Positions 1 to 64,000 of a stretch of DNA of 64,000 nucleotides are shown here, one piece after another (the first letter of the stretch is position 1; each line of letters starts with the position of its first letter). The translations under genes and the position numbers were made by a program. Location of the stretch: positions 13,130 through 77,129 of the forward strand of contig CAZOAR010000002.1 of assembly GCA_964577985.1 (NCBI GenBank), given 5' to 3'. Below the pieces are notes generated by a model. It was not told where the DNA came from, did not search any database, and saw only the letters and a program-made list of their open reading frames with translations. The stretch comes from an uncultured Gemmatimonadota bacterium. Its GTDB lineage: Bacteria > Gemmatimonadota > CAZMKB01 > CAZNLH01.

Positions 1-593
1 GCACGCCGCAATTCCTCGGTCTCCATGTTCCGCAGCACCAGCCGGCACCGCACCACGCAGTGCCGCTCCGGTTTGTAGCTCAGTATATCGAGGCACGACC
101 TCTTTCCGCTGATCCACCACGGCCTGGGCGCCATCGTGGTTAGATTGCTCATGGCTATCCGTTTCAGCTTGCTCGAATCCAGGACGAATCGAAGCCTCCT
201 GAGGCAACGGTCGTTCGGGAAGAATGACAGGATAAAGTGGAAGTCCGGGATGTAGAGAACGGGCGGACCGAAACGGGGTGTGGCGGTATGCGTCTTCAGC
301 GCCTTTTCATATTCTTTCTTCCCCTCGTCGGGCGATACGAATCTCCCGTAGGCCCGCTGGACTTCCACACCCCCATTGCCCCCGGAAGCGAATCTGAGAG
401 AATAACCGATGATGCAACTTATGCCGGGCTTGTAGCGGACATATTCGGGCACACACTCTCTGAGAGCGGATTCCCCCCCGACCGATTCCGGCGGAAGGTG
501 TCGTCTGATGACTGCGGCCATCTCTTCCGCGTCCAGGGCGTCCGCCAGCCTGGGAAACAGCGGGTCGCGGGGCACGGGAAAGGATCGATTCAT
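1..593 (-). CDS. Partial gene (5' end in window, continues past position 1); hypothetical protein, possibly phosphotransferase/kinase-like
   Basis: Minus-strand frame is open from the ATG at 593..591 to the window edge (about 197 codons, no stop; checked by hand). The ATG overlaps the TGA stop of the upstream ABC transporter (ATGA coupling). N-terminus MNRSFPVPRDPLFPRLADAL…YVRYKPGISCIIGYSLRF. Missing from the ORF track only because it has no stop inside the window. Functional guess is weak. Confidence 0.45.
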   Translation of the reverse strand, partial: MNRSFPVPRDPLFPRLADALDAEEMAAVIRRHLPPESVGGESALRECVPEYVRYKPGISCIIGYSLRFASGGNGGVEVQRAYGRFVSPDEGKKEYEKALKTHTATPRFGPPVLYIPDFHFILSFFPNDRCLRRLRFVLDSSKLKRIAMSNLTTMAPRPWWISGKRSCLDILSYKPERHCVVRCRLVLRNMETEELRR

Positions 594-2446
594 CGCCCCT
601 CCTCCCCGCTGCCGCCCTCGCCTCCGGAGGCCAGCTGCATTGAATAGAGTTCATGGTAACGGCTTCCCGTCTTCATCAACTGGTCGTGGGAGCCGTCTTC
701 GATTATTGAAGTCCCCTCCAGGACCAGAATACGATCCGCGGAGGAGATGGTGGAAAAATGGTGCGCGATCACTATGCATGTGCGCTTCTCGGTCATGCGG
801 GTCAGGGAATCAACAACCAGAAACTCCGACTCGACATCGAGACCGGTGGTCGGTTCGTCCAGGATAATAATCGGAGCGTCACGGACTGCGGCTCTGGCCA
901 GGGAGATGCGCTGTTTCTGCCCCCGCGAGAGCGTAGAACCCTGTTCTCCCACGATGGTGTCGTATCCGTCTTCCATGTTCATTATAAAATCGTGAGCGTT
1001 GGCGATCTTTGTGGCCTGGATGATCTCCTCCTCGGTGGCTTCCGGCTTGCCCAGGGCGATGTTCTCCCTTATGGAGAGCCCGAACATGGAGGGCTCATGC
1101 ATGATTACGCTGATCTGGTTCCGGAGGGATTCCAGGGTGATCTCCCGGAGGTCGTAACCGTCGATCCGGACGGCGCCCTGTGCAGGGTCGTAGAAGCGGA
1201 GAACAAGGTTCACCAGAGTCGTCTTTCCCGTCCCCGATGGGCCGACGAGCGCGACCGTCTGCCCCGGCTCGATAGCAAAGTTGATGTCCCGCAGGACGCA
1301 GTCGGAATCACCATAGGAGAAAGAGACATTGTCGAACGCGATCTCTCCACGGAAAGGGGCAGCTGCGATCGCCCCGGGAGAGTCCTTGATCTCAGGTTCT
1401 ATATCGAGGATCTCGAGTACCCTCTCACCACATGCCGTGGCCTTCGCCACACGCGAGGTGAGCTTCGAGAGCTTCCTCAACGGTCTATACATGTCCTTCA
1501 TATACGAGACGAACACCAGCAGATCCCCCGGCGTGAGAACACCATCCATGACCCTCCTGACGCCGAACCATAGCACAACACAGGAGCCCCCCGCCAGGAC
1601 CAGCTCGATGATCCGTTGAAAAGAGGCGGCGAGCCTGGTTGACTTCAGGCCTGCGCGCAGATTGCTTCGATTGAACCTCGAGAACTTGTCGTACTGGAGG
1701 TTCTCGAGAGAGAACGCGTGAACGAGGGAGATAAAATTGAGCGACTCATGGGCCAGGGAAGCCACCCGCCCCTCGTTGCGCCTGGCGCGGTTGGTCGCTT
1801 CCTTGATACCCCGTGTGTATTTCCCTATTGAGATCATCAGGATGGGCACCGTCACCAGCGCCATCAGCGTGAGTTGCCAGTCCATGATGAACATGATCAC
1901 GATCATGCCGGTGAGGACGAGTACTCCGCCGGTAGCGGTGACTATGAAGTTGACGAGCATCTCCTTCAGGAGATTGATGTCCCCGGTCAGACGGACTAGC
2001 AGGTCACCGGACTTCTGCGTGTCGTGAAACGAACGGGACGATCGCTGGATGTGGTCATACAGCCTGCGGCGGATGGATGCCGCTGTTCTCTGGCCGACTT
2101 CGGCGGTCTGGACCTCTTCGCTGTAAGAGAAGAGCCCCCTGAAAAAGGCGATCAGCACGATCGAGACGCATGCAGCAGTGAGGAGCCATACTGGTCCCTT
2201 CTCCAGCAGGTCGGGGACCAGGGGATACTTCATCACCTTGTGTTTCTGGAAGAGGATCCCGTCGAAGATTATCTTGATGGGCCATGGCCGCAGGATATCC
2301 ATGGCCATCAATCCGAATCCGCTCAGCAGGGCCATTCCAAGCTTGCCACGGAAACGCACGATATACTCGTAGAAATAACCATATATCCGCCCGACGGCCT
2401 TGAATTCAATCCCCTTGAGGGTGGGGAACATCTCCGTCAATCGCAT
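590..2446 (-). CDS. ABC transporter, fused permease/ATP-binding protein (MsbA/exporter type)
   Basis: 618 aa. N-terminal half is hydrophobic (6-TM-like). Walker A GPSGTGKTTL, ABC signature LSRGQKQRISLARA, Walker B IIILDEPT. Confidence 0.85.
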   Translation of the reverse strand: MRLTEMFPTLKGIEFKAVGRIYGYFYEYIVRFRGKLGMALLSGFGLMAMDILRPWPIKIIFDGILFQKHKVMKYPLVPDLLEKGPVWLLTAACVSIVLIAFFRGLFSYSEEVQTAEVGQRTAASIRRRLYDHIQRSSRSFHDTQKSGDLLVRLTGDINLLKEMLVNFIVTATGGVLVLTGMIVIMFIMDWQLTLMALVTVPILMISIGKYTRGIKEATNRARRNEGRVASLAHESLNFISLVHAFSLENLQYDKFSRFNRSNLRAGLKSTRLAASFQRIIELVLAGGSCVVLWFGVRRVMDGVLTPGDLLVFVSYMKDMYRPLRKLSKLTSRVAKATACGERVLEILDIEPEIKDSPGAIAAAPFRGEIAFDNVSFSYGDSDCVLRDINFAIEPGQTVALVGPSGTGKTTLVNLVLRFYDPAQGAVRIDGYDLREITLESLRNQISVIMHEPSMFGLSIRENIALGKPEATEEEIIQATKIANAHDFIMNMEDGYDTIVGEQGSTLSRGQKQRISLARAAVRDAPIIILDEPTTGLDVESEFLVVDSLTRMTEKRTCIVIAHHFSTISSADRILVLEGTSIIEDGSHDQLMKTGSRYHELYSMQLASGGEGGSGEEGR

Positions 2447-3702
2447 CGAGACACCCCCTCGAACAACCCCGCCAGCCGCTGGATCGTCCGGTCTATATGG
2501 TATTCACTCTCCACCTCATCTCGCGCGGCAGCTTTGAGCCTGTCCCTCAGCCCCTCATCGTCAAGCAGCAGTTCCAGGGCGCGGGCCAGCCCTTCTGAGT
2601 CGCCGGGAGAAACGAGAAGGCCCGTCCGATTATGCCGGATCAGTTCCGGGATACCGGTGATCGGGGTGGTCACGACCGGAATCCCCATCGCCATCGCTTC
2701 CTCTATGGCCACGGGGAGGCCATCCTTGTCGCCATTCTGCGCCTCTACACACGGAAGGGTGAACACCGTCGCCTTGCGGTAATGACCCTGGACGAGTTCA
2801 TCCTGCGTGCACGATCCCCTCAGGTGCACATATTCCTCGAGTCCGTAGTGGTGTATACGCCCTTCAATCTCCTCCCGCAGCGGCCCGTGACCGACAATAG
2901 AGCAGGAAAAACTCTTTCCGCGATCTCTCAGCAGGGCGCACGCGTCAACGAGAAATGGAAAACCCTTCTTCTCTATCAACCGCCCGACGGAAAGTATGAT
3001 CGGCCTTCGCTCCAGCTTGGGCTCACCGTTGTTGAGGGGAAAGTTGTCCACGGGGATTCCGTTCCTGATGACGTGAATATCAGCCTCGGGACAGATTTCC
3101 TCCAGGTGCTTCCTGTTGTATTCGCTGATCGTCACCACGAAGCTCGCCGTCTGAAGCCGCCGCTTGAGCTGTCCCCGGCTCACCCTGTCGGTAAATATGT
3201 CTTTCGCGTGGGCCGTAAAGCTGAATGGCACGCCGGTCATCAGGTGTATGTACTTGGCAAGCCGGGTACTCCCCGAGGCGAAATGCGCGTGGAGGTGTTG
3301 GATGTCGCCGGATATTACGCCTCGGCTGGCATACCCGGCCAGCATGAACTTCTTCATTGACTCACTGCTGCGGCGTTTCAGCGCGTGCCGAAGACACCGG
3401 AGGTACCCGCCCGGACGGTGGAGCAGCGTGAATAAGTGGGCGGGTATGAATCGGCCAGCGCGTTTCCAGGAAGCCTTCGGCAGGTAGCAAACCGGAGCCT
3501 GAATCTTCTCTACGAATGGATGTACCTTATCCATCGGGTTCTTCATCGAGAAAACCCGGACATCAAAGCCCCTGCGTTCAAGTGCCAGGATCTCATGCGC
3601 TATGAAGGTCTCCGAAAGCCTCGGAAACCGCTTCAGGATATAAGCGACCCGGGTACCACGGCTTCCCGTTCCTTGACCCCGCAGATCTCTTTCGCGATGC
3701 AT
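2437..3702 (-). CDS. Glycosyltransferase family 4 (GT1-fold), EPS/LPS type
   Basis: 421 aa. N-terminal YILKRFPRLSETFI motif typical of WcaL-like GT4 enzymes. C-terminal GT1-fold EX7E-like region (VEAQNGDKDGLPVAIEEAMAMGIPVV). Start uncertain because it overlaps the next gene by about 70 nt. Confidence 0.75.
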   Translation of the reverse strand: MHRERDLRGQGTGSRGTRVAYILKRFPRLSETFIAHEILALERRGFDVRVFSMKNPMDKVHPFVEKIQAPVCYLPKASWKRAGRFIPAHLFTLLHRPGGYLRCLRHALKRRSSESMKKFMLAGYASRGVISGDIQHLHAHFASGSTRLAKYIHLMTGVPFSFTAHAKDIFTDRVSRGQLKRRLQTASFVVTISEYNRKHLEEICPEADIHVIRNGIPVDNFPLNNGEPKLERRPIILSVGRLIEKKGFPFLVDACALLRDRGKSFSCSIVGHGPLREEIEGRIHHYGLEEYVHLRGSCTQDELVQGHYRKATVFTLPCVEAQNGDKDGLPVAIEEAMAMGIPVVTTPITGIPELIRHNRTGLLVSPGDSEGLARALELLLDDEGLRDRLKAAARDEVESEYHIDRTIQRLAGLFEGVSRCD

Positions 3703-4922
3703 ATTACCTCTTCCGCGTTTCTGTTCCAGTTTCGGTTTCTCTCAAGGATAAACCTCCGGGCCTCGTCCCCCATCATCCGGCCAAAATCGGGGTTGTACCG
3801 GAGATAGAGGATCTTCCCTGCCAGTCCCGGGATATCTCCAGGCGGGGTCAGAAGTCCTGTTTCCCCATCTCCGAGGATCTCTTCGATCTGACCGATACCG
3901 CTGGCAATAATCGGCCTGGCCATCGACATATACTCGAATATCTTCATAGGCGAGAAGTAGAAGTCGGGGATCCTGCCATAGGGAGCGACTGCCACATCCA
4001 TGCACGCCAGATATGATGGGATCTCGGTGTATGGAACCTCACCCGTGATTGTTATGCGGTCGGAGAGCTTCTTCTCCTGCATCAACTCCTCGACCCAACC
4101 CCGGAGAGGTCCGTTTCCCACGAGGAGGAGATGAAAGTCCGGGTGGTCTGCCCAGAGGATGTTCATCGCCTCAACGAGTTCCCGGATTCCATGCCACGAC
4201 TTGAGTGAGCCGAGAAAACCTACAACATAGCTGTCCTGCGGCAGTTCCCTGCGAGTTCTTGCCTCGTCCTTCTCCAGGCAGGTCGCCGGGTTGAAGAGTA
4301 ATGGATCCACTGCATTCGGCACGACATGTATCTTTTTTGAGGAAACACCCTCCCTCCGTGCATAGTCACGGACCTCCTCCGATACGGCAACAATAGCGTC
4401 CGACTGCCGGAAACACACCTCTTCGATCCCCCTGGCGACCGTCTTGAGGCGGAGATGTCGATATCTCTCCTGCTCAACAAAGAGGGGCGAGTTGACCTCC
4501 AGTATATAAGGAATTCCGAGTGTTTTCGCGGCCGATGAGGCGGCAAAGCTCCAGAGCGAATATCGCTCGTAGATGCAGTCTATCGGCTTTCCTTGATGGA
4601 TCGATTCGATGACCTCGTAGAACGTTCTGTTCAGGAGGAGAGCGCGGATCTCGCGGACCATCTCGTCATGTTTCCCACCTGCACCGCAGATCCCGGCCAG
4701 ATTCTCCACCATCATGGTCTCCGGTTCGGCCAACCTCACCTCCCGGATATGGGCGGCACAGTTGTTATTCCCACGGCGCCCGGAACGAGCCGTCAGGACG
4801 TTCACATCGTTCCCGAGCCCGTGCAGCGCCCGCGTCAACTCCCGGACATGAACGGACGCGCCCTTGTTTCCAAGGATGGGGACTCCTGAATCCGCTGACA
4901 CGAATACGATCTTCACAGGCAA
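3633..4922 (-). CDS. Glycosyltransferase family 4
   Basis: 429 aa. GT4 N-domain (KIVFVSADSGVPILGNKGASVHVRELTRAL). C-terminal retaining GT-B motif (…APYGRIPDFYFSPMKIFEYMSMARPIIAS…). Confidence 0.8.
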   Translation of the reverse strand: MPVKIVFVSADSGVPILGNKGASVHVRELTRALHGLGNDVNVLTARSGRRGNNNCAAHIREVRLAEPETMMVENLAGICGAGGKHDEMVREIRALLLNRTFYEVIESIHQGKPIDCIYERYSLWSFAASSAAKTLGIPYILEVNSPLFVEQERYRHLRLKTVARGIEEVCFRQSDAIVAVSEEVRDYARREGVSSKKIHVVPNAVDPLLFNPATCLEKDEARTRRELPQDSYVVGFLGSLKSWHGIRELVEAMNILWADHPDFHLLLVGNGPLRGWVEELMQEKKLSDRITITGEVPYTEIPSYLACMDVAVAPYGRIPDFYFSPMKIFEYMSMARPIIASGIGQIEEILGDGETGLLTPPGDIPGLAGKILYLRYNPDFGRMMGDEARRFILERNRNWNRNAEEVICIAKEICGVKEREAVVPGSLIS

Positions 4923-6172
4923 TCCTCCACCGGCCGTTTGCTTCTAAATTCCGTTGAGTGCGGGGCGGGACTCGAGGCACAACCCATTGATCCCCTGTCA
5001 TTGCGAAGGGCTTCAACCCTGTCCGTAATGGAATCAAGCCCCCGAAAGTCTACCAATCCGAAGGGATGGGGTGACCGCCGGGAGTTATCCAGGCTGTCGA
5101 TAATCTCTGCCGCCAGTCTATCCGGTGACAGTTCGAGGGGGTGGATCATCTTCAGGAGCCCCATCCCCGAGAATTTCCTGGCGCGGATCAACTGCTCTGT
5201 CCGGGGGGTGATCCGTGGTATTGTTATGGCGGATTTGTTCAGTGAGAGGATCTCGCATATCGTGTTGTATCCGGACATCGAGACAACGACGTCCGAGATC
5301 GCCATATAGTCGATCAGGTTCGGCATATAATCGCGGTAGATGAACGAGTCATTCATCCCTGTATCTGGAAGTATGGACTTGAGACGATCCGCAGGGAAGT
5401 CCGGCCCGGTCACGATCATGGCCGCAGTATCACCGGAGCTCGATAGTTCTGACATCGCTCTATGGAAGACCGGTACTATCCCGTGGCCGTCTCCACCACC
5501 CCCGAGCGTCAGCAGAACCAGCTTCCGGTCGCCCAATCCGATCTCCCGTCTGATCTTCTCAGGCTCGGCCGATGACCCGTCGCGCCTCAGGTAGCCGCAA
5601 TAGTGGATCATTTCCGCCAGCTTCCGGGGGAATCCGTAGACCTCCACGACATCCATGATCTGCGGAGAACCGTAAACCCATATTTCGTCGTAGAACTCCT
5701 GAAGCGCGTCGTAAGCGCCGGTTTCCTCCCACTCGGTGCGGACGTGCTCCGGACTGTCGAGGATGTCTCTCATCCCCAGGATGACCTTTGTCTGGTTCTG
5801 CCCTTCTCGAAGATAGCGCAGGGAGGCGATAAGCTCGTGATCTATCCCCGTGGGGACCTTGTCTGCGACGAATATGTCCGGCTGATAACCCTTCAGCGCG
5901 TTGAGAATAATCTCCCGGCGGAGCGTTTTCACTTCAGACGGCGCGCCGCTCAGGAACTTGGGTTGATAGCAGCCATTAGTCACCTTGGTCAGGCATGGCA
6001 CTTTCACATAATCGACATTCCTGGGTATTCTCATCTCGTGGATCATGGAAGAACCCGACACTATCAGCACGGACAGATCTGTCATAGAGGAACTCAGGTG
6101 CTCGGCTATCAGCAATGTCCGGCGGATATGCCCGAGCCCGAACGTGTCGTGAGAATACATGGCCAGTTTCAC
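4913..6172 (-). CDS. Glycosyltransferase, GT-B fold (MGT/GT28-like)
   Basis: 419 aa. GTG start with a GGAGAGGAG RBS. N-terminal MYSHDTFGLGHIRR motif and a C-terminal GGGGDGHG loop resemble MurG/UDP-glycosyltransferase-like GT-B enzymes. Confidence 0.55.
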   Translation of the reverse strand: MKLAMYSHDTFGLGHIRRTLLIAEHLSSSMTDLSVLIVSGSSMIHEMRIPRNVDYVKVPCLTKVTNGCYQPKFLSGAPSEVKTLRREIILNALKGYQPDIFVADKVPTGIDHELIASLRYLREGQNQTKVILGMRDILDSPEHVRTEWEETGAYDALQEFYDEIWVYGSPQIMDVVEVYGFPRKLAEMIHYCGYLRRDGSSAEPEKIRREIGLGDRKLVLLTLGGGGDGHGIVPVFHRAMSELSSSGDTAAMIVTGPDFPADRLKSILPDTGMNDSFIYRDYMPNLIDYMAISDVVVSMSGYNTICEILSLNKSAITIPRITPRTEQLIRARKFSGMGLLKMIHPLELSPDRLAAEIIDSLDNSRRSPHPFGLVDFRGLDSITDRVEALRNDRGSMGCASSPAPHSTEFRSKRPVEDCL

Positions 6173-6232
6173 TGGTCTACTCCTCTCCGGATTGACAAGA
6201 ATATCATCATCTGGTATACTTATAAAGGCTGA

Positions 6233-6255
6233 TAAAAAGGGGGCAGATGCCCCCT
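6233..6255 (-). terminator. Rho-independent terminator downstream of the TPR gene
   Basis: Minus-strand RNA reads AGGGGGCAUCUGCCCCCUUUUUAU: a perfect 7-bp GC stem with a 2-nt loop, followed by a U-run. Plus strand shows ataaaaagggggcagatgccccct. Confidence 0.55.
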
Positions 6256-6362
6256 CAGCACCGTACAGCGGTCTATGTCAGCCAGGGGATATCGGACTCA
6301 GCTGGTCGCCAACATCCGGTATCTCCATGGAATGGCTCGCCCTGCACGGCTGAGCCATTCTT

Positions 6363-7511
6363 TTATTGTTTCGTCATCCCGTCCAGGATTCCTTGAACTT
6401 CCCGAATCTTCCTGGGTTCATTGAGTTTTTCCAGGAGAGCCCTTGATTCGTTCAGTGCCTCCGTAGCCGCCACCCTGTCACCCTTCTCCTTCCAGCAGAT
6501 CCCGTAGTCGCGTAACACATCAGCCAGTCCCCTCTCATCCTCTAATTGCCGATGGAGGTCAATACTCTCTCGAAAAGATTTCCGGAACTCGTCGTCCGCC
6601 CCCTGCCGATGACATACAACACCACGCAACCTGTACGCATCCGCCATACCCACTTTATCGCCCAACCCGGTGAATATCTCCAGCGCCAGATCAACAAACG
6701 ATCTCGCCCCTGGAAAATCACCTTCCCCTGTCAGCATCTCCGCTCTTCGCAGATGGAGCATCGCCTGGAGGTCTCTCTCGTCGATATCACCCGCCAGGTC
6801 CATCCCTATCTCCAGGTTCTTCTGAAACTCCTCCTCGTCACCTTTTTCTTCGAAAGCAAGGGTCAGGTTGTAATGAGTCTGAGCCATTCCGCGAATGTCC
6901 CCTTCCCTCTCATAACCAACGAGGGCATCACGGTATCGAACAACGGCCCCCTCCAGGTCACCATTCTCTTGTGACAGGATCGCCAGATTGTTGTTAGCCT
7001 GCGCCATCAGCCTCGGTTCGTCTTCTTCTTCCGCGATCGTAAGGGACTCCTCGAAACACTCTCTTGCCTTCTGCATATCGCCCTTCTCGAAATAGACCGC
7101 CCCAAGATTGTTGCAGGCGTAGGCCCTCCCGGTGCGTGAATCTATGCGTCGGCATATCTCCATGCTTTCATTGTTGCATCGAACGGCCTCCTGCCAGTCG
7201 CCCTGCAGCCTGTGGATATGGCCCATCCACCTGAAGAGGTTCGCCTCGGTCTCCCGCTCATCGATATCCGCGGCCAGTTCCCTTGCCTGTTGATACGCAT
7301 CGAGGGCGCGCTTCCAGTGCCCCGTGATGTCATAGGTTCTGCTGATCCCCACGAGGATACTGAGCTCCATCTTCCGGTCGAGCCTGTGTGGCATTTCATC
7401 CCGGATAGTCTTCCACAGGAGTTCTATATACCGGACGCCTGATTCCTGCGAGGTTGATTTCGCAATCGGCTTGTCCATTTTCACACCAAGTAACCTTCCC
7501 GTCGGTGGCAT
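6363..7511 (-). CDS. Tetratricopeptide (TPR) repeat protein
   Basis: 382 aa with repeated 34-aa A/Y/L-rich units (…AYACNNLGAVYFEKGDMQKARECFEESL…, …AQTHYNLTLAFEEKGD…). Confidence 0.7.
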   Translation of the reverse strand: MPPTGRLLGVKMDKPIAKSTSQESGVRYIELLWKTIRDEMPHRLDRKMELSILVGISRTYDITGHWKRALDAYQQARELAADIDERETEANLFRWMGHIHRLQGDWQEAVRCNNESMEICRRIDSRTGRAYACNNLGAVYFEKGDMQKARECFEESLTIAEEEDEPRLMAQANNNLAILSQENGDLEGAVVRYRDALVGYEREGDIRGMAQTHYNLTLAFEEKGDEEEFQKNLEIGMDLAGDIDERDLQAMLHLRRAEMLTGEGDFPGARSFVDLALEIFTGLGDKVGMADAYRLRGVVCHRQGADDEFRKSFRESIDLHRQLEDERGLADVLRDYGICWKEKGDRVAATEALNESRALLEKLNEPRKIREVQGILDGMTKQ

Positions 7512-7531
7512 CGCAAAACACCCGGACCTGA

Positions 7532-8257
7532 TCAGTTGTGATCAGCCAGGGCGTATCTCCCACTATTCTGCTCCGGAGGAGGAAAAGAGGTGACATCCAC
7601 GGTGACGCAATTTCCTACCGTATCGACCAGCCCCCCGACTATGTCCCAGTTCTGGATGTCCGGGAGCCACTGGTCGATAGAAACATTCTCTTCGTTCACC
7701 AGGTAGAGGCTGGCACTATCATAGGAAAGTCGTACCTCCACCGGGATATTGAACGACAGGTCAGGAGGATAGACCCAGTACTCAACGATAGAGGATTCAG
7801 GGATATACAGGACAACCCACGTATCCTGGTCGACGGCGAATGGCGGAATATCGATATGATTTTCCCCAATCTCGACCTCCCCTCCCTCTTCGACACTGAT
7901 CAACGCGGCATCCCATAACCGGACGTCGCTATCGTCCTCCCTCTCGAGCTCGTCGTCATCCCCTCCATTCAATTCGTCGGTTCCTCCGATAGCTATGGGG
8001 ATCGACCGATTTATCCGCATCATCAGGGATACGGGCGGTGGGCCGGTCTTGATTCCCTCGTCGATCCGGGGCGCATCCGGCAATCGACTCGTCTCGCATC
8101 CTGTAAGGAGCAGGACAAGGGAAAAGACCACGCCGAGCAATATCCCCGGCCTTTCTCGTGGTTCACAGTGCATTCTAAAACCTCCAGCAACAGATTGAGT
8201 GGAACTGGCTTCTGCCGTATCAACCATGGCAAGGGATATGCCAGGAATCAAACCCAT
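7532..8257 (-). CDS. Hypothetical lipoprotein
   Basis: Hydrophobic segment followed by a lipobox LLLTG|C. Acidic, low-complexity mature region. The true start is probably an internal Met (MHCEPRER…). Confidence 0.5.
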   Translation of the reverse strand: MGLIPGISLAMVDTAEASSTQSVAGGFRMHCEPRERPGILLGVVFSLVLLLTGCETSRLPDAPRIDEGIKTGPPPVSLMMRINRSIPIAIGGTDELNGGDDDELEREDDSDVRLWDAALISVEEGGEVEIGENHIDIPPFAVDQDTWVVLYIPESSIVEYWVYPPDLSFNIPVEVRLSYDSASLYLVNEENVSIDQWLPDIQNWDIVGGLVDTVGNCVTVDVTSFPPPEQNSGRYALADHN

Positions 8258-8463
8258 CCGGTTGCATTCTTCAAGATAGTGTGTTCCAATATGTTAGGGC
8301 AATATGCCCGGGGGAATGCCCGTGCAATAGGCGCCGGAAAGACACGACAGTGTAAAACATTACTATAAAGATATTTGACGGTGAGCAGGTCCCGTGGAAG
8401 GGTTAGAACATCTTTATCCTCAGAGAAGGGAGATCGAATCGGGAAGAGCGGTTTATTCGCGGA

Positions 8464-9840
8464 TCATGCCTGGCCGTGTCGCTTGATCATGCTGATCAGG
8501 GTCGGTCTCGACACACCGAGCATCCGGGCGGCCCTGCTCCTGTTGCCGCCGGCTATCCGAAGGGTCTCGGAGAGGAGTCTTTTCTCAACCTCCATTCTCG
8601 AAATCCCTTCCTCGGGTATATCCACCACAATCCGACCGGGCGACTCTCCCGAAGTGGTGCCGGAACCAGGAGACGAATCTCCGAAGGAGAAGATCGAGGG
8701 GTCTATTGATTCCCCATCCTGAAGGATGGCCGCTCTTTCAATCGCATTCTTCAGCTCCCGGATATTGCCCGGCCATGAATGGCCCTTCAGGGCTTCGATC
8801 GCCATAGGGGTGAGTTCCTTCGCGGGAAGCCCATAAGAATCAGTGAAACGATCAAGAAAATGACGGGCCAGGAGCGCTATGTCATCGACTCGTTCCCGGA
8901 GAGGAGGCAGGCGCAGGGATACGACGTTCAACCGGTAGTACATGTCCTGGCGGAAACGCCCCTCTTCGATCGCCTTTTCAAGGTCTATGTTCGTAGCGGC
9001 TATGATCCGGATATCAACCGGGATCATCTTCGTCCCGCCGAGCCGTCGAACGTTCCCGTACTCGATGGCGCGGAGCAGTTTGACCTGCAGGGAAGGATCG
9101 AGGTGGCCAATCTCGTCGAGGAACAATGTGCCTCCGTGGGCAGTCTCAAACAGTCCTTTCTTCCCTTCGGTGGCTCCCGTGAAGGCCCCTTTTTCGTGAC
9201 CGAAGAGTTCTGATTCGAGGAGTTTATCCGGAATAGCGCCACAATCCACCTCCACGAACGGCTCTTCAGGTCGTGCGATATGGAAGTGGATGGCCCTGGC
9301 GAGGAGTTCTTTCCCCGTGCCGGTCTCGCCCCGGATGAGGACAGGACTGATCCGTGCCCTGATAACCCTTTCGGCCACACCGAGGACCTCCTTCAGGCCT
9401 GGACTCTCGCCCAGAATACGACGGAAGTCATATCTCTTCTTCTGGTTGTCTAAATAACGGCTGCTCTGTCCCTCACGTGTCCGTTTTCTGGATCGTTCAA
9501 AGACCTCCTTGCGGAGCGAGTCCAGCTCCGCCGGCAGCAGAAAGAAGTCGCTCGCCCCGGCCTTCAATGACTTTACGGCCATGCGAACCGTTCCTTCTAA
9601 AGAAAAGGCCAGGATCTCGACATGATTCTCTGATCGAGCAAGTCGCCTGAGGACCGAGGGGCCACGCACGGAGGCGTCTACCTCGAATAAACACAGTGGG
9701 TATCCGGCAGGAAGACCCTTTGACGGGTCCTCCTGCATGACCAGCCGTATCCCTGCGTTCTTCAGTAACGATCGCTCGAGAAACCTGAGGGTCTCCTCGG
9801 AGCATATGCATATTATCTTGATTTCATCCGCCATTATCAT
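8464..9840 (-). CDS. Sigma-54-dependent transcriptional activator (NtrC family)
   Basis: AAA+ domain with GETGTGKELLARAIH and the GAFTGA sigma-54 contact motif. C-terminal Fis-type HTH (RSRAARMLGVSRPTLISMIKRHG). N-terminal receiver-like domain has non-canonical acidic pocket residues (IICICSEE). Start placed at an internal Met (MIMADEIK) by codon counting. Confidence 0.85.
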   Translation of the reverse strand: MIMADEIKIICICSEETLRFLERSLLKNAGIRLVMQEDPSKGLPAGYPLCLFEVDASVRGPSVLRRLARSENHVEILAFSLEGTVRMAVKSLKAGASDFFLLPAELDSLRKEVFERSRKRTREGQSSRYLDNQKKRYDFRRILGESPGLKEVLGVAERVIRARISPVLIRGETGTGKELLARAIHFHIARPEEPFVEVDCGAIPDKLLESELFGHEKGAFTGATEGKKGLFETAHGGTLFLDEIGHLDPSLQVKLLRAIEYGNVRRLGGTKMIPVDIRIIAATNIDLEKAIEEGRFRQDMYYRLNVVSLRLPPLRERVDDIALLARHFLDRFTDSYGLPAKELTPMAIEALKGHSWPGNIRELKNAIERAAILQDGESIDPSIFSFGDSSPGSGTTSGESPGRIVVDIPEEGISRMEVEKRLLSETLRIAGGNRSRAARMLGVSRPTLISMIKRHGQA

Positions 9841-9941
9841 CCGCCGTAACTGATTATTTAATATGTCATTATAGGTCATTTGGCGAGTGATGTCAACCCG
9901 CATCGCGAGTGAAGCAGCCGCACGCCGAGTTTCCCACAAGC

Positions 9942-9968
9942 TTGACAAATCGTTGCGACTTCTATACC
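9942..9968 (+). promoter_or_regulatory. Putative sigma-70-type promoter for the outer-membrane protein gene
   Basis: TTGACA, about 15-nt spacer, TATACC. AAGGAG RBS at about 10001. Spacer is slightly short. Confidence 0.3.
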
Positions 9969-10010
9969 TGTTTATTCTTTAGACGGAATCGGCCTGGAAA
10001 AAGGAGATGA

Positions 10011-11234
10011 ATGATGCGGAGGACCGTCGTGGCCTTTCTGGCCATTTTCGGGATGATGACGAGCACGTCTCCGGCCACTGTGACCCGCACGAAAACGATG
10101 GGACGGGTTGGGAACTGGGTATTCGATGACGAGAACATCCTCGCCTGGCCCTCGACTGTGGCGAGTTTCTCAAACCGTTTTCTCCTCGAACTCGGCGAGG
10201 ACGACGCGGCAAACGCTCCCTATGATCCCGCGATGGGCCCTGCGTTCCCCAATGGGTTCGGTGGCGGCGCCCTGTACGGCCTCAGCGATTCTCATCACAT
10301 CGGATTCCTCGTCACGGGAGACGACCGTTCCAGTGGCGGCGGAATCAGCGACGAATACTTCCCCGATGATCCTGCGACAGGTCTGCCAATGACGATTGAC
10401 GATCTCACTACTTTATTTTATGGATACAGGGTAGGTCACTTCGACCTCGGAGCCAACGTGACGGTCGGACAATCACGCAGCGAGCAGAGGATTCCTCCAC
10501 CCCGGAAGTACAAAGTGAGCGTCGCTCGCGTTGGATTCCAGTGGGGAGCCACCTATTGGACGGAGAAGAAGAATTCGGTGGCTGTGACGGTACAATACGC
10601 GGGGACATCTATAACCGAGGAGGATGCGAACCGCGTGAAATCCGAGGATGACGGATTCTACACGCTGGCAACACGGGCACGTATGTTCTGGAATTGCGCC
10701 GGGAGTGTTCAGCTCATCCCCTACGTCGAGTATCTACGTGAAAACCGTGGAATCAAGCGTGATTCCGATGGGGACGGGCGAAGAGCGGGAGACAAGACTG
10801 AGACCACCTCGTTCGACGTTGCTCTCGGCATCAACAATTCCCCCGGCGAGAAGATCCAGCTGATCTTCGTCGGCGGCATCCGTTTCTCCGACACGCACTA
10901 CACAACCCAGGGTGAAGATGCCGGGGATAGCGGTATTAATAAGGCCCCTTACCTCAAGGCAGGCATCGACGCGGGGTTACGTGACTGGCTCAATCTGCGG
11001 GCCGGTGTGGAGAAGCAGCTCTTCAGCTCCGACTCATCAGGTACCGTAAGTGATGCTGTCGGGCTGAAGGCCTCGGGCGCCGGATATCAGGGATACATAG
11101 GGGCAGGTATTAATCTCGGTGGCTGGAGCCTCGACGCTCAGATCAATCCGGCACTCTTCTTCGACGGGCCCAGTTTCATCGGGGGAGATGCCGGCCGGAT
11201 GAATACACGCATAAGCATCGTCCGAGCCTGGTAA
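10011..11234 (+). CDS. Outer-membrane beta-barrel protein (porin-like), hypothetical
   Basis: Signal peptide MMRRTVVAFLAIFGMMTSTSPA. Gly/Ser/aromatic-rich alternating sequence. C-terminal …RISIVRAW ends in an aromatic residue, as in OMP beta-signals. Confidence 0.55.
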   Translation: MMRRTVVAFLAIFGMMTSTSPATVTRTKTMGRVGNWVFDDENILAWPSTVASFSNRFLLELGEDDAANAPYDPAMGPAFPNGFGGGALYGLSDSHHIGFLVTGDDRSSGGGISDEYFPDDPATGLPMTIDDLTTLFYGYRVGHFDLGANVTVGQSRSEQRIPPPRKYKVSVARVGFQWGATYWTEKKNSVAVTVQYAGTSITEEDANRVKSEDDGFYTLATRARMFWNCAGSVQLIPYVEYLRENRGIKRDSDGDGRRAGDKTETTSFDVALGINNSPGEKIQLIFVGGIRFSDTHYTTQGEDAGDSGINKAPYLKAGIDAGLRDWLNLRAGVEKQLFSSDSSGTVSDAVGLKASGAGYQGYIGAGINLGGWSLDAQINPALFFDGPSFIGGDAGRMNTRISIVRAW

Positions 11235-11248
11235 CCCTTTTCCTCGCA

Positions 11249-11272
11249 CTTGACAGGGTACTTTTTGTCAAG
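11249..11272 (+). terminator. Candidate terminator hairpin after the outer-membrane protein gene
   Basis: CTTGACA-(10 nt)-TGTCAAG inverted repeat, followed by T-rich CTCCTGTTTTCCC. Sits between convergent genes. Confidence 0.35.
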
Positions 11273-11286
11273 CTCCTGTTTTCCCT

Positions 11287-11943
11287 TCAGAACGCGTTGG
11301 GATTCACATACTGCAGCACACTGGTGGTCTGTGGATTGTCGTGCCAGGAAGCAGCAATCGGAAGCCCGGATGCGGGGACCATGAGCACCCAGCTGGTGAG
11401 ACCCAGGCTCGGAACCGGGAAGACGGCTGGAATGCCGCCTGTCAGCGCGTAGGAACCTGCCCATGTCAGATTCTCGTCCAGCACGGTAATGGTCTGGGTG
11501 ATCGGGCTGTAAAGCCGGAAGAAGTCGTCGCTGCTGTTCGAGCCCTCTTTTGCTATCGTCTGGATGTAAGCAAGGTCGCGGTGAGGCGTGAGGACGCTTC
11601 CCTGATCCTTCAGGTGTACAGCGAAATCGTTTTGTCCATAAATCTCCACATAGTAAGGGGTGCCGACAGGGACACCGGGTGCCAGACTTGAGAGGAGAAA
11701 ATACTGTGACGGTATTGTGTTGAAGTCCCTCGCCGCCAGGTGGTGGGCTCCACTGTTGTCGACAAAATCGAAGTGGACCGAGTCACCGTACGGACAGAAG
11801 ATGTGGAACCCGATAGCCGAGGAGTCGGGGCCTGGCGTGTTCATCCCGACGTAGTAGTAGTGGTTCGACACCTGAGCAGTCAGCGGGGCGAACGATGAGA
11901 GAAGCAGAACAAAAAACGCGAAGGGGATGAGAAGACGGTTCAT
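11287..11943 (-). CDS. Secreted hypothetical protein
   Basis: Start moved to the internal MNRLLIPFAFFVLLLSSFAPLTAQ (signal peptide) with a GGGAGG RBS 6 nt upstream. C-terminus ends …NPNAF. Confidence 0.5.
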   Translation of the reverse strand: MNRLLIPFAFFVLLLSSFAPLTAQVSNHYYYVGMNTPGPDSSAIGFHIFCPYGDSVHFDFVDNSGAHHLAARDFNTIPSQYFLLSSLAPGVPVGTPYYVEIYGQNDFAVHLKDQGSVLTPHRDLAYIQTIAKEGSNSSDDFFRLYSPITQTITVLDENLTWAGSYALTGGIPAVFPVPSLGLTSWVLMVPASGLPIAASWHDNPQTTSVLQYVNPNAF

Positions 11944-12237
11944 TACAACCTCCCTGTAAAAAAAGAGTTTGGCCTTCCAGATTATCTGAAGGGTATTATA
12001 ACGCAATACCGGGAACTCCGCGGAGCACGGCCGGCGGACTTCCCCGGTCATGATGAGAGAATACCGACTTTCCCGTTTTTCTTGAAGTATTATATCACCG
12101 ACCGTGTGGAATTGTCAAGTGGACAGGGTATTCAGGAAACTCCCGCTAACTGTCCGTGTTGACACGGAATCCTCTTCGTGATAGGATTGTAGCTGTAGTA
12201 TGCTTTCCAGCCACCGCGCTCATCAGGTAGTGGATAA

Positions 12238-14646
12238 TTGAACGATACCAGCCGGACAGATACAGACAAAACCTCTCCCAACCACCAACGATGGATCATA
12301 TGGTCGATCCTGGCCGCCATCCTCTTCTCCGGCATGATATTCAGAATCTCGTATCTCGAGGAGATCGCGGGCAGTCCGGAGTTTTCCTACCCCTCGCTTG
12401 ACGCGGGCTACCACGATTACTGGGCGCGGGCACTGGCGACCGGAGACTGGACCGTCAAGGAGAATGAATGGCTCAGCAACTTCAGCGATCCGGAGATCCC
12501 CGCGAACCCTTATTTCAGGCCGCCCGGATACCCCTGGTTTCTTTCTCTCGTCTACTACCTGACCGGCAGCAGTCCTCTGGCCGCCAGGATAGTACAGATG
12601 ATGCTCGGGCTTATAAACTGTCTCCTCGCCTTCCTTCTCGCAAGAAAAGTGTATGGCAGCATTGAGGGGCTTATCCTCGCCTCGCTGATGGCCTCTTACT
12701 GGGCCTTCGTCTACTTCGAGGGCGAGCTGCTCGCACCTGTACTCACTATCACACTCCTGCTGTCGCTTGTCTACGCGCTCTGCCTCTGGTATGACAGCCA
12801 CTCTTTCCGGCACGCATTCGCGGCGGGTGTTCTGCTCGGATCGGCCTCTCTCGCGCGCCCTAACGTCCTCCTCTCGGGGCCGGTTATACTGGTCTGGATC
12901 TGGTGGGTGTCGAGACACGGCGGCGCCCTGGATTACACCGTGAAGTCGTGTATGAGATTCGCCCTGGCGGCGATGCTGGTAATCGCTCCGGTGACTATAC
13001 GAAACTATGTGGTTGCCCGGGATTTCGTGCTGATTACGTCCAACGCAGGGATCAATCTCTATATCGCCAACAATGAGGGCTCTGACGGCTTCACCCCGAG
13101 CGCGCGGGCACTGCAGGAATTGACCGGTATCGGGGGATGGAGGAGCAGCGATTACCCGAGGGTAGTGCGCGGCCTGGAGGCGAAATTCGGCAGGAAGATG
13201 AAGTACTCGGAGGTATCCTCCTATTTCGCCGGACTGGCGCTGGACTATGTCGGGCAACACCCCTGGGAGACACTGAGGCTCATCGCAAGAAAAGCAGCTC
13301 TTTTCTGGGGACCCGCGGAGGTGTCCAACAACAGGGAAATCTACTACGTTAAAGAGAATTCCCCTGTCCTGCGCTATTTCCCCGGTTTTCCACTGGTCGT
13401 GTCACTCTTCGTGGTCGGGCTGGCATGGCTTTTCGCCGATTGGAGGAGTCGCGCCGGAGTGGAGAGAATCACCCGTTCCCTGACGGACCGGGAGTTCGAG
13501 ATTTCCATACTGATCCTTCTCCTGATTATCGTATACTTCGTGTCATTTCTCCCATTTTTCGTAGCAGGCAGGTTTCGAACACCTCTCATACCGTTTCTTT
13601 TTCTGTTCGGCTCATACGGACTGCACCGTTCGGGTCAACTTGCCACGTCACGCTCTCTCTCCAGAATCGCGCTCCTGTCGGCAACCTACCTGGTAATCTA
13701 CATCGCGGCCCGCGTGCCTGTCGTCGCCTACACGCCCGATGCCGCCCGCTGGCATTTCAACCGCGGTGTCGCCCTCAGTATGGTGGGGCAACTGGAGGAG
13801 TCTTCTGTCGAGTATCTCCGGGCGATCGCGCTCGACCCGGACTTCGAACAGTGTCATCTCAACCTGGCCGATCTACTTGTGAAGAGAGAGGAATTCGATA
13901 AGGCTATCGAGCAGTACCTTGACGCCCTCCGTATCAAGCCGGGCCAGGCGAATGTCCACAATAATCTCGGTAACGCATATCAAATTACAGGCAACTTCGA
14001 AGAATCGATCAACCACTATCGCAAGGCGCTGGAGATCGCGCCGGACAACGCCTCTACATATTTCAACCTGGGGGTATCTTACCTGTCGCAGGACATGCCC
14101 GACGAGGCGATCGTCAGTTATGAAAAGACCATATCGTTGCAGCCCGACAATCCGAATGCACACTATAGCCTGGCAAATGTGCTGCGATTACTGGGACGAC
14201 AGGAAGAGGCGGTCCATCATTTTCGCGAGGCGATACGCCTGGCACCAACCTTCGTCGATGCGCAGGCGGGACTTGCCATGCTTCTGGCACAGAGGGGTGA
14301 TCATAAGGGAGCCATAGATCACTTTGAGCAGGCATTGGCTCTAAAACCGGATGACCTGCCTGCCCTGAACGGCCTTGCGTGGGTGCTGATGGACACCAGT
14401 AACAAGCAGTTCAGCGACCCGGAGCGTGCAGTCACCCTGGCCAGGAAGGCGTGCGAGTTGACCGGGAATAAGCATCCGGCGGTTTTGAACACAATGGCGG
14501 CCGCATATGCCTCTATTGGCGAGTTCGATATGGCGATAGAAACCGCTCAAAGGGCCATCGACCTTGCCACATCAGCACGAAGTGACCAGCTTGCAGACGC
14601 TATTCGGGAGCGACTGGAATTGTATCGACACGGAGAATCGAATTAG
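12238..14646 (+). CDS. GT-C family membrane glycosyltransferase (PMT/ArnT-like) fused to C-terminal TPR repeats
   Basis: 802 aa. About 12 predicted TM helices with an ArnT/PMT-like N-region (…YFRPPGYPWFLSLVYYLTG…). C-terminal third is canonical TPRs (…AHYSLANVLRLLGRQEEAVHHFREAIRLAP…). TTG start. Confidence 0.75.
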   Translation: MNDTSRTDTDKTSPNHQRWIIWSILAAILFSGMIFRISYLEEIAGSPEFSYPSLDAGYHDYWARALATGDWTVKENEWLSNFSDPEIPANPYFRPPGYPWFLSLVYYLTGSSPLAARIVQMMLGLINCLLAFLLARKVYGSIEGLILASLMASYWAFVYFEGELLAPVLTITLLLSLVYALCLWYDSHSFRHAFAAGVLLGSASLARPNVLLSGPVILVWIWWVSRHGGALDYTVKSCMRFALAAMLVIAPVTIRNYVVARDFVLITSNAGINLYIANNEGSDGFTPSARALQELTGIGGWRSSDYPRVVRGLEAKFGRKMKYSEVSSYFAGLALDYVGQHPWETLRLIARKAALFWGPAEVSNNREIYYVKENSPVLRYFPGFPLVVSLFVVGLAWLFADWRSRAGVERITRSLTDREFEISILILLLIIVYFVSFLPFFVAGRFRTPLIPFLFLFGSYGLHRSGQLATSRSLSRIALLSATYLVIYIAARVPVVAYTPDAARWHFNRGVALSMVGQLEESSVEYLRAIALDPDFEQCHLNLADLLVKREEFDKAIEQYLDALRIKPGQANVHNNLGNAYQITGNFEESINHYRKALEIAPDNASTYFNLGVSYLSQDMPDEAIVSYEKTISLQPDNPNAHYSLANVLRLLGRQEEAVHHFREAIRLAPTFVDAQAGLAMLLAQRGDHKGAIDHFEQALALKPDDLPALNGLAWVLMDTSNKQFSDPERAVTLARKACELTGNKHPAVLNTMAAAYASIGEFDMAIETAQRAIDLATSARSDQLADAIRERLELYRHGESN

Positions 14647-14672
14647 AATACGATCCTCTCAGACAATTCCCC

Positions 14673-14700
14673 TTGACAAATGACAGGGATCCGCTATATC
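14673..14700 (+). promoter_or_regulatory. Putative sigma-70-type promoter upstream of the leader ORF and radical-SAM gene
   Basis: TTGACA, 16-nt spacer, TATATC. Same TTGACAAA…TATAyC pattern as at ~9942 and ~25050; the ~15878 site shares the TTGACAAAA -35 box. Confidence 0.35.
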
Positions 14701-14725
14701 ATCACACGCTGGGGAGAGCATCTCC

Positions 14726-14779
14726 ATGTGTCCTGATCTGATCATCACCACGAAGAAGAATAATGAGAAAACTCAATAA
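14726..14779 (+). CDS. Small leader ORF (17 aa, MCPDLIITTKKNNEKTQ) overlapping the radical-SAM start
   Basis: ATG preceded by GGGGAGAG at 7-8 nt spacing. Ends 16 nt into the radical-SAM gene in another frame. May be a leader peptide or a precursor peptide, or may not be translated. Confidence 0.2.
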   Translation: MCPDLIITTKKNNEKTQ

Positions 14780-15767
14780 GTCGCTGGCGATGTGGATGAT
14801 CGCCAGGGGCACTCTCAGCTATAACATAAAAAGGCCTATCAACGTCTCTTTCGAACTTACCCACTCCTGCACATGCAATTGTCTCCACTGCGACCACGGC
14901 GGCATGGTCCCGCGAGAAGTAAGGCTCACTCCACTGGATTACGGAAGACTCGAGAGGGAGATAAAGCCCACACTGCTCCAACTTTCCGGCGGAGAACCGC
15001 TGTTGCGGCCCGACCTGCTCCACATAATAAAAGCCGTTAAAGAAAAATCGGGGCTGCCCTATCTCATAGTGGTAACAAACGGGAGTCTCCTGAAAGAAGA
15101 TTTTTATCTTGCCTGTGTAGAGGCAGGGGTCAATCAGTTTTCAATCTCCCTCGATTTTCCGGATGCTCGTCACGATGAATTTCGCAGGCACGATGGCCTT
15201 TTTCAACACCTTTCCGATCTGCTGCCCAAACTGGCCGCCCACGGTCACGAGAATATCGTACTGAACACGGCCGTTACCAGCTTGAACCTTCCCTTGCTCG
15301 AGGCGTGTCATGAAAAGGCGGTGGAATGGGATGTAGACATCTCCTACAGCCCCTACACTGCGAAACGCACAGGTGAATCTAAATACAGCGTCGAAGATCC
15401 GGAGGAACTGGAACTCCTCGACGAAACCATGGCGAAGCTCTCCCGTCTGAAGAGAACCGAAGGCCGAATCGCGAACTCGGATTGGACGCTCACGGGCATC
15501 TCCGATTTTTTCAGGAACGGAGGAATCCCGGGATGCAGCGCGGGGGAGAGGTCCATAGTCGTCAACCCTGACGGTACTATGCGACCCTGTTCGATGTTCG
15601 ACCTGAAGTTCAAGGATCGCAGAGAGATGGCCGAGAAGTTTGTGAGGAACAACGACTGCAAAGAATGCTATGTGGCCATCAGGGCCTACCTCAACCAGAG
15701 CTACTGGAAGCTCCTCTTCAACAACCTCAGCGAACGGGTGCTGACGTCACGCCGTAACGGCCACTGA
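14763..15767 (+). CDS. Radical SAM enzyme with a Cys-rich C-terminal (SPASM/twitch-like) extension
   Basis: CxxxCxxC at residues about 34-41 (HSCTCNCLHC). GGEPLL SAM-binding motif. C-terminal cysteines CSAGERSIVVNPDGTMRPC…NDCKEC. Confidence 0.8.
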   Translation: MRKLNKSLAMWMIARGTLSYNIKRPINVSFELTHSCTCNCLHCDHGGMVPREVRLTPLDYGRLEREIKPTLLQLSGGEPLLRPDLLHIIKAVKEKSGLPYLIVVTNGSLLKEDFYLACVEAGVNQFSISLDFPDARHDEFRRHDGLFQHLSDLLPKLAAHGHENIVLNTAVTSLNLPLLEACHEKAVEWDVDISYSPYTAKRTGESKYSVEDPEELELLDETMAKLSRLKRTEGRIANSDWTLTGISDFFRNGGIPGCSAGERSIVVNPDGTMRPCSMFDLKFKDRREMAEKFVRNNDCKECYVAIRAYLNQSYWKLLFNNLSERVLTSRRNGH

Positions 15768-15877
15768 TCGGGAAAAATATGACCGTCCCCATTTGATCGT
15801 GTCGATGCAGTATTTCAGAACTCGAAGATTGAACGTTGACTGTCCCCATTTCCTTTGCCTTACCCGGCAGACCATCG

Positions 15878-15906
15878 TTGACAAAACCGTTTCCACTTGG
15901 TATCAT
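15878..15906 (+). promoter_or_regulatory. Putative sigma-70-type promoter for the secreted-protein / metalloprotease genes
   Basis: TTGACAAAA, 17-nt spacer, TATCAT. Confidence 0.35.
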
Positions 15907-15989
15907 AGGTCTTGATGTTGTGGATCTGTTTTGTTCGCGGGCACTGATATGCTCCCGGCAATAATGAGAAGATGGAAAGGAGTCGCGAC

Positions 15990-16553
15990 ATGATGCCGAG
16001 ATTTCCGGTGTTGACTATTCTGTTCCTGCTTGGCCTCTCTACCTGCGCCGACGCAATCACCGTCCTGCCCCTGAGTGAAAGGGATTTGACGAAGAGGGCG
16101 ACGGTAATAGTGATCGGAGAAGTGGAGGATGTTTATTCCGAATTCAACCGGGATGGTGGAACGATCTATACATTCGCGAAGCTCCGTGTCACACGGTCGC
16201 TCAAGGGTGAGATCGACAGCGAGCACATCACCCTCAGGCAGGTCGGCGGGACGGTGGGAGAACAGACAATTGTCCTGCCAGGAGCTCCGTCATACGCGAT
16301 CGGGGAAGAAATCCTCGTATTCGCCGGACCTTTCGCTCAGTCGGACGCATACGGGGTCCTCGGAATCTTCTATGGCAAATATGACATCGAGACCGACGCG
16401 CAGACCGGCAGGAAGACCGTAAATGGGCCATCGTTCGCGACGAAACACTATGACCCTGACACCCTCATGGAACTCCCGGGAAGGGAAAGACCGGACACGG
16501 TGGAGCTCGATGATTTTATCTCGGAGATAGAGTCCTACCTTAGAGATCTGTAG
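15990..16553 (+). CDS. Secreted hypothetical protein
   Basis: Signal peptide MMPRFPVLTILFLLGLSTCADA. GGAG sits 9 nt upstream of this Met. The ORF track starts 18 nt earlier, at 15972. Confidence 0.5.
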   Translation: MMPRFPVLTILFLLGLSTCADAITVLPLSERDLTKRATVIVIGEVEDVYSEFNRDGGTIYTFAKLRVTRSLKGEIDSEHITLRQVGGTVGEQTIVLPGAPSYAIGEEILVFAGPFAQSDAYGVLGIFYGKYDIETDAQTGRKTVNGPSFATKHYDPDTLMELPGRERPDTVELDDFISEIESYLRDL

Positions 16554-16578
16554 GACCCACACGGACAGGAGGCGCGTC

Positions 16579-18894
16579 ATGAAAGGCCATAAGATATCTG
16601 TTGCACTTCTTCTTGCACTGCTGACGGTTTTCTCGACCGTCAGCCAGATCCACTCCTACTGCCTGATAAGGGGCGGCTTGGGAGGACCCGGCAACAGGGA
16701 GGACTGCTGCGCGCAGGACATATCACAATGGCGATGGGAGAACATGCCTGTCCCGATGTGGATAAATGACGGCACCGATCCCGACCTGTGGGATGGCATC
16801 CGAGTGGCGTATGACGTGTGGAACGAGGTGCCATCATCCTATTTCACAGTGGTGGACAGCGGTTTCACTCCCATAAACTATGTCAACGCATACGACGGGG
16901 TCAACGTCGTCAGTTTCAGCAACGACTCGACGCAGTTTCCTCCCGGAAGCAACACTATCGCCTTCACATCGGGAAACTGGGGCGCCAGAGTCGGGGATGA
17001 TTACACGATTACGGGCTTCGACGTTATCTTCAACGATGTCGGGTTCAATTTCGGCTATCCTCCCCCTCCAGGGGCGTTCAGCGTGGTAGGAATCGCGGGT
17101 CATGAACTGGGCCACGCGTGGGCACTTGCTCACTGCTGGGAGGGAGGGCCTCCCGGGTGCGGCCCCAACTGCACGACATCGACCATGTACGGCTACTCGA
17201 GCCCGCCCGGTACGTCGGATGAAAGCCTTGAACTCGATGACATCGCCTCAATCACACTGGCATATCCGAAGTGGCTCCTGCAGGGGCTCGTTCGAGATGC
17301 GGGGACTCACGATCCTCTGGACGGCGCGCTCATTACCGCTACCGCCCCGGTGGCGAAAGACACGTTGATCTATGGATCACTTCCCGATTCGCTTCCCGGC
17401 AACGGATCGACGTGCGGGTATGTCGGAGGGGCGATATCGACCGACGGCAACGGTAACTTCGAGATGGCCACACTCGATTCCGTCTACGATATAGTGGTCT
17501 TCAAGAGTGGGTATATGCCGGACACGCTGCAGGTCGCGTTTACGGGGATCGAGACACTCCAGGTGAGGGCCGACCTTGGACCGTCTGCACTTAGCTCGAT
17601 TACAGGTACCCTCACAGACGAGGGTACTCAGGAAGGGATCAACGGTTTTGTAGTGCTCATGCAGAATGGTCAGCCGTATGACACCGTGGCCACCGACGCC
17701 TTGACCGGAGCTTTCACCTTTTCCGATGTCCCCGTCTCGCTCCCGCCTTTTGTGGTCTACACGGGTGTAGAACTCCTCGCCAGCATGCCATATCCCCGGT
17801 CGGAGGAGATAGATACCACGATCGAGGTCACACAGGGCGGGCCGAGCGTCGTGGATTTTGCTATCTCCCCGGCTGATGTTTTCCTCGTCGATGACGACGG
17901 TGGTGACACTTACGAAGACTATTTCATGAACGAGATCAACGCGGTGGGCAGGACATACTACCACTTCGACATCAACGCGGAGGGCGAATCGGCGGTCAAC
18001 TATGTCGGCGTCTTTCCCCTCTCTTCCATCGTTCTCTGGTTTACCGGCGATGTCACGGAGAATACGCTGTCCCAGACCGAGCAGGACAGCCTCGAGAACT
18101 TTCTCGATCGGGGAGGAGACCTCTTCCTCACGGGCCAGAATATCGCGGAGGACCTCGACGCCCAGGGGTATGGTTTCCTCGAAGACTATCTCCACGTCAC
18201 CCACGAGGGGAACGCCTCGTACTTCATGGCGAGGGGTGTGTTCAACAACCCCGTCACCGGCTTCCTGCAGTCATTTGTCACATCGGGCTCTGGTGGCGCC
18301 AACAACCAGACATCGCGTGATATCCTGTCTCCCGCGCCTCCCGCTGAGGAGTTCATATACTATGTCGCCAGCCCGGCGGATCTGACACCACTCGGGACTG
18401 CAGCGACCTACGTCGAGGGACCGAGTTCCTCGAAGGCGATACTGATGGGATTCGGGTTCGAAGCGATAAACAGTCAGGGGGATGATTCCACTCGCGTCAC
18501 GCGCGAAGAGGCGATGCTCGCGATACTCAACTGGTTCGACGATATTGTGGGCATTGGTGACAATGATGTGTCGAGCGGCGGGCCGGCACTTCCAAGGGCG
18601 TTCGCGTTGAAGCAGAACTATCCGAATCCGTTCAACCCGCAGACCTCGATCCAGTTCGCCATACCCGCGGAGGAGGGCGGCAGCAAGGCGGAAGAGAAGG
18701 TCGTGCTGAAGGTGTATGACATGAGAGGAAGGATGGTTGATAAGCTCGTCGACAAGGCCCTCTCATCCGGCATCTATACCGTGCAATGGGATGGGAAGGA
18801 CTCGCGGGGAGTCAGGGTGCCGTCGGGCGTATATTTCTACAAACTCATCTGGGGTGATCAATCGAGCACGAGGAAGATGGTAGTGCTCAAGTAG
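16579..18894 (+). CDS. Secreted zinc metalloprotease (metzincin/matrixin-like) with T9SS C-terminal sorting domain
   Basis: Signal peptide. HELGHAWALAH (HExxHxxxxxH) zinc-binding motif. C-terminal about 90 aa (…LKQNYPNPFNPQTSIQFAIP…VYDMRGRMV…GVYFYKLIWGDQSSTRKMVVLK) matches the Por/T9SS CTD pattern. Confidence 0.75.
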   Translation: MKGHKISVALLLALLTVFSTVSQIHSYCLIRGGLGGPGNREDCCAQDISQWRWENMPVPMWINDGTDPDLWDGIRVAYDVWNEVPSSYFTVVDSGFTPINYVNAYDGVNVVSFSNDSTQFPPGSNTIAFTSGNWGARVGDDYTITGFDVIFNDVGFNFGYPPPPGAFSVVGIAGHELGHAWALAHCWEGGPPGCGPNCTTSTMYGYSSPPGTSDESLELDDIASITLAYPKWLLQGLVRDAGTHDPLDGALITATAPVAKDTLIYGSLPDSLPGNGSTCGYVGGAISTDGNGNFEMATLDSVYDIVVFKSGYMPDTLQVAFTGIETLQVRADLGPSALSSITGTLTDEGTQEGINGFVVLMQNGQPYDTVATDALTGAFTFSDVPVSLPPFVVYTGVELLASMPYPRSEEIDTTIEVTQGGPSVVDFAISPADVFLVDDDGGDTYEDYFMNEINAVGRTYYHFDINAEGESAVNYVGVFPLSSIVLWFTGDVTENTLSQTEQDSLENFLDRGGDLFLTGQNIAEDLDAQGYGFLEDYLHVTHEGNASYFMARGVFNNPVTGFLQSFVTSGSGGANNQTSRDILSPAPPAEEFIYYVASPADLTPLGTAATYVEGPSSSKAILMGFGFEAINSQGDDSTRVTREEAMLAILNWFDDIVGIGDNDVSSGGPALPRAFALKQNYPNPFNPQTSIQFAIPAEEGGSKAEEKVVLKVYDMRGRMVDKLVDKALSSGIYTVQWDGKDSRGVRVPSGVYFYKLIWGDQSSTRKMVVLK

Positions 18895-18968
18895 AAAGGT
18901 CCATTGGGGAAAACAGAGGGGTCAGATCAGGAATATCGATTCAGGATCCGGCCCCTTTCATGTCCGGG

Positions 18969-19760
18969 CTATCTGATCCATTTCGCTCCGCGCTTCTCCA
19001 GAAACGCGGCCATCCCCTCCTGCGCCTCTTCTCCGGAGCGCAGGTCGGCGATGACACGAGCGGTGTACTCCTTCGCCTCCTCGAGAGACATCCCGCTTAT
19101 CTCGCGCAGGAACTCCTTGCATACCGCGAGGGCGTTCGGGCCCCCTGTAAGGAGGCTTGACACACGATCCTCCACCCTGCTGCGGAGGTCGGCGTGAGGG
19201 ACAACCTCGTTGACCAGCCCGACCTCTTTTGCTCTGCCTGCCGAGATCCGCTCACCGGTGAGGAATAACTCACGGCACGCCTTCTCTCCTATCCTCTTCA
19301 TCAGGTACGGCCCGATGCACGCCGGGACAAGCCCTATCTTCACCTCACTCAGGCTGAACCTCGCCTCATCGGACGCGATCACGATGTCGCACGCGGCCAC
19401 CAGGCCGTTGCTCCCGCCTATAGAGGCACCGTTGACACACGCTATTGTCGGTTTAGAGAGGTTGTAGAGGATGTACATCAGATCAGCAAGCCGGAGCGCG
19501 TCGTCGAGGTTCTCCTCCCGGGTGAAGTCCTTCATCTTCTTCATCCAGTTCACGTCAGCGCCCGCACAGAACGCCGTTCCGCCGCCGGTAATGACGATGG
19601 CTCGGATCGAGGCGTCTTTCTCCGTTCGATCGAGGGCGCGTGTCAGTTCCCCGATCATAACGTCATTGAAGGCGTTGCGCACCTCCGGCCGGTCGAGGGT
19701 TATCCTCGCGACCTGTTCTGTGCGTTCCATCTCTATTGTGTGATATTCGCCGTCCTTCAA
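18969..19760 (-). CDS. Enoyl-CoA hydratase/isomerase (crotonase family)
   Basis: 263 aa. Crotonase fold motifs (…AIVITGGGTAFCAGADV…, …ACVNGASIGGSNGLVAACDIVIAS…). Confidence 0.85.
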   Translation of the reverse strand: MKDGEYHTIEMERTEQVARITLDRPEVRNAFNDVMIGELTRALDRTEKDASIRAIVITGGGTAFCAGADVNWMKKMKDFTREENLDDALRLADLMYILYNLSKPTIACVNGASIGGSNGLVAACDIVIASDEARFSLSEVKIGLVPACIGPYLMKRIGEKACRELFLTGERISAGRAKEVGLVNEVVPHADLRSRVEDRVSSLLTGGPNALAVCKEFLREISGMSLEEAKEYTARVIADLRSGEEAQEGMAAFLEKRGAKWIR

Positions 19761-19849
19761 CTGTCTCCAGCCTGTTCACCGGGTCAGGAAAACGCCCCGA
19801 AAGGAAAAGGGTGTTTATCGAGGGGCACGCTTCTGATGCCTTCCCTGCC

Positions 19850-20248
19850 TCAGGCGATCTCCGGCACCGCCTTGTAACCATAACATAGGATGCCCGCTTC
19901 GCCCTCCTCCACAATCTTTCTGAACTCTATCCTTACCGGCATCCCGATCTCGATGTCGTCCGGGCCGCAATCGGCCACCTGGCACTGGATCATCACTCCG
20001 TCATCGAGTTCCACGACGGCTATCGGATAAGGGATGGCGTCACGAAATTCATCGGGACCGACGTGGATTACCGTAAATGTCGATACCTTCCCCCTGTCGG
20101 CGAGTGTGACCTGTTCGAAATCCTTCTTACCGCACTCCGCGCATATCAGCCTTGGCGGAAACCATACCTTTCCGCACCCCTTACACCGTGCTCCCTCGTA
20201 CCTGTACCGCTGCGGTATCTCTCTCCAGTATCTTGCTGATGTCGACAT
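19850..20248 (-). CDS. DUF35 protein (Zn-ribbon plus OB-fold), thiolase/HMGCS partner subunit
   Basis: 132 aa. CKGCGKVWFPPRLICAECG zinc ribbon followed by an OB-fold. Sits immediately downstream of the thiolase, as in archaeal-type thiolase/HMGCS complexes. Confidence 0.75.
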   Translation of the reverse strand: MSTSARYWREIPQRYRYEGARCKGCGKVWFPPRLICAECGKKDFEQVTLADRGKVSTFTVIHVGPDEFRDAIPYPIAVVELDDGVMIQCQVADCGPDDIEIGMPVRIEFRKIVEEGEAGILCYGYKAVPEIA

Positions 20249-21406
20249 TTATACAACCTCCAGTATGTGGACCAACGAGCTGGCGCACGTGCCGCCCATG
20301 TTCTGCGTGAGTCCTCTCCTCGCACCATCCACCTGCCTGTCACCAGATTCTCCCCTGAGCTGCTCGGTAATCTCACAAATCTGGGCGACCCCGGTGGCGC
20401 CAACGGGATGGCCCTTTGACTTGAGTCCCCCGCTCGTGTTGACCGGTATCCTTCCTCCTATGGCTGTCTCGCCGCTTTCCGTGGCGATACCGCCTTTGCC
20501 GGCCTCTACAAAACCAAGCGCCTCGATCGCGCATATCTCGGATATCGAGAAGCAATCGTGCACCTCGGCGAGGTCGATGTCCGACGGCCCTGCGCCCGCC
20601 ATCTCGTATGCCTTGGCTGCGGCGTTCTCCGCCGCCGCCAGATGCGTTATATCCTTCCTCTGGTGGAGCGCCATCGTGTCTGTCGCGTGTCCTGATCCGC
20701 TGACCCTCACGAGCGGCTTTTTCGAGATCTTTTTCGCCATCTCCAGCGGGCAGATGACCACCGCGGCCGCCCCGTCGGTTATGGGAGAGCAATCGAGGAT
20801 CCTCAGAGGATCGGCGACCATCACCGAGTTGAGCACCTGATCGATCGTCAGTTTCATCCGGTACTGGGCATACGGGTTTTTCGAACCGTTATCGTGGTTC
20901 TTGACCGACACCTGCGCCATCTGCTCCCTTGTGGTCCCGTATTTCTCCATGTGCGATCTTGCCATCAGCGCGTATAGACCGGGGAAAGTCACACCATTGT
21001 AGGCCTCATACTCCTGGTCAGCGGCCGCTGCGAGAGCGTTTGTCGCTCCTCCGCCCTCGATGTCCGTCATCTTTTCCACACCGCCGACCAGAACGATCTC
21101 GCTCATCCCTGAGGCTACATCCATCAGCCCCTGCCTGAAGGCAAGACCGCCCGATGCGCAGGCCGATTCGACACGCGTCGCCGGAATCGGGTTGACGCCA
21201 AGATAATCCGCCATGAGTGGCGCGATATGCTCCTGGCCGACGAAGAGTCCTGGTGACATGCAGCCTACATACATGGAGTCGATCCTGTCGACGCCCGCGT
21301 CCTCGATCGCCTTCAGCGACGCCTCGACAAACATCGTTCTCAGGGACTTGTCCCAGAGCTCCCCCCACTCGATCATTCCCACACCAATCACTGCTATATC
21401 CATCAT
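20249..21406 (-). CDS. Thiolase (acetyl-CoA C-acetyltransferase, archaeal/SCP-x type)
   Basis: 385 aa. [20 protein letters not shown]…MYVGCMSPG… thiolase N-domain. C-terminal [14 protein letters not shown]. Confidence 0.85.
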
Positions 21407-21469
21407 TATCTTGCTCCTTGGTGACCTGTCAGTTGCAATTACAGGAGAAACCTCGACAGAGATCGGCGG

Positions 21470-22516
21470 CTACTCGCCCATCCTGATCTTTCTCCGGTAT
21501 TTCGCGTATGTGCCGTAATCGAGATGTACTTTGTTCCTGTCGAGGTAGTCGGTTGTCCCGGGCGCCTTGTCCCGTACCTCCCTGATCCGGTCGGTCACGC
21601 TGTAGATGAACCCGTCACTGCCCGCTCCGGAACCGTAGGAGACCATCAGTATCGATTGACCCGGCTCTGCGACATCGAGAACCGCGGTCAACCCGATAGG
21701 CGACGCTGCCGAGTACGTGTTCCCCAGCCTCGGACAGAGAAGGCCCGTCTCTATCTGCTTCATCGTAAATCCAAGCTTTTTTCCAACCCTCACGGGGAAT
21801 TTTCCGTTCGGCTGATGGAATACGACATGATCGAAATCCTCCGGACCTTTCCCGGCCATCTCCATGATCGCTGTGGCCGCGCCCGTCACATGCTTGAAAT
21901 ATGCGGGCTCGCCCGTGTAACGCCCGGCGTGTCTCGGATAGTGCATATGTTCCCTGCGCCAGAAATCGGGCGTGTCGGTCATGTATGAATAGGTGTGCTC
22001 CACTTCCGCCACTGTCCCATCGGTCCCGAATATGAACGCCGCGGCACCCGCCGACGCGGAATACTCTAATGCGTCACCCGGCGCGCCCTGGGATGTGTCG
22101 GCCCCTATGGCGAGCGCGTATTCCATCTTCCCCGCCTCCACATGGCTCAGCGCCACGAACATCCCTTCACTCCCGGCCTTGCAGGCGAACTCAAAGTCCG
22201 CGCAGTGGACGTCCGGGGTGGCACCGATCGCCTCGGCGACAACCGTACCGCTCGGTTTCACCGCGTAAGGATGAGATTCCGAACCGATGTACACGGCCCC
22301 TATCCGACGGGGATCAACTTCCGCTCTCTTCAGCGCGTTCCTGGCCGCCTCCACCGACATGGTAATAACATCCTGGTCGGGCGCGGGGACGGACTTCTCC
22401 TCCAGCATCAGGCCCTTCTTGTAACTGGGGGCATCAGCGCCCCAGACCTTTGCGATTTCCTCCACCCTTATCCTGTATCTGGGTGCGTATGCTCCATATC
22501 CAACGATTCCAGCCAC
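21470..22516 (-). CDS. Hydroxymethylglutaryl-CoA synthase, archaeal type
   Basis: 348 aa. GTG start with an AGGAGG RBS. MAGIVGYGAYAPRYRIRVEEIAKVWG…GSESHPYAVKP…DFEFACKAGS matches archaeal-type HMGCS from start to end. Confidence 0.85.
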   Translation of the reverse strand: MAGIVGYGAYAPRYRIRVEEIAKVWGADAPSYKKGLMLEEKSVPAPDQDVITMSVEAARNALKRAEVDPRRIGAVYIGSESHPYAVKPSGTVVAEAIGATPDVHCADFEFACKAGSEGMFVALSHVEAGKMEYALAIGADTSQGAPGDALEYSASAGAAAFIFGTDGTVAEVEHTYSYMTDTPDFWRREHMHYPRHAGRYTGEPAYFKHVTGAATAIMEMAGKGPEDFDHVVFHQPNGKFPVRVGKKLGFTMKQIETGLLCPRLGNTYSAASPIGLTAVLDVAEPGQSILMVSYGSGAGSDGFIYSVTDRIREVRDKAPGTTDYLDRNKVHLDYGTYAKYRRKIRMGE

Positions 22517-22861
22517 TCAAACCTCCTTTTGTTAGATACCAAGAGTAGATGCTCATATATGTCATATATTGTCAACCTTTACAGGGTTTCCCCCGTTCTT
22601 CTCATGCAAAGGGGTGCCAGGCGTTCCTCTCGCGGGCACCATAAGGTATCAGAGGTTCGGTGCCATGTCAAGGGCCGACAGGCAGTGAGGTTTCATGCAT
22701 TTCTGCACGCGAAGGAGCCGGGAAGTCGATGTGATGGGGTGATAGCTGCGATCGAAGGAGCGGTCCATGGTCAGGCGTGGCTGGAGAGAATTTCGACGTA
22801 TTACGTGCCGAAAGCACGCGGGCGGGAATTGGACCGCTGCTCGCCACATCCTCGTTCCGGT

Positions 22862-24472
22862 TCAGCGAGTGAGGATCATCTTCTTCGTCGAAGCAAGAGG
22901 TCCCGCCTTCAGTCGATACAGGTACACTCCGGATCCGACTGTCTGTCTATGATCGTTCTTTCCGTCCCAATGGACCGAGTATTGCCCCGGCTCTTCCTCT
23001 CTCTCCATCAGTGATCTGACTAATTGTCCCCGCAGATCGTAGATCTTCAGCTCCACATGAACAGCGTCTCCCGCCGGAATGGAGTAGCCGATCGTCGTCG
23101 ATGGGTTGAAGGGATTGGGATAGTTCTGGGCGAGTGTGAAGCTCCGGGGAATCGACCGGCCCGGCGGAGATCCCACACCCACGGGCTCTTCGATAATAGC
23201 CGTCCAGACACTCAGGTTGTAATTGTCCAGCCTCGTCCATACAGGGTAGATCTTCCCATTGAATGCGGCGACATTGATGTAGTCGCCGAAGAACACGTAA
23301 TGATCAGGTGTGAAGGAAGATTCGCTGACCCTGAAGTTGGTGAAGGTCTCTCCCCCGTCTTCCGACTTCGCCACAAATACGTCTGTTGCCACCCCACTCG
23401 TCTCCCGCCGGTCATAGAACACAACATAGATGATCCCGCTCACCGGATCCACCGTCATCCAGTTGAAGAACTGGTGCCTCGTGCCCGTGTCGTTGTTCAC
23501 CCGTACGACCTCTCCCCAGTTCGCTCCACCATCGGTCGAGGTGATGAAGAAGACGTCTGTATCGTCGGTTCCATTTCTCTGGTCGGACCAGCAGATGTAG
23601 ACGTTGCCCCGATACGGTGAATGGCTGATATCACTGGCTGTCACGGAAAACCCGTCGCACCGATATATCCCCGTGACATTGAAATCCCATCCCCCCGGTT
23701 GGGGATCGACAAAGATGTCCTCTCCAAAGGTCACACCGCCGTCCATCGACCTGTCGAACATGATGCCCTCCGGCCCTGACCAGCTCGTGTAAATCTCCCC
23801 GTTCGGCCCCACTGCCGGAACCGCGCCCTCTACCGTATCGTCGCTGTCGAGGCAGTTCCCGCCCTGGTCGCTCACCCGGACGGGTTCAGACCAGGTTTCG
23901 CCCTGGTCCGTCGACCGGGAGAAGAGGATCCGGGAGCTGTCGGCCGGATTGGAGCTGTCGTACTCATCGAATTCGGTCCAGGCCAGGTAAAGGTTCCCAC
24001 GGTACGGGGAATTCGTCAGGTCTGTCCCCATCCACTCCTTGTCCTGGTTAGCGGGGGGATTGAACCCCGCCGCCGAACCGTCGTTCCAGGTCAACCCACC
24101 ATCGGTCGACTTCTGGACTACGATGCGGTCGATCCAGTATCCGATGGAATCCGGCGGATTCGAGAGGTGAGAATAGTAGAGATTACCCTCCACGTCGAAG
24201 ATCACGCAGGGATCTCCCCACACACCAAATGCATCCGATGTCATGCGCCCCCCCACCCAGGAGTAACCTCCGTCCGTCGAGTAGTAGATATAATCGAGGT
24301 TCGCGCCCGCCGCCAGATTCATCCGATTCGTCGGATTGATGGCGATTGTCACCTCCTCGGGATCATAGCTCTCTTCGCCGCTGATCTGGACATTCTGGTA
24401 TTGAGCCGTGAGGATGCCCGGGATGCCGAAAAGCAGGACGATCAGACCGATATATCGGGTCACTCGAGGCAC
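22862..24472 (-). CDS. Secreted BNR/Asp-box repeat protein (sialidase / Ycf48-like beta-propeller) with T9SS C-terminal sorting domain
   Basis: Signal peptide. At least six Asp-box repeats (STDGGYSW, STDGGLTW, STDQGETW, SMDGGVTF, STDGGANW, SEDGGETF). C-terminal …LAQNYPNPFNPSTTIGYSIP…IYDLRGQLV…GVYLYRLKAG…KKMILTR T9SS CTD. GTG start. Confidence 0.75.
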   Translation of the reverse strand: MPRVTRYIGLIVLLFGIPGILTAQYQNVQISGEESYDPEEVTIAINPTNRMNLAAGANLDYIYYSTDGGYSWVGGRMTSDAFGVWGDPCVIFDVEGNLYYSHLSNPPDSIGYWIDRIVVQKSTDGGLTWNDGSAAGFNPPANQDKEWMGTDLTNSPYRGNLYLAWTEFDEYDSSNPADSSRILFSRSTDQGETWSEPVRVSDQGGNCLDSDDTVEGAVPAVGPNGEIYTSWSGPEGIMFDRSMDGGVTFGEDIFVDPQPGGWDFNVTGIYRCDGFSVTASDISHSPYRGNVYICWSDQRNGTDDTDVFFITSTDGGANWGEVVRVNNDTGTRHQFFNWMTVDPVSGIIYVVFYDRRETSGVATDVFVAKSEDGGETFTNFRVSESSFTPDHYVFFGDYINVAAFNGKIYPVWTRLDNYNLSVWTAIIEEPVGVGSPPGRSIPRSFTLAQNYPNPFNPSTTIGYSIPAGDAVHVELKIYDLRGQLVRSLMEREEEPGQYSVHWDGKNDHRQTVGSGVYLYRLKAGPLASTKKMILTR

Positions 24473-24591
24473 ATATCACCTCCTGATGTGGTTGTCGGGA
24501 AGAGTCCGTCCTCCCGGAGTATCGACGCATGGGGGGCATGTGCGGCAACCGAAAAGAGGGTCAGCCAGAGAAGCGTGAGAAATATCTTCAT
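24457..24591 (-). CDS. Small ORF (44 aa) with signal-peptide-like N-terminus, overlapping the BNR gene start
   Basis: GGAGG RBS 5 nt before the ATG. Sequence MKIFLTLLWLTLFSVAAHA|PHASILREDGLFPTTTSGGDMCLE. Its stop lies 10 nt inside the BNR ORF. Below the ORF-track size cutoff. Confidence 0.25.
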
Positions 24592-24908
24592 AATCCTCCC
24601 CCCTGGTCACGGGACCCCAGAGGATTCCCTCTCGTTTCACGGTACTTGATGAGCGGATCGCAACAGGAATAGAAGGACGGTTTCGAATCGAGAATTGAGA
24701 GCCTTCTCTCTCCACCATTTTTTGTATATTACAGCGGGACTGATTGGTTGTCAAGGATGTACGGGAGCAGGAGTTTCCCCATAAAATCTGGCTGGATCTC
24801 TATAACTCCTTGCCGGTGCAGCAGATGACGATCAGAAGAAGCGGAAATGTTGTGTGTGGGAAATACTTCCTGACGAATCATATTCGGAGTGATAAGTAAT
24901 TACGCTTA

Positions 24909-24980
24909 ACATGACATTCCCACCCCACACGTCATTCCCGCCTCACACGTCATTCCCACTTCTCATGTCATCCCCGCCTG
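24909..24980. repeat. Four imperfect tandem direct repeats (18-20 bp unit, core ACAyGTCATTCCCrCC) in a divergent intergenic region
   Basis: Units read ACATGACATTCCCACCCC / ACACGTCATTCCCGCCTC / ACACGTCATTCCCACTTCTC / ATGTCATCCCCGCCTG. About 195 bp upstream of the His-rich transporter gene. Confidence 0.6.
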
Positions 24981-25049
24981 ACGCTCTTCCGTGTCACGCT
25001 GTTCTTCAATGTTGTCCTGTCGATCTGACAGTGACTCGATAGATGATGA

Positions 25050-25076
25050 TTGACAAACCACTTCCCGATCTATATC
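25050..25076 (+). promoter_or_regulatory. Putative promoter for the His-rich transporter gene
   Basis: TTGACAAA, 15-nt spacer, TATATC. Spacer is short, so confidence is low. Confidence 0.25.
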
Positions 25077-25174
25077 CTCTTATGTCGATTCGATGACCCG
25101 TAACTATTGCTCAAATCGCGTCATCCGGAGAAGACGTGGAAAGACCGGCACATACCTCCGGTAGGAGATAGCAG

Positions 25175-25891
25175 TTGATGTCGCATGAAATGGCAGCCTT
25201 GACCATTACCGCGGCGACGATCGGACTGATCCACACGTTGCTGGGGCCGGATCATTATGTTCCCTTTATCGTCCTGTCGCGCGCACGGAAGTGGTCGCCC
25301 TCGAGGACCGGCATGGTCACCATTCTCTGCGGCCTGGGACACATCCTGAGTTCGGTTGCGCTCGGAATGATCGGTATCGCGCTGGGCCTGGCGGTGAGCA
25401 GGGTTGAAGCGGTCGAATCGTATCGGGGAAGTATCGCCGCCTGGGCTATGATCGCCTTCGGGCTCATCTACCTTGTCTGGGGACTCAGGAGGGCATGGCA
25501 GAACCGCCCTCACACGCATTTTCACGCGCACGAGAGTGAACTCGTTCACAAGCACTGCCATATTCATACCGACGCCCACGCACATCCTCACACTGTTGAG
25601 GAGGGATCGAACATCACACCATGGATTCTTTTCACCGTCTTTGTGCTCGGCCCCTGCGAGCCTCTAATCCCGCTCCTTATGTATCCTGCCGTAAAGGAGA
25701 GCGTATCGGGGCTGATCTGGGTCACGGTCGTTTTCGGAACGGTAACGATAGGCGCGATGCTGTCGGTCGTCATGATTCTCTCGAAGGGAATCAGCCATGT
25801 CCCACTGCGGCGCCTCGACCGGTATGCACACGCACTGGCGGGCCTGACAATCCTTCTTTGCGGGGCCGCTATCCAGTTTCTCGGTCTCTGA
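25175..25891 (+). CDS. Membrane metal-cation transporter with histidine-rich loop (RcnA/NicO- or HupE/UreJ-like)
   Basis: 238 aa, about 6 TM helices. Central loop HTHFHAHESELVHKHCHIHTDAHAHPHTVEE. ATG at 25178 preceded by GGAG; the ORF track starts at a TTG at 25175. Confidence 0.6.
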   Translation: MMSHEMAALTITAATIGLIHTLLGPDHYVPFIVLSRARKWSPSRTGMVTILCGLGHILSSVALGMIGIALGLAVSRVEAVESYRGSIAAWAMIAFGLIYLVWGLRRAWQNRPHTHFHAHESELVHKHCHIHTDAHAHPHTVEEGSNITPWILFTVFVLGPCEPLIPLLMYPAVKESVSGLIWVTVVFGTVTIGAMLSVVMILSKGISHVPLRRLDRYAHALAGLTILLCGAAIQFLGL

Positions 25892-25937
25892 GACGCGCAC
25901 AGAACTTGCAGTGATGTCTGATATTTGACCCAGGAAT

Positions 25938-26624
25938 ATGACCATGCAATCGAGGCTCGAACAGACAGAAGACTTTGCGATCAAGGACTGCGCCCTGACG
26001 GCCATCGCCACCGGGAAGCGGGCCCAGAACCTCCGGGAACTCAGGGACGGCCTGCTGAGCGTCCACCCGGGCAGCATATATTACCACTTCTGGGGGGGGC
26101 TGCTCCGCCCGAGCTTTGTCGAGCCCGAATACAACAACGACTTCGCCTCGTGGGTGTACCACGGTCTGCACGACAAGATTCTCTGTGAACGGCTCGCGGT
26201 CATCGACCCCACAGACTTCGACACACTGGATGACCTCCGCCAGGAGTTGATAGAGGTGATCGAGGAACGCCTCGACGAGATGGAGCTCGTCCCATGGTCG
26301 AGCCCCGACCAGCAGTTTCACTTCACGCGGTCACAGATAGTGGTTATCGACACCCATCATGTCATCCACGATCCTGAGGAGCTGGTGGAACTGATACCGA
26401 ATATCTCCACCAGCAGTGTCTTCTACCACTTCATTGACGCCCGGCGACGCACCGAAGAGAACACGGATGACTTCCGGTCCTGGCTGAGGGGATTCAAGAA
26501 CCACTATGGAGCGCTTGCCAGCGGTCTCGCCGAGATCGATCCTTACTTTTCCTCCCTGACCAGGCTGAGGGATCAACTCGCAGCGCTGTTCAGGGACTAT
26601 TTCACCAGGAGAGGCCGGGGATGA
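25938..26624 (+). CDS. Conserved hypothetical protein
   Basis: 228-aa soluble ORF with coding-like composition. No family recognised by eye. Confidence 0.5.
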   Translation: MTMQSRLEQTEDFAIKDCALTAIATGKRAQNLRELRDGLLSVHPGSIYYHFWGGLLRPSFVEPEYNNDFASWVYHGLHDKILCERLAVIDPTDFDTLDDLRQELIEVIEERLDEMELVPWSSPDQQFHFTRSQIVVIDTHHVIHDPEELVELIPNISTSSVFYHFIDARRRTEENTDDFRSWLRGFKNHYGALASGLAEIDPYFSSLTRLRDQLAALFRDYFTRRGRG

Positions 26625-26938
26625 ATAAACAGGTAGTTTCCCCTGCTTTTTCAGCGGATCTGTCATAACTCTTTTCGTGGCAGCCGTATGTTGGAGGGAT
26701 GAAGTGCAAACAGTAGTCCGTCGCGTCAACTGTTCCTCTCGCGTAAGTAAAGCCTTTTTGGAGCCCCGTCTTCTCGAGGGTGAACGTTCCAGCAGTGCCG
26801 TGCAGCACTTGTTTGAGACCGCAGGTCGAGTTGCGCGGAGCGAGTGACCCCTAGAGTTAGAACGGGTCAAAAAGACGTCCCTGGAGCGAGAGAAACACTT
26901 GACGCCTCAATGCATAAGAAAAACCGGGGAACCTCCAG

Positions 26939-28180
26939 ATGAATAAACTCCTTGACAGTTACGCGAAGGTGGTTGGAGAAGACGTCATAGATCATCTCCG
27001 ACAGCTCTCCGCTCCGCTCAAAGGTATGAAGATGGTTCACGTCAATTCCACCCGTGTGGGTGGAGGCGTGGCCGAGATATTAACGAAACTCGTTCCCCTG
27101 ATGAAAGAGCTCGGCATAGACGCTACCTGGGAAGTCATAAAGGGAGATGACGACTTTTATCAATGTACGAAGGCGTTCCACAACGCCCTGCAGGGAAACG
27201 TAGTTGCGATCCCCGACTCTCTTCTGAGAAGATATGAGGATACGAACGCCCGCAACTACGAGGAACTCGGCTCCCGGCTGAAAGAGGCCGACATCGTCTT
27301 CATCCATGACCCCCAGCCGGCTCCACTCCTGAAACTCTGTCCCGACAGACGCGGAAAATGGGTCTGGAGATGCCATATCGACATCAGTCGCCCCTACCGA
27401 CAGGTATGGAAGTACCTTCGTGATTTTGTAGCCGGCTACGACGCCAGCATCTTCTCGCTCGCCGCCTTCGCCCAGGACATGCCGCACACGAAGTATCTGC
27501 TCCCTCCCAGCATCGACCCGTTGAGCGAAAAGAACATGCTCCTCGAGAAGAAAGAACTCGATTCTCTGTACAGCCAGTTCGAGCTGGATCCGGGAAGGCT
27601 CCTGGCACTCCAGGTGTCACGTTTTGACCGTTTCAAGGATCCGGTCGGGGTCATTCAGTCTTATCGCTTGACAAAGACGTTTACACCCTCACTGCAGCTC
27701 GTCCTTGCCGGCGGCTCGGCGACAGACGACCCGGAGGGAGAAATAGTGCTCAATGAGGTCCGCAAGGCGGCTAACGGCGATCCGGACATACACATCCTCC
27801 TCCTTCCCCCTGACGCCCACCGGGTGATCAACGGCCTGCAGAGGATCGCTGACATCGTCCTGCAGAAGTCAACGAAAGAAGGCTTCGGACTGACTGTCAC
27901 AGAGGCGATGTGGAAACGCAAACCGGTCATCGGCGGCGACACGGGTGGCATCCGTCTACAGATTCTCAACCACCACACCGGCTTTCTCGTCAGCACTCCA
28001 GAGGGCGCGGCACTGAGAATGCGCTACCTCTTCAACCACCGCGACGTGCTGCACGAAATGGGAAGGAAAGCCGAGGCATTCGTCAGGGAGAACTTCCTCA
28101 TAACCAGGCACATACGTGAATACCTCACACTGTCGCTCGCGCTTATCCACGACGCGAGCGAGCGTATCGAGCTGAAATAG
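26939..28180 (+). CDS. GT4 glycosyltransferase resembling trehalose glycosyltransferring synthase TreT
   Basis: 413 aa. N-terminal …MKMVHVNSTRVGGGVAEILTKLVPLMKELGIDATWEVI… resembles archaeal/Thermotoga TreT. GT-B C-domain (…QKSTKEGFGLTVTEAMWKRKPVIGG…). Confidence 0.6.
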   Translation: MNKLLDSYAKVVGEDVIDHLRQLSAPLKGMKMVHVNSTRVGGGVAEILTKLVPLMKELGIDATWEVIKGDDDFYQCTKAFHNALQGNVVAIPDSLLRRYEDTNARNYEELGSRLKEADIVFIHDPQPAPLLKLCPDRRGKWVWRCHIDISRPYRQVWKYLRDFVAGYDASIFSLAAFAQDMPHTKYLLPPSIDPLSEKNMLLEKKELDSLYSQFELDPGRLLALQVSRFDRFKDPVGVIQSYRLTKTFTPSLQLVLAGGSATDDPEGEIVLNEVRKAANGDPDIHILLLPPDAHRVINGLQRIADIVLQKSTKEGFGLTVTEAMWKRKPVIGGDTGGIRLQILNHHTGFLVSTPEGAALRMRYLFNHRDVLHEMGRKAEAFVRENFLITRHIREYLTLSLALIHDASERIELK

Positions 28181-28199
28181 CCCCGCGTGGAATTTACCA

Positions 28200-28227
28200 T
28201 TCACAATCTGACAAATTTGTATATATT
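28200..28227 (+). promoter_or_regulatory. Putative promoter for otsB-otsA
   Basis: TTCACA, 16-nt spacer, TATATT in an AT-rich island between the TreT-like gene and otsB. Confidence 0.35.
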
Positions 28228-28290
28228 TTAGGTTGACCGGAATGGAGGAACTCCTTCGCGAGCGGGGAACATATCCTCAGATACAACGGC

Positions 28291-29181
28291 ATGCGCTCTC
28301 ACCCCCGTCAAAGGATCTGTCGTGCCATGAAAGTCCTGAAATCAGACCTCGATCTGGAGCTTTTTTTTCGAGATCTCTGCTCATCAACGCAGCGGGTACT
28401 CTTCCTCGATTATGACGGGACGCTTGCCCCCTTCAGGATCGAGAGAGACGGGGCCGAACCCTACCCCGGCGTCCGCAGGATCCTGCAGACGATCCTGCAG
28501 AGCGGTAATACCCGCCTCGTGATGATCAGTGGACGCACGATAGACGACATCGTCCCTCTGCTCAAGATCGAGCCGCTCCCCGAGATCTGGGGTTCTCACG
28601 GCTGGGAACGGTTGCGCCCCGGCGAGGGGTATGAAGTGGGAGAGATGGATGACCTCTCCGCCAGAGCGCTGGATGCCGTGCGGACAAACCTGGAGGACGA
28701 AGGGCTGGCTCATCTGAGAGAAGACAAGCCGGGATGTCTTGCTCTCCACTGGAGGGGGATGGACGAATCGGAGGTCGGGGAGTTGAGGGAGAGGTACCAG
28801 AAAAAATGGTCAAATCTCAGCAGGAGTTATGATCTCACACTGATAGCGTTTGACGGGGGCCTGGAGCTCCGCATCAAAGGGCGCAGCAAAGCCCACGCCG
28901 TGAGAACCACCCTCGCGGAGATGGGAGAGGAAACCATTGCAGCCTTCCTGGGCGACGACATGACAGACGAGGAGGCCTTCCGGGAGCTTGGCAAAAACGC
29001 CATTGGAGTACTGGTGAGGGATGAGTTTCGCCCGACATCCGCAGACATATGGATCAGGCCGCCAGGGGAACTCCTCGAGTTCCTCGAACGCTGGGCGGAC
29101 GCATCCCTTGAGGAACCGGGGCCGGATAGGAAGGGCAATGCGATCGACACACGGTCCGGCTCAAGAGGAGACGCGTCTTGA
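28291..29181 (+). CDS. otsB: Trehalose-6-phosphate phosphatase (HAD-IIB)
   Basis: LFLDYDGTLAPF HAD motif I, …ISGR… motif, C-terminal GDDMTDE. The start may instead be the internal Met at 28327 (MKVLK…). Confidence 0.8.
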   Translation: MRSHPRQRICRAMKVLKSDLDLELFFRDLCSSTQRVLFLDYDGTLAPFRIERDGAEPYPGVRRILQTILQSGNTRLVMISGRTIDDIVPLLKIEPLPEIWGSHGWERLRPGEGYEVGEMDDLSARALDAVRTNLEDEGLAHLREDKPGCLALHWRGMDESEVGELRERYQKKWSNLSRSYDLTLIAFDGGLELRIKGRSKAHAVRTTLAEMGEETIAAFLGDDMTDEEAFRELGKNAIGVLVRDEFRPTSADIWIRPPGELLEFLERWADASLEEPGPDRKGNAIDTRSGSRGDAS

Positions 29182-30650
29182 AACCTCCGGAGAAGCGTCT
29201 TGTCCTGGTCGCGAACAGGCTGCCGGTCGTCCTGAAGAGAAGCATTGAGGGGTGGGAGGCCCAGCCATCATCGGGAGGACTGGTCACGGCGCTCGCGCCG
29301 GTACTCAGGAACCGGGGTGGTCTCTGGATCGGCTGGCCCGGCACATTTGGCATAGATGATGACGAAATAAATGAGCTGCTTGCGCTTGGCAGCAGAAAAA
29401 CCGGATACGAGTTGAAGGCGGTACACCTCACGCCGGAGGAGGTCGAAAGTTATTACTACGGCTTTTCCAACGAAATAATCTGGCCCCTGTTTCACGACCT
29501 TCAGTCACACTGCAACTTCAACCCCACCTTCTGGAAGACGTATCAGGATGTGAACAGAAAATTCAGCGAGGTGATTCTGAGGAATACCGATCCCCTTGAT
29601 TTCGTCTGGGTACACGACTATCACCTGATGTGCGCGGCAAGAGAACTGCGCGACATGGGTGTCGACCCACTGATCGGATTTTTTCTCCACATCCCATTCC
29701 CTTCTCTGGACATCTTTCTCAAACTCCCCTGGCGGTTCCAGATTCTCCGCGCCCTTCTCGCCTTCGACCTGCTGGGCTTTCAGACACTGCGTGACAGGCG
29801 CAATTTTCTGCAGTGCATCAAGGCGCTTATCAAGGACGCAACCGTCCGGGGGAAAGGGCAGGTCATGACGATACATTACGAGGGTCGGGAGATCAGGGCG
29901 GGGAGCTTTCCCATCAGCATCGATTTCGAGGAGTTCTCTCAGCTCGCCGCCACTCAGGCGGTCGCGGACAAGGCCTGGTACACACACGAGGACCTTTCCG
30001 ACCTGCATATAGCCCTGGGGATAGACCGCCTCGACTATACGAAGGGAATTCCCAACAGGCTCGAAGCGTTTAGAAACGCGCTCTCCCGCTATCCTGACCT
30101 GATCGGCAGGATCATACTGATTCAGGTGGTTGTCCCCAGCAGAGAGGAGATTCCCGAGTATTACGGGCTGAAGACCGAGATAGAGCGAATGGTGGGGGAG
30201 ATCAACGGCCAGTTCACGCAGTCGGACTGGGTCCCCATACACTACATATACCGAAGCATTGAAAAGACTGAACTCCTCGCCTATTACCGTACCGCCGAGA
30301 TAGCGCTGGTGACCCCGCTGAAAGACGGAATGAATCTTGTCGCGAAGGAGTATTGCGCGTCGAACCTCGAAGAGAACGGCGTTATCATACTCAGCGAATT
30401 CGGAGGGGCCGCGGCCCAGCTGCAGAAGGGAGCGATAATGGTCAATCCCTACGACATAGAGGGCGTTGCGGATGCCATATACCAGGCCTTCACGATGGGT
30501 CGGGAGGAGCGCAAATTGCGGATGAGAAAGATGCGGCAATCGATCCGCCGACAGGGCATCTTCTGGTGGGTCGACTCTTTTCTCAAGGCTGCCATCGCGA
30601 AGGAGCTTCAGGATTTTCCGCTGCTCGATGAATACTTCCCGGAAGATTGA
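29178..30650 (+). CDS. otsA: Alpha,alpha-trehalose-phosphate synthase (GT20)
   Basis: 490 aa. [10 protein letters not shown]…GGLVTAL…GGLWIGW…, HDYHLM, …[16 protein letters not shown]… are all GT20/OtsA hallmarks. Overlaps the otsB stop by 4 nt. Confidence 0.9.
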
Positions 30651-30825
30651 CTTCAGGCAACTATTTCCTTTATTTCTCAGGCCAGGCATGTTAGAGTCAT
30701 AAGGGATTCCGGATGAGTCAGACAATTTACGGCGAAGAGCGGATTGACGTAACCCGCTACCAGGATTAGTGATATCATCGTTACAGGTGGGTACTTGCTG
30801 TCGACTGACAAGGGGGAGATGACCA

Positions 30826-31572
30826 ATGGCTACTATTGACGAGCTTCAGAAACAGATCACGGACATCAAGGAGAGGCTGAACCAATTGATGGCGGGCGGC
30901 GGCGCGAGGCCCGGCGAGATCCGTTCGATGAGAAAACGACTCAAGAGGACGCAGAGAAAGCGCGGCAAGCTGATAATCAGGATTGAGCAGGCCGAGAAGA
31001 TTATGAGCGGGAAGAAAGAAGCGGCAAAGGCTACTCCCGCGAAAGAGGTGAAGGAAGAGAAAGAGACGCCCGCCGAAGAGCCGAAGGCTGTAGAGGCGGC
31101 TGCCGAAGCGCAGGAAGTATCATCCGCCGAGTCTGCGCCTGCGGAGGAAGTGGCGAAAGAAGCTCCCGCCGGGGAGGTGAAGGCGGAGGAGGAGGCACCT
31201 CCGGCTCAAAAGGCGAAGGAGGAAAAGGAGTCCGTGGCTGGAGAAGCTGAGGACGAGGATAAGATTCCCGCGAAGGAGGAAGCCGCGCCGGCTGAGCAAA
31301 CCGGGGGAGCAGGTGAGTCCGCGGAGGCAAAAACCCCTGATGACAAGCAGGCACCGCCCGGGGAAGTAAAGAAAGAGGAGACAACTCCGACTGATCAGGC
31401 CCCACCTGCCACGGGGGCGAAAGAGAAGAAGACCTCCCCGAAAAAGGCCGTGACTGAGGCTGAGGGAGCAGAAGAGCCCGGCAAGGCGAAGGCCTCCGCG
31501 GCGAAAAAGAAGACTCCGGCAAAGAAATCCGCAAAGAAGGAATCGAAGCCCGAAGAAGATGCGAGTGAGTAG
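30826..31572 (+). CDS. Lys/Ala/Glu/Pro-rich low-complexity protein with basic coiled-coil N-terminus
   Basis: 248 aa. First about 70 aa are a charged helix (…RKRLKRTQRKRGKLIIRIEQAEKIM…). The rest is AKPEE-type low complexity. Antisense frames of this repeat produce spurious long ORFs. Confidence 0.5.
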   Translation: MATIDELQKQITDIKERLNQLMAGGGARPGEIRSMRKRLKRTQRKRGKLIIRIEQAEKIMSGKKEAAKATPAKEVKEEKETPAEEPKAVEAAAEAQEVSSAESAPAEEVAKEAPAGEVKAEEEAPPAQKAKEEKESVAGEAEDEDKIPAKEEAAPAEQTGGAGESAEAKTPDDKQAPPGEVKKEETTPTDQAPPATGAKEKKTSPKKAVTEAEGAEEPGKAKASAAKKKTPAKKSAKKESKPEEDASE

Positions 31573-31644
31573 AAGATACAAAGGAATAGAGTCAGGAGAC
31601 GGAGTGCTTGAGGACGTTGCGGGGCATCGCAAGCTCCTGCAGCA

Positions 31645-32610
31645 CTATTTCTGAAAAAGCTCGGTCGAAAAATAACGATACGCGTTGTCCGGTATTATGG
31701 TCACGACAACCTGGCCCTCTGCCAGAGATTTTCCCACCTCCAGCGACGCGTATACGTTTGCACCTCCAGATATCCCGGTCAGGATCCCTTCCTCTCTGGC
31801 CAGGCGTCGGGCAGTGCTGATTGAATCTTCATCGCCGACCTGGATAACCTGGTCCACGAGTTCGGTACTCATCGTGCTCGGGACAAAGCCTTCTCCTATC
31901 CCCTGAATCTTATGAAACCCCGCCTCGCAGCCCGACATGACGGCGGAACCGGACGGTTCTACTACCACCCTCTTTACATCAGGAGACTTCCTGCTCAGAA
32001 CCTCGGCGACCCCACTGAAGGTTCCACCAGTACCGCAGGCGGCGACGAAGGCGTCAAGCTTTCCGTTCGTTTGATCAAGGATCTCCCTGGCGGTTGCATT
32101 TGCGTGCGCGATGGGGTTGTCAGGATTTTCGAACTGATTCGGCATAAAAGCATTCGGTGTCTCTTCGACGATATCCTCGGCCCTCTTTACGGTGTTCTCT
32201 ATATCCTCTTTTGTAAATCCTCTCTCGACATCGCCACAGGAAGGGACCTGCTCAACCCGCGCTCCCAGATACTCTATCAGCATCTTGCGCTCACTGCTCA
32301 TCGCCTCAGGCATCACCGCTATCATCTTGTATCCCTTCAGGGCGCACACCAGGGCGAGCCCGATACCGGTGTTTCCAGAGGTTGGCTCGACAATCACCGA
32401 GCCTTCCTTTATCTGACCTCTCCTCTCCGCCTCTTCCAGCATGTGCAGGGCAATCCTGTCCTTGATACTCCCGCTCGGATTGTAGAACTCGAGCTTCGCC
32501 CATATCTCCGCCGGATTATCCTTCGATAATCGTTCAAGTTTCACTATGGGCGTGTTGCCAATCAGAGACAGCACGCTTTCGATTGGACCATCCACTACTG
32601 TATCCTCCAC
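31645..32610 (-). CDS. cysK: Cysteine synthase (PLP-dependent, CysK/CysM family)
   Basis: …GNTPIVKLERLS…KLEFYNPSGSIKDR… with the PLP-lysine motif. GTGGT nucleotide loop. Confidence 0.85.
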   Translation of the reverse strand: MEDTVVDGPIESVLSLIGNTPIVKLERLSKDNPAEIWAKLEFYNPSGSIKDRIALHMLEEAERRGQIKEGSVIVEPTSGNTGIGLALVCALKGYKMIAVMPEAMSSERKMLIEYLGARVEQVPSCGDVERGFTKEDIENTVKRAEDIVEETPNAFMPNQFENPDNPIAHANATAREILDQTNGKLDAFVAACGTGGTFSGVAEVLSRKSPDVKRVVVEPSGSAVMSGCEAGFHKIQGIGEGFVPSTMSTELVDQVIQVGDEDSISTARRLAREEGILTGISGGANVYASLEVGKSLAEGQVVVTIIPDNAYRYFSTELFQK

Positions 32611-32731
32611 CAGTCATTGATACCATCAGTTCACGCCTGGCGCCGCAACCGCTTCTCTGGCGCCGAAGGGCCATCGTATAGTAAGAGAAGTGCCGAAGGG
32701 TGTCAAGAAGCGAAGCGGTAGAATCTTGCCT

Positions 32732-33655
32732 CTAATCCACCATTGGAATCTCGATGACCATCCCCTGCTCCAGAAAACTCGACTCGTACGCATCAACCGG
32801 AAAGGTCTTCTCAATCTTCTCAAGGGCCAGGCTCATCTGTTTCTGATCCCGGAAGATCCCGAAAACCGATGATCCCGATCCGGCGAGGAGAGATCCCTCG
32901 GCGCCCATACCGAGGAACGCATCCTTGATCTCCTTCAACTCTGGATGCCTGGCAAATATTACCTTCTCGAAGTCATTATGGAGGTGAGAGAGTATCCACT
33001 CCTCCTGATTGAGGTTGTCAAATGAAACGATATCAGTTCCGGGGTAGTCTATCTCATCCATCTCATCCATCAGATGATACGCCGACTGGCTTGAGACTTC
33101 AAACCCGGGATAGCAGACTCCCACGTTGAGTGAGGGAACTGTGCGCAGCGGTATCAGCCGATCTCCGCGACCCCACGCCAGTGAAGACCCGCCATACAGG
33201 AGAAACGGAACATCAGATCCAAGTTCACCCGCCAGACGATAGATACTGGTCTCCGGGAGAGGGCTCCCATACAGGAGGCTGAGTCCCCTCAGGGCCGCCG
33301 CTCCATCCGCTCCCCCGCCACCCAACCCGCCCCCGACGGGGATATGTTTCCTGATGGTAATGTCCACTCCCTCTTCCTGGCCGGTCTCCTGGAAGAATCG
33401 CTCAGCGGCCCTGCAGGCTATGTTCTCCGTCCCCCGGGGGATTCCTTCCTGGTCTTCCGGCTCGATCGAGAGGTTTATCCCGCCCGCGTTCCTTTTAAGC
33501 AGCACTTCATCCCGCAGGTCTATCGACTGGAACAGGGTCTCAATCAGGTGATAGCCCGAATTGCACGACTCCAGTATTCTCAGATAGAGGTTTATCTTGC
33601 CCGACACAACGACCAGGACCTGGTCCAGAGCATTGCTTCCCGCTGTCTTATCCAT
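32732..33655 (-). CDS. ispE: 4-diphosphocytidyl-2-C-methyl-D-erythritol kinase (MEP pathway)
   Basis: KINLYLRILESCNSGYHLIETLFQSIDL aligns with E. coli IspE [28 protein letters not shown]. GHMP motif PVGGGLGGGGADGAA. Confidence 0.85.
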   Translation of the reverse strand: MDKTAGSNALDQVLVVVSGKINLYLRILESCNSGYHLIETLFQSIDLRDEVLLKRNAGGINLSIEPEDQEGIPRGTENIACRAAERFFQETGQEEGVDITIRKHIPVGGGLGGGGADGAAALRGLSLLYGSPLPETSIYRLAGELGSDVPFLLYGGSSLAWGRGDRLIPLRTVPSLNVGVCYPGFEVSSQSAYHLMDEMDEIDYPGTDIVSFDNLNQEEWILSHLHNDFEKVIFARHPELKEIKDAFLGMGAEGSLLAGSGSSVFGIFRDQKQMSLALEKIEKTFPVDAYESSFLEQGMVIEIPMVD

Positions 33656-34732
33656 TTATTCCTCCACGCTTGAATCTTCCATCTTTATCCTTTCCTCTGT
33701 CCTCTTCAACTCTTTCCACGTAAGATGTTCCTTGAGAAAATAGATGAAGCCTATCAAGGTTACCGGCAGGAAAGAAAGCATGTGGAACACACTCGAGTAA
33801 CTGAGAGAAAGGTCCTTGGATATCCCGTAAACCATCAGCGCACGCTCTGTGAGCCACTGGTACGTGCCTATAAACGCGGGTGACGAGGGCGCCGCCAGAC
33901 CAAGCGCGACTATGGAGAGGACGAAATACGGACCGGTACGCGGGACCTGGATACCGAAACTTTTCAGCGCGATCGAGATCGACCACCCGAGGATCAACCA
34001 GTGTACAAACGAAAGGATTAACACGATCGCTATGAGGCGCCTGTCTCTCAGGATATCGAGCCCGTTGATAAAGCGGAGTATAAGCGATTCCATCCTGGTT
34101 TTCATCTCGCTTGAGACGATTCTCCCCACATTCGAGATAACACCGGCAAACCTCTCGGGCCACAGCATCATTGACACAACGAAGACGCACAGGAAAACGA
34201 AGATACCAGTCCCGTACCACCCGACGACAACCACCCACCCTGGAAACGTAAACGTATAGAAGACAAAGAGGAGAATAGTCAGCAGGGTAAATCCGTCGAA
34301 GAGTCTTTCAACGACTATCGTTGCCATCGCCGCGCTCCCGCTGATCTTCTCTTTTCGCGAGATGACATATGCTTTCACAAATTCGCCAAGCCTTGCCGGC
34401 AACAGGTTGTTGGCCATAAAACCTATCATCGTCGCGGAGAAGAGCGAAGCAAACGATATCTTCTTCCGGGGAAGGAGGAGATACCCCCACCGGATGGCAC
34501 GGAGGGGAAACTGGATCATTGACACGAGGCAGGCGAGTCCCAGGGCCTTGTAGTCGGCGGTGATAAGATAATAGCGGATCTTCTCCAGATGGAGATCAGG
34601 GTTGAATATCTTTCTCGATTGAAGATGGATTATGCCATATGACAATTCCTTGAGATCGTGATTGAGGATTACCAGTCCAAGGAAAAATAAGCCCAGGAGA
34701 GGGCCGGCCCACTTCTTCCAGCTCACGAGCAA
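33656..34732 (-). CDS. UPF0104 / lysylphosphatidylglycerol-synthase-TM-like (flippase-like) membrane protein
   Basis: 358 aa, about 8 TM helices. N-terminal …LVILNHDLKELSYGI…IRWGYLL… is typical of the family. Confidence 0.7.
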   Translation of the reverse strand: MLVSWKKWAGPLLGLFFLGLVILNHDLKELSYGIIHLQSRKIFNPDLHLEKIRYYLITADYKALGLACLVSMIQFPLRAIRWGYLLLPRKKISFASLFSATMIGFMANNLLPARLGEFVKAYVISRKEKISGSAAMATIVVERLFDGFTLLTILLFVFYTFTFPGWVVVVGWYGTGIFVFLCVFVVSMMLWPERFAGVISNVGRIVSSEMKTRMESLILRFINGLDILRDRRLIAIVLILSFVHWLILGWSISIALKSFGIQVPRTGPYFVLSIVALGLAAPSSPAFIGTYQWLTERALMVYGISKDLSLSYSSVFHMLSFLPVTLIGFIYFLKEHLTWKELKRTEERIKMEDSSVEE

Positions 34733-34793
34733 TTATCTCCTATCCCATGCGGCTCTCAGGACACACAACCTCAGAGGTTCGGCTCCGTCTCCC

Positions 34794-35933
34794 TCAATTG
34801 ACATCGAGAACCTTCTTGTGGATCTCTATCGGTTCCGTTTCCAGTTCCTTTTCTTCCACCATTCTCAGGGGAATCGGGTAACAGAGGAGCGTAACTTCCA
34901 GCCGATCCAGGTTCTCCAGGAGCGGGACTTTAGAGATACCCGTTCGTTTCCCGCCCGGATCAATACGGTCGTCTTTGAGGATCGATCTAGCGTTCCAGAT
35001 GTCCACGGAATCGTCATCCGCCATCTCAAACTCCACTCCGAGCCTGAATCCCACATCCTCGAACAGTTCCCTGCCGTCTCCATCCAGACCGACGATACTT
35101 ACCACGAGTTCCCTCAGCGGAGATCCCCCCGGTAACTTATGGCCCGATCCATTGTTTGATATAGTAGTTCTCACATTGACCGAATCCGAGGATACCGTCA
35201 GCGTCGCCGAGAAGGTGCAGGCCTTCTGAAGCATCTCAGCCCTTTGTCCACCGGAGAACCGATGGCTCGAGACATCGCCCCTGACTTTCCCGTAGTTTGA
35301 AGCCCTGGCCGTCGACTCCGGCATGTGGCAGTCCCGGCAGCTTTTTCCCGCCGTTCTCGATCTGTTCTCTTTCCATGATTCATAATCAGAATAGATGAGA
35401 ACACCATACTCATTCCTCAGATGATGACACGTCGCACAGTAGTCCGCCGTTCCAAAGCCATCTTCTTCCTTGATCCCATGGTATATCGATTCTCCTCGGC
35501 CTGTACGGCCAACCTTGTCGTTTCCGGGACGGGATTGAAACTCGGTTATGCCTGAACGCTCACGCAACACTGATAGTGAGTGGCAGTAATCGCAATTAAC
35601 GCCTTCACGCGAGATTCCCTTCATGACCTTCGTGTCTCCACTGTTCCACGCGACCGGGGCGTGACACGAAAGACACTTCACATCTTCTTCCCTGGATTTG
35701 ACGGCGGCGTACAGGTCCTGAAAGAGGGAATCCTCCCACGATACCGCGTGAAAAGATCTCTCCCACTCGTGGTAGATGTTGCTGTGGCACGATTCGCACA
35801 CAAGAGAGGACTCGTAGCTCTTCTCTGTCGCGAACAGGTTGCCGGGCAGAGAGGGAGCCGTGAGAAGGACCGGCAGAAGGACCGGCAGCAATTCCCAGGT
35901 CCGGAATCGATGATACATCTCTATCGGGGACAA
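34794..35933 (-). CDS. Secreted multiheme c-type cytochrome (five CxxCH)
   Basis: Signal peptide. Heme motifs CESCH, CLSCH, CDYCH, CATCH, CRDCH. First-heme context CESCHSNIYHEWERSFHA parallels CRSCHAEIYEKWNATSHA in the C-terminus of the selenoprotein at 61597..62928. Confidence 0.8.
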   Translation of the reverse strand: MSPIEMYHRFRTWELLPVLLPVLLTAPSLPGNLFATEKSYESSLVCESCHSNIYHEWERSFHAVSWEDSLFQDLYAAVKSREEDVKCLSCHAPVAWNSGDTKVMKGISREGVNCDYCHSLSVLRERSGITEFQSRPGNDKVGRTGRGESIYHGIKEEDGFGTADYCATCHHLRNEYGVLIYSDYESWKENRSRTAGKSCRDCHMPESTARASNYGKVRGDVSSHRFSGGQRAEMLQKACTFSATLTVSSDSVNVRTTISNNGSGHKLPGGSPLRELVVSIVGLDGDGRELFEDVGFRLGVEFEMADDDSVDIWNARSILKDDRIDPGGKRTGISKVPLLENLDRLEVTLLCYPIPLRMVEEKELETEPIEIHKKVLDVN

Positions 35934-35952
35934 GACTCACTCCAGTCGGTAA

Positions 35953-36663
35953 TCATTCGACTGCCCGCAGGATCACCCTGGCTGGCGCGCCATCGACTCC
36001 ATCCAGCTTCAAGGGAAGGCAGATAAGCTCATACTCACCGCCCTCAATTCCTCTGAGATCCAGGCCCTCGATCAGCCCTGTTCCCGCGGAGAGAAAGATG
36101 TGGTGTGTTGGCGCTTCCTCGAGACCATATTTCTCCACCGAGAGGTAATCGATACCCACTGTCTTCACTCCGATGTCAACGAGATGAGACGCAGCCTCCT
36201 CAGAGATGTAGACGAAGTCCCTCTGGAACGGGCCCTTCTCCCACAGGAGCGAATTCGAAGTCTTGAATATCACTCGATCTCCCCTCCGGATGTCCAGCGA
36301 TTCCAGATCTCCCTTTCCTATGCACGTACTTGCCGTCATGGTGTGAACCACGGCCCTGCCTACAAAAAGATCGAGGGGGAGCTTATCGACACTGTCTCCG
36401 CCGCCGACAAAATGAAGAGGAGCGTCGACGTGCGTTCCCGTGTGACAGCCAGCCCTCAACCCCGAGACATTCGCGCCCGCCCCATTCTCTATCGAATGCA
36501 ACCTGTGGACCTCCAGGTCCGGCTCTCCCGGCCATACCGGCATTCCGGGCCTCAGGTGTACTGAGATATCATATATCTTCATCCTCGCTGGAGCCTCTCC
36601 CTTCTTCCGGATACGAGATTCGTCCCCGGGAAACACCACCTGAATTTTGAAGAAGCTTAACAT
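35953..36663 (-). CDS. Cyclase family protein (kynurenine formamidase-like)
   Basis: 236 aa. …HTGTHVDAPLHF… metal-binding motif of the putative cyclase/arylformamidase family. Confidence 0.75.
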   Translation of the reverse strand: MLSFFKIQVVFPGDESRIRKKGEAPARMKIYDISVHLRPGMPVWPGEPDLEVHRLHSIENGAGANVSGLRAGCHTGTHVDAPLHFVGGGDSVDKLPLDLFVGRAVVHTMTASTCIGKGDLESLDIRRGDRVIFKTSNSLLWEKGPFQRDFVYISEEAASHLVDIGVKTVGIDYLSVEKYGLEEAPTHHIFLSAGTGLIEGLDLRGIEGGEYELICLPLKLDGVDGAPARVILRAVE

Positions 36664-36707
36664 TATTCAGCCGATAAGTCAATCGACCCGCGAGTGCCGC
36701 AAAAAGG

Positions 36708-36737
36708 TTGACAAACACTCCCGCACTTCGGTAGACT
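36708..36737 (+). promoter_or_regulatory. Putative sigma-70 promoter for glnA
   Basis: TTGACA, 18-nt spacer, TAGACT. AAGGAGG RBS at about 36756, 5 nt before the ATG at 36767. Confidence 0.45.
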
Positions 36738-36766
36738 TACCGGTATTGAGCCCAAAAGGAGGAAAT

Positions 36767-38092
36767 ATGGCCCATACAAAGGAAGAAGTCCTTCGAATAA
36801 TCGAAGAACTCGACGTCAAGTTCATTTACCTGTGGTTTACGGATATCCTCGGCATGCCGAAGAGCTTCGCGATTCCAGCGCATGAAGCGGAAAACGCGTT
36901 GAACACCGGGATGGGGTTCGATGGTTCGTCGATCGAGGGTTTCACAAGGATCCAGGAGAGCGACATGATCGCCTTTCCTGATCCGGGTACATTCAAGATC
37001 CTCCCGTGGCAGTCTAACGGTTTCCTTATCGGTAGAATCTTCTGTGACATTCTTCGACCCGACGGCTCTCCCTACGAAGGTGATCCGAGATATATACTCA
37101 AGAAGAACCTGGAGTACATCGGCAGCAAAGGGTACACGTATTATGTGGGCCCCGAGCTTGAATATTTTTATTTCCCCGATCAGCATGACCCGACGCCCCT
37201 CGACAAGGGAGGATATTTTGATCTCCTGCCTCTCGACATGGGAACGGATCTCCGCAAGGAGACGATAAAACACCTCGAGGAGATGGGTATCCAGGTGGAA
37301 TACAGCCATCATGAGGTCGGCAACGGCCAGCACGAAATAGACCTCCACTATATGGACGCCTTGACGATGGCCGACAACGTGATGACGTATAAGATGATCG
37401 TAAAACGGGTGGCGCACGACAGGGGTGTGTATGCCACGTTCATGCCCAAGCCGATCTTCGGCATGAACGGCAGCGGGATGCACGTGCACCAGTCCCTCTT
37501 CGAGGGAGAGAAAAACTCCTTTTTCGAGCCGTCCGCCGAAAACCATCTGTCGGACGTAGCGAAACACTACATTTCAGGTCTGTTGAAACACTCACGGGCT
37601 ATTACATGCGTGACTAACCAGTGGGTGAACTCGTACAAGCGGCTTGTCCCCGGTTATGAGGCACCCGTTTACGTCTCGTGGGCGACAAAGAACCGCTCGG
37701 CACTCATCCGTGTTCCGGATTACAAGCCCGGCAAGGAGGGAGCGACGAGGATCGAGTATCGCTCTCCTGATCCCGCCTGCAACCCCTACCTGGCATTTGC
37801 GGTCATGCTTCGCAGCGGTTTTGAAGGTATCGAGAGGAAGTACGAACTATCTCCGCCAGTCGGGAACAACATCTACGACATGACCGATGAAGAACGCAGA
37901 GATGCGGGTATAGCGAACCTCCCCGCGGACCTGTGGGAGGCGATAAACCTTATGGAGGAGAGTGAGCTCATAAAGGAGACCGTCGGAGAGCACATCTTCT
38001 CACAGTTTCTGCGGAGCAAGAAGATCACCTGGGAAAAATACAGGGCACACGTAACCCAGTACGAGATAGACACGTTCCTCCCGATCCTTTGA
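36767..38092 (+). CDS. glnA: Glutamine synthetase, type I
   Basis: 442 aa from the internal ATG (MAHTKEEVLRIIEELDVKFIYLWFTDILGMPKSF…) with a strong RBS; the ORF track extends upstream to a TTG. GS catalytic motifs (…NGSGMHVHQS…, …RIEYRSPD…). Confidence 0.9.
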   Translation: MAHTKEEVLRIIEELDVKFIYLWFTDILGMPKSFAIPAHEAENALNTGMGFDGSSIEGFTRIQESDMIAFPDPGTFKILPWQSNGFLIGRIFCDILRPDGSPYEGDPRYILKKNLEYIGSKGYTYYVGPELEYFYFPDQHDPTPLDKGGYFDLLPLDMGTDLRKETIKHLEEMGIQVEYSHHEVGNGQHEIDLHYMDALTMADNVMTYKMIVKRVAHDRGVYATFMPKPIFGMNGSGMHVHQSLFEGEKNSFFEPSAENHLSDVAKHYISGLLKHSRAITCVTNQWVNSYKRLVPGYEAPVYVSWATKNRSALIRVPDYKPGKEGATRIEYRSPDPACNPYLAFAVMLRSGFEGIERKYELSPPVGNNIYDMTDEERRDAGIANLPADLWEAINLMEESELIKETVGEHIFSQFLRSKKITWEKYRAHVTQYEIDTFLPIL

Positions 38093-38214
38093 TCGTTGGA
38101 CGTGCTCTGAAGCAGACGAGCGCATATCTGTCGCCCCACTTCCACCGGGGATGACGGTGAACCGGGACAACACAGGGCGCGTACTTCCAGCACGGTACAG
38201 CCCCACGGATCAAT

Positions 38215-39357
38215 TCACGACTGAATAAGGGCGATCAGCCTCTCCGCAATTCCGTCCCAGGTGTAACCCTTCTCGATCCGATGGCGGCCGTTTTTCCCCA
38301 TGCGGCGGGCAAGTTCCCTGTTCGACAACAGCATGATGGTCTTGCCGGCAATCTGGCGTGGATCTGCTGGATCTACAATGAATCCCGTTTCGCCGTCTGA
38401 GATGGCATCCGACACACCGCCGGAGTCGCCCCCTATCACCGGTTTTTCACAGGCGTTCGCCTCGAGGTATGTTATGCCGAACCCTTCCGTGTCACCTTCT
38501 ATTTCCCTGCTCGGCATGAGGTAGACGTCGCAGAGGTTGTAAAACAGACGCAACTCCTCCGGCATGGCGTATCCCGCGAAAACGACATGATCAGCAATAC
38601 CGAGTGATTCCGACTGCGCCTCGAGTTCACGGCAATATAGATCATCCCGCGGACCGCATATGATGTATTTTACGTCAGGGAACCTCCTCACTATTTCTGG
38701 CAATGCCGCGATCACGCGGTCGTGCCCCTTGCGACGGATCACCCGCGCCAGCGTGAGGATTATTCTCTCATTTGATAGCCCTAAACGCTGCTTCAGTAAC
38801 GATGTGTCCCTGTCTGGATAGAATCTCTCTATGTCTACCCCGTTTGGAAGCACCACACACTGCCCCTTCCCCAGACCAAACTGATCAATTATGTGACGCC
38901 GGGTAAACCGGCTGACGGCGATCACCAGCGTACTCTTCTCAAGCGTGCGTCTGAGCCACTTCCTTTTCAGACGGGTCATCTTCCGGGTGACTTCAAGTCC
39001 GTGAACAACCGTCACGAGCGGTATCTCCCTGGCGCGGGCCGTGCCGACCAGCCCCCTGGCGACGTTCCAGGTGGTTGCAATCACCAGGTCGGCCTCGGCG
39101 CCAGATGCGAAATATCGCCTGATCGCCCTGCGGCAGAATATAGTACGCCACCTTCGCCATCCCTCACCCTCTATCAGGCTCAGTTCATACACTCCATCCC
39201 GCCTGACCGGTGGAGATTCCGCTCGATCCCGGCTGAAGACCACAACTCTGTGACCTTGCCCGCTCAGGCCGGCGGCAATGCCGGATGCCCACTCAGATAT
39301 CCCGCCGCTGTATGGAGGAAAGTCTTCCGAGAAAATCAGGATGGTTCTTCTTTTCAT
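38215..39357 (-). CDS. Glycosyltransferase family 4
   Basis: Start trimmed to MKRRTILIFSEDFPPYSGGISEW (typical GT4 N-terminus), leaving a 17-nt gap after the tsaD stop. C-terminal …EGFGITYLEANACEKPVIGG…. Confidence 0.8.
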   Translation of the reverse strand: MKRRTILIFSEDFPPYSGGISEWASGIAAGLSGQGHRVVVFSRDRAESPPVRRDGVYELSLIEGEGWRRWRTIFCRRAIRRYFASGAEADLVIATTWNVARGLVGTARAREIPLVTVVHGLEVTRKMTRLKRKWLRRTLEKSTLVIAVSRFTRRHIIDQFGLGKGQCVVLPNGVDIERFYPDRDTSLLKQRLGLSNERIILTLARVIRRKGHDRVIAALPEIVRRFPDVKYIICGPRDDLYCRELEAQSESLGIADHVVFAGYAMPEELRLFYNLCDVYLMPSREIEGDTEGFGITYLEANACEKPVIGGDSGGVSDAISDGETGFIVDPADPRQIAGKTIMLLSNRELARRMGKNGRHRIEKGYTWDGIAERLIALIQS

Positions 39358-39376
39358 CTGTGAAATACCCGCTCGT

Positions 39377-40408
39377 TTACGGGAAGGGAAGATTAGGCAG
39401 GGCGTCGATATCGAGATCGTCCTCTCTTCCGCGCTGATAATGGAACAGGGCGGTCCTGGCAACCATAGCCCCATTGTCGGTACAGAGAAGAGGAGACGGG
39501 TAGAACAAAGACCCGCCCCTCTCGCCAACCGCTTTCAGGAGTTCATCCCGAAGCCTGCGATTGCTCGCCACGCCACCCGCAAGTACCAGTCTGGATATGC
39601 CCAGATCCTCCATTGCCATCATGCTTTTGCGGACCAGGAGCTCAACAGCCGCTGACTGGAAAGAAGCGCAAATGTCTGCAATGTGGCTTTTCTGATCTGT
39701 ATCTTCGCGAGACTTGCAGAAGTTGACCACCGCGGTTTTCAGTCCGCTGTAACTGAAATCATAGCTCGAAGCCTTGTCGGCACTGCCGGACATGGGTTTA
39801 GGAAATCCCGCAAAATGCTCATTGCCACCTTCTGCTGCCTTCTCCACGGACGGTCCTCCCGGGAAGGGAAGGCCCAGCAGTCTGGCTACCTTGTCGAACG
39901 CCTCCCCTACTGCGTCGTCCCGCGTCCTCCCCAGGAGAGAATAAGAGCCCCAATCTTTCACCTCTGCAAGTGTCGTATGGCCACCCGAGACTATGAGCCC
40001 GATGAAGGGCCCGGAGAGGTCAGGACGCTCCAGCAGATTGGCGAACAGATGAGCTTCGACGTGGTTGACACCGATAAGGGGTCGATCGAGTGACAGGGAG
40101 AGGCCTTTTGCGGTGGCGAGCCCGACGAGAATGGAGCCTATGAGACCGGGACCATGAGTCACACCTATTATGTCTATGTCTCCGAGTTCACACGACGCCC
40201 TCTTCATGGCTTCCCGGATAATCGGCAGCAGGGTTCGCAGGTGCGCCCTGGATGCTATCTCCGGGACTACACCTCCATATCGTATGTGCTCGTCCTGGGT
40301 AAGGACGATGTGCGCCCTCAGTTTGTCTTCTCCCTCGAGGATCGCCACCGAGGTCTCGTCGCACGACGTCTCGATGCCAAGTGTCAGCATAATCTGAAAC
40401 TCCGTCAA
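39377..40408 (-). CDS. tsaD: tRNA N6-adenosine threonylcarbamoyltransferase
   Basis: MLTLGIETSCDETSVAIL…, HVEAHL, …SGGVASN… are Kae1/TsaD hallmarks. Confidence 0.9.
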   Translation of the reverse strand: MTEFQIMLTLGIETSCDETSVAILEGEDKLRAHIVLTQDEHIRYGGVVPEIASRAHLRTLLPIIREAMKRASCELGDIDIIGVTHGPGLIGSILVGLATAKGLSLSLDRPLIGVNHVEAHLFANLLERPDLSGPFIGLIVSGGHTTLAEVKDWGSYSLLGRTRDDAVGEAFDKVARLLGLPFPGGPSVEKAAEGGNEHFAGFPKPMSGSADKASSYDFSYSGLKTAVVNFCKSREDTDQKSHIADICASFQSAAVELLVRKSMMAMEDLGISRLVLAGGVASNRRLRDELLKAVGERGGSLFYPSPLLCTDNGAMVARTALFHYQRGREDDLDIDALPNLPFP

Positions 40409-40484
40409 GAGGTGTACTTTGTTCGCCTATAAGATAATAAATTCCGGGATGGATACCAGCCTGTGGGATGATGGGCGGGTCCGT

Positions 40485-41828
40485 TCAACCGTTTATGATA
40501 TGAGGGGTAATGAAGATAAGGAGGTCACTTCGCTCTTCTTTCAAGCTCTTGTGACTGAAGAGCCTTCCCAGGAGCGGGATGTCTCCGAGAAGCCACAGCT
40601 TCGACACGGTCTCACCGCGATTCTCCTTCAGCAGGCCTCCTATGACGATCGTCTCGCCGTCCTTGACCCGTATACTGGTCTCGCTGCTCCTCTTGGTTGT
40701 GATCGGCACCTGGTACTCGACCGGGCCGGAATAACCCGAGATCTCCTCGATAGTCGGCTCGACCTGCATGGTTATGGTCTTACCCTCATTGACGCGCGGC
40801 GTGACCTTCAGAGTGATTCCGATGTCGATGTATTCAAAACTCGCGACGTCCTGCGATTCCGCCGCGAAGCTGAACCGGTTCACCGTCTGGATAGGGACAG
40901 ACGTCGTGACCGCTATTTCTGCCTCCTGGTTGTTCAATGTCGTTATCCTCGGATTCGATATCAGCTTGGAGTTCGTTTCCTGGCTGAGGATGTCGATAGC
41001 ACCCTGAAGATCCTTGCCTGACAGCATACCCCACTTGAAGATCGATCCTACCTGTTCTGACGTTCCACTGGTGCTGCTGCTGCCCGACTGGTATTTTTCC
41101 TCTATCGAGAGCTTCGAATAGAGCAGTTGAAGCGTGTTAGGCCACGCGATCCCGACCTGGTCATTCTTGTTGAACAGTGCCTCAACGATTCTGGCTTCTA
41201 TCATGACCTGAGGCTCAGGCACGTCTATTCGGGATATGATCTTTTCAACATCCCTGATCACGTGAGGCTGATCGTTCACGATGAGTACTTCCGACTGGAC
41301 GACCGCCTCTTCACCACCTCCCATGGTGCGTCTGAAGGTCTGAACCTTTCCACCCTCCGTCAGTATTCCCTCCACAGCCTTCTTTACATCCGCACCGTCC
41401 ACATACCGGAGATCGAAGACACCCACTTCTCTGGGCTTTGGAGGTACCTTGTTCTCTCCGGGCTTCACCAGAATGACATTTTCATCCCGGGAAAACGCAT
41501 AATCATTGGCCTTCAGGATGTTGCGAAGCGCCTCATCTACGGTTACCCCGTGGAGCCGCACCGTGACCTGGCCCGCCACGTCAGGTCCAGCCACAATGTT
41601 GAGGCCGTTCTGCTCCGCGAGAAGCCGCAGGACATTTCGGAGGTCCGCGTTCTTGAAGTCCATTGTGAGGAGATTCTCTCCCGCGTCACCGCTGGAGACC
41701 TTGAAGTAGTCACCCTCAGGCCAGCCCTCCAGCTCGGCCTCGAGGCAGCAGGGCGTCGCCAGGAGAATAGCCGCCAGTAATATGACCCATAACGCCTTTA
41801 TTGTCTTGTCGTTATTCAACATCATCAC
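40485..41828 (-). CDS. pilQ: Type IV pilus secretin
   Basis: Signal peptide. Secretin C-domain (…VIGGLLKENRGETVSKLWLLGDIPLLGRLFSHKS…LLIFITPHII). Confidence 0.8.
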   Translation of the reverse strand: MMMLNNDKTIKALWVILLAAILLATPCCLEAELEGWPEGDYFKVSSGDAGENLLTMDFKNADLRNVLRLLAEQNGLNIVAGPDVAGQVTVRLHGVTVDEALRNILKANDYAFSRDENVILVKPGENKVPPKPREVGVFDLRYVDGADVKKAVEGILTEGGKVQTFRRTMGGGEEAVVQSEVLIVNDQPHVIRDVEKIISRIDVPEPQVMIEARIVEALFNKNDQVGIAWPNTLQLLYSKLSIEEKYQSGSSSTSGTSEQVGSIFKWGMLSGKDLQGAIDILSQETNSKLISNPRITTLNNQEAEIAVTTSVPIQTVNRFSFAAESQDVASFEYIDIGITLKVTPRVNEGKTITMQVEPTIEEISGYSGPVEYQVPITTKRSSETSIRVKDGETIVIGGLLKENRGETVSKLWLLGDIPLLGRLFSHKSLKEERSDLLIFITPHIING

Positions 41829-42369
41829 CGCCTTCGAGGTTGAGGACTATCTTACCCCGGCCCCTCTTGAGAACAACAGAGTCCTGATGGATACTGACGA
41901 CCTCTGCGCCGTCGATGTCGTCTCCCCTTCTCAGGACCGAATCGTTGATCAGCACTACCGCATCGTCGTCTTTCCAGGATATCGCGGTGAGGAGTAGGTC
42001 TGGTTCCCGGGTTGTTTCAGATGTCCCGGGGGATTCTTTTCCTGAAATAAAGGGATCGCGTCCCCAGGTCGAATATACGGGGACTACTTCATCTTCTGTC
42101 CCCACGGAGTACGATGCCATACCAGACTGGACGACGGCAAGCTGTTCGCTCATTTCCCTGAATGCTGTGCCGCTTTCCTCTTCAACCCCCTCCGACGTCG
42201 ATGAGTCCGAATATCGCCGTTTACTCCCCATTGAGAAGAAGAGTATCAGACTGAATATCAGCATGCCACCATAGGCGAGCCACTTCTTCTCTTTCGCAGG
42301 GCCTCCCCCACCGGATCTGTCGGCAAGACGATCGGTGATGGGTGACAGAAACTTCCTTACAGCGTCCAT
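41812..42369 (-). CDS. PilP-like pilus assembly lipoprotein (tentative)
   Basis: N-terminal TM segment. C-terminal beta-domain (…ISWKDDDAVVLINDSVLRRGDDIDGAEVVSIHQDSVVLKRGRGKIVL) resembles PilP/GspC. Sits between pilO and pilQ. Confidence 0.45.
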   Translation of the reverse strand: MDAVRKFLSPITDRLADRSGGGGPAKEKKWLAYGGMLIFSLILFFSMGSKRRYSDSSTSEGVEEESGTAFREMSEQLAVVQSGMASYSVGTEDEVVPVYSTWGRDPFISGKESPGTSETTREPDLLLTAISWKDDDAVVLINDSVLRRGDDIDGAEVVSIHQDSVVLKRGRGKIVLNLEGGDDVE

Positions 42370-42380
42370 TCTTGACTACC

Positions 42381-42977
42381 TCACAACCTTTCGTCCGCGG
42401 CGCTGACTCCGCGCCTTATATAAACCATCATGGAGAAATTCGATTCCAGATCCTCCCGCCGGCCTGAGATACGGCTTATCTCCAGTTCGCCAAAGGAGGC
42501 GAAATATGGCAGATCCTCGAGTGACCGCAGGAATCTCCCGATCGGGACATAATGTCCTCTGGCAACCAGTTGAAACGGAAGGACCAGCACTTTACCGTCT
42601 CCGGCTGTGGCATCTCCGTTGTCGGACGAAAACAGATCGGCAAAGGGTACTCCCACATAGGTGACTACGCAGTCGTTGCTCTTTCCGGTCTTGATTATTT
42701 CCTCGGCCATCCCCCTGACCTGCTTTGCCCCCGGAAGCGTAGAGAAGAACCTGGTGCGCTCTTTCTCGAGGGAGACATATTCATCATGATACCGGGAGAG
42801 ATTCTTTGTATCATCCGTCCAGGAGGAAACAAGCGACTCCATCTCAGCGATGTCCTGGCCAATTCCCTTGAGCTCTTTGCTCTGTTTGACAAAGATGAAG
42901 CTGTACCACAGGAAGATGATTGCCGCCATAGCACAGACACCCAGAAGCAACCTCTTATTTTCTGCAATTCGTCCCAC
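42381..42977 (-). CDS. pilO: PilO-like type IV pilus assembly protein
   Basis: Single N-terminal TM segment, coiled coil, then a periplasmic domain. Operon position matches PilO. Confidence 0.6.
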   Translation of the reverse strand: MGRIAENKRLLLGVCAMAAIIFLWYSFIFVKQSKELKGIGQDIAEMESLVSSWTDDTKNLSRYHDEYVSLEKERTRFFSTLPGAKQVRGMAEEIIKTGKSNDCVVTYVGVPFADLFSSDNGDATAGDGKVLVLPFQLVARGHYVPIGRFLRSLEDLPYFASFGELEISRISGRREDLESNFSMMVYIRRGVSAADERL

Positions 42978-42996
42978 TGGATCTTTGACCTCTCTA

Positions 42997-44814
42997 CTAA
43001 AGAAGCATCTTGTTTTCTTCGAACGGCCTTATGACAACGCACTTTATCGAGAATTCCACTGCTTCACCGCCGGAGCCTTCTATCTCATCCATGCCAATGA
43101 GCTCAGGATCACGGAAGAACGGCGAATTCTCAAGATCAAGCATCATCGCGGACAGGATTGGCTCAGAGAGAGCCCGGGGAGACAATAAAGTGCCCTCCAT
43201 TCCCAGCTCCCATCTCTTCTCTTCCTTCACCACAACCGTCTCTTCTCCCTCGCCTTCGTACTCCTCTGAGTCCTGTGGCGTCTGCTTGTCCTCGTCCTTT
43301 CCGGCTCCCCCTCTCCTTACCAGAAACAGGTCCTCAAGCACGACCCCCTCCGGTATCCTGTGGCTGATATCCATCAGAAGATCAGGGGTGAGATCATGGT
43401 TGAGGATGACCTTCTTGATAAGATTGTCCATGCCTTTCATACGCTCCTGGATGTTTCGTATGTCCTGAAAAGAAGGATCAGAGCGGATCTTTTCCCAGGA
43501 CATCTCCATCCCCTTCAGTTTCGTGGTGTCAACGCGTTTTCTGACCTCCATGTTTACAGACGCCCCTGCGAGCAGGAGAGCCATGATTCCCGCGGCCGTA
43601 CTGAGCAGCTTCTTCTCCATCACCGTTCTCTTGATGTCCTGGACGCCGGTGGTGATCAGGTTTATTCCGTCACCCTTCTCCAGTGCCAGTCCCACCGCTA
43701 CAGACCATGATAGTCCGAGCTTTCTCAGTCCCTTCAGGGCCTCCTCTTCCAGGGGGAGTTGTTTCGCTTCGAGTTCCCTGCTCAGATCGAGCGTCTCGAC
43801 CGGCTGACCGAGACTGGAACTCAGGTACTCCCGCAGATTCAGAAGCGCTGCAGACCCTCCGGTCAGCCACAGCTTCCCTACGTTGTCGATGCCGTAGTTC
43901 CGGGCGGCGTATTTGATGGATCTGTCGATTTCATTCGCGAGACGCTCCGCTGCTGGTCTGACCAATGCCTGAATACTGGAGAATGGAATGCCATCTTCCG
44001 TGTATTCGGGGGTCTCGCCCAGAGGTATACCATATTTGCACTTGATCTCCTCGGCCCTTTCGAGGTCGATCGAGAATTCTTCCCCTTTGTAGGTGACCTT
44101 ACCCATCAACGACTCCGTCATCGCCTTCCCGGCCGTCATGATATCCCTGGAGAACTCGAGTGTGTCCCGGGAAAAGAAGGATATGCTGGTAATCCTTTCA
44201 CCAATGTCGATTACCACGTTTACGTCCTCTTCTCCATGCTTCAGGTTGCCGAGTACGTTACTGATAGCGAGGGGCGCGACCGTCACTACAGACGGTGGAA
44301 GGCCTATTTTTCGCGTACTGGAAAGAAGTCTGTTGATCCACTCTCGCCGGGCGACGACCACCAGTATCTCCAGTTCACCGCTCTTCTTCTTGTCAAGAAC
44401 CTTGAAATCATATGCCGCGTCCTCTATGGAGTATGGCAGGAATCTGTCCACGACCCATGGAATTGCAGCCTTGAGTTCGCCCCTCGGCATGGGAGGGACT
44501 TCGACGCGCCTGACCATGACCGAGGACCCCTGCACCGAGATAATGACGTTGTTGATCTCCTCTTTTCGACCCTTGAGCGATTCCTTTATAAGAGGCATGA
44601 CATCTTCTATCCACTCATCATCCTTCTTCTCCACAGCGGGGCGCTTTGCTGAGATGCCAGTAATCGTTTCGATCGTCCTGCCCTTCCGCCTGAACAGAAC
44701 CATCTTGACCGATTGGGCTCCGATGTCGATCCCGAGCGTGACTTTCTTCTTCATCTTGAGGGGATCGCTGATGAATTCTCTCAGAGCGTTCTTCTTTCGA
44801 CTCTTCGCTATCAT
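42997..44814 (-). CDS. PilM (actin-like ATPase) fused to PilN
   Basis: N-terminal …VTLGIDIGAQSVKMVLF… actin-fold PilM domain. A later TM segment plus coiled coil resembles PilN. Start chosen at the Met whose ATG overlaps the upstream stop (ATGA); the ORF track extends to 44907. Confidence 0.7.
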   Translation of the reverse strand: MIAKSRKKNALREFISDPLKMKKKVTLGIDIGAQSVKMVLFRRKGRTIETITGISAKRPAVEKKDDEWIEDVMPLIKESLKGRKEEINNVIISVQGSSVMVRRVEVPPMPRGELKAAIPWVVDRFLPYSIEDAAYDFKVLDKKKSGELEILVVVARREWINRLLSSTRKIGLPPSVVTVAPLAISNVLGNLKHGEEDVNVVIDIGERITSISFFSRDTLEFSRDIMTAGKAMTESLMGKVTYKGEEFSIDLERAEEIKCKYGIPLGETPEYTEDGIPFSSIQALVRPAAERLANEIDRSIKYAARNYGIDNVGKLWLTGGSAALLNLREYLSSSLGQPVETLDLSRELEAKQLPLEEEALKGLRKLGLSWSVAVGLALEKGDGINLITTGVQDIKRTVMEKKLLSTAAGIMALLLAGASVNMEVRKRVDTTKLKGMEMSWEKIRSDPSFQDIRNIQERMKGMDNLIKKVILNHDLTPDLLMDISHRIPEGVVLEDLFLVRRGGAGKDEDKQTPQDSEEYEGEGEETVVVKEEKRWELGMEGTLLSPRALSEPILSAMMLDLENSPFFRDPELIGMDEIEGSGGEAVEFSIKCVVIRPFEENKMLL

Positions 44815-45734
44815 TGCATATTCCAGTTTCTGGCGACCATTCTCACAGTCTCCGGGCTCACAATATCCACATTCCTCTCTTTCATCGAGATGAGCGAGTG
44901 GCAACACATGGAGTTCGCTTTCAAAGGATTACCTCTGCTGAAGCACCATATCTCGTTGACAGCCATATCATCGAAAAGCATCTCGACGTTCCCGCAGCCC
45001 GCCTTCCTCAGCCTGTGAAAGATATATTCCTTCAGATCATCGGGGTCGAGCGGGTTGATCGTGTAGACAAGGTCCACCCTGATATCGCGAGAGCCGCTCC
45101 CGGTGATCTTGTCGAGAAGACCCGTCCTGCCCAGCATTACCACGTTCATGAGACCCGCCCCGTCGAACTGACACCTCAGAAGTTCCCCGAGGACCTGAAT
45201 GTTTCCGGTAGACAACCTCTCTCCGTCGTCGATCACGAGAACCAGGGTTTTCCCCTCTTCTATGACACTTCTGAACGCATAATCATGTATAGCTTGTCTA
45301 CACTCGAGTCTTGTCCGGTATTTCGCGCCAATGTCCAGTGCTCGACAAATCTGCTGAAGGAACTTGAATTCTGATCCGGAGTCCGGTCTCGGCAGCAGCT
45401 TTACGATGGAATTCTTCCTTCGGGCCTGCAGGCGATCGATCAGGACCCTGGCGAGAGCTGTCTTTCCCACCCCCGATTCGCCGAGAATGACATCAATTCC
45501 ACCCCGCATATGAAGAGACAGTTCGATTCTCCTGATGCACCAGGCATAATCCCGGGTCGGGAAAAAGAATTCCGGGTCCGGCTCGGCGGCGAACGGATCT
45601 TTCTTCAATCGAAGAGATTCGTAGTATTTCACTTGCATCACCTCCAACCAATTCCAGGATGTCAATCCTGCCCCATTCGGAATACATGCCTCCCGTATCG
45701 AACCGGGCAACCGAAATCGGGCCGACATCTTCAA
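44811..45734 (-). CDS. ExeA/GspA-like AAA ATPase
   Basis: Walker A ILGESGVGKTALARVL and Walker B VLVIDDGERL, as in secretion-associated ExeA proteins. Confidence 0.7.
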   Translation of the reverse strand: MKMSARFRLPGSIREACIPNGAGLTSWNWLEVMQVKYYESLRLKKDPFAAEPDPEFFFPTRDYAWCIRRIELSLHMRGGIDVILGESGVGKTALARVLIDRLQARRKNSIVKLLPRPDSGSEFKFLQQICRALDIGAKYRTRLECRQAIHDYAFRSVIEEGKTLVLVIDDGERLSTGNIQVLGELLRCQFDGAGLMNVVMLGRTGLLDKITGSGSRDIRVDLVYTINPLDPDDLKEYIFHRLRKAGCGNVEMLFDDMAVNEIWCFSRGNPLKANSMCCHSLISMKERNVDIVSPETVRMVARNWNMQ

Positions 45735-46895
45735 CTACACGGTGAATGATACCGTCGACCCGTCACTGAATGTAATCGTAAATGATGTACCCCTCATATC
45801 CACGTTGCTCGCCCCCCCACTCTGGGCGTCCTTGAATTTCTTGTACTCGATCTTCACATTGCTGCCGTCGCTTATTACAACCGCCGAGAATGTTTTTGTT
45901 TCTCCACTGCCGCCCCTCGGATTGTTGCTGTCGAAGACCTTAGTACCGCCGATCTTTATTTCTTCATACCAGGCACTGGTCGCGTAGACTGCCTTGATGG
46001 ACGTGATCGATATGTCGCTGCCGCTGTTGTTCTGAACAACAAACTCGACGTCTCGGTGGCCGTTCCCCTTAGCCTTGGCGGACCCCCCCAGCAGGGTAAG
46101 GCCGCCCGATCCCCCTGCCTGACTCCAGAGATCACCAGGCAACCTGATGTTGGACACGGCGTCTGACCCGGGCAGAAGAGATATATAGAGGACAGAAGTG
46201 TCCGACGTAGTGGAGTAGGTCGCCTGGAGTTGATGGTTTCCTATGGGTATCTGGTTGTTGAACGCGAAGGTGCCGGAAGCGTTCGGAGAGGTGGTCCGGG
46301 TGGTCATGCTTCCCGAACCATCAGGAAACGTTATCCTGAGCGTTACATTGGCGGCGTCAGTTCCCGGAGGGTTCCCCACACCGTCCAGTACTACTCCTTC
46401 CACGGTATTGCTCTTCAGGTCACTCATACTGCTGGCTATCGTCCTCGTGATAGCGCTTCCGCCGCCACTGCTGCTGATTGTCAGACCTCCGTTGTAGGTA
46501 TACTGATTCCCCCATTCATCGGTCTTGAAACCGTTCGCATTCTGGGTAAAATCGATCGCCATGTAAGGGCCATCCCAGGTGCCATAACCCGGATTGGTCA
46601 CGAGCTCGTCAAGGTTGGATGGCAGGCCACCCACGTCACCGAAATAACCAAAATCCGTCCGGACTCCACCAGAGTACAACTCGGGGTTTCCCACGATAGC
46701 CTGGACGAGTTGATCCATTTCCGCAATGGTACCCTCGAACCTGCTCCGGTCGAGTGTGTCCTGTATCGCTGTCATGGCGACCGTGCTCAGTATCCCGATA
46801 ATTACAATCACCATCAGCATTTCGAGGAACGTAAAACCGCGTCCGGCGGCATCCATCCCCGCCCTTTTGTCAGCATGCAAGAGTGATAATCTCAT
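45735..46895 (-). CDS. Large type IV pilin-like protein (prepilin N-terminal methylation motif)
   Basis: Leader …AGRG|FTFLEMLMVIVIIGILS matches the class III signal G|FTxxE plus a hydrophobic helix. Long Gly/Ser/Thr-rich C-terminal beta region. Start Met uncertain (46895 or 46856). Confidence 0.65.
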   Translation of the reverse strand: MRLSLLHADKRAGMDAAGRGFTFLEMLMVIVIIGILSTVAMTAIQDTLDRSRFEGTIAEMDQLVQAIVGNPELYSGGVRTDFGYFGDVGGLPSNLDELVTNPGYGTWDGPYMAIDFTQNANGFKTDEWGNQYTYNGGLTISSSGGGSAITRTIASSMSDLKSNTVEGVVLDGVGNPPGTDAANVTLRITFPDGSGSMTTRTTSPNASGTFAFNNQIPIGNHQLQATYSTTSDTSVLYISLLPGSDAVSNIRLPGDLWSQAGGSGGLTLLGGSAKAKGNGHRDVEFVVQNNSGSDISITSIKAVYATSAWYEEIKIGGTKVFDSNNPRGGSGETKTFSAVVISDGSNVKIEYKKFKDAQSGGASNVDMRGTSFTITFSDGSTVSFTV

Positions 46896-47092
46896 GTCTT
46901 TGACCGCCTCACCAATTAACAATGCTTCGCGTTATGAGCAATTGCCTGCTCGTTGTCCATAGCAATCGCGTATTCATGGTCATTCCCGCTTGTCGGGAAT
47001 CTCCCTGGAAAAGGATGCCCGCAGGACGATGCGAGAGACTTCCGTCGTCTTTCAGCGTATGCGCTGCAATCGCCGACGTCATGCCCGATCTC

Positions 47093-47548
47093 CTAAAATG
47101 AGAGGACTATGTTCTCCGAGGATCCGATACTTGTAATGGTCCTCGTGCTGGAACTGTATACATAGGCGACCCCCCAGGCATCCGTGAGAAATTCACTGTC
47201 AGCGGGATCTATGTAGGGCCCGTTCCAGCCGCTCCTTGTGAACCTGTTGTATGATGCTACACCTGCCGGCTTTATCGCAAGATCAAGCAGGCTGGTGGGC
47301 AGCGCCCCGACATCCCCCTCGTAGCCAACGTCGATAAGTCCGCCTCCGGCCGCGAGGCTGGGATTACCAACAATCGCTTTCTTTATCTCTCTCATCTCCT
47401 CGAGCGTGGCCGATTTGCTGGAAGATTCCAGCATCAGACCCACTCCCGGTATCGCCGCAGCCATGACGAGTGCGACGATCGCGAGCACTATGGTCAACTC
47501 AACCAGCGTGTACCCGGATGTTCCGCCTTTTCTTTCTCTCCACTCCAT
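47093..47548 (-). CDS. Type IV pilin (major pilin candidate)
   Basis: 151 aa. MEWRERKGGTSG|YTLVELTIVLAIVAL prepilin leader and N-terminal methylation motif. Confidence 0.75.
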   Translation of the reverse strand: MEWRERKGGTSGYTLVELTIVLAIVALVMAAAIPGVGLMLESSSKSATLEEMREIKKAIVGNPSLAAGGGLIDVGYEGDVGALPTSLLDLAIKPAGVASYNRFTRSGWNGPYIDPADSEFLTDAWGVAYVYSSSTRTITSIGSSENIVLSF

Positions 47549-47629
47549 CGTGTCATCTCCATTGTGTCGCGCGTTCCATCTTCGTCATATTTGCCCGGGC
47601 GCCCGGTCGTCGGGTAGCACAATGATTCA

Positions 47630-48907
47630 TCAACGCTGTGCTATACCCACCATGTTCCACAGCGGCATGAAGACGCCCAGAGCAAGAAGGAGCATCATTC
47701 CGCCAAGCCCCACGAGCAGGATAGGCTCGATCGCGGCGGTCAACCTCTTGAGGTGGTAATCGATCTCCATCTCGTAGTGATGCGCTGCCTCATTAAGCAT
47801 TTCTTCCATAGCCCCGGTCTCCTCACCGATCGATACCATCTGCACGAGGAGGGGGGGGAACGTCCCTTCCTGGTTCATAGGCACTGAAAGGCCGGTCCCA
47901 CCCATGACCCGCTCTCTGACTCCCTCTATCCAACCTGCTATTATCTTATTGCCCACTGCCTCCCCGACGACGTCGAGCGCCTCCAGTATTGGCACACCGC
48001 TGCCGGTGAGGATCGCCAGAATCTTAGCGAACCGGGACATTATCCCCTTCAATGTTATCCTTCCCACTGCGGGCAACTTCAGTTTGAGCATGTCCCGCGT
48101 CCTCATCCCACCGTCCGTCCGCAGCAGAAGACGTATCCCGACAGTGATGCCTGCTACGAGTATGAGGTTTATGTACCAGTAGTTATGAAAAAAGTGGCTG
48201 ACCCCCATCAGAATTCTCGTGGGAAGCGGCAGTTCCATGTCGAATCTCGCAAAGATGGTCATGAATTTCGGCAGAACATATGTGACCAGCACAAAAAAGG
48301 CGAGAGACATGACTATGATCACCATGACCGGGTATCTCATCGCCGATTTGATCTCTTCCTTCACCTTCTGCTCATACTCGAGGAGCCCGGAGAGTTTGTC
48401 GAGTACTTCATCCAGCCGTCCAGCGGTCTCTCCGGCCTTTATCGTGTTACGATACACAGGAGTGAACACGTCAGGCTGTTTCTTCATCGCCTCATACAGG
48501 GACGTTCCTTCCTGTATGTCTTTCAGCAGTAGTGAAATGACTTCCCGCATCTCCTTCTTCTCGTTCTGGTCGCGGAGAGACTGGAGGCCTCTTACAAGGG
48601 GGACGCCCGTCCTGACGAGCGTCTGAAACTGCTTGGTGAACAGGATCATATCATCGGGCTTTACCTTCTTCTCGAACAAGAAGTGGAATCCGGGGCCCGA
48701 ATTGCTGCTCTTCCTGATACGAACGGGGACATATCCTATCTGCCCGATCTCCCGTGCGGCTTCCTGGACACTTTCGCCCTCTATCTCACCCTTGACCAAT
48801 CCTCCTCTCTCGTTTCTCGCCTGGTAAGCAAAGCGCGTCATCTCATGCACCCCCACGTCATCGTCCAGCGACCATTGAAGACAACGGACCTCGAATGCCA
48901 ATGACAA
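47630..48907 (-). CDS. pilC: Type IV pilus platform protein (GspF/PilC family)
   Basis: 425 aa. Duplicated GspF-domain architecture with 3 TM helices. Confidence 0.85.
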   Translation of the reverse strand: MSLAFEVRCLQWSLDDDVGVHEMTRFAYQARNERGGLVKGEIEGESVQEAAREIGQIGYVPVRIRKSSNSGPGFHFLFEKKVKPDDMILFTKQFQTLVRTGVPLVRGLQSLRDQNEKKEMREVISLLLKDIQEGTSLYEAMKKQPDVFTPVYRNTIKAGETAGRLDEVLDKLSGLLEYEQKVKEEIKSAMRYPVMVIIVMSLAFFVLVTYVLPKFMTIFARFDMELPLPTRILMGVSHFFHNYWYINLILVAGITVGIRLLLRTDGGMRTRDMLKLKLPAVGRITLKGIMSRFAKILAILTGSGVPILEALDVVGEAVGNKIIAGWIEGVRERVMGGTGLSVPMNQEGTFPPLLVQMVSIGEETGAMEEMLNEAAHHYEMEIDYHLKRLTAAIEPILLVGLGGMMLLLALGVFMPLWNMVGIAQR

Positions 48908-48925
48908 CGCGGAGTGGTCGCACTA

Positions 48926-50641
48926 TTATTCATCGATTGTAACACCCAGGACCTCTTCAATCGTCGTTTCTCCCGACAGGACCTTCTTGAGACCGCTCTC
49001 CCTCAGCGAAGACATACCGTGAGATGCCGCAACCTCTTTAATTCTCGTGCTGTGCTGTTGCGTGAGTATGCAATTTCGGACTTCTTCGTTGATCACAAGA
49101 ATCTCTATGACAGCCTTTCTTCCCCGGAATCCAGTCATTCGGCACTTGTCGCATCCTCTGGCCTGAAAAAAGGTGGCCCCTTCCGGCACTTCCTCCCTGA
49201 AGACGCTCTTCAGCAGTTCGGGAGCGGGTTCGAACGGCTGCTTGCAGCTTTCGCACAACACACGGATGAGTCTCTGCGCGATTACTCCAGATACCGTCGA
49301 GGCAAGGAGAAATGGTTCCACTCCCATTTCGATGAACCTCGTGAGCGCGCTGGAGGCATCGTTCGTGTGAAAGGTGGCAAGAACAAGATGACCCGTCATA
49401 GCGGCGTGAATAGCAACATCTGTAGTCTCCCTGTCCCTTATCTCTCCAACCATTATCACGTCGGGATCCTGCCTGAGAATTGCCCGCAGGCCATTAGCAA
49501 AATTCATTCCCGCCTTCGGATTGACCTGAGACTGCCTGATCAACTCCAGCTGGTATTCGACAGGGTCCTCGATCGTGATGATGTTTTTGGAAACCGTATT
49601 TATCTCATTGAGCATCGCGTAGAGCGTGGTCGTCTTCCCGCTCCCCGTTGGTCCGGTTACGAGGATGAAGCCATATGGGTCCGCCAGCATCTCCTTCACT
49701 CTTTCCAGATCGTTCTCCTCGAGTCCCAGGTTCCTTATCCCCAGTGAGACAGCCCTCTTGTTCAACAACCGGAGCACAAGGTTCTCTCCGTGGATCGTGG
49801 GGAAGGTCGAGACCCTTACCCCGATATCTTCGGTAGGCAGATTGAGCTCGAAACGACCATCCTGGGGCACCCTGCTCTTGGCTATGTCGAGCTTCGCCAT
49901 TACCTTGATTCGCGAGATGACGGGCAGTTGCAGACCCGTCGGCAGAACAGACACCTCCGACATCTTGCCGTCCACTCTGAACCGGGTCCGCGTGAACTTC
50001 GCCTCGGGCTCGATGTGAATATCGCTGGCCTTTTCCTTGACCGCCTGAAGGATCAACTCATTTACAAACCGTACTATCGGCCCCTCCTGGATCAACCCTT
50101 CCAGGTTCTTGACGTTGTACTCCTCCTCGCCATCCTGTCCCGTCGACGACTCGGAGACCTCACTTATCGCATCGTCCAGCGTGGCGCTCGAACCGTAATA
50201 ATTTCTTATCGCTTTATCCATGGCGGACATCGAGCTGAGTGCGGGTTCTACTTCGAGACCGGTTTCTCTTCGGATCTCATCCTGCGCCACTATATCACTC
50301 GGGTCAACCATGGCAACATTGAGCGTATTGCCGAGTTTGAACAACGGTATCACTTTGTAGGTCTCTGCAAGCCATTTGGAAATCAGCGAGACCGTCTGGG
50401 GCTCTATCACGTAGTGTTCGAGGTCAATTGTAGGTATACCGAGCTGCTCGCTCAGTATGCCTGTAAGGTCCTCCTCACGGATGAATTCAAGATCGACCAG
50501 AACCTCGCCCAGTTTCCGGGTCGAACCTCCCTGGACCTCCAGTGCTTCCTGCAGTTGCGCCTCAGTGATGAGTCCTCCCGAGAGGAGGATGTCCCCGAGT
50601 TTATCCTGCTTTTTGCTGCTCACCATTCCCTCCCGAGCCAC
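48926..50641 (-). CDS. pilB: Type IV pilus assembly ATPase (GspE/PilB family)
   Basis: N-terminal T2SE_N domain. Walker A GPTGSGKTTTLYA. Asp/His boxes. Tetracysteine CESC…CDKC. Confidence 0.9.
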   Translation of the reverse strand: MAREGMVSSKKQDKLGDILLSGGLITEAQLQEALEVQGGSTRKLGEVLVDLEFIREEDLTGILSEQLGIPTIDLEHYVIEPQTVSLISKWLAETYKVIPLFKLGNTLNVAMVDPSDIVAQDEIRRETGLEVEPALSSMSAMDKAIRNYYGSSATLDDAISEVSESSTGQDGEEEYNVKNLEGLIQEGPIVRFVNELILQAVKEKASDIHIEPEAKFTRTRFRVDGKMSEVSVLPTGLQLPVISRIKVMAKLDIAKSRVPQDGRFELNLPTEDIGVRVSTFPTIHGENLVLRLLNKRAVSLGIRNLGLEENDLERVKEMLADPYGFILVTGPTGSGKTTTLYAMLNEINTVSKNIITIEDPVEYQLELIRQSQVNPKAGMNFANGLRAILRQDPDVIMVGEIRDRETTDVAIHAAMTGHLVLATFHTNDASSALTRFIEMGVEPFLLASTVSGVIAQRLIRVLCESCKQPFEPAPELLKSVFREEVPEGATFFQARGCDKCRMTGFRGRKAVIEILVINEEVRNCILTQQHSTRIKEVAASHGMSSLRESGLKKVLSGETTIEEVLGVTIDE

Positions 50642-51014
50642 TCGAGCCGTCAGCCCCCGTCAGCCTGTCTATCATTTCTATCACTTCTACAACGTCGAAC
50701 GGCTTGGTAAGATATTCGTCAGCTCCCACCTCTTTGCCCATGCTGACGTGATGTGTATCGGTCTTGGCGGTCAGGAGAACTACAGGAATGCCGCTGTACT
50801 GAGAATCGTATTTCAACATCCGGCAGACCTTGTATCCATCGAGATTGGGCATCATGATGTCCAGGAGGATGACATCGGGCTCGAGGCTGCGCGCTCTGTC
50901 CAGGGCCTCCAGACCATCATTCGCCTCAAGTACCTCGTGTCCATGCGCCTCGAGGACAAACCTCAAGGTCTCCACGATATCCAGCTCATCGTCGACGACC
51001 AGCACCCTCGCCAT
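50601..51014 (-). CDS. Response regulator, single receiver domain (CheY-like)
   Basis: MARVLVVDDE…ILLDIMMP…LTAKTD…KP. Confidence 0.8.
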   Translation of the reverse strand: MARVLVVDDELDIVETLRFVLEAHGHEVLEANDGLEALDRARSLEPDVILLDIMMPNLDGYKVCRMLKYDSQYSGIPVVLLTAKTDTHHVSMGKEVGADEYLTKPFDVVEVIEMIDRLTGADGSSGSGGNGEQQKAG

Positions 51015-51039
51015 CAGGGACCTCCTTTAATCCGCCGGA

Positions 51040-51450
51040 TCAACTGTGGCTCTCCATTTCTCGGAGGGGGCTATCCTCGACATCGTTGATCGGGACATAG
51101 AGCGAAACGACCCTCATGAACTCCTCCAGAGTAAACGGCTTTGTGAGAAATTCATTTGTGCCCACTTCATAACCCCTGGCCTTGTCCTTCTCGTCGCTCT
51201 TGGCGGTGAGCATGACGATGGGGATGTGTTGAAACTTCGAGTCGAACTTCAGATAACGACTCACCTGGAAGCCGTCGAGGCCCGGGAGCATGACATCCAG
51301 GATTATCAGGTCAGGATTCCACTTTCTCGCTTTTTCAAGCGCGTCAAGACCATCGGACGAGAAGAGGCACTCGTGACCGTAGCCCTCCAGCGTGAGCTTG
51401 AGGCTCTTCAGGATCTCCTCTTCGTCGTCTACCACGAGAATTCTCGACAT
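51040..51450 (-). CDS. Response regulator, single receiver domain (CheY-like)
   Basis: MSRILVVDDEEE…IILDVMLPGLDG…LTAKSD…KP. Confidence 0.8.
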   Translation of the reverse strand: MSRILVVDDEEEILKSLKLTLEGYGHECLFSSDGLDALEKARKWNPDLIILDVMLPGLDGFQVSRYLKFDSKFQHIPIVMLTAKSDEKDKARGYEVGTNEFLTKPFTLEEFMRVVSLYVPINDVEDSPLREMESHS

Positions 51451-51497
51451 TCATCCCTCCGCGGACAGGTGTTGTATAGCTCCGTACTGCTGCCTGA

Positions 51498-52439
51498 TCA
51501 GTTCTTTCTCTTGTCCACCTTGCAGACGCTCCCGGGGAACGTCTTTGCGTAGTTCTTCATCTCTGTGGCCACCTCGGCAGCCCTGATGTGGGAATCGATC
51601 TTCATATTTACGTTTGTGGCAACCCCTATGGAAATCGACAGCATCGGATGCCTTACAACGTTGCCCCGTCTGTCGGGAAGTTCCAGGAAACCTCTTTCCA
51701 GATCTTCTGCGTTGTAAAAGCCCGGGAGGGAAGTCTGGAACCGTGTAATGATCTCGTCGCACAACCTCCTCGCACGCTTCGGATGCGTGATGAGGATAAG
51801 GTCGTCACCGCCGATGTGACCTATGAAATCGTTCCTGTTCCCCATGTCGTCTACGACGTTGATTATGGTCTCGGCGACGTGCCTGATAACCTGATCACCA
51901 TGATTGTAGCCATAATGATCGTTATACGGCTTGAAGTTGTCGAGATCGAGATAGGCGAGTGCGAATTTCTGGTCTTCCTTGATCCTGCGGTCTATCTCTT
52001 TGTTGATGCTTATGTTGCCAGGCAGCTTTGTCAGGGGGTTTGAGCTCAGGCTCTTCTCGACCCTCCTTAGAATCATATTTATGCGCGCTCCGAATTCGTC
52101 CAGCTGAAAGGGCTTGCTGATGAAATCGTCCACACCCTCCTCGAACGCGAGAATCTTGTCGCTGTAATCCGATTTGACGGTTATCATGATCACCGGGATA
52201 TGTGCGGTGATAAAACTCTTTTTGAGTTGCGCGCAGACTTCCACGCCTGTCATCTCCGGGAGAAGGAGGTCGAGAAGAATCAGATCGGGACGGGCCTCCT
52301 GGGCCTGGTCAAGTGCAGCTTTCCCATCATAGGCCTCGAAACACTCGAACCCCTTTTCTTCGAGGTTGAAACGGAGCAGTTTCACAAAGTTCTTTTCGTC
52401 ATCGACTATCAGCACTTTTTTCTTCGCGATGGTTTCCAT
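51498..52439 (-). CDS. Response regulator receiver fused to a GGDEF domain with a degenerate active-site motif
   Basis: Receiver (KVLIVDDEKN…ILLDLLLPEMTG…). GGDEF fold (…LTKLPGN…YLDLDNFKPYNDHYGYNHGDQVI…) in which the GG(D/E)EF site reads GGDDL (IGHIGGDDLILI). Confidence 0.8.
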   Translation of the reverse strand: METIAKKKVLIVDDEKNFVKLLRFNLEEKGFECFEAYDGKAALDQAQEARPDLILLDLLLPEMTGVEVCAQLKKSFITAHIPVIMITVKSDYSDKILAFEEGVDDFISKPFQLDEFGARINMILRRVEKSLSSNPLTKLPGNISINKEIDRRIKEDQKFALAYLDLDNFKPYNDHYGYNHGDQVIRHVAETIINVVDDMGNRNDFIGHIGGDDLILITHPKRARRLCDEIITRFQTSLPGFYNAEDLERGFLELPDRRGNVVRHPMLSISIGVATNVNMKIDSHIRAAEVATEMKNYAKTFPGSVCKVDKRKN

Positions 52440-52903
52440 CAGGAGGTCCCCTTTTTCTTTTCTAAAAGGTCCTTCACTTTCTTTTCAAGCTCATCAATGT
52501 CGAAGGGCTTGTACATGAAATCTTCCGCCATGCTCCAGGACCTGAGCAACTTCTCTTTTCCGGTGTCTGAGAACTTGGCCCCGGTCAATATCAATATAGG
52601 GATGTATTCGGAATCCGGTTTTCCCCTCATCTCTTCCTTTACGATTCGTGAGACTTCATATCCATTCAACTTTGGAAGAAGGACATCGAGTATGATGAGA
52701 TCGGGATTTTCGGCTATGGCGGCGCCGAGCGCCTCATAACCGTTCTCGGCGGTGATTATCTCATAGCCTTCCTGCTCCAGGACAAACTGGATCATGGCCA
52801 CGGTATCCGGTTCGTCATCGACAACCAGGATTTTCTCTCTTTCGATCCCGGTGACGTCTTCTCCCACGACAACCACCTCACTTTTCCAGGTCTGACACGC
52901 CAA
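52439..52903 (-). CDS. Response regulator, single receiver domain
   Basis: KILVVDDEPDT…IILDVLLPKLNG…LTGAK…KP. Confidence 0.75.
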   Translation of the reverse strand: MACQTWKSEVVVVGEDVTGIEREKILVVDDEPDTVAMIQFVLEQEGYEIITAENGYEALGAAIAENPDLIILDVLLPKLNGYEVSRIVKEEMRGKPDSEYIPILILTGAKFSDTGKEKLLRSWSMAEDFMYKPFDIDELEKKVKDLLEKKKGTS

Positions 52904-53138
52904 TTACGAAAAGGGCGGTCTTTTTTCTCAGTCTTGAAATCAATTGACAGTTGTAGCAGTCTACTCTTCCTTCTTCATACATCCAGCAATCAAGGAGTTT
53001 GTCGACTTTGTCTAGCAGATCCTGTGCCCTGATCTTCCTGATTTCCGCCATCTTGATCTGATTAATCTGGAGAGTCAGACCCCTGATTACCTCTTCCTCT
53101 TCCTGGAAGATTCCGCAGTGAATTTTGGCACCTTTCAA
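52878..53138 (-). CDS. Small Cys-containing hypothetical protein at the head of the response-regulator/pilus gene string
   Basis: 86-aa ORF with a 26-nt overlap onto the next gene. Cys pattern HCG…DCW…DCYNC. No family recognised. Confidence 0.3.
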   Translation of the reverse strand: MKGAKIHCGIFQEEEEVIRGLTLQINQIKMAEIRKIRAQDLLDKVDKLLDCWMYEEGRVDCYNCQLISRLRKKTALFVIGVSDLEK

Positions 53139-53393
53139 TTTACCTGTCCCCTCTTCTTATTGTTGTCCGGCAACATGGTTCAACTCCCGCCATCCAGGGT
53201 GCACGAATTCTACGAGCAGGACTATCAATAAGCATGCCATATCGGGCGACGTTGTTCAGAAGATAGAAAAGGGGATCCTCATATAGAGGACGAGGCGGCG
53301 CTGGAGTTGAATGAGCGCATTTGGGGCTGTTTTCCAGAGGTATGTTATTTCGCCATGTTCAAGGCGGGAAGTGAGGATCGAGGAAATATTTTC

Positions 53394-54425
53394 CTACAGG
53401 ACGTCCGGATCGTGATCCGGTGGCCGTGTCGGATCTTCCGGAGGAAGGCCATTTGCATCCTCCGCTGGGACAGCCTTGAAGAGTTTCGGCTGTTCAGACA
53501 GCAATTCGATCCCGTCAGGAAGCTCTATCATCGGGGAGTAGTAGGTCTCCCCAACTGGAGGGTCGTTGATTTCTATATATACATCAATTTCGTTCTTGTT
53601 GAGCACCTGGATAAGGGAAATAGGTCCGATGACTGCAAGTTCTATGTTGCCAGGCTGAACAGAGAACTCGTCCCGGAGCCTGCCCCTGATGGTAATAGGA
53701 ATCTCCCCGAGCTCAATTTCGACAAATTTCTCAACCTTCCCGGATAGCGTGACCTTTTTCACGCTGGGCGCTACCGTCCTCATGCCGGAAAGATCGAGCG
53801 GCAGCGAGATGTCAAATGAATCCTTCACGCCATCTACCACACCTTCCACAGTCATTATCGAGTCAACGTTACTGAGCTCCCCTCGCGCGCCACTCAACAA
53901 GACGGTGGGCGGGTCTATGGAGACACCGCCGGCAAGCACATATCCTTCATCGGGCACGATCCTCAGGCGAGACACGATCGTCAACTCCCTCTCTATAAGC
54001 CTGTCCAGGGCCAGATGAAGTTCGGCCGGGGACTTGACCCCGAGCGGGATGAGGTTGATGTCCGAGGGCATGGATAGAGATGAGACATCGAGACTCAGGT
54101 CTCTCACCCCCACATCACTCCCTTCTACCTCTTTGACGAAAAACGGCTTTTTCCACCAGAGCTTCAACAGCTCTTTGCCTGTCCCCGCGAATATTATGCT
54201 CACCTCGGATGGAGGCTCGTTCACAATCACAAGTGTCGTGTCGGAGACCACTATCTCGAGAGGGACCGGGTAGTCAAGCTGGTGAGCCTGGTCAGTCACC
54301 GCGTGAAACCAGAGAAAAAGACCGAGTACGAGGGCTATGACCTTCAGAAGGATATTTTTCGAAAACCATCCTCTTAAAGATGCCAAAAGGTGTGGATCAG
54401 ATCCTGGTCTCACTCTCCCGGGCAT
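53394..54425 (-). CDS. YbbR-like domain protein (CdaR family)
   Basis: N-terminal TM segment …LKVIALVLGLFLWFHAV… followed by repeated YbbR-like beta domains. No CdaA is adjacent. Confidence 0.7.
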   Translation of the reverse strand: MPGRVRPGSDPHLLASLRGWFSKNILLKVIALVLGLFLWFHAVTDQAHQLDYPVPLEIVVSDTTLVIVNEPPSEVSIIFAGTGKELLKLWWKKPFFVKEVEGSDVGVRDLSLDVSSLSMPSDINLIPLGVKSPAELHLALDRLIERELTIVSRLRIVPDEGYVLAGGVSIDPPTVLLSGARGELSNVDSIMTVEGVVDGVKDSFDISLPLDLSGMRTVAPSVKKVTLSGKVEKFVEIELGEIPITIRGRLRDEFSVQPGNIELAVIGPISLIQVLNKNEIDVYIEINDPPVGETYYSPMIELPDGIELLSEQPKLFKAVPAEDANGLPPEDPTRPPDHDPDVL

Positions 54426-54488
54426 GATCTCCGATCTCCGGTAATCAGGTCGAATCTATCGGCTGAAGGCAACCCGGTCAACAGTAAT

Positions 54489-54857
54489 TTATGTTTTATC
54501 TTTATGCCGTTCCCGACTGCCATGTGTTTCGTGATAATAAGCGCCCTGCTCCTTAGTGTCAAGCTTTAATGAGGAGTGTCCCTGGAGGGATTTCCTGAGG
54601 CGGTTTTCATCTACTCTATATTTAAACGCCTTGCGGCCACAGACGAAGATAACCGGTATCTCTTCGCCATAGAGCCTGGTGAGCTCATCATCTTTCGAGA
54701 TGTCTATTTCACGATAAACGAACGGGATCTCCTGCTTCACCCTCATTATCACGTCCTTCGCCTTTCGGCAGAGAGAGCATCCCGACCGCGTATAGAGTGA
54801 AACGGTCAGGTTACTCGATTCTGATATATTTGCACCTTCCATCCTATTCAGCATCAT
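54489..54857 (-). CDS. Glutaredoxin-like protein (thioredoxin fold, CxxC = CSLC)
   Basis: …VSLYTRSGCSLCRKAKDV…IPVIFVCGR… resembles NrdH/glutaredoxin. Start Met uncertain (several Mets between 54842 and 54899). Sits immediately downstream of selenoprotein candidate A. Confidence 0.6.
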   Translation of the reverse strand: MMLNRMEGANISESSNLTVSLYTRSGCSLCRKAKDVIMRVKQEIPFVYREIDISKDDELTRLYGEEIPVIFVCGRKAFKYRVDENRLRKSLQGHSSLKLDTKEQGAYYHETHGSRERHKDKT

Positions 54858-55806
54858 AGATTCTCCGGAGCTGCGCCTTCCTCCTCGTCCTGTACTCATC
54901 CAGAAAAGGCAGCATCCCTGACTGGTCTTCGATGTCGGACCCGAGGGGAATCAATTCCGCGCTTTTCTGTTCAACGGGGCTATCGCCGAGCCCGAGATCC
55001 AGCCGCCCGAGAGAACGTCCGTGAGTCTCACCCTTCAGGACCACTGTTCCACCAACCAATATGGGATCGTAGATCCTTGTGCCACCGTGCCCCAGTATTA
55101 CCACGTCGAGGTTCTGGTACTTCTCTGCCAGTTTCCTGCCCTCATCGAAACCGACGTGGAACAAACCCACGAGGAGATCGACTTTATCCTTCAATTCTAT
55201 CGTGAGTTTCTCGACACGTTCATCCGGATCCGCCATAACCCATCCAGGGGCCATCATACCATCGCCGGTCGGCAGCGTGACACCTATCAACCCGATCTTC
55301 AACCCGCCCCTGTCGACAATCAGAGATGGTATGCCGACTTCCTCGCCCTCGAACTCGAGATTACACGAAAGAAGCGGTAGACGTCCAGAAAGACTCTCAA
55401 TGAATTGATTCCCCATGGCTAGATCTCGCTCGCCGGGGACAACGGCGTCATACTTCATCGCCGCCATAGCCTTTGCCAGTATATCCGATTTGAGCTCACC
55501 CAGCGGGTCCGGCGCCAGCGAGAAGTCGCCCACATTCACGAGCAGCACAGCCTGGCCCTCTTGTCTTATCTTATCGATCATCGTCGCCCGCCGGGCGATT
55601 CCACCCTGAAGGGGCTTCTTTCACCCGCACGGCTCCAGGTATCCCAGCTCGTCCGAACTGTACAGGATCGTCACCAGAGAAGATTCCTCGGCGGGAGAGG
55701 AGACCGGGAAAAGCAGCGCCGCCACACATGAAAGAAGGAGAAACAGTCCGGCCCCCGGAGATGAAATAACTCGGCCAATACGGGTCCCTGACAAGGAACT
55801 CATCAT
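54844..55806 (-). CDS. Candidate selenoprotein A: secreted degenerate metallophosphoesterase-like protein with in-frame TGA (Sec) at 55621..55623, motif …YLEPCG-U-KKP…
   Basis: ORF-track entries 55621..55806 and 54844..55581 are in the same frame (55623-55581=42) and separated only by TGA plus 13 sense codons (KKPLQGGIARRAT). Signal peptide. ILYSSDELG replaces the DxH motif-I, NVGDFS is motif II, GERDL replaces GNHE, and GHGG is retained. The ATG overlaps the TGA of the DtxR-like gene. Confidence 0.6.
55584..55598 (-). promoter_or_regulatory. Putative SECIS-like hairpin about 25 nt downstream of the UGA of selenoprotein A
   Basis: mRNA UCGCCCGGCGGGCGA (5-6 bp GC stem). The same nucleotide sequence occurs at the equivalent position in paralog B. 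Confidence 0.35.
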
Positions 55807-56666
55807 GTCACCTCCCTCACAAAAATCTCTCTGCCGACGGCCTTATCGAGCGCGACCGTTGTCTCGTCCACCTCCACCACGTAGCTGGGATGGCGCTGTT
55901 TGAGTCTGAGGACGCCGCCCGGCGCCAGTCCAAGCGTGCCGAGGCGCTCGAGCCTGCTCTGATAGCTTGGTGTTATGAACACAACACGTGCTTTCTTTCC
56001 CACTTCGAGGTTCGTCAATGGCGTCACAAGGGGTTCGATATGCGTTCCGAAGATCCTGCAGCAGTCGCCCCGGGGGATAGCCTTCCCGTGGGGACAGGTC
56101 GGGGGATGCCCGAGGAATGTGCACACCCTGTCGGTCACCTGAGGGCTCAATATGTGTTCGAACTTGCAGGCACTGCTGTGGGCCTCAGGATCGCCTACGT
56201 CGAGAATCTCCATGAGCAGTCGTTCTGCGAGCCGGTGACTGCGCACGATCTTTCTGGCGATCGCTCTCCCACGTTCCTTCATGAATATTTCGCCATCCCC
56301 GAGCGAGATCAGACCTCTATCCTCTATCGCTCTCAGCTGATCTGACAGCTGCCCCTTCCCCTTGAAATCCACTGAGTCATGCGGCGATTCATCGCTTTCC
56401 GCCTCTCGTGTCCCAGATTCGCCTTCGAGCATCGACACCTTGAGGCCGCCTTCTCCTCCACCCTCTTCCCACAACCACAACCTTTGGAGCAATTCTTCTA
56501 TGCGTTCTTCCAACTCTACTCTCCCTGGCTTTCTTCCCTGTGACTGAACCCGCGCTTGATGACAGCGCATATCCTGCCGATAATATCTACAATCTTCGAT
56601 TGGCCGACGACCTGATACCCGCAGCGGGGACAGCAGGCAAGATGGTTCCCGCTCGACAGGGGGCAA
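55803..56666 (-). CDS. DtxR/IdeR-family metal-dependent regulator with C-terminal FeoA/SH3-like domain
   Basis: …SHRLAERLLMEIL…, …CTFLGHPPTCPHGKAIP… (DtxR metal site). C-terminal …VGKKARVVFITP…LGLAPGGVLRLKQRHPSYVVEVDETTVAL (FeoA-like). N-terminal extension is atypical and the start is uncertain. Confidence 0.7.
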   Translation of the reverse strand: MPPVEREPSCLLSPLRVSGRRPIEDCRYYRQDMRCHQARVQSQGRKPGRVELEERIEELLQRLWLWEEGGGEGGLKVSMLEGESGTREAESDESPHDSVDFKGKGQLSDQLRAIEDRGLISLGDGEIFMKERGRAIARKIVRSHRLAERLLMEILDVGDPEAHSSACKFEHILSPQVTDRVCTFLGHPPTCPHGKAIPRGDCCRIFGTHIEPLVTPLTNLEVGKKARVVFITPSYQSRLERLGTLGLAPGGVLRLKQRHPSYVVEVDETTVALDKAVGREIFVREVT

Positions 56667-56718
56667 GTGGAGCAGCTCGAATTATCCCGATCGAATTCAA
56701 GACCACACAACTGACACG

Positions 56719-58680
56719 TCAGAATGTCCAACCCATGCCTCTCAGGATCGTGTTCAACACACCGCCCGTCAGGATCGCAAACGGGAAAATGAAGGCCATC
56801 ATCGCCAGGGCCATGCCCAGTCCCCTCTCCTTGACGATTATAAAGAAATTGGCGATGCATGGAACGAAAAGAGTTATCGTGACCAGGCTCACGACTATCT
56901 GAACACCGTCGAGCTTGCCGTCACGCGCCAGCATGAAGAGCCCGGCGGCGCCATAATCTCTCCGCAGAAATCCCACGACAAAAGACTCGGTCGTTTCACC
57001 CGGCAGACCCAGAAAACCCTCGACAACGGGTCGTGCCGCGTGTTCAACGGCCGACAGGAGTCCGATCCTGCTGGAGAGGAAAAGAACCAGCGTGCCAAGG
57101 ACAAAGAGGGGAACCGCCTCCTTGAGATACCACTCTATCCGGGCGACACTCTTTGTCACTATGTTCTTCATCTGCGGAAGCCTCACCGGGGGTATCTCGA
57201 GTATGAAATCCGCCCGTTCTCCGGGAATCACAAGTGATGCCAGAAAACCCACGAGGAGCAACATGCACGAGATTACTCCCACCCAGAGCAGAGTCGCCCC
57301 GAACGACAGGCCCCCCAGCATTCCCAGAATGACCCCGAGCTGTGCGGAGCACGGAACGCCGAGGGCGAGAAGCAGTGTCGTAACGATCTTCTCTTTCCTG
57401 CTGCCCAGGATACGTGTCGTCAGTGTGGCCATGGTGTCACATCCGAGTCCAAGGATCATGGGCAGGACGGCTTTTCCGTTGAGACCTATCATTCTGAATA
57501 CCCTGTCCACCATGACGGCGAGCCTGGGCAGGTAGCCCGAATCTTCCAGTATACCGAAGGCGACAAAGAAAGTGCCTACAACAGGAAGTACGATCGCCAC
57601 TGAATAGGTAAGCGCCATAGTGAAGACACCATATTCCCCGACGAGGAGGTCCCGTACAAGCTGAAACGGGATGATGGCGTCGACCAACCTTGTGACAGCC
57701 GGATTTACATACTCACCAAAGACCACACCTTCCATGAAGTTCACCATATCACCGGCTCCCAGCACACCCACAAACTCATACAGAAGATAGAGTACGACAA
57801 GCAGGAACGGAATGCCCCACAGGGGATGCATGGCCAATTCCCCGATATCCTTCACGACGGATGACTTCCGGGCGGCTTTTTTCGAAAGCACCTTGTCCAG
57901 GATCCTGTCGATCGCCCACAACCGCTGCTGATTGATGATCGACCCGATGGGCTGCGCGTATTTAGCCCTCATCACCCTGCACACTTTCTCGATGCCATCG
58001 ATCGCATCGGTGTTTATCCTGTCTCTGAGATACGGTATTATCGTCGTGTCGCCGGAAAGCAACATCAGCGCCAGGGAACGCCGAGCTATCGCGCAGTGGG
58101 GCAGCAATTCCTCGAGTCCGGCTATTGCCTCCTCGACTTCCTCCGAATATACGACAGGTCTTCCTGTTTTCTTCTCTTTCGTGATACCCTTCAGGAGGGA
58201 GTCGATCCCCTCTCTTCGGGTCGCCACTGTAGAAACAACGTCTATACCAAGCAATTCCGAGAGCCTGTCCGTGTCAACCTTTATGCCTCGGTTACTGGCC
58301 TCGTCGCCCATATTCAGATCGAGGAGGAAGGGGAGTCCCATCTCGATCAACTGTATGGAGATGCTGAGAGCACGCCTGAGGTTTTTCGCATCCGCGACCT
58401 GTACGATGCTGTCCGCCGGGTGCTCAAGAAGGACATTCCGCGTCACCTCTTCATCCTCCGATGTGGGCACCAGACTGTTAATCCCGGGCGTGTCAAAGAC
58501 GGTATAGCTCTCTCCGCCGAGTACCACCTTCCCTACACTCATCTCAACGGTGGTCCCCGGATAATTGGACACGGTCACATATCGTCCGGTCATGACATTG
58601 AAGAGCACGCTCTTTCCCACGTTGGGGTTGCCCACCAGGATCAGCTTCTTCTCTATTCTTTCAGTGCGGGTTCTGGTCAT
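56719..58680 (-). CDS. feoB: Ferrous iron transporter B
   Basis: G-domain LILVGNPNVGKSVLFN…DTPG. Long polytopic C-terminal permease. Confidence 0.9.
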   Translation of the reverse strand: MTRTRTERIEKKLILVGNPNVGKSVLFNVMTGRYVTVSNYPGTTVEMSVGKVVLGGESYTVFDTPGINSLVPTSEDEEVTRNVLLEHPADSIVQVADAKNLRRALSISIQLIEMGLPFLLDLNMGDEASNRGIKVDTDRLSELLGIDVVSTVATRREGIDSLLKGITKEKKTGRPVVYSEEVEEAIAGLEELLPHCAIARRSLALMLLSGDTTIIPYLRDRINTDAIDGIEKVCRVMRAKYAQPIGSIINQQRLWAIDRILDKVLSKKAARKSSVVKDIGELAMHPLWGIPFLLVVLYLLYEFVGVLGAGDMVNFMEGVVFGEYVNPAVTRLVDAIIPFQLVRDLLVGEYGVFTMALTYSVAIVLPVVGTFFVAFGILEDSGYLPRLAVMVDRVFRMIGLNGKAVLPMILGLGCDTMATLTTRILGSRKEKIVTTLLLALGVPCSAQLGVILGMLGGLSFGATLLWVGVISCMLLLVGFLASLVIPGERADFILEIPPVRLPQMKNIVTKSVARIEWYLKEAVPLFVLGTLVLFLSSRIGLLSAVEHAARPVVEGFLGLPGETTESFVVGFLRRDYGAAGLFMLARDGKLDGVQIVVSLVTITLFVPCIANFFIIVKERGLGMALAMMAFIFPFAILTGGVLNTILRGMGWTF

Positions 58681-58711
58681 AGATCACCGGTCAACGCCGT
58701 ATCGCTCCTCA

Positions 58712-59179
58712 TCAGTCAATCTCCGTCGAACATTTCCTGCACAGCCCGTAGATCACCAGCTCATGATCCCGGGCGTCAAAGCTGAGCTTGTCAATTACGA
58801 CCTCCTGCAGCCGTTCTATATCAGGCACCTCGAACTCGATCACCTCGCCGCAATCCTCGCAAATCAAGTGATCGTGATGGCGTTTGTCAATGATCCTTTC
58901 GAATTTCCGGAACCCGACGCCGAAATCGTGCTCCCGGACCACCCCACTCGAGACCATCAGCGCGAGCGTCCTGTAAATGGTCGCCAGACCTATCCTGAGG
59001 TTCTTCTTCTTCAGGACGAGCGCGAGTTCCTCCACGGAGAAATGGCCATCCATCGACATGACCGTCGTCGCGATTTGCTCCCGCTGAAGCGTGAGAAACA
59101 GCTTCTCCTCTCTGAGGTACTCCCTGAATCTGCCTGTAGTATCCATGATCTGCTCTTCGAAATTGAGAATGATTATCAA
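58712..59179 (-). CDS. fur: Fur-family transcriptional regulator
   Basis: …LRRTLQREQIATTVMS… HTH. HHDHLICEDCGEVIEFE metal site plus C-terminal CRKC. The true start is likely the internal ATG at 59146. Confidence 0.85.
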   Translation of the reverse strand: MIIILNFEEQIMDTTGRFREYLREEKLFLTLQREQIATTVMSMDGHFSVEELALVLKKKNLRIGLATIYRTLALMVSSGVVREHDFGVGFRKFERIIDKRHHDHLICEDCGEVIEFEVPDIERLQEVVIDKLSFDARDHELVIYGLCRKCSTEID

Positions 59180-59183
59180 TATA
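59165..59183. promoter_or_regulatory. Fur box in the fur / oxidoreductase divergent promoter region
   Basis: GAGAATGATTATCAATATA matches GATAATGATAATCATTATC at 15 of 19 positions. Confidence 0.5.
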
Positions 59184-59275
59184 AGTTATCGGCGATACGG
59201 TCAGCTGTCAAGGACCATTTGACTCGACTGATGAGAATGGCTAATATAACACAAACGCAAGAGGAGGAACCAGAG

Positions 59276-60319
59276 ATGCGTGCAGTTACTATCCATGGTC
59301 ATGGCGGGCCCGAAGAACTTCGCCTGGAAGAAGTGGAAAAGCCGACACCCGGCAAAGGAGAGGTGGTGGTGAGACTTGCGGCCGCGGCACTTAATCATCT
59401 CGATATCTGGGTGTTGAAAGGTGTACCGGGCCTCACGCTTTCTTTCCCCCATATCATGGGTTCCGACGGCTCCGGGACGGTGGATCAACCTGGTGAGGCA
59501 GTCGACGGAATCAAAAAGGGAGACAGGGTCCTGATCAATCCCGGCATAAGCTGCGGGGAGTGTGAATTCTGCGGGAAAGGCGAGGAGAGCGAGTGCCGCT
59601 CCTTTCACCTGCTGGGAGAGCATATAGACGGGACATTCGCCGAGTATGTCGCGGTGCCGGAGAAAAACCTCCACGTCGTGCCTGAACATCTCTCTTTCGA
59701 GGAAGCCGCTGGTCTGCCCCTTGTATTTCTCACCGCGTGGCGGATGCTCGTATCAAGGGCGCATCTGGCTGCCGGTGAGGACCTGCTGGTGATAGGCGCA
59801 GGTGGCGGGGTAGCCGGAGCGGCCATCCAGCTCGGGCTGGAGCTGGGAGCCAGGGTGATCGCGACGTCAGGCGATCCGGAAAAGGTGGAGAAAGCGTCGA
59901 AGATGGGCGCACACCACGCGTTCAATCACGGGGAGAAGGATATAGTCAGGGAGGTCAGACAGTTTACGAAAGGGAGGGGCGTAGATGTCTGTGTGGACTC
60001 CGTTGGAGAAGCCACCTGGAGCAAGAGCATCGGCAGCCTTGTCAAGGGAGGAAGGCTGGTGAGCTGTGGGGCAACATCGGGTCCCCTGGGGGAGACCGAC
60101 ATCCGCAGGGTCTTCTGGAACCAGTTGACTATCCTCGGCTCGACGATGGGCAGCCGGTCTGACGTAAGAGAAATGCTTCGCTTCGTGGAGGAGAGAAGCA
60201 TGAAACCCGTCATCGACACCATATTTCCCCTGGAGAATGCCCTCGAGGCCCACGAGCGCATGATCCAGGGAGAACAGTTCGGCAAGCTGGTCCTCAGGAT
60301 AAGCGGGGACAGGTCATGA
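59276..60319 (+). CDS. Zinc-type alcohol dehydrogenase / quinone oxidoreductase (MDR superfamily)
   Basis: AGGAGGA RBS. MRAVTIHGHGGPEELRLEEVEKPTPGKGEVVVRL…, GxGxxG (VIGAGGGVAGAAIQL). Confidence 0.85.
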   Translation: MRAVTIHGHGGPEELRLEEVEKPTPGKGEVVVRLAAAALNHLDIWVLKGVPGLTLSFPHIMGSDGSGTVDQPGEAVDGIKKGDRVLINPGISCGECEFCGKGEESECRSFHLLGEHIDGTFAEYVAVPEKNLHVVPEHLSFEEAAGLPLVFLTAWRMLVSRAHLAAGEDLLVIGAGGGVAGAAIQLGLELGARVIATSGDPEKVEKASKMGAHHAFNHGEKDIVREVRQFTKGRGVDVCVDSVGEATWSKSIGSLVKGGRLVSCGATSGPLGETDIRRVFWNQLTILGSTMGSRSDVREMLRFVEERSMKPVIDTIFPLENALEAHERMIQGEQFGKLVLRISGDRS

Positions 60320-60942
60320 GGTCTGGATTGGCGAGACGCGCGTTCGCATTGTTCCTGATCTCTCTGCCGGTATTTGCCGGCACTCTCATGGCAGGGGAGG
60401 AAGACGCCGAAGGGCCGGGAAAGGAAATCGACACAAAAAAGCAGGAGACCTTCGATGTGGCCGTCATAGAGACCAGGTTCGGGAATATCGCATTCGAATT
60501 CTACCCCGGGGATGCACCAAACCACGTGAAGAACTTCAAGAAACTGGCAGGGGAGGGTTTCTACAACGGCACTACCTTCCACCGGGTCGTTCCCGCTTTC
60601 ATCATCCAGGGTGGAGACCCCCTTTCCAGAGACGATGACAGGAGCAACGACGGCACCGGCAGGCCTGATTATACTATAGATGCCGAGATCAATTCGCGGA
60701 AGCACTTCAAGGGAACGGTCTCGATGTCGAGATTGCAGGATGACAAGAACAGCGCCGGCAGCCAGTTTTTCATATGCCTGGCCAGGCAGCCCAGCCTTGA
60801 CGATGAATATACCATATTCGGAAAAGTGATAGAAGGAATGCAGGTTGTGAGCCGGATCGCCACGGTCGAGACAGACTCTCTCGACAATCCGATAGACCCG
60901 GTCCTGCTGGATAGTGTATATATCGAGACAAGAGAGAAATAG
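60316..60942 (+). CDS. Peptidyl-prolyl cis-trans isomerase, cyclophilin type, secreted
   Basis: Signal peptide. …GFYNGTTFHRVVPAFIIQGGDP…, …SMSRLQDDKNSAGSQFFICL…. Confidence 0.85.
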   Translation: MRSGLARRAFALFLISLPVFAGTLMAGEEDAEGPGKEIDTKKQETFDVAVIETRFGNIAFEFYPGDAPNHVKNFKKLAGEGFYNGTTFHRVVPAFIIQGGDPLSRDDDRSNDGTGRPDYTIDAEINSRKHFKGTVSMSRLQDDKNSAGSQFFICLARQPSLDDEYTIFGKVIEGMQVVSRIATVETDSLDNPIDPVLLDSVYIETREK

Positions 60943-60966
60943 CCGGCCGGACCCGCGCGATCCATG

Positions 60967-61506
60967 TCAGAGCAATTCCTCGATCTTCTCCTCCATAAAC
61001 GCACGCCCCCTGAAGCCTTCGAGCATTTCCCTTACTCTTCCCTCCCTATCAAAGATAAATGTCGTGGGAACTCCCCCTATTCCGCCGAAGAGGTGAGCCG
61101 TCTCCACGCTGCCGATCAGGAGAGGGATCTTGACCTTGTGCCTCTCGATAAAAGAATTGAGATACTTACCCTCCCCCTTGTCGAGAGAGATGGCTACGAC
61201 TTCCAGGCCCTCTTTCTTATGTTCCGACTCGAGCCTGTCGAGCCCCTTCAGTTCGGCTACACTCGCCTCCGCGGATGGCATCCAGAAGAGAATGACAACG
61301 ACTTTTCCCCACAACTCGGATGAGCTGTGGATTCCGGCGCGATGGTCCTTCAGGGAGAACCGCGGAAGATATGCCTCATCAGGCAACCCGTAGGGTTTTT
61401 TCCCTGGATAGAACAGAACGATGGCCGTGACAATCGCGATCAATACCAGCGCGGAGAAGATCAAGATCTTTCGCCGGCTCTTTTCGGACCTTTTCACACA
61501 CATCAC
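60967..61506 (-). CDS. TlpA/ResA-like thioredoxin-fold protein lacking the CxxC active site
   Basis: N-terminal TM anchor. Thioredoxin fold (…GKVVVILFWMPSAEASVAELKGL…VVAISLD…IPTTFIFDREGRV…) in which the canonical WCxPC is replaced by WMPSAEAS. Confidence 0.65.
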   Translation of the reverse strand: MMCVKRSEKSRRKILIFSALVLIAIVTAIVLFYPGKKPYGLPDEAYLPRFSLKDHRAGIHSSSELWGKVVVILFWMPSAEASVAELKGLDRLESEHKKEGLEVVAISLDKGEGKYLNSFIERHKVKIPLLIGSVETAHLFGGIGGVPTTFIFDREGRVREMLEGFRGRAFMEEKIEELL

Positions 61507-61596
61507 CCCTGTGACTGTTCGATCCCTGTTTCCGCCTCCTGATCACGAGGCGGATGTGGAATGAGGCTGATCCTCGGTACTATCATGGAATTGGCG

Positions 61597-62928
61597 TCAG
61601 TGAACGAGATCCTTCATCGCCTCGTAGTCGAAGCCCTCTCCCCTCTCACCCGTGTGACAGGTGATGCATACAAAGACATTGCCCGCCTGTAGAGGCGCGT
61701 TTCCTTTGTCGGCAATATGCCTTGACGCCGGACCATGGCACTGTTCGCACTGGACGTTATTGAAGTTGGGAGTCTCGTCTATTGTCACAAAACCGCCTTT
61801 CTGATAACCGGTCGTGTGACACTTCACGCATTCCGGGTTGTACTCCTCGCCTTCCTTCTTGAGCGTAAGAAAAGCACGGGCGTGGCTCGTAGCATTCCAC
61901 TTCTCGTATATCTCAGCATGACAGGAACGGCACCACGCGGCGCCCATGTAGCCCGCCTTAGAACCCTTCAATTGCCCCCTTCGAGCATCCACATCGCTTT
62001 TTACCATATCCTTGACTCTCGACTGGTAGTCGGAGTAGAGTTCCGCCATCTCTGTGTCATCAGCGACCTTCGCGTCGAGAGGCACGAGTTCTCCGGAGAA
62101 TTCTACGATTTCCTTCGCCTTACGGTCAAAGGTAAGATCTATCCTGCCAAGATACTTACCCTTATCACCGGACTGGGCCATTATGGCTCCACCAACCGAT
62201 ACCGGTGTCTTCACCCTTCGACCCTGATGCCCCACGACAACGACATCTATCCCCTCCTGGCTTTCCGCCAGCGCAACCGACTGCCGATATCCCAGATGGC
62301 TCATCACCACAACAAGGTCGACCTTCTTACGCAATCTCGGAATGGCCTCCGCGAGGGCCTCGAACGGATCCTGGACCGTCCATTCCTCCTGCCCGACCCT
62401 GAGTTGATCAAGGGTGACCCCCACTATGCCGATTTTGATTCCTCCCCGCTTGATTATGAGATCTTTCCTGCCAAACTGCTTCCCGTTGTACTTCATATTC
62501 GTGTCGACGATGGGGATATCGCTCTTCTTCATCGTCTCCATGACAAACTCATCACCAAGCGCCAGTTCTCTCTCACCAAGCACAAGCGCGTCGTAATGCA
62601 TCTTCTTCATCGCCTCGAGGGACACGCTGCTCTTGACCCTTCCCTGATCGGTTGGCTTGCCGGCAAAATCTCCCAGACCCAGTATCAAGATCTCTCTATC
62701 CTCGTCTTCCGCCTCTCGTATCTTCGTCGCCCGCCGGGCGACCCCTCCCATAGGGTGCTTCTTTCAGCCACACGGTTCGAGATACCCGTATTCATCGCCT
62801 GTGTAGAGGATCGTAAGATTAACCAGGTCGCCACCCCTGGATGATGCGGGCAGAAGAGGAATGGACAGGAAGAGCGGCACGATGGAGGTCAGCGCCGCCG
62901 CGATAAGACACTTGTTTCGAAAAGACAT
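61597..62928 (-). CDS. Candidate selenoprotein B: secreted metallophosphoesterase-like domain with in-frame TGA (Sec) at 62764..62766 (…YLEPCG-U-KKH…) fused to a C-terminal tetraheme cytochrome c
   Basis: ORF-track entries 62764..63009 and 61597..62751 share a frame (62763-62751=12) and are separated by TGA plus four sense codons (KKHP). Signal peptide from the internal Met (MSFRNKCLIAAALTSIVPLFLSIPLLPASS). Motifs ILYTGDEYG / GLGDFAG / GERELALG / VVGHQG. C-terminal CRSCH, CVKCH, CEQCH, CITCH. Confidence 0.6.
62726..62742 (-). promoter_or_regulatory. Putative SECIS-like hairpin about 25 nt downstream of the UGA of selenoprotein B
   Basis: mRNA GUCGCCCGGCGGGCGAC (7-bp stem, 3-nt loop). Core GCCCGGCGGGCGAC is identical to the paralog A site. 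Confidence 0.35.
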
Positions 62929-63126
62929 TTTACAAGACTCCAGGTTTGTAAGGACACACAGGCAACGATTAGAAGACGTCGAAAGCACGAGATTCACGCT
63001 GTCGCTCACGCCTGAACCGGGATGGGAAGACCACTCGTCTCAGACAAGCAATCCAATGCAGTAATGACCGAAAGCAGGAATCAGTAGTTTATTAGACACA
63101 GATCAAGCCGTAAGGTTCCTCTCTGT

Positions 63127-64000
63127 CTACCTGTTTCTGACGAGGTTCAGCAGACCTCCGGCCAGCAGGATTTCACGCTCGCGCTGGCTCAGTTCTGCCT
63201 TGACACGGATATCGCCGCCACCCTCGCGTCGAACAGTGAGATCGTTTCCTTCCATGATCGCGTCGCGAACACCTTCGATCACAAGCGTCTCACCGTCGGA
63301 GATGACGTCATAATCTCCATCACTGGTAAACTGAAGCGGGAGAATCCCGAAGTTGACAAGATTGGACTTGTGGATCCGGGCGAACGACCTGACGACCACG
63401 AACTTGATCCCGAGATACATCGGCGCCAGGGCGGCGTGTTCACGGCTGGAGCCCTGGCCGTAGTTCGCTCCACCTATGATCGCTCCACCTCCGGCTTCCT
63501 TTGCCCTCCGGGCAAATTCCGGGTCGACCCCGCTGAAGACAAACTCGGAGATCGCGGGTATGTTCGACCTGAGCGGGAGGATCTTCGCCCCGGCCGGCAT
63601 GATGTGATCCGTGGTTATGTTGTCCCCCACCTTCAACAGGACCCTGGCCTCCATCCTGTCATCGAGTTCCTCTCTCAACGGCAGCGGCTGAATGTTCGGG
63701 CCACGAAGCACTTCCACTCCTGAGGGGTCTTCAGGTGGACTGAGTATCATGCTGTCATCGATCTTCATCCGCTCAGGCATGGCGATATCGGGAGGCGAAC
63801 CAAGCTCCCTCGGATCGGCGATCTCACCCTTGATCGCGGACGCGACCGCTACTTCCGGGCTGACAAGATAAACCTGCGCGTCTGCCGTTCCCGAGCGCCC
63901 TTCAAAATTGCGGTTGAAAGTCCTTACGGTGACACCTCCCGATGGCGGTGCCTGTCCCATCCCTATGCACGGCCCGCACGCGGACTCAATTACTCTGGCG
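63127..64000 (-). CDS. Aconitase-family hydratase, C-terminal portion (gene continues beyond window end)
   Basis: …ESACGPCIGMGQAPPSGGVTVRTFNRNFEGRSG… (aconitase/LeuC CGPC…NRNFEGR motif) followed by a swivel domain …SSREHAALAPMYLGIKFVVVRSFARIHKSNLVNFGILPL…. The frame stays open upstream of the listed Met to position 64000. Confidence 0.7.
   Translation of the reverse strand, partial: ARVIESACGPCIGMGQAPPSGGVTVRTFNRNFEGRSGTADAQVYLVSPEVAVASAIKGEIADPRELGSPPDIAMPERMKIDDSMILSPPEDPSGVEVLRGPNIQPLPLREELDDRMEARVLLKVGDNITTDHIMPAGAKILPLRSNIPAISEFVFSGVDPEFARRAKEAGGGAIIGGANYGQGSSREHAALAPMYLGIKFVVVRSFARIHKSNLVNFGILPLQFTSDGDYDVISDGETLVIEGVRDAIMEGNDLTVRREGGGDIRVKAELSQREREILLAGGLLNLVRNR

Follow-up and report, generated by a model that had tools for sequence, protein, structure and literature searches.

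An archaeal-type HMG-CoA synthase/thiolase/DUF35 operon with a LiuC-type hydratase in a Gemmatimonadota bacterium: a probable HMG-CoA/3-methylglutaconyl-CoA node of leucine/isovalerate metabolism

The 64,000-nucleotide stretch of DNA from an uncultured Gemmatimonadota bacterium analysed here (the window) harbors both ispE of the MEP pathway and genes for the complex with which archaea feed the mevalonate pathway, which raises the question of what this complex does in such a bacterium. The initial annotation described a four-gene minus-strand operon at 18969-22516, encoding an archaeal-type HMG-CoA synthase (HMGS), an SCP-x-type thiolase, its DUF35 Zn-ribbon/OB partner and a crotonase, and proposed either dual isoprenoid routes or a different acyl-CoA condensation involving the crotonase. 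ORF calling on the window recovered all four ORFs on the minus strand, and the features are as follows.

21470..22516, minus strand: predicted archaeal-type HMG-CoA synthase, operon gene 1 (348 aa; TIGR00748 and 6ESQ_I match)
20249..21406, minus strand: predicted SCP2-type acetoacetyl-CoA thiolase, HMGS partner (385 aa; PRK06064 and 6ESQ_A match)
19850..20248, minus strand: predicted DUF35 Zn-ribbon/OB-fold scaffold protein (132 aa; zf-ChsH2 and OB_ChsH2_C)
18969..19760, minus strand: LiuC-type crotonase, putative 3-methylglutaconyl-CoA hydratase / HMG-CoA dehydratase, last operon gene (263 aa; ECH_1)
22517..22861, minus strand: upstream intergenic region, presumed promoter/operator (345 nt)
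32732..33655, minus strand: ispE (CDP-ME kinase, MEP pathway), outside the operon (TIGR00154)

The HMGS and thiolase genes are separated by 63 nt, the thiolase stop abuts the ATG of the DUF35 gene, and 89 nt lie between the DUF35 and crotonase genes. No terminator-like site was found between the four genes; one weak hairpin lies within the thiolase ORF. The operon is flanked by secreted T9SS proteins, and the translation of the one at 16579-18894 shows an HExxH zinc-protease motif.

The HMGS scored well above the cutoffs of two models, TIGR00748 for archaeal HMG-CoA synthase (555 bits, cutoff 353) and NF003274 (550 bits, cutoff 244), against only 118 bits with the bacterial HMGS model and 77–80 bits with FabH. 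The best PDB match was 6ESQ_I (473 bits), with PhlA reaching only 214 bits. The 6ESQ entry is the solved Methanothermococcus complex (2018), in which chains I, A, and E are HMGS, thiolase, and DUF35, respectively. Alignment with 6ESQ_I showed 196 identical residues among 307 counted aligned positions (about 64%), and E80, C112, H234, and N266 aligned with the archaeal tetrad E82/C114/H238/N270. The E-C-H-N tetrad, established as essential for HMGS (PMC12960953), is therefore intact. The product of 21470..22516 is thus an archaeal-type HMG-CoA synthase, predicted to make HMG-CoA, and the alternative of a KAS-III or other thiolase-superfamily member was not borne out.

The thiolase matched the Thiolase_C_1/SCP2-type families and scored 554 bits with PRK06064 (cutoff 420) and 570.6 bits with NF053570, the model of the M. 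thermolithotrophicus acetoacetyl-CoA thiolase, slightly below its cutoff of 600. It was most similar in the PDB to 6ESQ_A (394 bits; 193 of 380 positions identical), with all thiolase motifs intact: Cys83 of the CxS motif (C83-A-S), H283-D-C-F (HDxF), and G332-H333 (GHx) align with C85, H284-D-C-F, and G335-H of 6ESQ_A. The DUF35 protein, whose gene adjoins that of the thiolase, contains zf-ChsH2 (31.9 bits) and OB_ChsH2_C (75.5 bits) domains, with a CxxC...CxxC motif visible in the translation, and its best PDB match was the DUF35 chain 6ESQ_E (124 bits, against 68 bits for PhlB). The three genes are accordingly predicted to encode a catalytically intact archaeal-type channeling complex, as in 6ESQ, with which they share the gene set, the protein lengths, and identical HMGS tetrad and thiolase motifs. 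What sets the operon apart from 6ESQ is its bacterial, ispE-carrying host and its partner, a LiuC-type hydratase (with MCC in relatives) in place of mevalonate genes. Since the condensing machinery looks unchanged, the proposal of a different acyl-CoA condensation is probably wrong as worded; it is the metabolic neighbour that differs, namely, the LiuC-type hydratase, accompanied by MCC in the operons of most relatives. Membership of the PhlABC/MucABC Friedel-Crafts acylases was considered and rejected, as the HMGS tetrad and the thiolase HDxF motif are both intact.

The crotonase matched ECH_1 (216 bits), in agreement with the initial annotation, and could be placed further as a LiuC-type protein. 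Its best NCBIfam matches, PRK05674 (272 bits, cutoff 426) and PRK07468 (249 bits, cutoff 350), fell below the cutoffs, and the substrate and family assignment therefore rests on orthology and synteny. The closest annotated homologs (44–48% identity) occupy the liuC position, flanked by the genes for MCC beta and alpha, in the liu clusters of Massilia putida (NZ_CP019037) and Marinobacter (NZ_CP092285), which are ordered isovaleryl-CoA DH-carboxyltransferase-ECH-MCCα-HMG-CoA lyase (liuA-B-C-D-E). The Legionella operon lpg1827 (MCCβ)-lpg1828 (ECH)-lpg1829 (MCCα) has the same layout (PMC12776079). Unlinked ECH paralogs in two related loci (L021 and L024) are only 31–33% identical, and M. xanthus LiuC (5JBW) scored only 115 bits, indicating that the crotonase of the window belongs to a different lineage. 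All 49 operon-linked orthologs carry Gly at the first catalytic-Glu position (GGSNG-L) and an invariant second Glu (SEVK). The same pattern was seen in PDB entries 3i47 and 4kpk, whereas the two-Glu hydratase 5zai has Glu at the first position; the crotonase thus has the single-glutamate active site common to MCC-linked hydratases. Hence, it is a LiuC ortholog and putative 3-methylglutaconyl-CoA hydratase, and its substrate or product would be HMG-CoA itself.

At least 580 matching stretches were found in a one-genome-per-species collection. Gene-order conservation was counted in the 54 related loci with at least 7.5 kb of downstream flank, which span Eisenbacteria, Zixibacteria, Aminicenantes/Acidobacteriota, Gemmatimonadota, and Ignavibacteria. 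The HMGS/thiolase/DUF35 trio was kept in 54 of 54, an orthologous LiuC-type hydratase was present downstream in 41, and true MCCβ was encoded on the same strand in 39; 37 of the 41 hydratase orthologs share an operon with MCCβ. The usual order in relatives is HMGS-thiolase-DUF35-MCCβ-LiuC-biotin carboxylase-BCCP, which preserves the MCCβ-LiuC-MCCα(BC) order of canonical liu clusters, except that BC and BCCP are separate genes. The carboxyltransferase of these relatives scored 743–764 bits with solved MCCβ against about 230 with PCCβ and is 64% identical to Massilia LiuB, and the biotin carboxylase subunit of MCC, with its ATP-grasp, scored 624 bits (cutoff 597). Unlike canonical liu clusters, neither the window nor its relatives have a linked liuE, and the trio is found instead. 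HMG-CoA lyase was detected neither in the window nor, up to 10 kb from the operon, in 85 related loci (tblastn, E ≤ 1e-5), its motif RDGLQ occurred in no frame of the window, and HMGR/HMGL motifs were absent from the 85 loci. In Zixibacteria and Ignavibacteria, the operon has genes for thiolase II, 3-hydroxybutyryl-CoA dehydrogenase, and acyl-CoA dehydrogenase as neighbours. The acyl-CoA dehydrogenase linked in some relatives belongs to the Bcd type, scoring 502 bits with the C. difficile enzyme and only 312–322 bits with IVD, a further difference from the liu clusters. In the window's own clade, the operon lacks MCC, a two-subunit OFOR follows the hydratase, and a nearby carboxyltransferase, adjoined by a biotin carboxylase, scored best with GcdA (glutaconyl-CoA decarboxylase; 257 bits), with MCCβ at 252 bits. 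Across the whole 64-kb window, no MCC, biotin carboxylase, acyl-CoA dehydrogenase, or 2-oxoacid oxidoreductase was found, and the link to leucine therefore rests on the hydratase and on synteny in relatives. The longer, seven-gene operon is widespread among FCB-group bacteria and Acidobacteriota, and that of the window is a shortened form of it.

The operon probably constitutes the HMG-CoA/3-methylglutaconyl-CoA node of leucine/isovalerate metabolism, in which the intact archaeal-type complex would be joined by a hydratase interconverting HMG-CoA and 3-methylglutaconyl-CoA. Most likely, it links acetyl-CoA to leucine/isovalerate metabolism rather than feeding a second isoprenoid pathway. This reading is supported by the precedent of M. 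xanthus AIB (MvaS, LiuC, AibA/B, AibC), where HMGS and 3-methylglutaconyl-CoA hydratase are used outside the mevalonate pathway (PMC5389471). The organism group also includes branched-chain amino acid auxotrophs, a further likeness to AIB, whereas MvaS is a stand-alone bacterial-type HMGS and not an archaeal tripartite complex; no AibA/B, AibC, or AibR homologs were noticed among the annotated genes linked to the operon. Against a leucine/isovalerate node, the trio stands in 11 of the 54 loci with neither LiuC nor MCC nearby, and any of HMG-CoA reductase, mevalonate kinase, HMG-CoA lyase, MCC, and an AibA/B-type decarboxylase may be encoded beyond the window.

As the initial annotation stated, ispE is present (171 bits with TIGR00154, cutoff 138.7; the mevalonate kinase model gave only 24 bits), and HMG-CoA reductase and mevalonate kinases are missing from the window: Pfam scans of about 60 ORFs, which were likely genes picked from the list of ORFs of at least 150 aa rather than every ORF, revealed ispE as the sole GHMP kinase and gave no HMG-CoA reductase, and the HMGR motif DAMGxN was found in no frame. 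Likewise, the 85 related loci have no HMGR or mevalonate genes up to 10 kb from the operon, and mevalonate genes were absent among the Pfam-scanned sampled neighbours in loci without MCC. The phyla carrying the operon are generally regarded as MEP-pathway users, and dual pathways across the at least 580 stretches would be unparsimonious. A complete MEP pathway has been reported for an Ignavibacteriaceae MAG, and genes of both isoprenoid pathways for some FCB-group isolates and MAGs (Lutibacter, Ca. Bradybacterium; PMC11129491). In line with the latter, the complex might supply HMG-CoA to an HMGR and a lower mevalonate pathway whose genes lie elsewhere, with LiuC (and MCC in relatives) adding leucine-derived HMG-CoA. 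All enzymes would then act in their canonical direction without new chemistry, and archaea use the same complex, with the catalytic residues intact here, for mevalonate. However, the mevalonate genes of bacteria are normally clustered (PMC6107057), the conserved partners of this operon are liu genes, and ispE lies in the same window. Such a role is improbable, and on present evidence, the operon is not the entry to a mevalonate pathway; the dual isoprenoid routes suggested initially fit poorly and found no positive support. It is far less probable still that the complex is a repurposed thiolase complex and not an HMGS, be it a PhlABC/MucABC-like Friedel-Crafts C-acylase, a degenerate thiolytic complex of the P. 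fluorescens type, a BbsAB/steroid-aldolase type, or a CoA-dependent fatty-acid-synthase-like module with the crotonase as dehydratase. DUF35-thiolase pairs do serve several other reactions. The same tripartite gene set occurs in bacteria in PhlABC, MucABC/SmaATase, and P. fluorescens ACAT/HMGS-DUF35, the bacterial HMGS/ACAT/DUF35 trios characterised to date no longer make HMG-CoA, and 1,001 bacterial trios without adjacent secondary-metabolism genes were counted and left uncharacterised (PMC12960953). In the repurposed complexes, however, the HMGS tetrad is lost, and the acylases also lack HDxF, whereas the complex of the window retains all of these and scores far higher with the archaeal chains (473, 394, and 124 bits) than with PhlA, PhlC, and PhlB (214, 126, and 68 bits). 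BbsB and BbsA scored 217 (cutoff 750) and 41 bits (cutoff 250), the linked genes include no PKS, NRPS, ketoreductase, or enoyl reductase, and the crotonase has the single-Glu active site of the LiuC type, unlike a generic enoyl-CoA hydratase.

Within the leucine/isovalerate reading, the direction of flux is, like the metabolic role itself, something that we infer, and each of the two directional models contains one step without in vivo precedent. We lean towards the catabolic direction, in which MCC and LiuC would deliver leucine-derived HMG-CoA and the complex would stand in for the HMG-CoA lyase of canonical liu clusters. In its explicit form, a lyase-free leucine/isovalerate catabolism that has somewhat less than an even chance of being correct, the complex would run in reverse, the endergonic step HMG-CoA + CoA → acetoacetyl-CoA + acetyl-CoA being coupled via the shared CoA site to exergonic thiolysis, yielding 3 acetyl-CoA without free acetoacetate and without HMG-CoA lyase. 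The trio shares its operon with liuB-liuC-liuD orthologs, and the lyase ending canonical liu clusters is missing from 85 of 85 loci. The biotin carboxylase subunit retained by MCC argues for flux through MCC and LiuC toward HMG-CoA, and the neighbours named above for Zixibacteria and Ignavibacteria point the same way. A related bacterial ACAT/HMGS-DUF35 complex cleaves acetoacetyl-CoA thiolytically in vitro (PMC12960953), and the flanking T9SS proteins, together with the peptide dependence of I. album, fit a proteolytic lifestyle. This scheme nevertheless requires net HMGS/thiolase reversal, which has no known precedent for an HMG-CoA synthase, and the overall reaction would lie near equilibrium (about -4 to +11 kJ/mol, a rough estimate from textbook free energies). 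Moreover, the HMGS closely resembles the biosynthetic archaeal enzyme without an obvious active-site change, an HMG-CoA lyase gene may lie outside the window, and the window's own clade has no MCC in the operon. The opposite, AIB-like anabolic direction is possible but rather unlikely: acetyl-CoA would be converted to HMG-CoA by the complex and to 3-methylglutaconyl-CoA by LiuC, which would be decarboxylated and reduced to isovaleryl-CoA, a primer for iso-fatty acids. A 2-oxoacid:ferredoxin oxidoreductase could further carboxylate isovaleryl-CoA reductively to leucine in organisms without leuABCD. Bcd-type enzymes, such as the acyl-CoA dehydrogenase linked in some relatives, commonly run reductively, and both the OFOR following the hydratase and the GcdA-like carboxyltransferase in the window's clade would suit this route. 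In M. xanthus, MvaS and LiuC work in this direction (PMC5389471), a direct precedent for each of the three window-encoded steps, and I. album lacks Leu/Val/Ile biosynthesis except aminotransferases and has a 2-oxoisovalerate:ferredoxin oxidoreductase (PMC3362086). On the other hand, the annotated recurrent neighbour gene clusters revealed no clear AibA/B-like decarboxylase or AibC-like reductase, and 39 of the 54 loci pair the trio with a full ATP-dependent MCC including biotin carboxylase, whose reversal the route would require; in M. xanthus, a separate decarboxylase has evolved even though MCC is present. The GcdA-like carboxyltransferase adjoins a biotin carboxylase and scores nearly equally with MCCβ, and the route would supply leucine but neither valine nor isoleucine.

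The intergenic region 22517..22861 upstream of the operon gave no Rfam match and no sigma-70 consensus call. It contains a perfect 15-nt palindrome, ATATATGACATATAT, at about 22555-22569, which showed no conservation upstream of HMGS in relatives. The HMGS gene starts with GTG, preceded by the Shine-Dalgarno sequence AAGGAGG.

All four open reading frames of the minus-strand operon described in the initial annotation were found as claimed when the ORF coordinates were read:

21470-22516, minus: HMGS, 348 aa, GTG start
20249-21406, minus: thiolase, 385 aa
19850-20248, minus: DUF35 protein, 132 aa
18969-19760, minus: crotonase, 263 aa

The intergenic gaps are 63 nt between HMGS and thiolase, 0 nt between thiolase and DUF35, where the DUF35 ATG directly abuts the thiolase stop, and 89 nt between DUF35 and crotonase. 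The GTG start of HMGS has a strong Shine-Dalgarno sequence and a 345-nt intergenic region on its 5' side, and the gene downstream of the operon is convergent. Promoter and terminator consensus scans gave no signal over shuffled sequence, and no riboswitch or leader RNA upstream of the operon was matched in Rfam. A 15-nt perfect palindrome, ATATATGACATATAT, is located at window positions 22555-22569 (minus), ∼40 nt 5' of the HMGS start and immediately after a TTGACA hexamer. Its symmetry looks like that of an operator for a dimeric regulator; as a conserved operator it was not found, being absent upstream of HMGS in the 15 relatives checked.

The NCBIfam scan assigned HMGS to the archaeal HMGCS equivalog model (555 bits; cutoff, 353), well away from the models for bacterial HMGS and for FabH. 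The best PDB match of each trio protein was its counterpart chain in the Methanothermococcus thermolithotrophicus complex 6ESQ/6ET9 (HMGS, 473 bits; thiolase, 394 bits; DUF35, 124 bits), while the PhlA, PhlC, and PhlB chains of the repurposed bacterial acylase scored only 214, 126, and 68 bits against HMGS, thiolase, and DUF35, respectively. Identities counted on the PDB-match alignments were 196/307 for HMGS and 193/380 for thiolase; identity figures derive from HMMER and tblastn alignments. According to a 2026 study (PMC12960953), complexes that truly form HMG-CoA are told apart from repurposed bacterial ones by the E-C-H-N tetrad of HMGS and the CxS, HDxF, and GHx motifs of the thiolase. 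The tetrad (E80/C112/H234/N266) and the thiolase motifs (C83, H283-D-C-F, and G332-H333) are complete in the window and, together with the model scores, uphold the archaeal-type HMGCS identity proposed initially. Membership of HMGS in KAS-III, PhlA, or another family was ruled out by the family scores and the catalytic tetrad, and a repurposed complex with a product other than HMG-CoA is effectively excluded by the intact motifs. By sequence, the trio has what a complex of the archaeal type needs to form HMG-CoA, its assembly and activity being predicted.

The best NCBIfam matches of the crotonase were PRK05674 ("gamma-carboxygeranoyl-CoA hydratase," 272 bits) and PRK07468, both under their own cutoffs, and its best PDB matches were two structural-genomics crotonases, 3i47 and 4kpk. 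The best annotated homologs, from a plasmid collection, showed 44-48% identity and were located inside canonical liu clusters; those of Massilia putida and a Marinobacter comprise isovaleryl-CoA dehydrogenase, carboxyltransferase, hydratase, methylcrotonyl-CoA carboxylase (MCC) alpha, and HMG-CoA lyase. The Legionella layout is likewise MCCbeta-ECH-MCCalpha (PMC12776079). The crotonase belongs to a single-glutamate subtype, in which Gly replaces the first catalytic Glu (GGSNG-L) and the second Glu (SEVK) is retained. This pattern was present in all 49 of 49 operon-linked orthologs as well as in 3i47 and 4kpk; in 5zai, a two-Glu enzyme, the first site is occupied by Glu. The liu-cluster homologs, the single-Glu subtype, and the synteny in relatives assign the crotonase to the LiuC type (putative 3-methylglutaconyl-CoA hydratase); its specificity is deduced from orthology and synteny, the family models having scored under their cutoffs.

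A scan with HMGS over one genome per species gave at least 580 matching stretches coding for a relative. The best 80 of these were 70-84% identical and came from Eisenbacteria, Zixibacteria, Aminicenantes and other Acidobacteriota, Gemmatimonadota, Ignavibacteria/Melioribacteraceae, Calditrichota, and KSB1; among the matches listed, the closest were unclassified MAGs and Eisenbacteria, which makes an origin of the window in this part of the FCB group probable. Gene content was assigned per locus by mapping reference proteins with tblastn, and the counts take in the loci with at least 7.5 kb of downstream sequence (n = 54).

Genes found downstream on the same strand at loci encoding an HMGS relative
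Trio (HMGS, thiolase, DUF35): 54/54 loci
Orthologous hydratase (at least 45% identity): 41/54 loci
∼535-aa carboxyltransferase: 39/54 loci
Biotin carboxylase: 36/54 loci
Hydratase and carboxyltransferase both missing: 11/54 loci

The usual gene order in the relatives is HMGS-thiolase-DUF35-carboxyltransferase-hydratase-biotin carboxylase-BCCP, the remaining two genes of this operon being the biotin carboxylase and the biotin carrier (BCCP). The ∼535-aa carboxyltransferase scored 743-764 bits to the Pseudomonas aeruginosa and Legionella enzymes and 736 bits to human MCCC2, as against only ∼230 bits to PCC beta, and is 64% identical to Massilia LiuB; judging by these matches, it is a genuine beta subunit of MCC. 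Genes for a classical thiolase II and a 3-hydroxybutyryl-CoA dehydrogenase come next in some Zixibacteria and Ignavibacteria. Some Aminicenantes and Gemmatimonadota have an acyl-CoA dehydrogenase after BCCP, which resembles bifurcating butyryl-CoA dehydrogenases (502 bits) more than it does isovaleryl-CoA dehydrogenase (312-322 bits).

A different conserved context of the same trio is present in four loci from Calditrichota and an unclassified MAG (L027, L034, L052, and L060), where another SCP2-type thiolase gene directly precedes HMGS (33-38% identity in L034 and L060). Downstream, an Fe-S protein with an FlpD/MvhD domain, its FAD-binding partner, and a subunit resembling POR gamma recur in L027, L034, and L052.

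The loci of the window's own clade (L003, L005-L007, and L010-L012) have the order HMGS-thiolase-DUF35-hydratase-peroxiredoxin-OFOR alpha/beta, OFOR denoting 2-oxoacid:ferredoxin oxidoreductase. In L003, L006, and L011, an opposite-strand acyl-CoA carboxylase follows within a few kb of the HMGS operon (16535-20265 in L003), consisting of a biotin carboxylase, a 209-aa biotinyl protein, and a 577-aa carboxyltransferase. The latter is only 33-34% identical to MCC beta, with nearly equal scores for the glutaconyl-CoA decarboxylase GcdA (257 bits) and MCC beta (252 bits), and the enzyme may be a divergent (methyl)glutaconyl-CoA carboxylase/decarboxylase replacing MCC in this clade. The window's own operon has four genes only, and its locus has been rearranged, since the peroxiredoxin and OFOR genes that follow the crotonase in close relatives do not do so here. 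No MCC, biotin carboxylase, BCCP, acyl-CoA dehydrogenase, or OFOR was detected by tblastn throughout the window's 64 kb.

The initial annotation had pointed to an MEP-pathway gene in the same window, with HMG-CoA reductase and mevalonate kinases absent, and both statements were borne out. The gene concerned is genuine:

32732-33655, minus: ispE, TIGR00154, 171 bits (cutoff, 138.7)

Its identity as a mevalonate kinase was ruled out, as that model scored only 24 bits. The Pfam and NCBIfam scans, which covered ∼60 window ORFs judged likely genes, detected neither an HMG-CoA reductase nor any GHMP kinase besides ispE. With two genuine liu-cluster HMG-CoA lyases as tblastn queries (E ≤ 1e-5), no match was obtained in the window or the 85 loci, and neither the lyase motif RDGLQ nor the HMG-CoA reductase motif DAMGxN occurred in any of their frames. 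The neighbors sampled in loci without MCC and LiuC were unrelated housekeeping genes (TPR proteins, an FlpD/Fe-S protein, a POR subunit, a release factor, and dihydroorotate dehydrogenase), with no mevalonate gene among them.

The complex would make HMG-CoA, and LiuC would consume or produce it; sharing this compound, the four genes form one metabolic unit around HMG-CoA, and the conserved linkage to MCC places this unit in leucine/isovalerate metabolism. The operon is thus probably the HMG-CoA node of leucine/isovalerate metabolism, as opposed to having a mevalonate or other role. That HMG-CoA feeds a lower mevalonate pathway encoded elsewhere would need no new chemistry, but it is improbable, as the required lower pathway was never linked to the operon in the window or the 85 loci. 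The carrier phyla are regarded as MEP users, which also counts against it. Literature searches on mevalonate genes in these phyla found nothing relevant. Mevalonate genes in bacteria are usually clustered (PMC6107057), and the conserved partners of the trio here are liu genes.

As for the direction of flux through the leucine/isovalerate node, catabolic and anabolic models each need one unprecedented step. It is conceivable, and tentatively proposed, that MCC and LiuC feed HMG-CoA to a trio running in reverse, pulled by channeled thiolysis. The retention of the ATP-dependent biotin carboxylase by MCC argues for flux toward HMG-CoA, the trio stands where canonical liu clusters carry the lyase, and beta-oxidation genes are found among the neighbors; the difficulty is the net reversal of HMGS. 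A rough estimate from textbook free energies places HMG-CoA + 2 CoA → 3 acetyl-CoA near equilibrium, and reversed citrate synthase offers a conceptual precedent. The fuller proposal, in which a lyase-free leucine/isovalerate catabolism widespread in the FCB group and Acidobacteriota ends with this complex, which would convert HMG-CoA + 2 CoA to 3 acetyl-CoA as channeling pulls the "irreversible" synthase backward, is somewhat unlikely. An opposite, AIB-like route from acetyl-CoA to isovaleryl-CoA is rather unlikely too. In its favor, the three steps encoded in the window match exactly those that open the AIB route in Myxococcus xanthus (PMC5389471). Ignavibacterium album has no Leu/Val/Ile biosynthesis except aminotransferases and has a 2-oxoisovalerate:ferredoxin oxidoreductase (PMC3362086); an Ignavibacterium sp. 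MAG, L053, carries the operon. The OFOR, Bcd-type dehydrogenase, and GcdA-like carboxyltransferase of the relatives fit the anabolic direction as well. Against it, none of the linked genes annotated stood out as an AibA/B-type decarboxylase, and MCC, a full carboxylase, would need to run backward.

The tripartite complex was reportedly noted in some bacteria by Vögeli in 2018. Those bacterial complexes that have been characterized no longer make HMG-CoA; bacterial trios with no secondary-metabolism genes beside them have been counted (1,001) and left uncharacterized (PMC12960953). Literature searches found no description of an intact-motif trio fused into a lyase-free liuB-liuC-liuD operon and nothing relevant on an HMGS-MCC-LiuC operon; as far as these searches go, this linkage is a new arrangement built from known parts. 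A large and phylogenetically broad set of bacterial trio copies (at least 580 stretches) keeps every catalytic motif and is consistently tied to MCC and LiuC, not to mevalonate genes. HMGCS alone is therefore no proof of a mevalonate pathway or of dual isoprenoid routes, a caveat for annotating these genomes, and the intact archaeal-type complex in MEP-type bacteria gains a concrete, testable role. Catabolic flux, if true, would be a new energy-saving finish to leucine degradation, and a reversed complex would conserve thioester energy fully and bypass acetoacetate activation. Anabolic flux, if true, would mean that many uncultured phyla share the isovaleryl-CoA route of myxobacteria, and it might account for the iso-fatty-acid/leucine supply of branched-chain amino acid auxotrophs such as Ignavibacterium.

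On either side of the operon, at 16579-18894 (plus) and 22862-24472 (minus), are genes for large secreted proteins whose C termini carry T9SS sorting domains (Por_Secre_tail/FlgD_ig), one with an HExxH zinc-protease motif and CarboxypepD_reg domains and the other with a BNR/sialidase-like fold, which fit a polymer-degrading lifestyle of FCB-group type. The ORF scans also showed glycosyltransferases, T9SS-tailed secreted proteins, a trehalose cluster, a type IV pilus/T2SS cluster, Feo iron uptake, multihaem cytochromes, glutamine synthetase, CysK, and others. The trehalose-related genes at 25938-30650 (plus) code for a DUF5752 protein (a very strong Pfam family match, 289 bits), a TreT-like GT1 glycosyltransferase, a trehalose-phosphatase, and a GT20 trehalose-6-phosphate synthase. 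A 334-aa radical SAM/SPASM-like protein at 14763-15767 (plus), with weak matches to heme/NirJ/MoaA-type and tetraether-synthase models, adjoins a PMT_2/TPR membrane glycosyltransferase-like protein at 12238-14646. The true start of a 584-aa ORF at 58565-60319 (plus) is probably internal, since its zinc-ADH domains are confined to the C-terminal ∼320 residues. At the window end (63127-63960, minus), a 277-aa ORF has Aconitase_C, before which just the final 40 positions of the catalytic domain of aconitase are present, a pattern pointing to a gene of the aconitase family that is split, truncated, or frameshifted. A flippase-like/LPG_synthase_TM membrane protein with a weak HpnL-like match (33656-34732, minus) abuts ispE on its upstream side (33656/33655), a hint that this MEP gene is co-transcribed with one for a lipid-related membrane protein.

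Follow-up and report, generated by a model that had tools for sequence, protein, structure and literature searches.

We find that the minus-strand gene at 55806..54844 is very probably a real selenocysteine (Sec)-encoding gene of the UshA-like family. In the window (the whole 64,000-nucleotide stretch that was analysed), it forms a coding sequence of 320 codons (54844..55806, minus strand) with an ATG at 55806, a TAG stop at 54846..54844 and, 4 nt 5′ of the ATG, a Shine-Dalgarno-like GGGAGG that can be read directly in the sequence (55811..55816, minus strand). Translation of 54844-55806 yields a single frame whose sole internal stop among 320 codons is the TGA at 55623..55621, in a context that reads VTILYSSDELGYLEPCG, stop, KKPLQGGIARRATMIDK. 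The open reading frame (ORF) entries 55621..55806 and 54844..55581 are the two halves of this one frame, split by the TGA, just as the original prediction had joined them. The TGA (55621..55623, minus strand) is the predicted Sec codon for residue 62, within the motif P59-C60-G61-U62 (with its flank, LEPCG-U-KKPLQGGIARRAT). The product, referred to below as the short form or short selenoprotein, ends at residue 320 and has no CxxCH motif.

Conservation of the in-frame TGA

The original prediction had pointed to the choice between TGA and TGC/TGT in relatives as informative, and both outcomes are seen, at different distances. All 7 orthologues that have upstream DNA (52-89% identity) carry TGA at the same column, with identical flanks, and these come from independent NCBI, JGI, ENA and Logan assemblies. 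The same-column TGA is also present in paralogues, one of them within the window, and in Anaerolineales relatives. Cys occupies the Sec column in 20+ homologues, as APC[DNAG]C, among them more distant ones from Polyangia and Planctomycetota, and C60 and C/U62 are invariant across the aligned homologues. Judged by codon-pair differences between orthologues, both flanks of the TGA are under purifying selection, with synonymous to nonsynonymous ratios of 163:33 upstream and 128:45 downstream. These observations bear directly on one rival explanation: that the TGA arose as an artefact of sequencing or assembly, or as a mutation that recently turned the gene into a pseudogene, so that the full-length protein would not exist. 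A single contig alone cannot exclude an error, and gene callers do split the gene, but the recurrence of the TGA across independent assemblies, paralogues and Anaerolineales relatives, together with the selection on either side of it, leaves this explanation effectively refuted at the level of sequence conservation.

A second possibility is that the locus encodes two products, with translation stopping at the TGA to release a 61-aa secreted peptide and a downstream ORF of 245 aa translated from its own start. The window does contain an ATG at codon 76 (ORF 54844..55581), and a 245-aa form exists in databases (P0001), where the short clade is represented solely by fragments, 212-248 aa long. 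Gene callers treat the paralogue in the same way, splitting or truncating it. The downstream start codons are not conserved, however, and the called products begin at differing residues. The reading frame is conserved through the 13 codons from the TGA to M76, which specify the GGxARRAT helix found across the family, while the N-terminal strand that carries the motif-I Asp belongs to the core of the fold (from the structure model of the homologue P0010 and Foldseek). The downstream piece would also lack a signal peptide. We therefore give the two-product reading very little weight and return to a single Sec-containing protein.

The signal peptide named in the original prediction is recognizable by inspection of the sequence and its orthologues. 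Residues 1-39 (55690..55806, minus strand) form a predicted Sec-type signal peptide with a basic n-region, a hydrophobic core (GAGLFLLLSCVAALLF) and likely cleavage after S-P-A. All orthologues of the short form likewise begin with a hydrophobic segment, after which comes an A-x-A-like site. From these N-terminal features, the 320-aa precursor is likely to be exported.

A SECIS-like hairpin and probable decoding of the UGA as Sec

Folding of the RNA downstream of the UGA places a SECIS-like hairpin, UCGCCC-GGC-GGGCGA, at 55584..55598 (minus strand), in which stem and loop begin 22 nt and 28 nt past the UGA, respectively. Bacterial SECIS elements, according to criteria reportedly given by Zhang & Gladyshev in 2005, are stem-loops downstream of the UGA, with a G in an apical loop that lies 16-37 nt from it. 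The GGC loop thus has canonical SECIS spacing, at a site that overlaps conserved codons and has no Rfam match. All pairs of the 6-bp stem form in 14/14 Sec forms, including one compensatory CG<->GC pair and one wobble, so that the covariation amounts to a single event. Third codon positions are frozen in the hairpin region and free upstream of it, and of the 6 equivalent pairs, the Cys-form controls (n=3) make just 4-5. Since the hairpin sits inside the codons for the conserved I-A-R-R-A-T, its conservation is in part protein-driven. Rfam SECIS families gave no match at gathering thresholds over the whole window, and permissive E-value scans at both UGAs returned chance matches only. Folding and comparison of Sec forms place a similar hairpin of 7 bp, GUCGCCC-GGC-GGGCGAC, in the paralogue (62726..62742, minus strand).

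By the standard bacterial route of Sec decoding, UGA codon 62 would be read as Sec by SelB and Sec-tRNA(Sec), with the hairpin, its loop 28 nt past the UGA, recruiting SelB. Components of this machinery were searched for near the gene. ARAGORN found no tRNA-Sec in the 64-kb window or in 14 fetched loci, six-frame motif scans of the window and fetched loci detected no SelD, SelB or SelA signatures, and the stretch past the window end, which showed an aconitase and an arylsulfotransferase, had no sel genes. The empty search of window and fetched loci would fit a UGA that is read through without Sec, for example through near-cognate suppression that inserts Cys or Trp, or under a lineage-wide reassignment of the code. 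Against such a reading, TGA is the commonest stop in the window and closes 31/56 long non-overlapping ORFs, conserved gene ends and the DtxR-like gene upstream included, which bears out its description in the original prediction as an ordinary stop elsewhere. Recoding is moreover seen only in two paralogues, at a single column that aligns with Cys, the hairpin is conserved at canonical SECIS spacing, and NCBI annotates the family as selenoprotein. Readthrough without Sec is accordingly highly improbable in our estimate. Taken with the Cys found in homologues and the coding conservation on both flanks, the conserved UGA and its SECIS-like hairpin uphold the candidate selenoprotein as first proposed.

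Placement in the UshA-like family and the remodelled site

The short selenoprotein is a new sub-branch of an already catalogued UshA-like Cys-x-Sec family and not a new kind of selenoprotein. The original prediction had not recognized it as belonging to any established selenoprotein family, a view that does not survive comparison with NCBIfam and the literature. Genome analyses had revealed UshA-like selenoproteins by 2008 at the latest, when ‘COG0737 UshA-like, CxU’ appeared among the previously characterised selenoprotein families in Zhang & Gladyshev 2008 (PMC2398784), and the family is also listed in two reviews. We found no functional study of it in the literature. The best NCBIfam match of the short form is NF041198 (‘UshA_like_PCGU, UshA-like (seleno)protein’; 141.5 bits, E=3e-41), with a score below the curated cutoff of 275 and a match that spans profile positions 7-270 of 519, the N-terminal half only; its orthologues score 131-145 bits. 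Judging from the extent of the 519-position profile, to which P0028 aligns over positions 26-511, NF041198 would comprise the N-domain, a linker and a multihaem cytochrome c domain. SoxB (TIGR04486) is the second-best match, at 79.4 bits against a cutoff of 550, and NF049981 (‘UshA-like (seleno)protein family 2’) scores 62.6 bits against a cutoff of 140.

The short form shares with NF041198 the N-terminal domain, P-C-G-U at the same column, the replaced catalytic residues, a signal peptide and a SECIS-like hairpin. It differs in stopping after the N-domain without a cytochrome, in scoring under the cutoff and in its location within an iron-uptake operon. It resembles NF049981 in being short (that profile has 262 positions), in having no cytochrome domain and in its Sec-containing UshA-like domain, but belongs to a different branch, with a CxU motif in place of the CxxU given for family 2 in a review. 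Among GTDB species representatives no close orthologue of the short clade was found, the best being a 40% match in a Gemmatimonadota-labelled MAG that is an orthologue of the paralogue.

This paralogue, 7 kb from the short form, is a full-length UshA_like_PCGU selenoprotein of 443 aa (61597..62928, minus strand; from translation, NF041198 and Pfam). It has a signal peptide, an in-frame TGA for Sec55 (62764..62766, minus strand; context YGYLEPCG-U-KKHPMGGVARRAT) and a C-terminal tetrahaem cytochrome domain with four CxxCH motifs, in which Pfam Cytochrome_C554 was matched. At 297.9 bits it exceeds the NF041198 cutoff of 275 and is a bona fide member, and its orthologues at L001/L002 and L010 carry the same TGA. 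In a neighbour-joining tree the short clade is sister to the clade of the cytochrome-fused paralogue. We see a strong likelihood that the short form is a lineage-specific paralogue without the cytochrome domain and a functional Sec-protein gene of the UshA-like group with the motif P-C-G-U. An adjoining AhpC/TSA-like gene, considered as a third selenoprotein, was ruled out, both an in-frame TGA and the redox-motif Cys being absent.

The short selenoprotein has a 5′-nucleotidase/SoxB-type metallophosphoesterase fold. Modelling was performed on the Cys homologue P0010 in place of the window protein, and gave a pLDDT of 92.5 with 5′-nucleotidases as the top Foldseek matches (E~1e-22). PDB sequence matches are also 5′-nucleotidases (E~1e-14), and Pfam Metallophos scores 15 bits on the short selenoprotein, under its cutoff of 21.5. 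Alignment with canonical 5′-nucleotidases shows the motifs DEL, GD, GERD, H and GHGG where these enzymes have DxH, GD, GNH[DE], H and GHxH. The changes of GNHE to GERD and GHxH to GHGG are therefore as originally described. The original prediction had further placed Sec at the DxH position with its His replaced; the motif-I DxH aligns with D52-E53-L54, which confirms the replacement (His to Leu), whereas Sec62 lies 10 residues past D52, within the loop before the GGxARRAT helix. The motif-I His (DxL), the Asn/His pair of GNH[DE] (G-E126-R-D) and the last His (GHGG) are replaced throughout the PCx[C/U] clade, and the loop following motif I has acquired an invariant Cys60-x-Sec62 pair. The replacements being invariant across the whole clade, the site is better described as remodelled than as decayed, so that of the ‘degenerate’ metallophosphoesterase first proposed the fold and the residue replacements stand but not the degeneracy. 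With D52, D94, H217 and H240 retained, the protein may still have a metal site.

Comparison with known enzymes of this fold locates the differences. The short form is like the 5′-nucleotidase/UDP-sugar hydrolase UshA and CD73 (COG0737; PDB 1USH, 2Z1A, 4H1S) in the metallophosphoesterase fold of its N-terminal domain, in its probable location, which for those enzymes is periplasmic or extracellular, and in four conserved elements: Asp in motif I, GD, His in motif IV and the first motif-V His. Unlike them, it is missing His in motif I, the Asn ligand of motif III, the catalytic His (GNHE to GERD) and the last ligand, has gained Cys-x-Sec, and is without the C-terminal 5′-nucleotidase substrate-binding domain PF02872, which a Pfam search did not find. 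The thiosulfohydrolase SoxB belongs to the same superfamily and is a periplasmic dinuclear-metal enzyme acting on a sulfur-sulfur bond, but its metal ligands are all in place and it carries no Cys/Sec pair. The protein may be an extracytoplasmic redox or metal-handling enzyme and not a phosphoesterase, and we lean towards a redox over a hydrolytic role. The Cys-Sec could cycle as a redox pair through a selenenylsulfide, or else coordinate metal in a remodelled site. Electrons might reach the sister paralogue from its fused tetrahaem cytochrome c, while the short form would need a separate electron partner.

Iron-operon neighbourhood and possible function

The short-form gene is the last in a minus-strand fur-feoB-dtxR string. 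Directly upstream lies a gene for a DtxR/IdeR-type iron-dependent repressor (55803..56519, minus strand; Pfam Fe_dep_repr_C and a FeoA/SH3-like domain), whose start is given only approximately, as the TTG listed at 56666 seems to extend the gene too far. It is preceded by feoB, encoding a ferrous iron transporter (56719..58680, minus strand; an ORF, with Pfam FeoB_N, FeoB_C and Gate on the syntenic orthologue), and by a fur-family regulator gene (58712..59143, minus strand; Pfam FUR, 107.5 bits; likely start an ATG at about 59143). At the head of the string is a Fur-box-like site, TATATTGATAATCATTCTC (59165..59183, minus strand), which matches 16/19 consensus positions, as 0/100 shuffles do; Fur-box-like sites also occur upstream of fur in L010 and L001. 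No strong terminator-like site was detected between feoB and the selenoprotein gene. From its position at the end of a string headed by such a site, the gene is probably iron-regulated in this lineage.

The ATGA coupling to the DtxR/FeoB/Fur genes noted in the original prediction is present at the locus, where the TGA stop of the dtxR-like gene (55805..55803) overlaps the selenoprotein ATG at 55806. The overlap is not conserved, orthologues having gaps of 34-77 nt. The gene order itself recurs, with DtxR-like orthologues of 236 aa directly upstream of the short selenoprotein in all 5 distinct orthologous loci that include upstream DNA (L001/L002, L005, L007 and L009 by Pfam; L006, cut by the contig end, is unannotated). 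On the other side, a glutaredoxin-like gene (DUF836, CxxC; 54489..54857, minus strand; Pfam Glrx-like, 66.6 bits) shares ~14 nt with the 3′ end of the selenoprotein gene. L003 shows the same overlap; in L004 and L007 the glutaredoxin-like gene is an immediate neighbour, and in L001, L005 and L009 it is missing from that place.

One hypothesis for the role of the short form is that the Cys-Sec and the retained Asp/Glu/His bind iron or another metal, making it a periplasmic accessory of FeoB (a ferric reductase or Fe(II) chaperone) and not a general redox enzyme on a sulfur or selenium substrate. The operon position, the ATGA overlap, the Fur-box-like site and the placement directly after a DtxR-like gene in 5 distinct loci, 4 of them Pfam-confirmed, all point in this direction, and the four haems of the paralogue would suit electron delivery. 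Metallophosphoesterase folds can also bind Fe, as in purple acid phosphatases. On the other hand, the short-form orthologues are all from one lineage, in which the entire neighbourhood is syntenic, unrelated neighbours too, while family members in Anaerolineales and Polyangia have no feo neighbours, and no Feo-selenoprotein link was found in the literature. We consider a role as FeoB accessory unlikely, and a functional tie to iron uptake in the broader sense doubtful. The most elaborate version, in which the short form is a periplasmic selenoenzyme under iron control that cooperates with FeoB and might reduce or pass on iron at the remodelled Asp/Glu/His and Cys/Sec site, with the cytochrome-fused paralogue as its electron-fed counterpart, is more speculative again and decidedly improbable as a whole.

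The short-form gene and its paralogue should be annotated as encoding Sec-containing proteins. The locus offers two clues to the function of this family, namely a pair of paralogues with and without a tetrahaem cytochrome, and a short form that ends a fur-feoB-dtxR string behind a Fur-box-like site. These suggest, as hypotheses, electron-driven chemistry at the Cys-Sec site and regulation by iron. If the short form does prove to be a partner of FeoB, this would provide the first functional handle on UshA-like selenoproteins and would tie the use of selenium to the acquisition of iron.

A conserved and translated UGA in the short selenoprotein gene

The gene at 55806..54844 (-), here the short form, is a single frame of 320 codons whose one internal stop is a TGA at 55623..55621 (-), in the context ...VTILYSSDELGYLEPCG-*-KKPLQGGIARRATMIDK..., which bears out the original prediction of one reading frame broken by TGA alone. 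A Shine-Dalgarno sequence (GGGAGG) lies 4 nt 5′ of its ATG on the same (-) strand, and this start codon and the TGA that ends the preceding DtxR-like gene share the sequence ATGA, also as predicted. TGA had been described as a normal stop elsewhere. Of the 56 long non-overlapping ORFs in the window, 31 do end in TGA, more than in any other stop codon, so the standard genetic code is in use and recoding, if any, has to be confined to specific sites.

When the read-through protein was used as a database query, nine closest relatives came back at 100-52% identity, all of them fragments of 212-248 aa covering the post-TGA part only. DNA was retrieved for eight of the nine, the orthologue loci with upstream sequence coming from NCBI, JGI and Logan assemblies. 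Checking the orthologues at this column, as had been proposed, found TGA in every locus that reaches 5′ (L001/L002, L003, L005, L006, L007, L008, L009), flanked by TSDE[LY]GY[LV][EN]PCG before and K[KE]P[LR][QL]GG[IV]ARRAT after. Such conservation across independent assemblies excludes an assembly error or a pseudogene. Synonymous to nonsynonymous codon-pair differences among the orthologues stand at 163:33 over the 12 codons 5′ of the TGA and 128:45 over the 14 codons 3′ of it. Two separate products split at the TGA are disfavored: the start codons that gene callers place downstream vary between orthologues without conservation, the codons bridging the TGA to these starts are conserved, and the downstream piece would have neither signal peptide nor core strand 1. 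Distant homologues (~33% identity; some labelled Polyangia, one Planctomycetota) are uninterrupted and carry Cys at the TGA column (APCDC, APCNC, APCAC, EPCGC). This alignment with Cys, together with the use of TGA as a normal stop, also disfavors a code change or UGA read-through without Sec. At the level of sequence comparison, the retained TGA, two-sided coding conservation and Cys homologues are the classical Sec/Cys signature. The comparison shows that a UGA at a Cys-aligned column is conserved and translated; the short form is a real feature and a selenoprotein call of high quality.

Folding places a SECIS-like hairpin (UCGCCC-GGC-GGGCGA) at 55598..55584 (-), with a 6-bp stem beginning 22 nt and a G-rich loop beginning 28 nt downstream of the UGA. 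Each of 14 Sec-encoding relatives, drawn from the short clade, the paralogue clade described below and Anaerolineales forms, makes the full set of six pairs (14/14), with one G-U wobble among them, while the equivalent positions of three Cys-encoding relatives form 4, 5 and 4 of the six. Third codon positions within the hairpin (GCC CGG MGG GCG) are nearly frozen in eight orthologues, and upstream codons are free to vary. The hairpin coincides with codons of the conserved peptide IARRAT, and its covariation amounts to one event only, a compensatory C-G to G-C change in three Anaerolineales sequences. No Rfam model matched it in scans of the window and around both UGAs. The hairpin is thus compatible with a bacterial SECIS element, short of proof. 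No signatures of tRNA-Sec, SelA, SelB or SelD were found within the window or the fetched loci. The window has a second gene with this TGA recoding, which lends indirect support to Sec decoding.

Family assignment and the cytochrome-fused paralogue

Pfam returns a below-threshold Metallophos match for the short form and nothing else. The top NCBIfam match is NF041198 (‘UshA_like_PCGU, UshA-like (seleno)protein’, E=3e-41), followed by SoxB and NF049981 (‘UshA-like (seleno)protein family 2’). ‘COG0737, UshA-like’, with a CxU motif and without a classical redox motif, contributed 76 Sec sequences to the GOS data set and was counted among previously characterised selenoprotein families (Zhang & Gladyshev 2008, PMC2398784); reviews of 2022 and 2026 list both the UshA-like selenoprotein and family 2. 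The premise of a new family is therefore wrong, since NCBIfam and the literature already list UshA-like selenoproteins. The short form scores 141.5 bits against the NF041198 equivalog cutoff of 275, covering only positions 7-270 of 519, and 62.6 against the NF049981 cutoff of 140. The NF041198 profile comprises an N-domain, a linker and a multihaem cytochrome, and the homologous protein P0028 aligns over positions 26-511. Short-clade orthologues, Anaerolineales short Sec forms and Polyangia Cys forms all score 130-150 bits with this profile, so several cytochrome-less branches lie outside the curated models. The short form is of a known kind: a new cytochrome-less, un-modelled branch of the UshA-like Cys-x-Sec selenoproteins.

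Scanning the window for TGA-interrupted frames detected the second gene, a full-length UshA_like_PCGU selenoprotein at 62928..61597 (-), hereafter the paralogue. Its in-frame TGA lies at 62766..62764 (-) (YGYLEPCG-U-KKHPMGGVARRAT), and the same hairpin folds at 62742..62726 (-). The 443-aa product clears the NF041198 cutoff (297.9 bits) and has a signal peptide and, in a tetrahaem, cytochrome c554-like C-terminal domain (Pfam Cytochrome_C554 match), four CxxCH motifs. Haem c attachment takes place in the periplasm, so the four c-type haems imply export. The TGA is also present in its orthologues in L001/L002 and in L010, a Gemmatimonadota-labelled MAG locus of the same synteny whose copy is 63% identical. 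Gene callers reduce the paralogue to a 384-aa ORF (61597..62751).

In a neighbor-joining tree built on the domain that they share, the short and paralogue clades come out as sisters; the short form is thus a duplicate specific to this lineage that lacks the cytochrome domain. Further out follow, in turn, Cys forms, Chloroflexi-type short Sec forms and canonical GNH[DE] enzymes. The short Sec-containing relatives in Anaerolineales MAGs (L011 3782..4822, L012, L021; LPCG-U-NPTAGGVARRAT) combine a lipoprotein-type signal (LLCGC) with a long Pro/Thr-rich linker, carry the hairpin with the compensatory G-C pair, and score under both NCBIfam cutoffs. In the Cys form P0033 (L027 6001..7572), the C-terminal third aligns to the P0028 cytochrome domain, is Arg/Pro-rich without CxxCH, and has the look of a cytochrome domain altered by a frameshift or mis-assembly. 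Directly 3′ of the paralogue, an AhpC/TSA (TlpA-like) thioredoxin-fold gene (60967..61506 (-)) has no Cys at its redox motif (FWMPSAEAS; FWKVSAKAS in L010 1807..2340) and appears to encode a redox-dead partner or binding protein; L001/L002 have a Redoxin/AhpC-TSA gene, known from its Pfam match only, at the same position.

A metallophosphoesterase fold without the phosphoesterase catalytic His

Alignment with canonical 5′-nucleotidases shows that the short form has a metallophosphoesterase fold, common to both, without the phosphoesterase catalytic His. Motif I (DxH) reads D52-E-L with its His lost, Polyangia forms having Asn for Asp; motif III (GNH[DE]) reads G-E126-R-D, having lost the metal-ligand Asn and the catalytic His; motif V (GHxH) reads G-H240-G-G. 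Motif II (GD, D94) and the motif IV His (H217) are retained. The short form has gained an invariant Cys-x-Sec (Cys60 and Sec/Cys62). Contrary to what had been proposed, Sec62 does not occupy the DxH column; it lies 10 residues past D52, in the loop linking strand 1 to the GGxARRAT helix. The predicted degeneracy of the metal-ligand motifs holds for GERD and GHGG, but not as decay: E126 is invariant within the clade, and since the substitutions are fixed clade-wide, the site is remodelled. P0010, a Cys homologue, gives a confident AlphaFold model (pLDDT 92.5), which is closest among solved structures to CD73, Thermus 5′-nucleotidase and UshA (E~1e-22, TM about 0.6); a PDB sequence search found none from the UshA-like (seleno)protein family.

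Iron-operon neighborhood and possible role

On the (-) strand the order is a Fur-box-like site, fur, feoB, a DtxR-type repressor, the selenoprotein, DUF836, YbbR-like, response regulators and type II secretion/pilus genes. The Fur-box-like site (59165..59183 (-); 16/19 consensus matches, 0/100 shuffles matching) overlaps the likely fur promoter and heads the fur-feoB-dtxR-selenoprotein string, in which no strong terminator-like site was found between feoB and the short form. Similar sites lie 5′ of fur in L010 (3787..3800) and L001 (6201..6219), so that the site is conserved in two related lineages. Gene order is the same in the five distinct orthologous loci that reach upstream (L001/L002, L005, L006, L007, L009); the gene 5′ of the short form is DtxR-like by Pfam in four, and the dtxR-selenoprotein junctions are gaps of 34-77 nt, without overlap. 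This arrangement suggests that the short form is co-transcribed under iron regulation, a reading of limited weight because the loci all belong to one generally syntenic lineage. Anaerolineales and Polyangia family members have unrelated neighbors, the Polyangia one being a divergently oriented gene of the sigma-70 family.

The glutaredoxin-like DUF836 gene (54489..54857 (-)), whose product has a CSLC motif and lacks a signal peptide, overlaps the 3′ end of the short form by ~14 nt, likewise in L003; it adjoins the short form in L004 and L007, and is not at that position in L001, L005 or L009. The annotated TTG start of the DtxR-like ORF (55803..56666 (-), 287 aa) seems too far 5′; orthologues are 236 aa, so the start is likely near 56519. 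For fur, the TTG at 59179 falls within the Fur box, and an ATG at ~59143 is likely. The Cys forms P0033 and P0018 show divergent pairing with a Sigma70_r2 sigma-70-family gene (L027 4674..5936, L028 1023..2024), which suggests a regulatory context unlike the iron operon of the window. Just past the high end of the window, L026 (253..2109) carries, beside an aconitase gene, one for an arylsulfotransferase-like protein whose tail is of the Por secretion (T9SS) type; this agrees with a source for the window in the FCB group or a Gemmatimonadota-like lineage.

In the favored scheme, Sec is very probably inserted by a SelB-dependent route and the short form is probably exported by its predicted N-terminal signal peptide. 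Its role is more likely redox or metal-centered than hydrolytic, with Cys-Sec as the reactive center; the long form would draw electrons from its haems and the short form from a separate partner. Expression is probably iron-responsive. It is unlikely that the short form handles iron for FeoB. For annotation the short form is of some use, and it also offers a lead to the function of the UshA-like family.

Follow-up and report, generated by a model that had tools for sequence, protein, structure and literature searches.

The locus considered here raises the question of whether two related selenoproteins are each served by a thioredoxin-fold protein encoded immediately downstream, and what such a partner could contribute when its active site contains no cysteine. 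The window (the whole 64-kb stretch of DNA that was analysed) carries two UshA-like genes, A and B, each with an in-frame TGA directly behind GYLEPCG in the read-through translation. A is followed by a gene for a glutaredoxin-like (Grx-like) protein, and B by a gene for a membrane-anchored protein of the ResA/TlpA fold, here designated TlpA*. An earlier note on this DNA had described these genes and had suggested, from their repeated pairing, a thiol/selenol relay. All of the features described for the four genes were found in the sequence, on the minus strand; the interpretation of the two pairs had to be revised.

Selenoproteins A and B

The features of the two UshA-like genes are as follows.

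61597..62928, minus strand: selenoprotein B; besides a signal peptide it has a UshA-like domain of the degenerate metallophosphoesterase kind and, at the C terminus, a tetrahaem domain resembling cytochrome c554
62766..62764, minus strand: TGA codon of B, in the motif E-P-C-G-U (read-through translation)
62727..62741, minus strand: SECIS-like hairpin of B, UCGCCC-GGC-GGGCGA, beginning 25 nt past the UGA
54844..55806, minus strand: selenoprotein A, a UshA-like paralogue shorter than B, likewise with signal peptide and E-P-C-G-U motif
55623..55621, minus strand: TGA codon of A (read-through translation)
55584..55598, minus strand: SECIS-like hairpin of A, 25 nt past the UGA

B was found to pass the cut-off of the NCBIfam family NF041198 (UshA_like_PCGU; 297.9 bits, cut-off 275), and its C-terminal cytochrome domain, which includes four CxxCH haem sites, matched Pfam Cytochrome_C554 with 63.6 bits. 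A lacks the cytochrome domain and, with 141.5 bits, is not a member of NF041198 by score. Neither protein reached the 140 bits required for NF049981 (UshA-like (seleno)protein family 2), A scoring 62.6 and B 89.5. The P-C-G-U/C motif is present in both, and in homologues of B a Cys stands at the column of the TGA; Sec and Cys forms both exist in the NF041198 family, represented by 41 and 38 of 80 loci, respectively. The orthologues of A (P0139-P0147) are 52-100% identical to it. Thus, the motif and the TGA codon noted earlier in these selenoprotein candidates are present, while the family to which A and B belong is one already described (COG0737 UshA-like, CxU; NF041198). UshA-like CxU/CxC proteins have figured in lists of the major selenoprotein families of prokaryotes since 2008 (Zhang & Gladyshev 2008, PMC2398784) and are covered by reviews (PMC9312934, PMC13188914); neither a function nor a partner is given for them in the literature found.

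The 6-bp hairpin recurs in every A-type or B-type gene of the clade (12/12), where one compensatory change, C-G to U-A, was seen. As it overlaps the coding sequence of the conserved GG(I/V)ARRA, its conservation is moderate evidence for a putative SECIS element, and single-sequence folds of the candidate SECIS regions were not better than those of shuffled sequences (z = -1.1 and -1.6). No tRNA genes were found within the window.

At their N termini, A and B have domains that can be aligned with 5'-nucleotidases (E = 2e-19 to 2z1a). Of the features of the dimetal metallophosphoesterases 5'-nucleotidase/UshA and SoxB, both proteins keep the GD motif as well as two His ligands located further on. 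In contrast to these enzymes, B has DEY and A has DEL in place of DxH, and GNHE has become GERE (B) or GERD (A); neither protein has the nucleotide-binding domain (PF02872) at its C terminus, and a Cys-Gly-Sec loop follows motif I. Given the altered motifs, the missing PF02872 domain and the Cys-Gly-Sec loop, phosphoesterase activity of A and B appears doubtful.

A conserved thioredoxin-fold gene behind B

The gene downstream of B has the following features.

60967..61506, minus strand: TlpA*, anchored in the membrane at its N terminus, with the thioredoxin-fold domain facing the periplasm; the ORF lies 90 nt past the stop codon of B
61261..61287, minus strand: former active site of TlpA*, F74-W-M-P-S-A-E-A-S82, located by profile alignment to ResA chains

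The anchor consists of KRSEKSRRK followed by about 20 hydrophobic residues, and the protein matched the Pfam families AhpC-TSA (57.6 bits), Redoxin (34.3 bits) and Thioredoxin_8 (26.7 bits). The AhpC-TSA score (PF00578) passes the cut-off of 26, but the domain has no peroxidatic cysteine and TlpA* was not taken for a peroxiredoxin. Scores against the NCBIfam models for ResA (58.7 bits, cut-off 170) and TlpA (29.9 bits, cut-off 230) were both below the cut-off. With an AlphaFold model of pLDDT 85, the best Foldseek match was ResA (TM 0.88, E = 4.5e-13), and Chlorobium DsbE matched with a TM of 0.92.

In the profile alignment of TlpA* to ResA structures, FWGTWCEPCKKE stands opposite FWMPSAEASVAE, and therefore C74 and C77 of ResA (residue numbering taken from PDB entry titles) correspond to A79 and S82 of TlpA*. 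The CxxC motif reads A-E-A-S, and E85, the equivalent of ResA E80, is located just downstream. No other frame or TGA hiding a Cys or Sec in the motif was found on inspection of the sequence. The sole cysteine of TlpA* is residue 3, in the cytoplasmic tail, and it is lost if the start codon is the GTG at 61497. As both redox cysteines have been lost, TlpA* is predicted to be incapable of thiol-disulfide exchange.

ResA of Bacillus subtilis, CcmG/DsbE and TlpA of Bradyrhizobium are thiol-disulfide oxidoreductases that are anchored in the membrane, act outside the cytoplasm and are supplied with electrons by CcdA or DsbD. TlpA* shares their fold, including the ResA-type insertions, as well as the N-terminal anchor and outward-facing topology; it has kept the cis-Pro and, at the position of ResA Glu80, an acidic residue, and it adjoins a c-type cytochrome gene. 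It differs from them in that both cysteines of W-C-x-x-C are replaced and the preceding Trp is Ser, such that it amounts to a naturally occurring equivalent of the ResA variant C74A/C77A made by engineering. A selenium link within the TlpA fold is also seen in the ResA-like WAxxUGC selenoprotein (NF041054) and in the UGC TlpA-family selenoproteins; the match of TlpA* to NF041054 is weak (33.7 bits, cut-off 300), and those proteins have Sec in their active site, where TlpA* has neither Sec nor Cys.

About 15 homologue clusters of TlpA* were found among 5.8 billion proteins, with identities of 49-99%. All keep the Cys-less motif as F-W-x-x-S-x-E-[AS]-S-V-A-E, have no conserved Cys and retain an intact reading frame, down to 49% identity. 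There are 41 invariant columns in the family, concentrated around the former active site, and they include S78, S82, A84, E85 and P147 (the cis-Pro); E80 and H138, which lie at the former active site with S78 and S82, are nearly invariant. The most conserved 16-residue segments, at residues 123-143 and 74-89, correspond to the former active-site surface, and the substrate-binding face that is kept comprises the cis-proline loop, the equivalent of ResA Glu80 and the loop ETAHLFGG. Among 1.84 billion representatives the family forms a single isolated cluster (300 bits vs 179 for the next match). Elsewhere CxxC is the rule, being kept by all 84 other TlpA-like ORFs of the metagenome scan and by 188 of 210 related domains. 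For TlpA*, dN/dS was 0.14, with dS (0.63) short of saturation. TlpA* is a genuine conserved gene under purifying selection, and a frameshifted pseudogene, considered in the earlier note, is ruled out.

TlpA* was found directly downstream of the B orthologue, on the same strand and with gaps of 18-216 nt, in 8/8 related loci (the window, L001, L002, L004, L086, L166, L167 and L168, a count that leaves out P0021 and P0027, two B orthologues on long contigs). A CcdA gene is located between B and TlpA* in three of these loci and is absent from the other five; both cysteines are retained in the CcdA of L001 and L002. No terminator-like site was found between B and TlpA*. This adjacency is beyond chance, and B and TlpA* constitute a conserved gene pair. 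All relatives share the gene order of the whole stretch of some 15 kb (B ... Fur-FeoB-DtxR ... A/Grx ... YbbR ... response regulators), however, and therefore adjacency alone could instead reflect general synteny among related genomes.

Possible roles of TlpA*

TlpA* and B are predicted to reside in the same compartment. It is tentatively proposed that TlpA*, which likely derives from a CcdA-TlpA reductant-delivery module placed beside B, a module whose CcdA persists between the two genes in 3/8 relatives, now most likely has a non-redox role towards exported B, as a binding partner, as a holdase or in its assembly. TlpA* would act without redox chemistry and would bind B either at the Cys-Gly-Sec loop or at the CxxCH sites of haem attachment. 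The argument for binding is drawn from conservation, and the conserved Ser, Glu and His could equally mean binding of a metal or cofactor. Of the roles entertained in the earlier note, that of a non-redox chaperone or adaptor is the one favoured by the evidence, while a classical thiol/selenol relay through TlpA* is not supported, the protein having no usable cysteine.

CnoX/YbbN (SxxC), the b' domain of PDI and ERp29 are redox-inactive thioredoxin-fold binding proteins that have lost their catalytic cysteines and kept a substrate-binding or chaperone role. A functional analogy with these is proposed for TlpA*, although they belong to other subfamilies and other compartments, no sequence relationship beyond the fold is shown, and the chaperone role of TlpA* would be a putative one. 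TlpA* would then represent a natural 'double mutant', kept by one Sec-using clade, in which binding is separated from electron transfer. Should the binding role hold, TlpA* could serve as bait in pull-downs for the study of an otherwise uncharacterised periplasmic enzyme containing both haem and selenium.

As to CcdA, its occurrence beside a partner unable to accept electrons is at odds with the proposed origin from a CcdA-TlpA module, and its absence from five of the eight loci also counts against that origin.

A general role of TlpA* in cytochrome c maturation in an anaerobe, in the manner of ResA/CcmG, seems unlikely by comparison with a B-specific binding partner. TlpA* would in that case only present apocytochromes to the haem lyase and would serve all c-type cytochromes, with thiol chemistry dispensable since the periplasm is not oxidising. 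Such a role would fit the nearest structures (ResA and CcmG/DsbE), the invariant cis-Pro and Glu80 equivalent, the CcdA gene alongside in 3/8 loci and the four CxxCH sites in B. However, all TlpA* members with readable flanking DNA sit behind B (8/8), no ccsA/ccsB-type or resB/resC-type genes were seen adjoining TlpA*, and a housekeeping factor ought to be spread over many more lineages than the roughly 15 clusters obtained from 5.8 billion proteins.

The remodelled metal site of B, in which DxH and GNHE have become DEY and GERE and the other ligands are kept, might point to TlpA* acting as a chaperone that brings a metal or cofactor to this altered dimetal site, with Ser78, Glu80, Ser82 and His138 as ligands in place of the cysteines. 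Sco/TlpA-type thioredoxin-fold proteins act in CuA assembly and offer an analogue, and the four residues, invariant or nearly so, are all positioned at the former active site. This role is nonetheless regarded as improbable, the case for it being purely inferential and drawn from sequence.

Possible thiol partners of A and of the wider family

The features of the gene downstream of A are as follows.

54489..54857, minus strand: Grx-like protein (DUF836, Pfam PF05768), with an ATG start behind GGAG
54779..54768, minus strand: C27-S-L-C30 of the Grx-like protein (sequence read directly)

The Grx-like protein matches the Pfam family Glrx-like/DUF836 (PF05768) over its full length, with 66.6 bits against a cut-off of 26, and its CxxC is retained, CSLC being kept in all five orthologues (L169, L173, L001 and L167 among the named loci). 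No difference from PF05768 was found, and the protein is an ordinary member of this uncharacterised family. Its ORF overlaps the end of A, at the stop codon (54846..54844), by 14 nt. Both A and the Grx-like gene are present in three of eight loci, A alone in three and the Grx-like gene alone in two, and tblastn revealed no Grx remnants in the A-only loci. A and the Grx-like gene are not a conserved pair: their adjacency is real in the window and variable in close relatives. They share a variable genomic slot and, probably, a transcript. Since A has an export signal and the Grx-like protein has no signal peptide, contact between mature A and the Grx-like protein is unlikely. The Grx-like protein is probably an ordinary cytoplasmic dithiol protein and no dedicated partner of A, the pairing being incidental. 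Nevertheless, some functional link, for instance before export, may exist, because the 14-nt overlap is identical in two lineages (the window and L169) and the two genes co-occur in three. The repeated pairing put forward earlier is therefore not supported within the window: it holds for B and TlpA* and fails for A and the Grx-like gene, and a direct relay between the latter two is made unlikely by their difference in export.

The wider UshA-like/cytochrome family was surveyed at 80 distant loci, 41 with a Sec form and 38 with a Cys form. Exported CxxC thioredoxin-fold proteins were found as neighbours of 14/38 Cys-form genes vs 0/41 Sec-form genes. They belong to three unrelated types (DsbA-like, Trx-like and TlpA-like; 14/80 loci) and occur in at least seven lineages. 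A thiol partner is a recurrent theme in this family, and its recurrence is an argument for the Cys-Gly-Cys/Sec loop acting as a redox-active pair that other proteins service. The check set out in the earlier note, whether homologous loci keep a thioredoxin-fold gene beside the family, gave a mixed result: about 66 of the 80 loci have no such neighbour, and redox-active ones never accompany the Sec forms.

The same data bear on the possibility that both pairs are true redox relays, the Grx-like protein reducing the Cys-Sec pair of A and TlpA* working via the Sec of B. The tight coupling of A with the Grx-like gene and the recurrence of thioredoxin-fold partners across the family speak for it. 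It is given little credence, since A and the Grx-like protein differ in export and occur without each other (in three and two lineages), TlpA* has no thiol for a mixed intermediate, and redox-active neighbours lie beside Cys forms only.

It might be, although this is speculative and rather improbable, that in the UshA-like/cytochrome family a dedicated exported CxxC oxidoreductase is needed by the Cys-Gly-Cys form and dispensable for the Cys-Gly-Sec form. Once this clade had changed to Sec, the thiol chemistry of the partner would have become redundant, leaving a redox-inert, B-specific adaptor and, in some genomes, a left-over CcdA. If true, the use of Sec would here rewire a periplasmic electron-delivery pathway.

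Last, the view of TlpA* as what is left of a decaying CcdA-TlpA module, having no function of its own and kept only by regional collinearity, is very improbable: the loss of both catalytic cysteines, the five loci without CcdA and the strong synteny would agree with it, but the selection and conservation data largely refute it, the dN/dS being 0.14, the frame being intact in all 15 clusters, the 41 invariant columns being concentrated at the former active site and the fold being predicted with confidence.

Two selenoprotein genes and their thioredoxin-fold neighbours

Two paralogous genes of the window, here designated A and B, have an in-frame TGA right behind the codons for ...GYLEPCG, and each is followed by a thioredoxin-fold gene, one of which has its CxxC replaced, as had been reported in the earlier note on this DNA. 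The four genes are:

62928..61597, minus strand: gene B, TGA at 62766..62764; signal peptide, UshA-like domain and C-terminal domain with four CxxCH sites
61506..60967, minus strand: ResA/TlpA-fold gene without the active-site cysteines (Cys-less TlpA), beginning 90 nt past B
55806..54844, minus strand: gene A, TGA at 55623..55621; signal peptide and UshA-like domain only
54857..54489, minus strand: glutaredoxin-like (Grx-like) gene with CSLC (DUF836, 66.6 bits), sharing 14 nt with the end of A

Both selenoproteins are members of a known family, referred to as 'COG0737, UshA-like, CxU' (PMC2398784; reviews PMC9312934, PMC13188914). With 297.9 bits B exceeds the curated threshold of NF041198 (NCBIfam 'UshA-like (seleno)protein', 275 bits), and A lies under the cut-offs of NF041198 (141.5 bits) and NF049981 (62.6 bits). 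The C-terminal domain of B was matched by Pfam Cytochrome_C554 (63.6 bits), and the closest relatives of B among named genomes, at 35% identity, are from Fibrobacteraceae and Eisenbacteria. A 6-bp hairpin located 25 nt past the UGA is kept in 12/12 genes of the clade with one compensatory change; it coincides with the stretch that encodes the conserved GG(I/V)ARRA peptide, single-sequence folds score no better than shuffles, and the hairpin counts as no more than moderate evidence for a SECIS element. The alignment, where the TGA position matches Cys in many homologues, is the stronger argument for Sec.

Alignment with solved 5'-nucleotidases disclosed a remodelled dimetal site in A and B, in which DxH is changed to DEY in B and DEL in A, and GNHE to GERE in B and GERD in A, while the GD motif stays, as do two later His ligands. 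The Cys-Gly-Sec loop comes right behind motif I. As the metallophosphoesterase signature is only partly retained, it seems unlikely that A and B are ordinary nucleotidases.

The Cys-less TlpA behind gene B

The N-terminus of Cys-less TlpA is positively charged and leads into a membrane anchor, in place of which some family members carry a lipoprotein-type cysteine within the signal region. It matches the AhpC-TSA and Redoxin families of Pfam, the ResA match in NCBIfam being under the cut-off. In the profile alignment FWGTWCEPCKKE stands opposite FWMPSAEASVAE of ResA chains, such that both ResA cysteines are substituted (A79 and S82) and the invariant E85 occupies the position of ResA Glu80. 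The AlphaFold model (pLDDT 85) superimposes on ResA with a TM of 0.88 and on Chlorobium DsbE with a TM of 0.92. A peroxiredoxin role was ruled out for a protein without cysteine.

The motif F-W-x-x-S-x-E-[AS]-S-V-A-E, with no conserved cysteine, was found in all 15 clusters of the family (49–99% identity), so that the absence of the cysteines is genuine and neither a pseudogene nor a sequencing error accounts for it. Comparison with a relative of 83% identity gave a dN/dS of 0.14 at a dS of 0.63, and the suggestion that the reading frame might be a frameshifted pseudogene is refuted by this value and by the motif. The top two conserved 16-residue windows were 123–143, the loop to cis-Pro, and 74–89, the former active site.

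Among 1.84 billion representatives the family forms a single isolated cluster (300 bits, next match 179 bits). CxxC is kept in 188/210 TlpA-like domains of the best 150 representatives, and most of the 22 domains without it are degenerate repeats of multidomain proteins. A metagenome scan with the family profile gave one true member, at locus L086; the other 79 loci carry ordinary CxxC TlpA-like proteins, and CxxC is present in all 84 other TlpA-like reading frames of the scan. A literature search turned up no description of a Cys-less TlpA or ResA family; some of the neighbourhoods may already be covered by Haft & Tolstoy 2025 (mSystems, 'Novel selenoprotein neighborhoods'). As far as could be found this Cys-less ResA/TlpA-type partner of B is an undescribed variant. 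Separately, P0247, P0259, P0361 and P0362 are large multidomain proteins with tandem TlpA-like repeats, several without CxxC; redox-dead TlpA-like domains thus also occur outside the family, and such repeats are apparently undescribed.

Gene order in close relatives

Exact-sequence look-ups with the Cys-less TlpA of the window and of a 99% relative matched no contig, and the context was compared in more distant relatives. A B orthologue is followed by Cys-less TlpA on the same strand in 8/8 loci (the window, L001, L002, L004, L086, L166, L167 and L168), a count that does not include P0021 and P0027, B orthologues from long contigs. A gene for CcdA, an electron donor of ResA/TlpA-type proteins, lies between the two in L001, L002 and L086, and both CcdA cysteines are retained in L001 and L002. 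The entire region is collinear across the relatives compared, and adjacency alone is therefore no proof of a functional link; the link gains weight from the common strand and short gaps, from the lack of a terminator-like site between B and Cys-less TlpA, and from the occurrence of the Cys-less TlpA family nowhere else. The convergent PPIase and ADH genes were discarded as partners, being on the opposite strand, and PPIase is missing from L167. No Sec-machinery, cytochrome-maturation or CcdA family was among the 25 most frequent of the 81 Pfam families in the 42 other window reading frames, nor did phmmer find a CcdA match among the window reading frames.

Conservation of the gene pair holds for B and Cys-less TlpA but not for A and Grx-like, whose slot behind Fur-FeoB-DtxR/FeoA and ahead of a YbbR-domain gene is variable.

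Occupancy of the A/Grx-like slot
A and Grx-like together: window, L169, L173
A without Grx-like: L002, L004, L174/L175
Grx-like without A: L001, L167

No Grx remnant was detected by tblastn in the loci with A only, and of five loci found via Cys-less TlpA, which are unbiased for this slot, only one has both genes. The Grx-like protein has no hydrophobic N-terminus. This variable presence, together with the different predicted compartments, makes a dedicated relay between A and the Grx-like protein unlikely.

The iron-uptake cluster of Fur, FeoB and a DtxR/FeoA fusion (55803..59179, minus strand) lies between the two selenoprotein loci and is syntenic in all relatives, the Grx-like gene standing directly behind it in L001 and L167; a 114-aa Cys-rich reading frame (56516..56860) overlaps the FeoB/DtxR junction. 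The YbbR-domain gene (53394..54425, minus strand) follows the slot in the window and relatives, and its usual companion, the diadenylate cyclase gene cdaA, was not seen near it. Further downstream on the minus strand (50601..52903 and 48926..50641) are four single-domain response regulators, a response-regulator-GGDEF protein and a PilB/MshE-type ATPase, an arrangement conserved in L170, L173 and L174. In L004 a neighbouring protease has a weak Por_Secre_tail match, which together with the Fibrobacteraceae and Eisenbacteria relatives of B is a weak hint of the FCB group.

Neighbours in the wider family and the proposed role of Cys-less TlpA

Species-representative genomes of many phyla were scanned and yielded 80 loci (L006–L085) with 26–35% identity to B, of which 41 are Sec forms (Cys-Gly-Sec loop), 38 are Cys forms (Cys-Gly-Cys) and one has no N-terminus. 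Pfam scans of the immediate neighbours, tabulated for the 25 most frequent families, disclosed no recurrent upstream partner and DsbA-like as the commonest downstream family; rare thioredoxin-fold singletons beside Sec forms were excluded only through local profile searches. Exported CxxC neighbours were counted with purpose-built profiles.

Exported CxxC thioredoxin-fold neighbours at the 80 loci
DsbA-like, CxxC: 10 loci; Nitrospinota, Thermodesulfobacteriota, Nitrospirota, a deltaproteobacterial MAG and Pseudohongiella
Trx-like, WCGWC or CPWC, with signal peptide: 3 loci; Planctomycetota
Canonical TlpA-like, WCSPC: 1 locus, L076; 4-nt overlap with the start of the UshA-like gene

Such neighbours accompany 14/38 Cys forms vs 0/41 Sec forms (Fisher p = 8e-6, not corrected for phylogeny). 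In L080 the family gene has a convergent DUF255 neighbour, probably by coincidence. That thiol oxidoreductases of three unrelated types were recruited convergently is an argument for the Cys-Gly-Cys/Sec loop being a redox-active pair that an exported partner services. To judge from its sequence, the partner in the clade of the window, Cys-less TlpA, cannot perform thiol-disulfide exchange. The observation of the earlier note is confirmed and its interpretation, a thiol/selenol relay, partly supported: the exported oxidoreductases beside Cys forms of the family give it some basis, but the redox incapacity predicted for Cys-less TlpA and the improbable A-Grx relay speak against it.

The best-supported reading is that Cys-less TlpA derives from a CcdA-TlpA module and was kept as a putative partner of B that, with no redox chemistry of its own, would bind it or aid its assembly through the conserved face of the former active site; candidate ligands are the CGU loop, the CxxCH sites or a metal. 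Competing readings are a general cytochrome-maturation factor, a metallochaperone and a true redox relay. A decaying remnant is contradicted by the selection data and largely excluded.

At L076 (3983–7398, a Latescibacterota MAG) the TlpA-like WCSPC protein is a lipoprotein and its gene overlaps that of a 938-aa fusion of a large N-terminal domain of unknown type, a UshA-like (CGC) domain and a cytochrome domain. Tandem family paralogues stand side by side in L013 (2810 and 3965), L030 (4883 and 6058) and L077 (4510 and 6064), the pairs in L013 and L077 each consisting of one Sec form and one Cys form.
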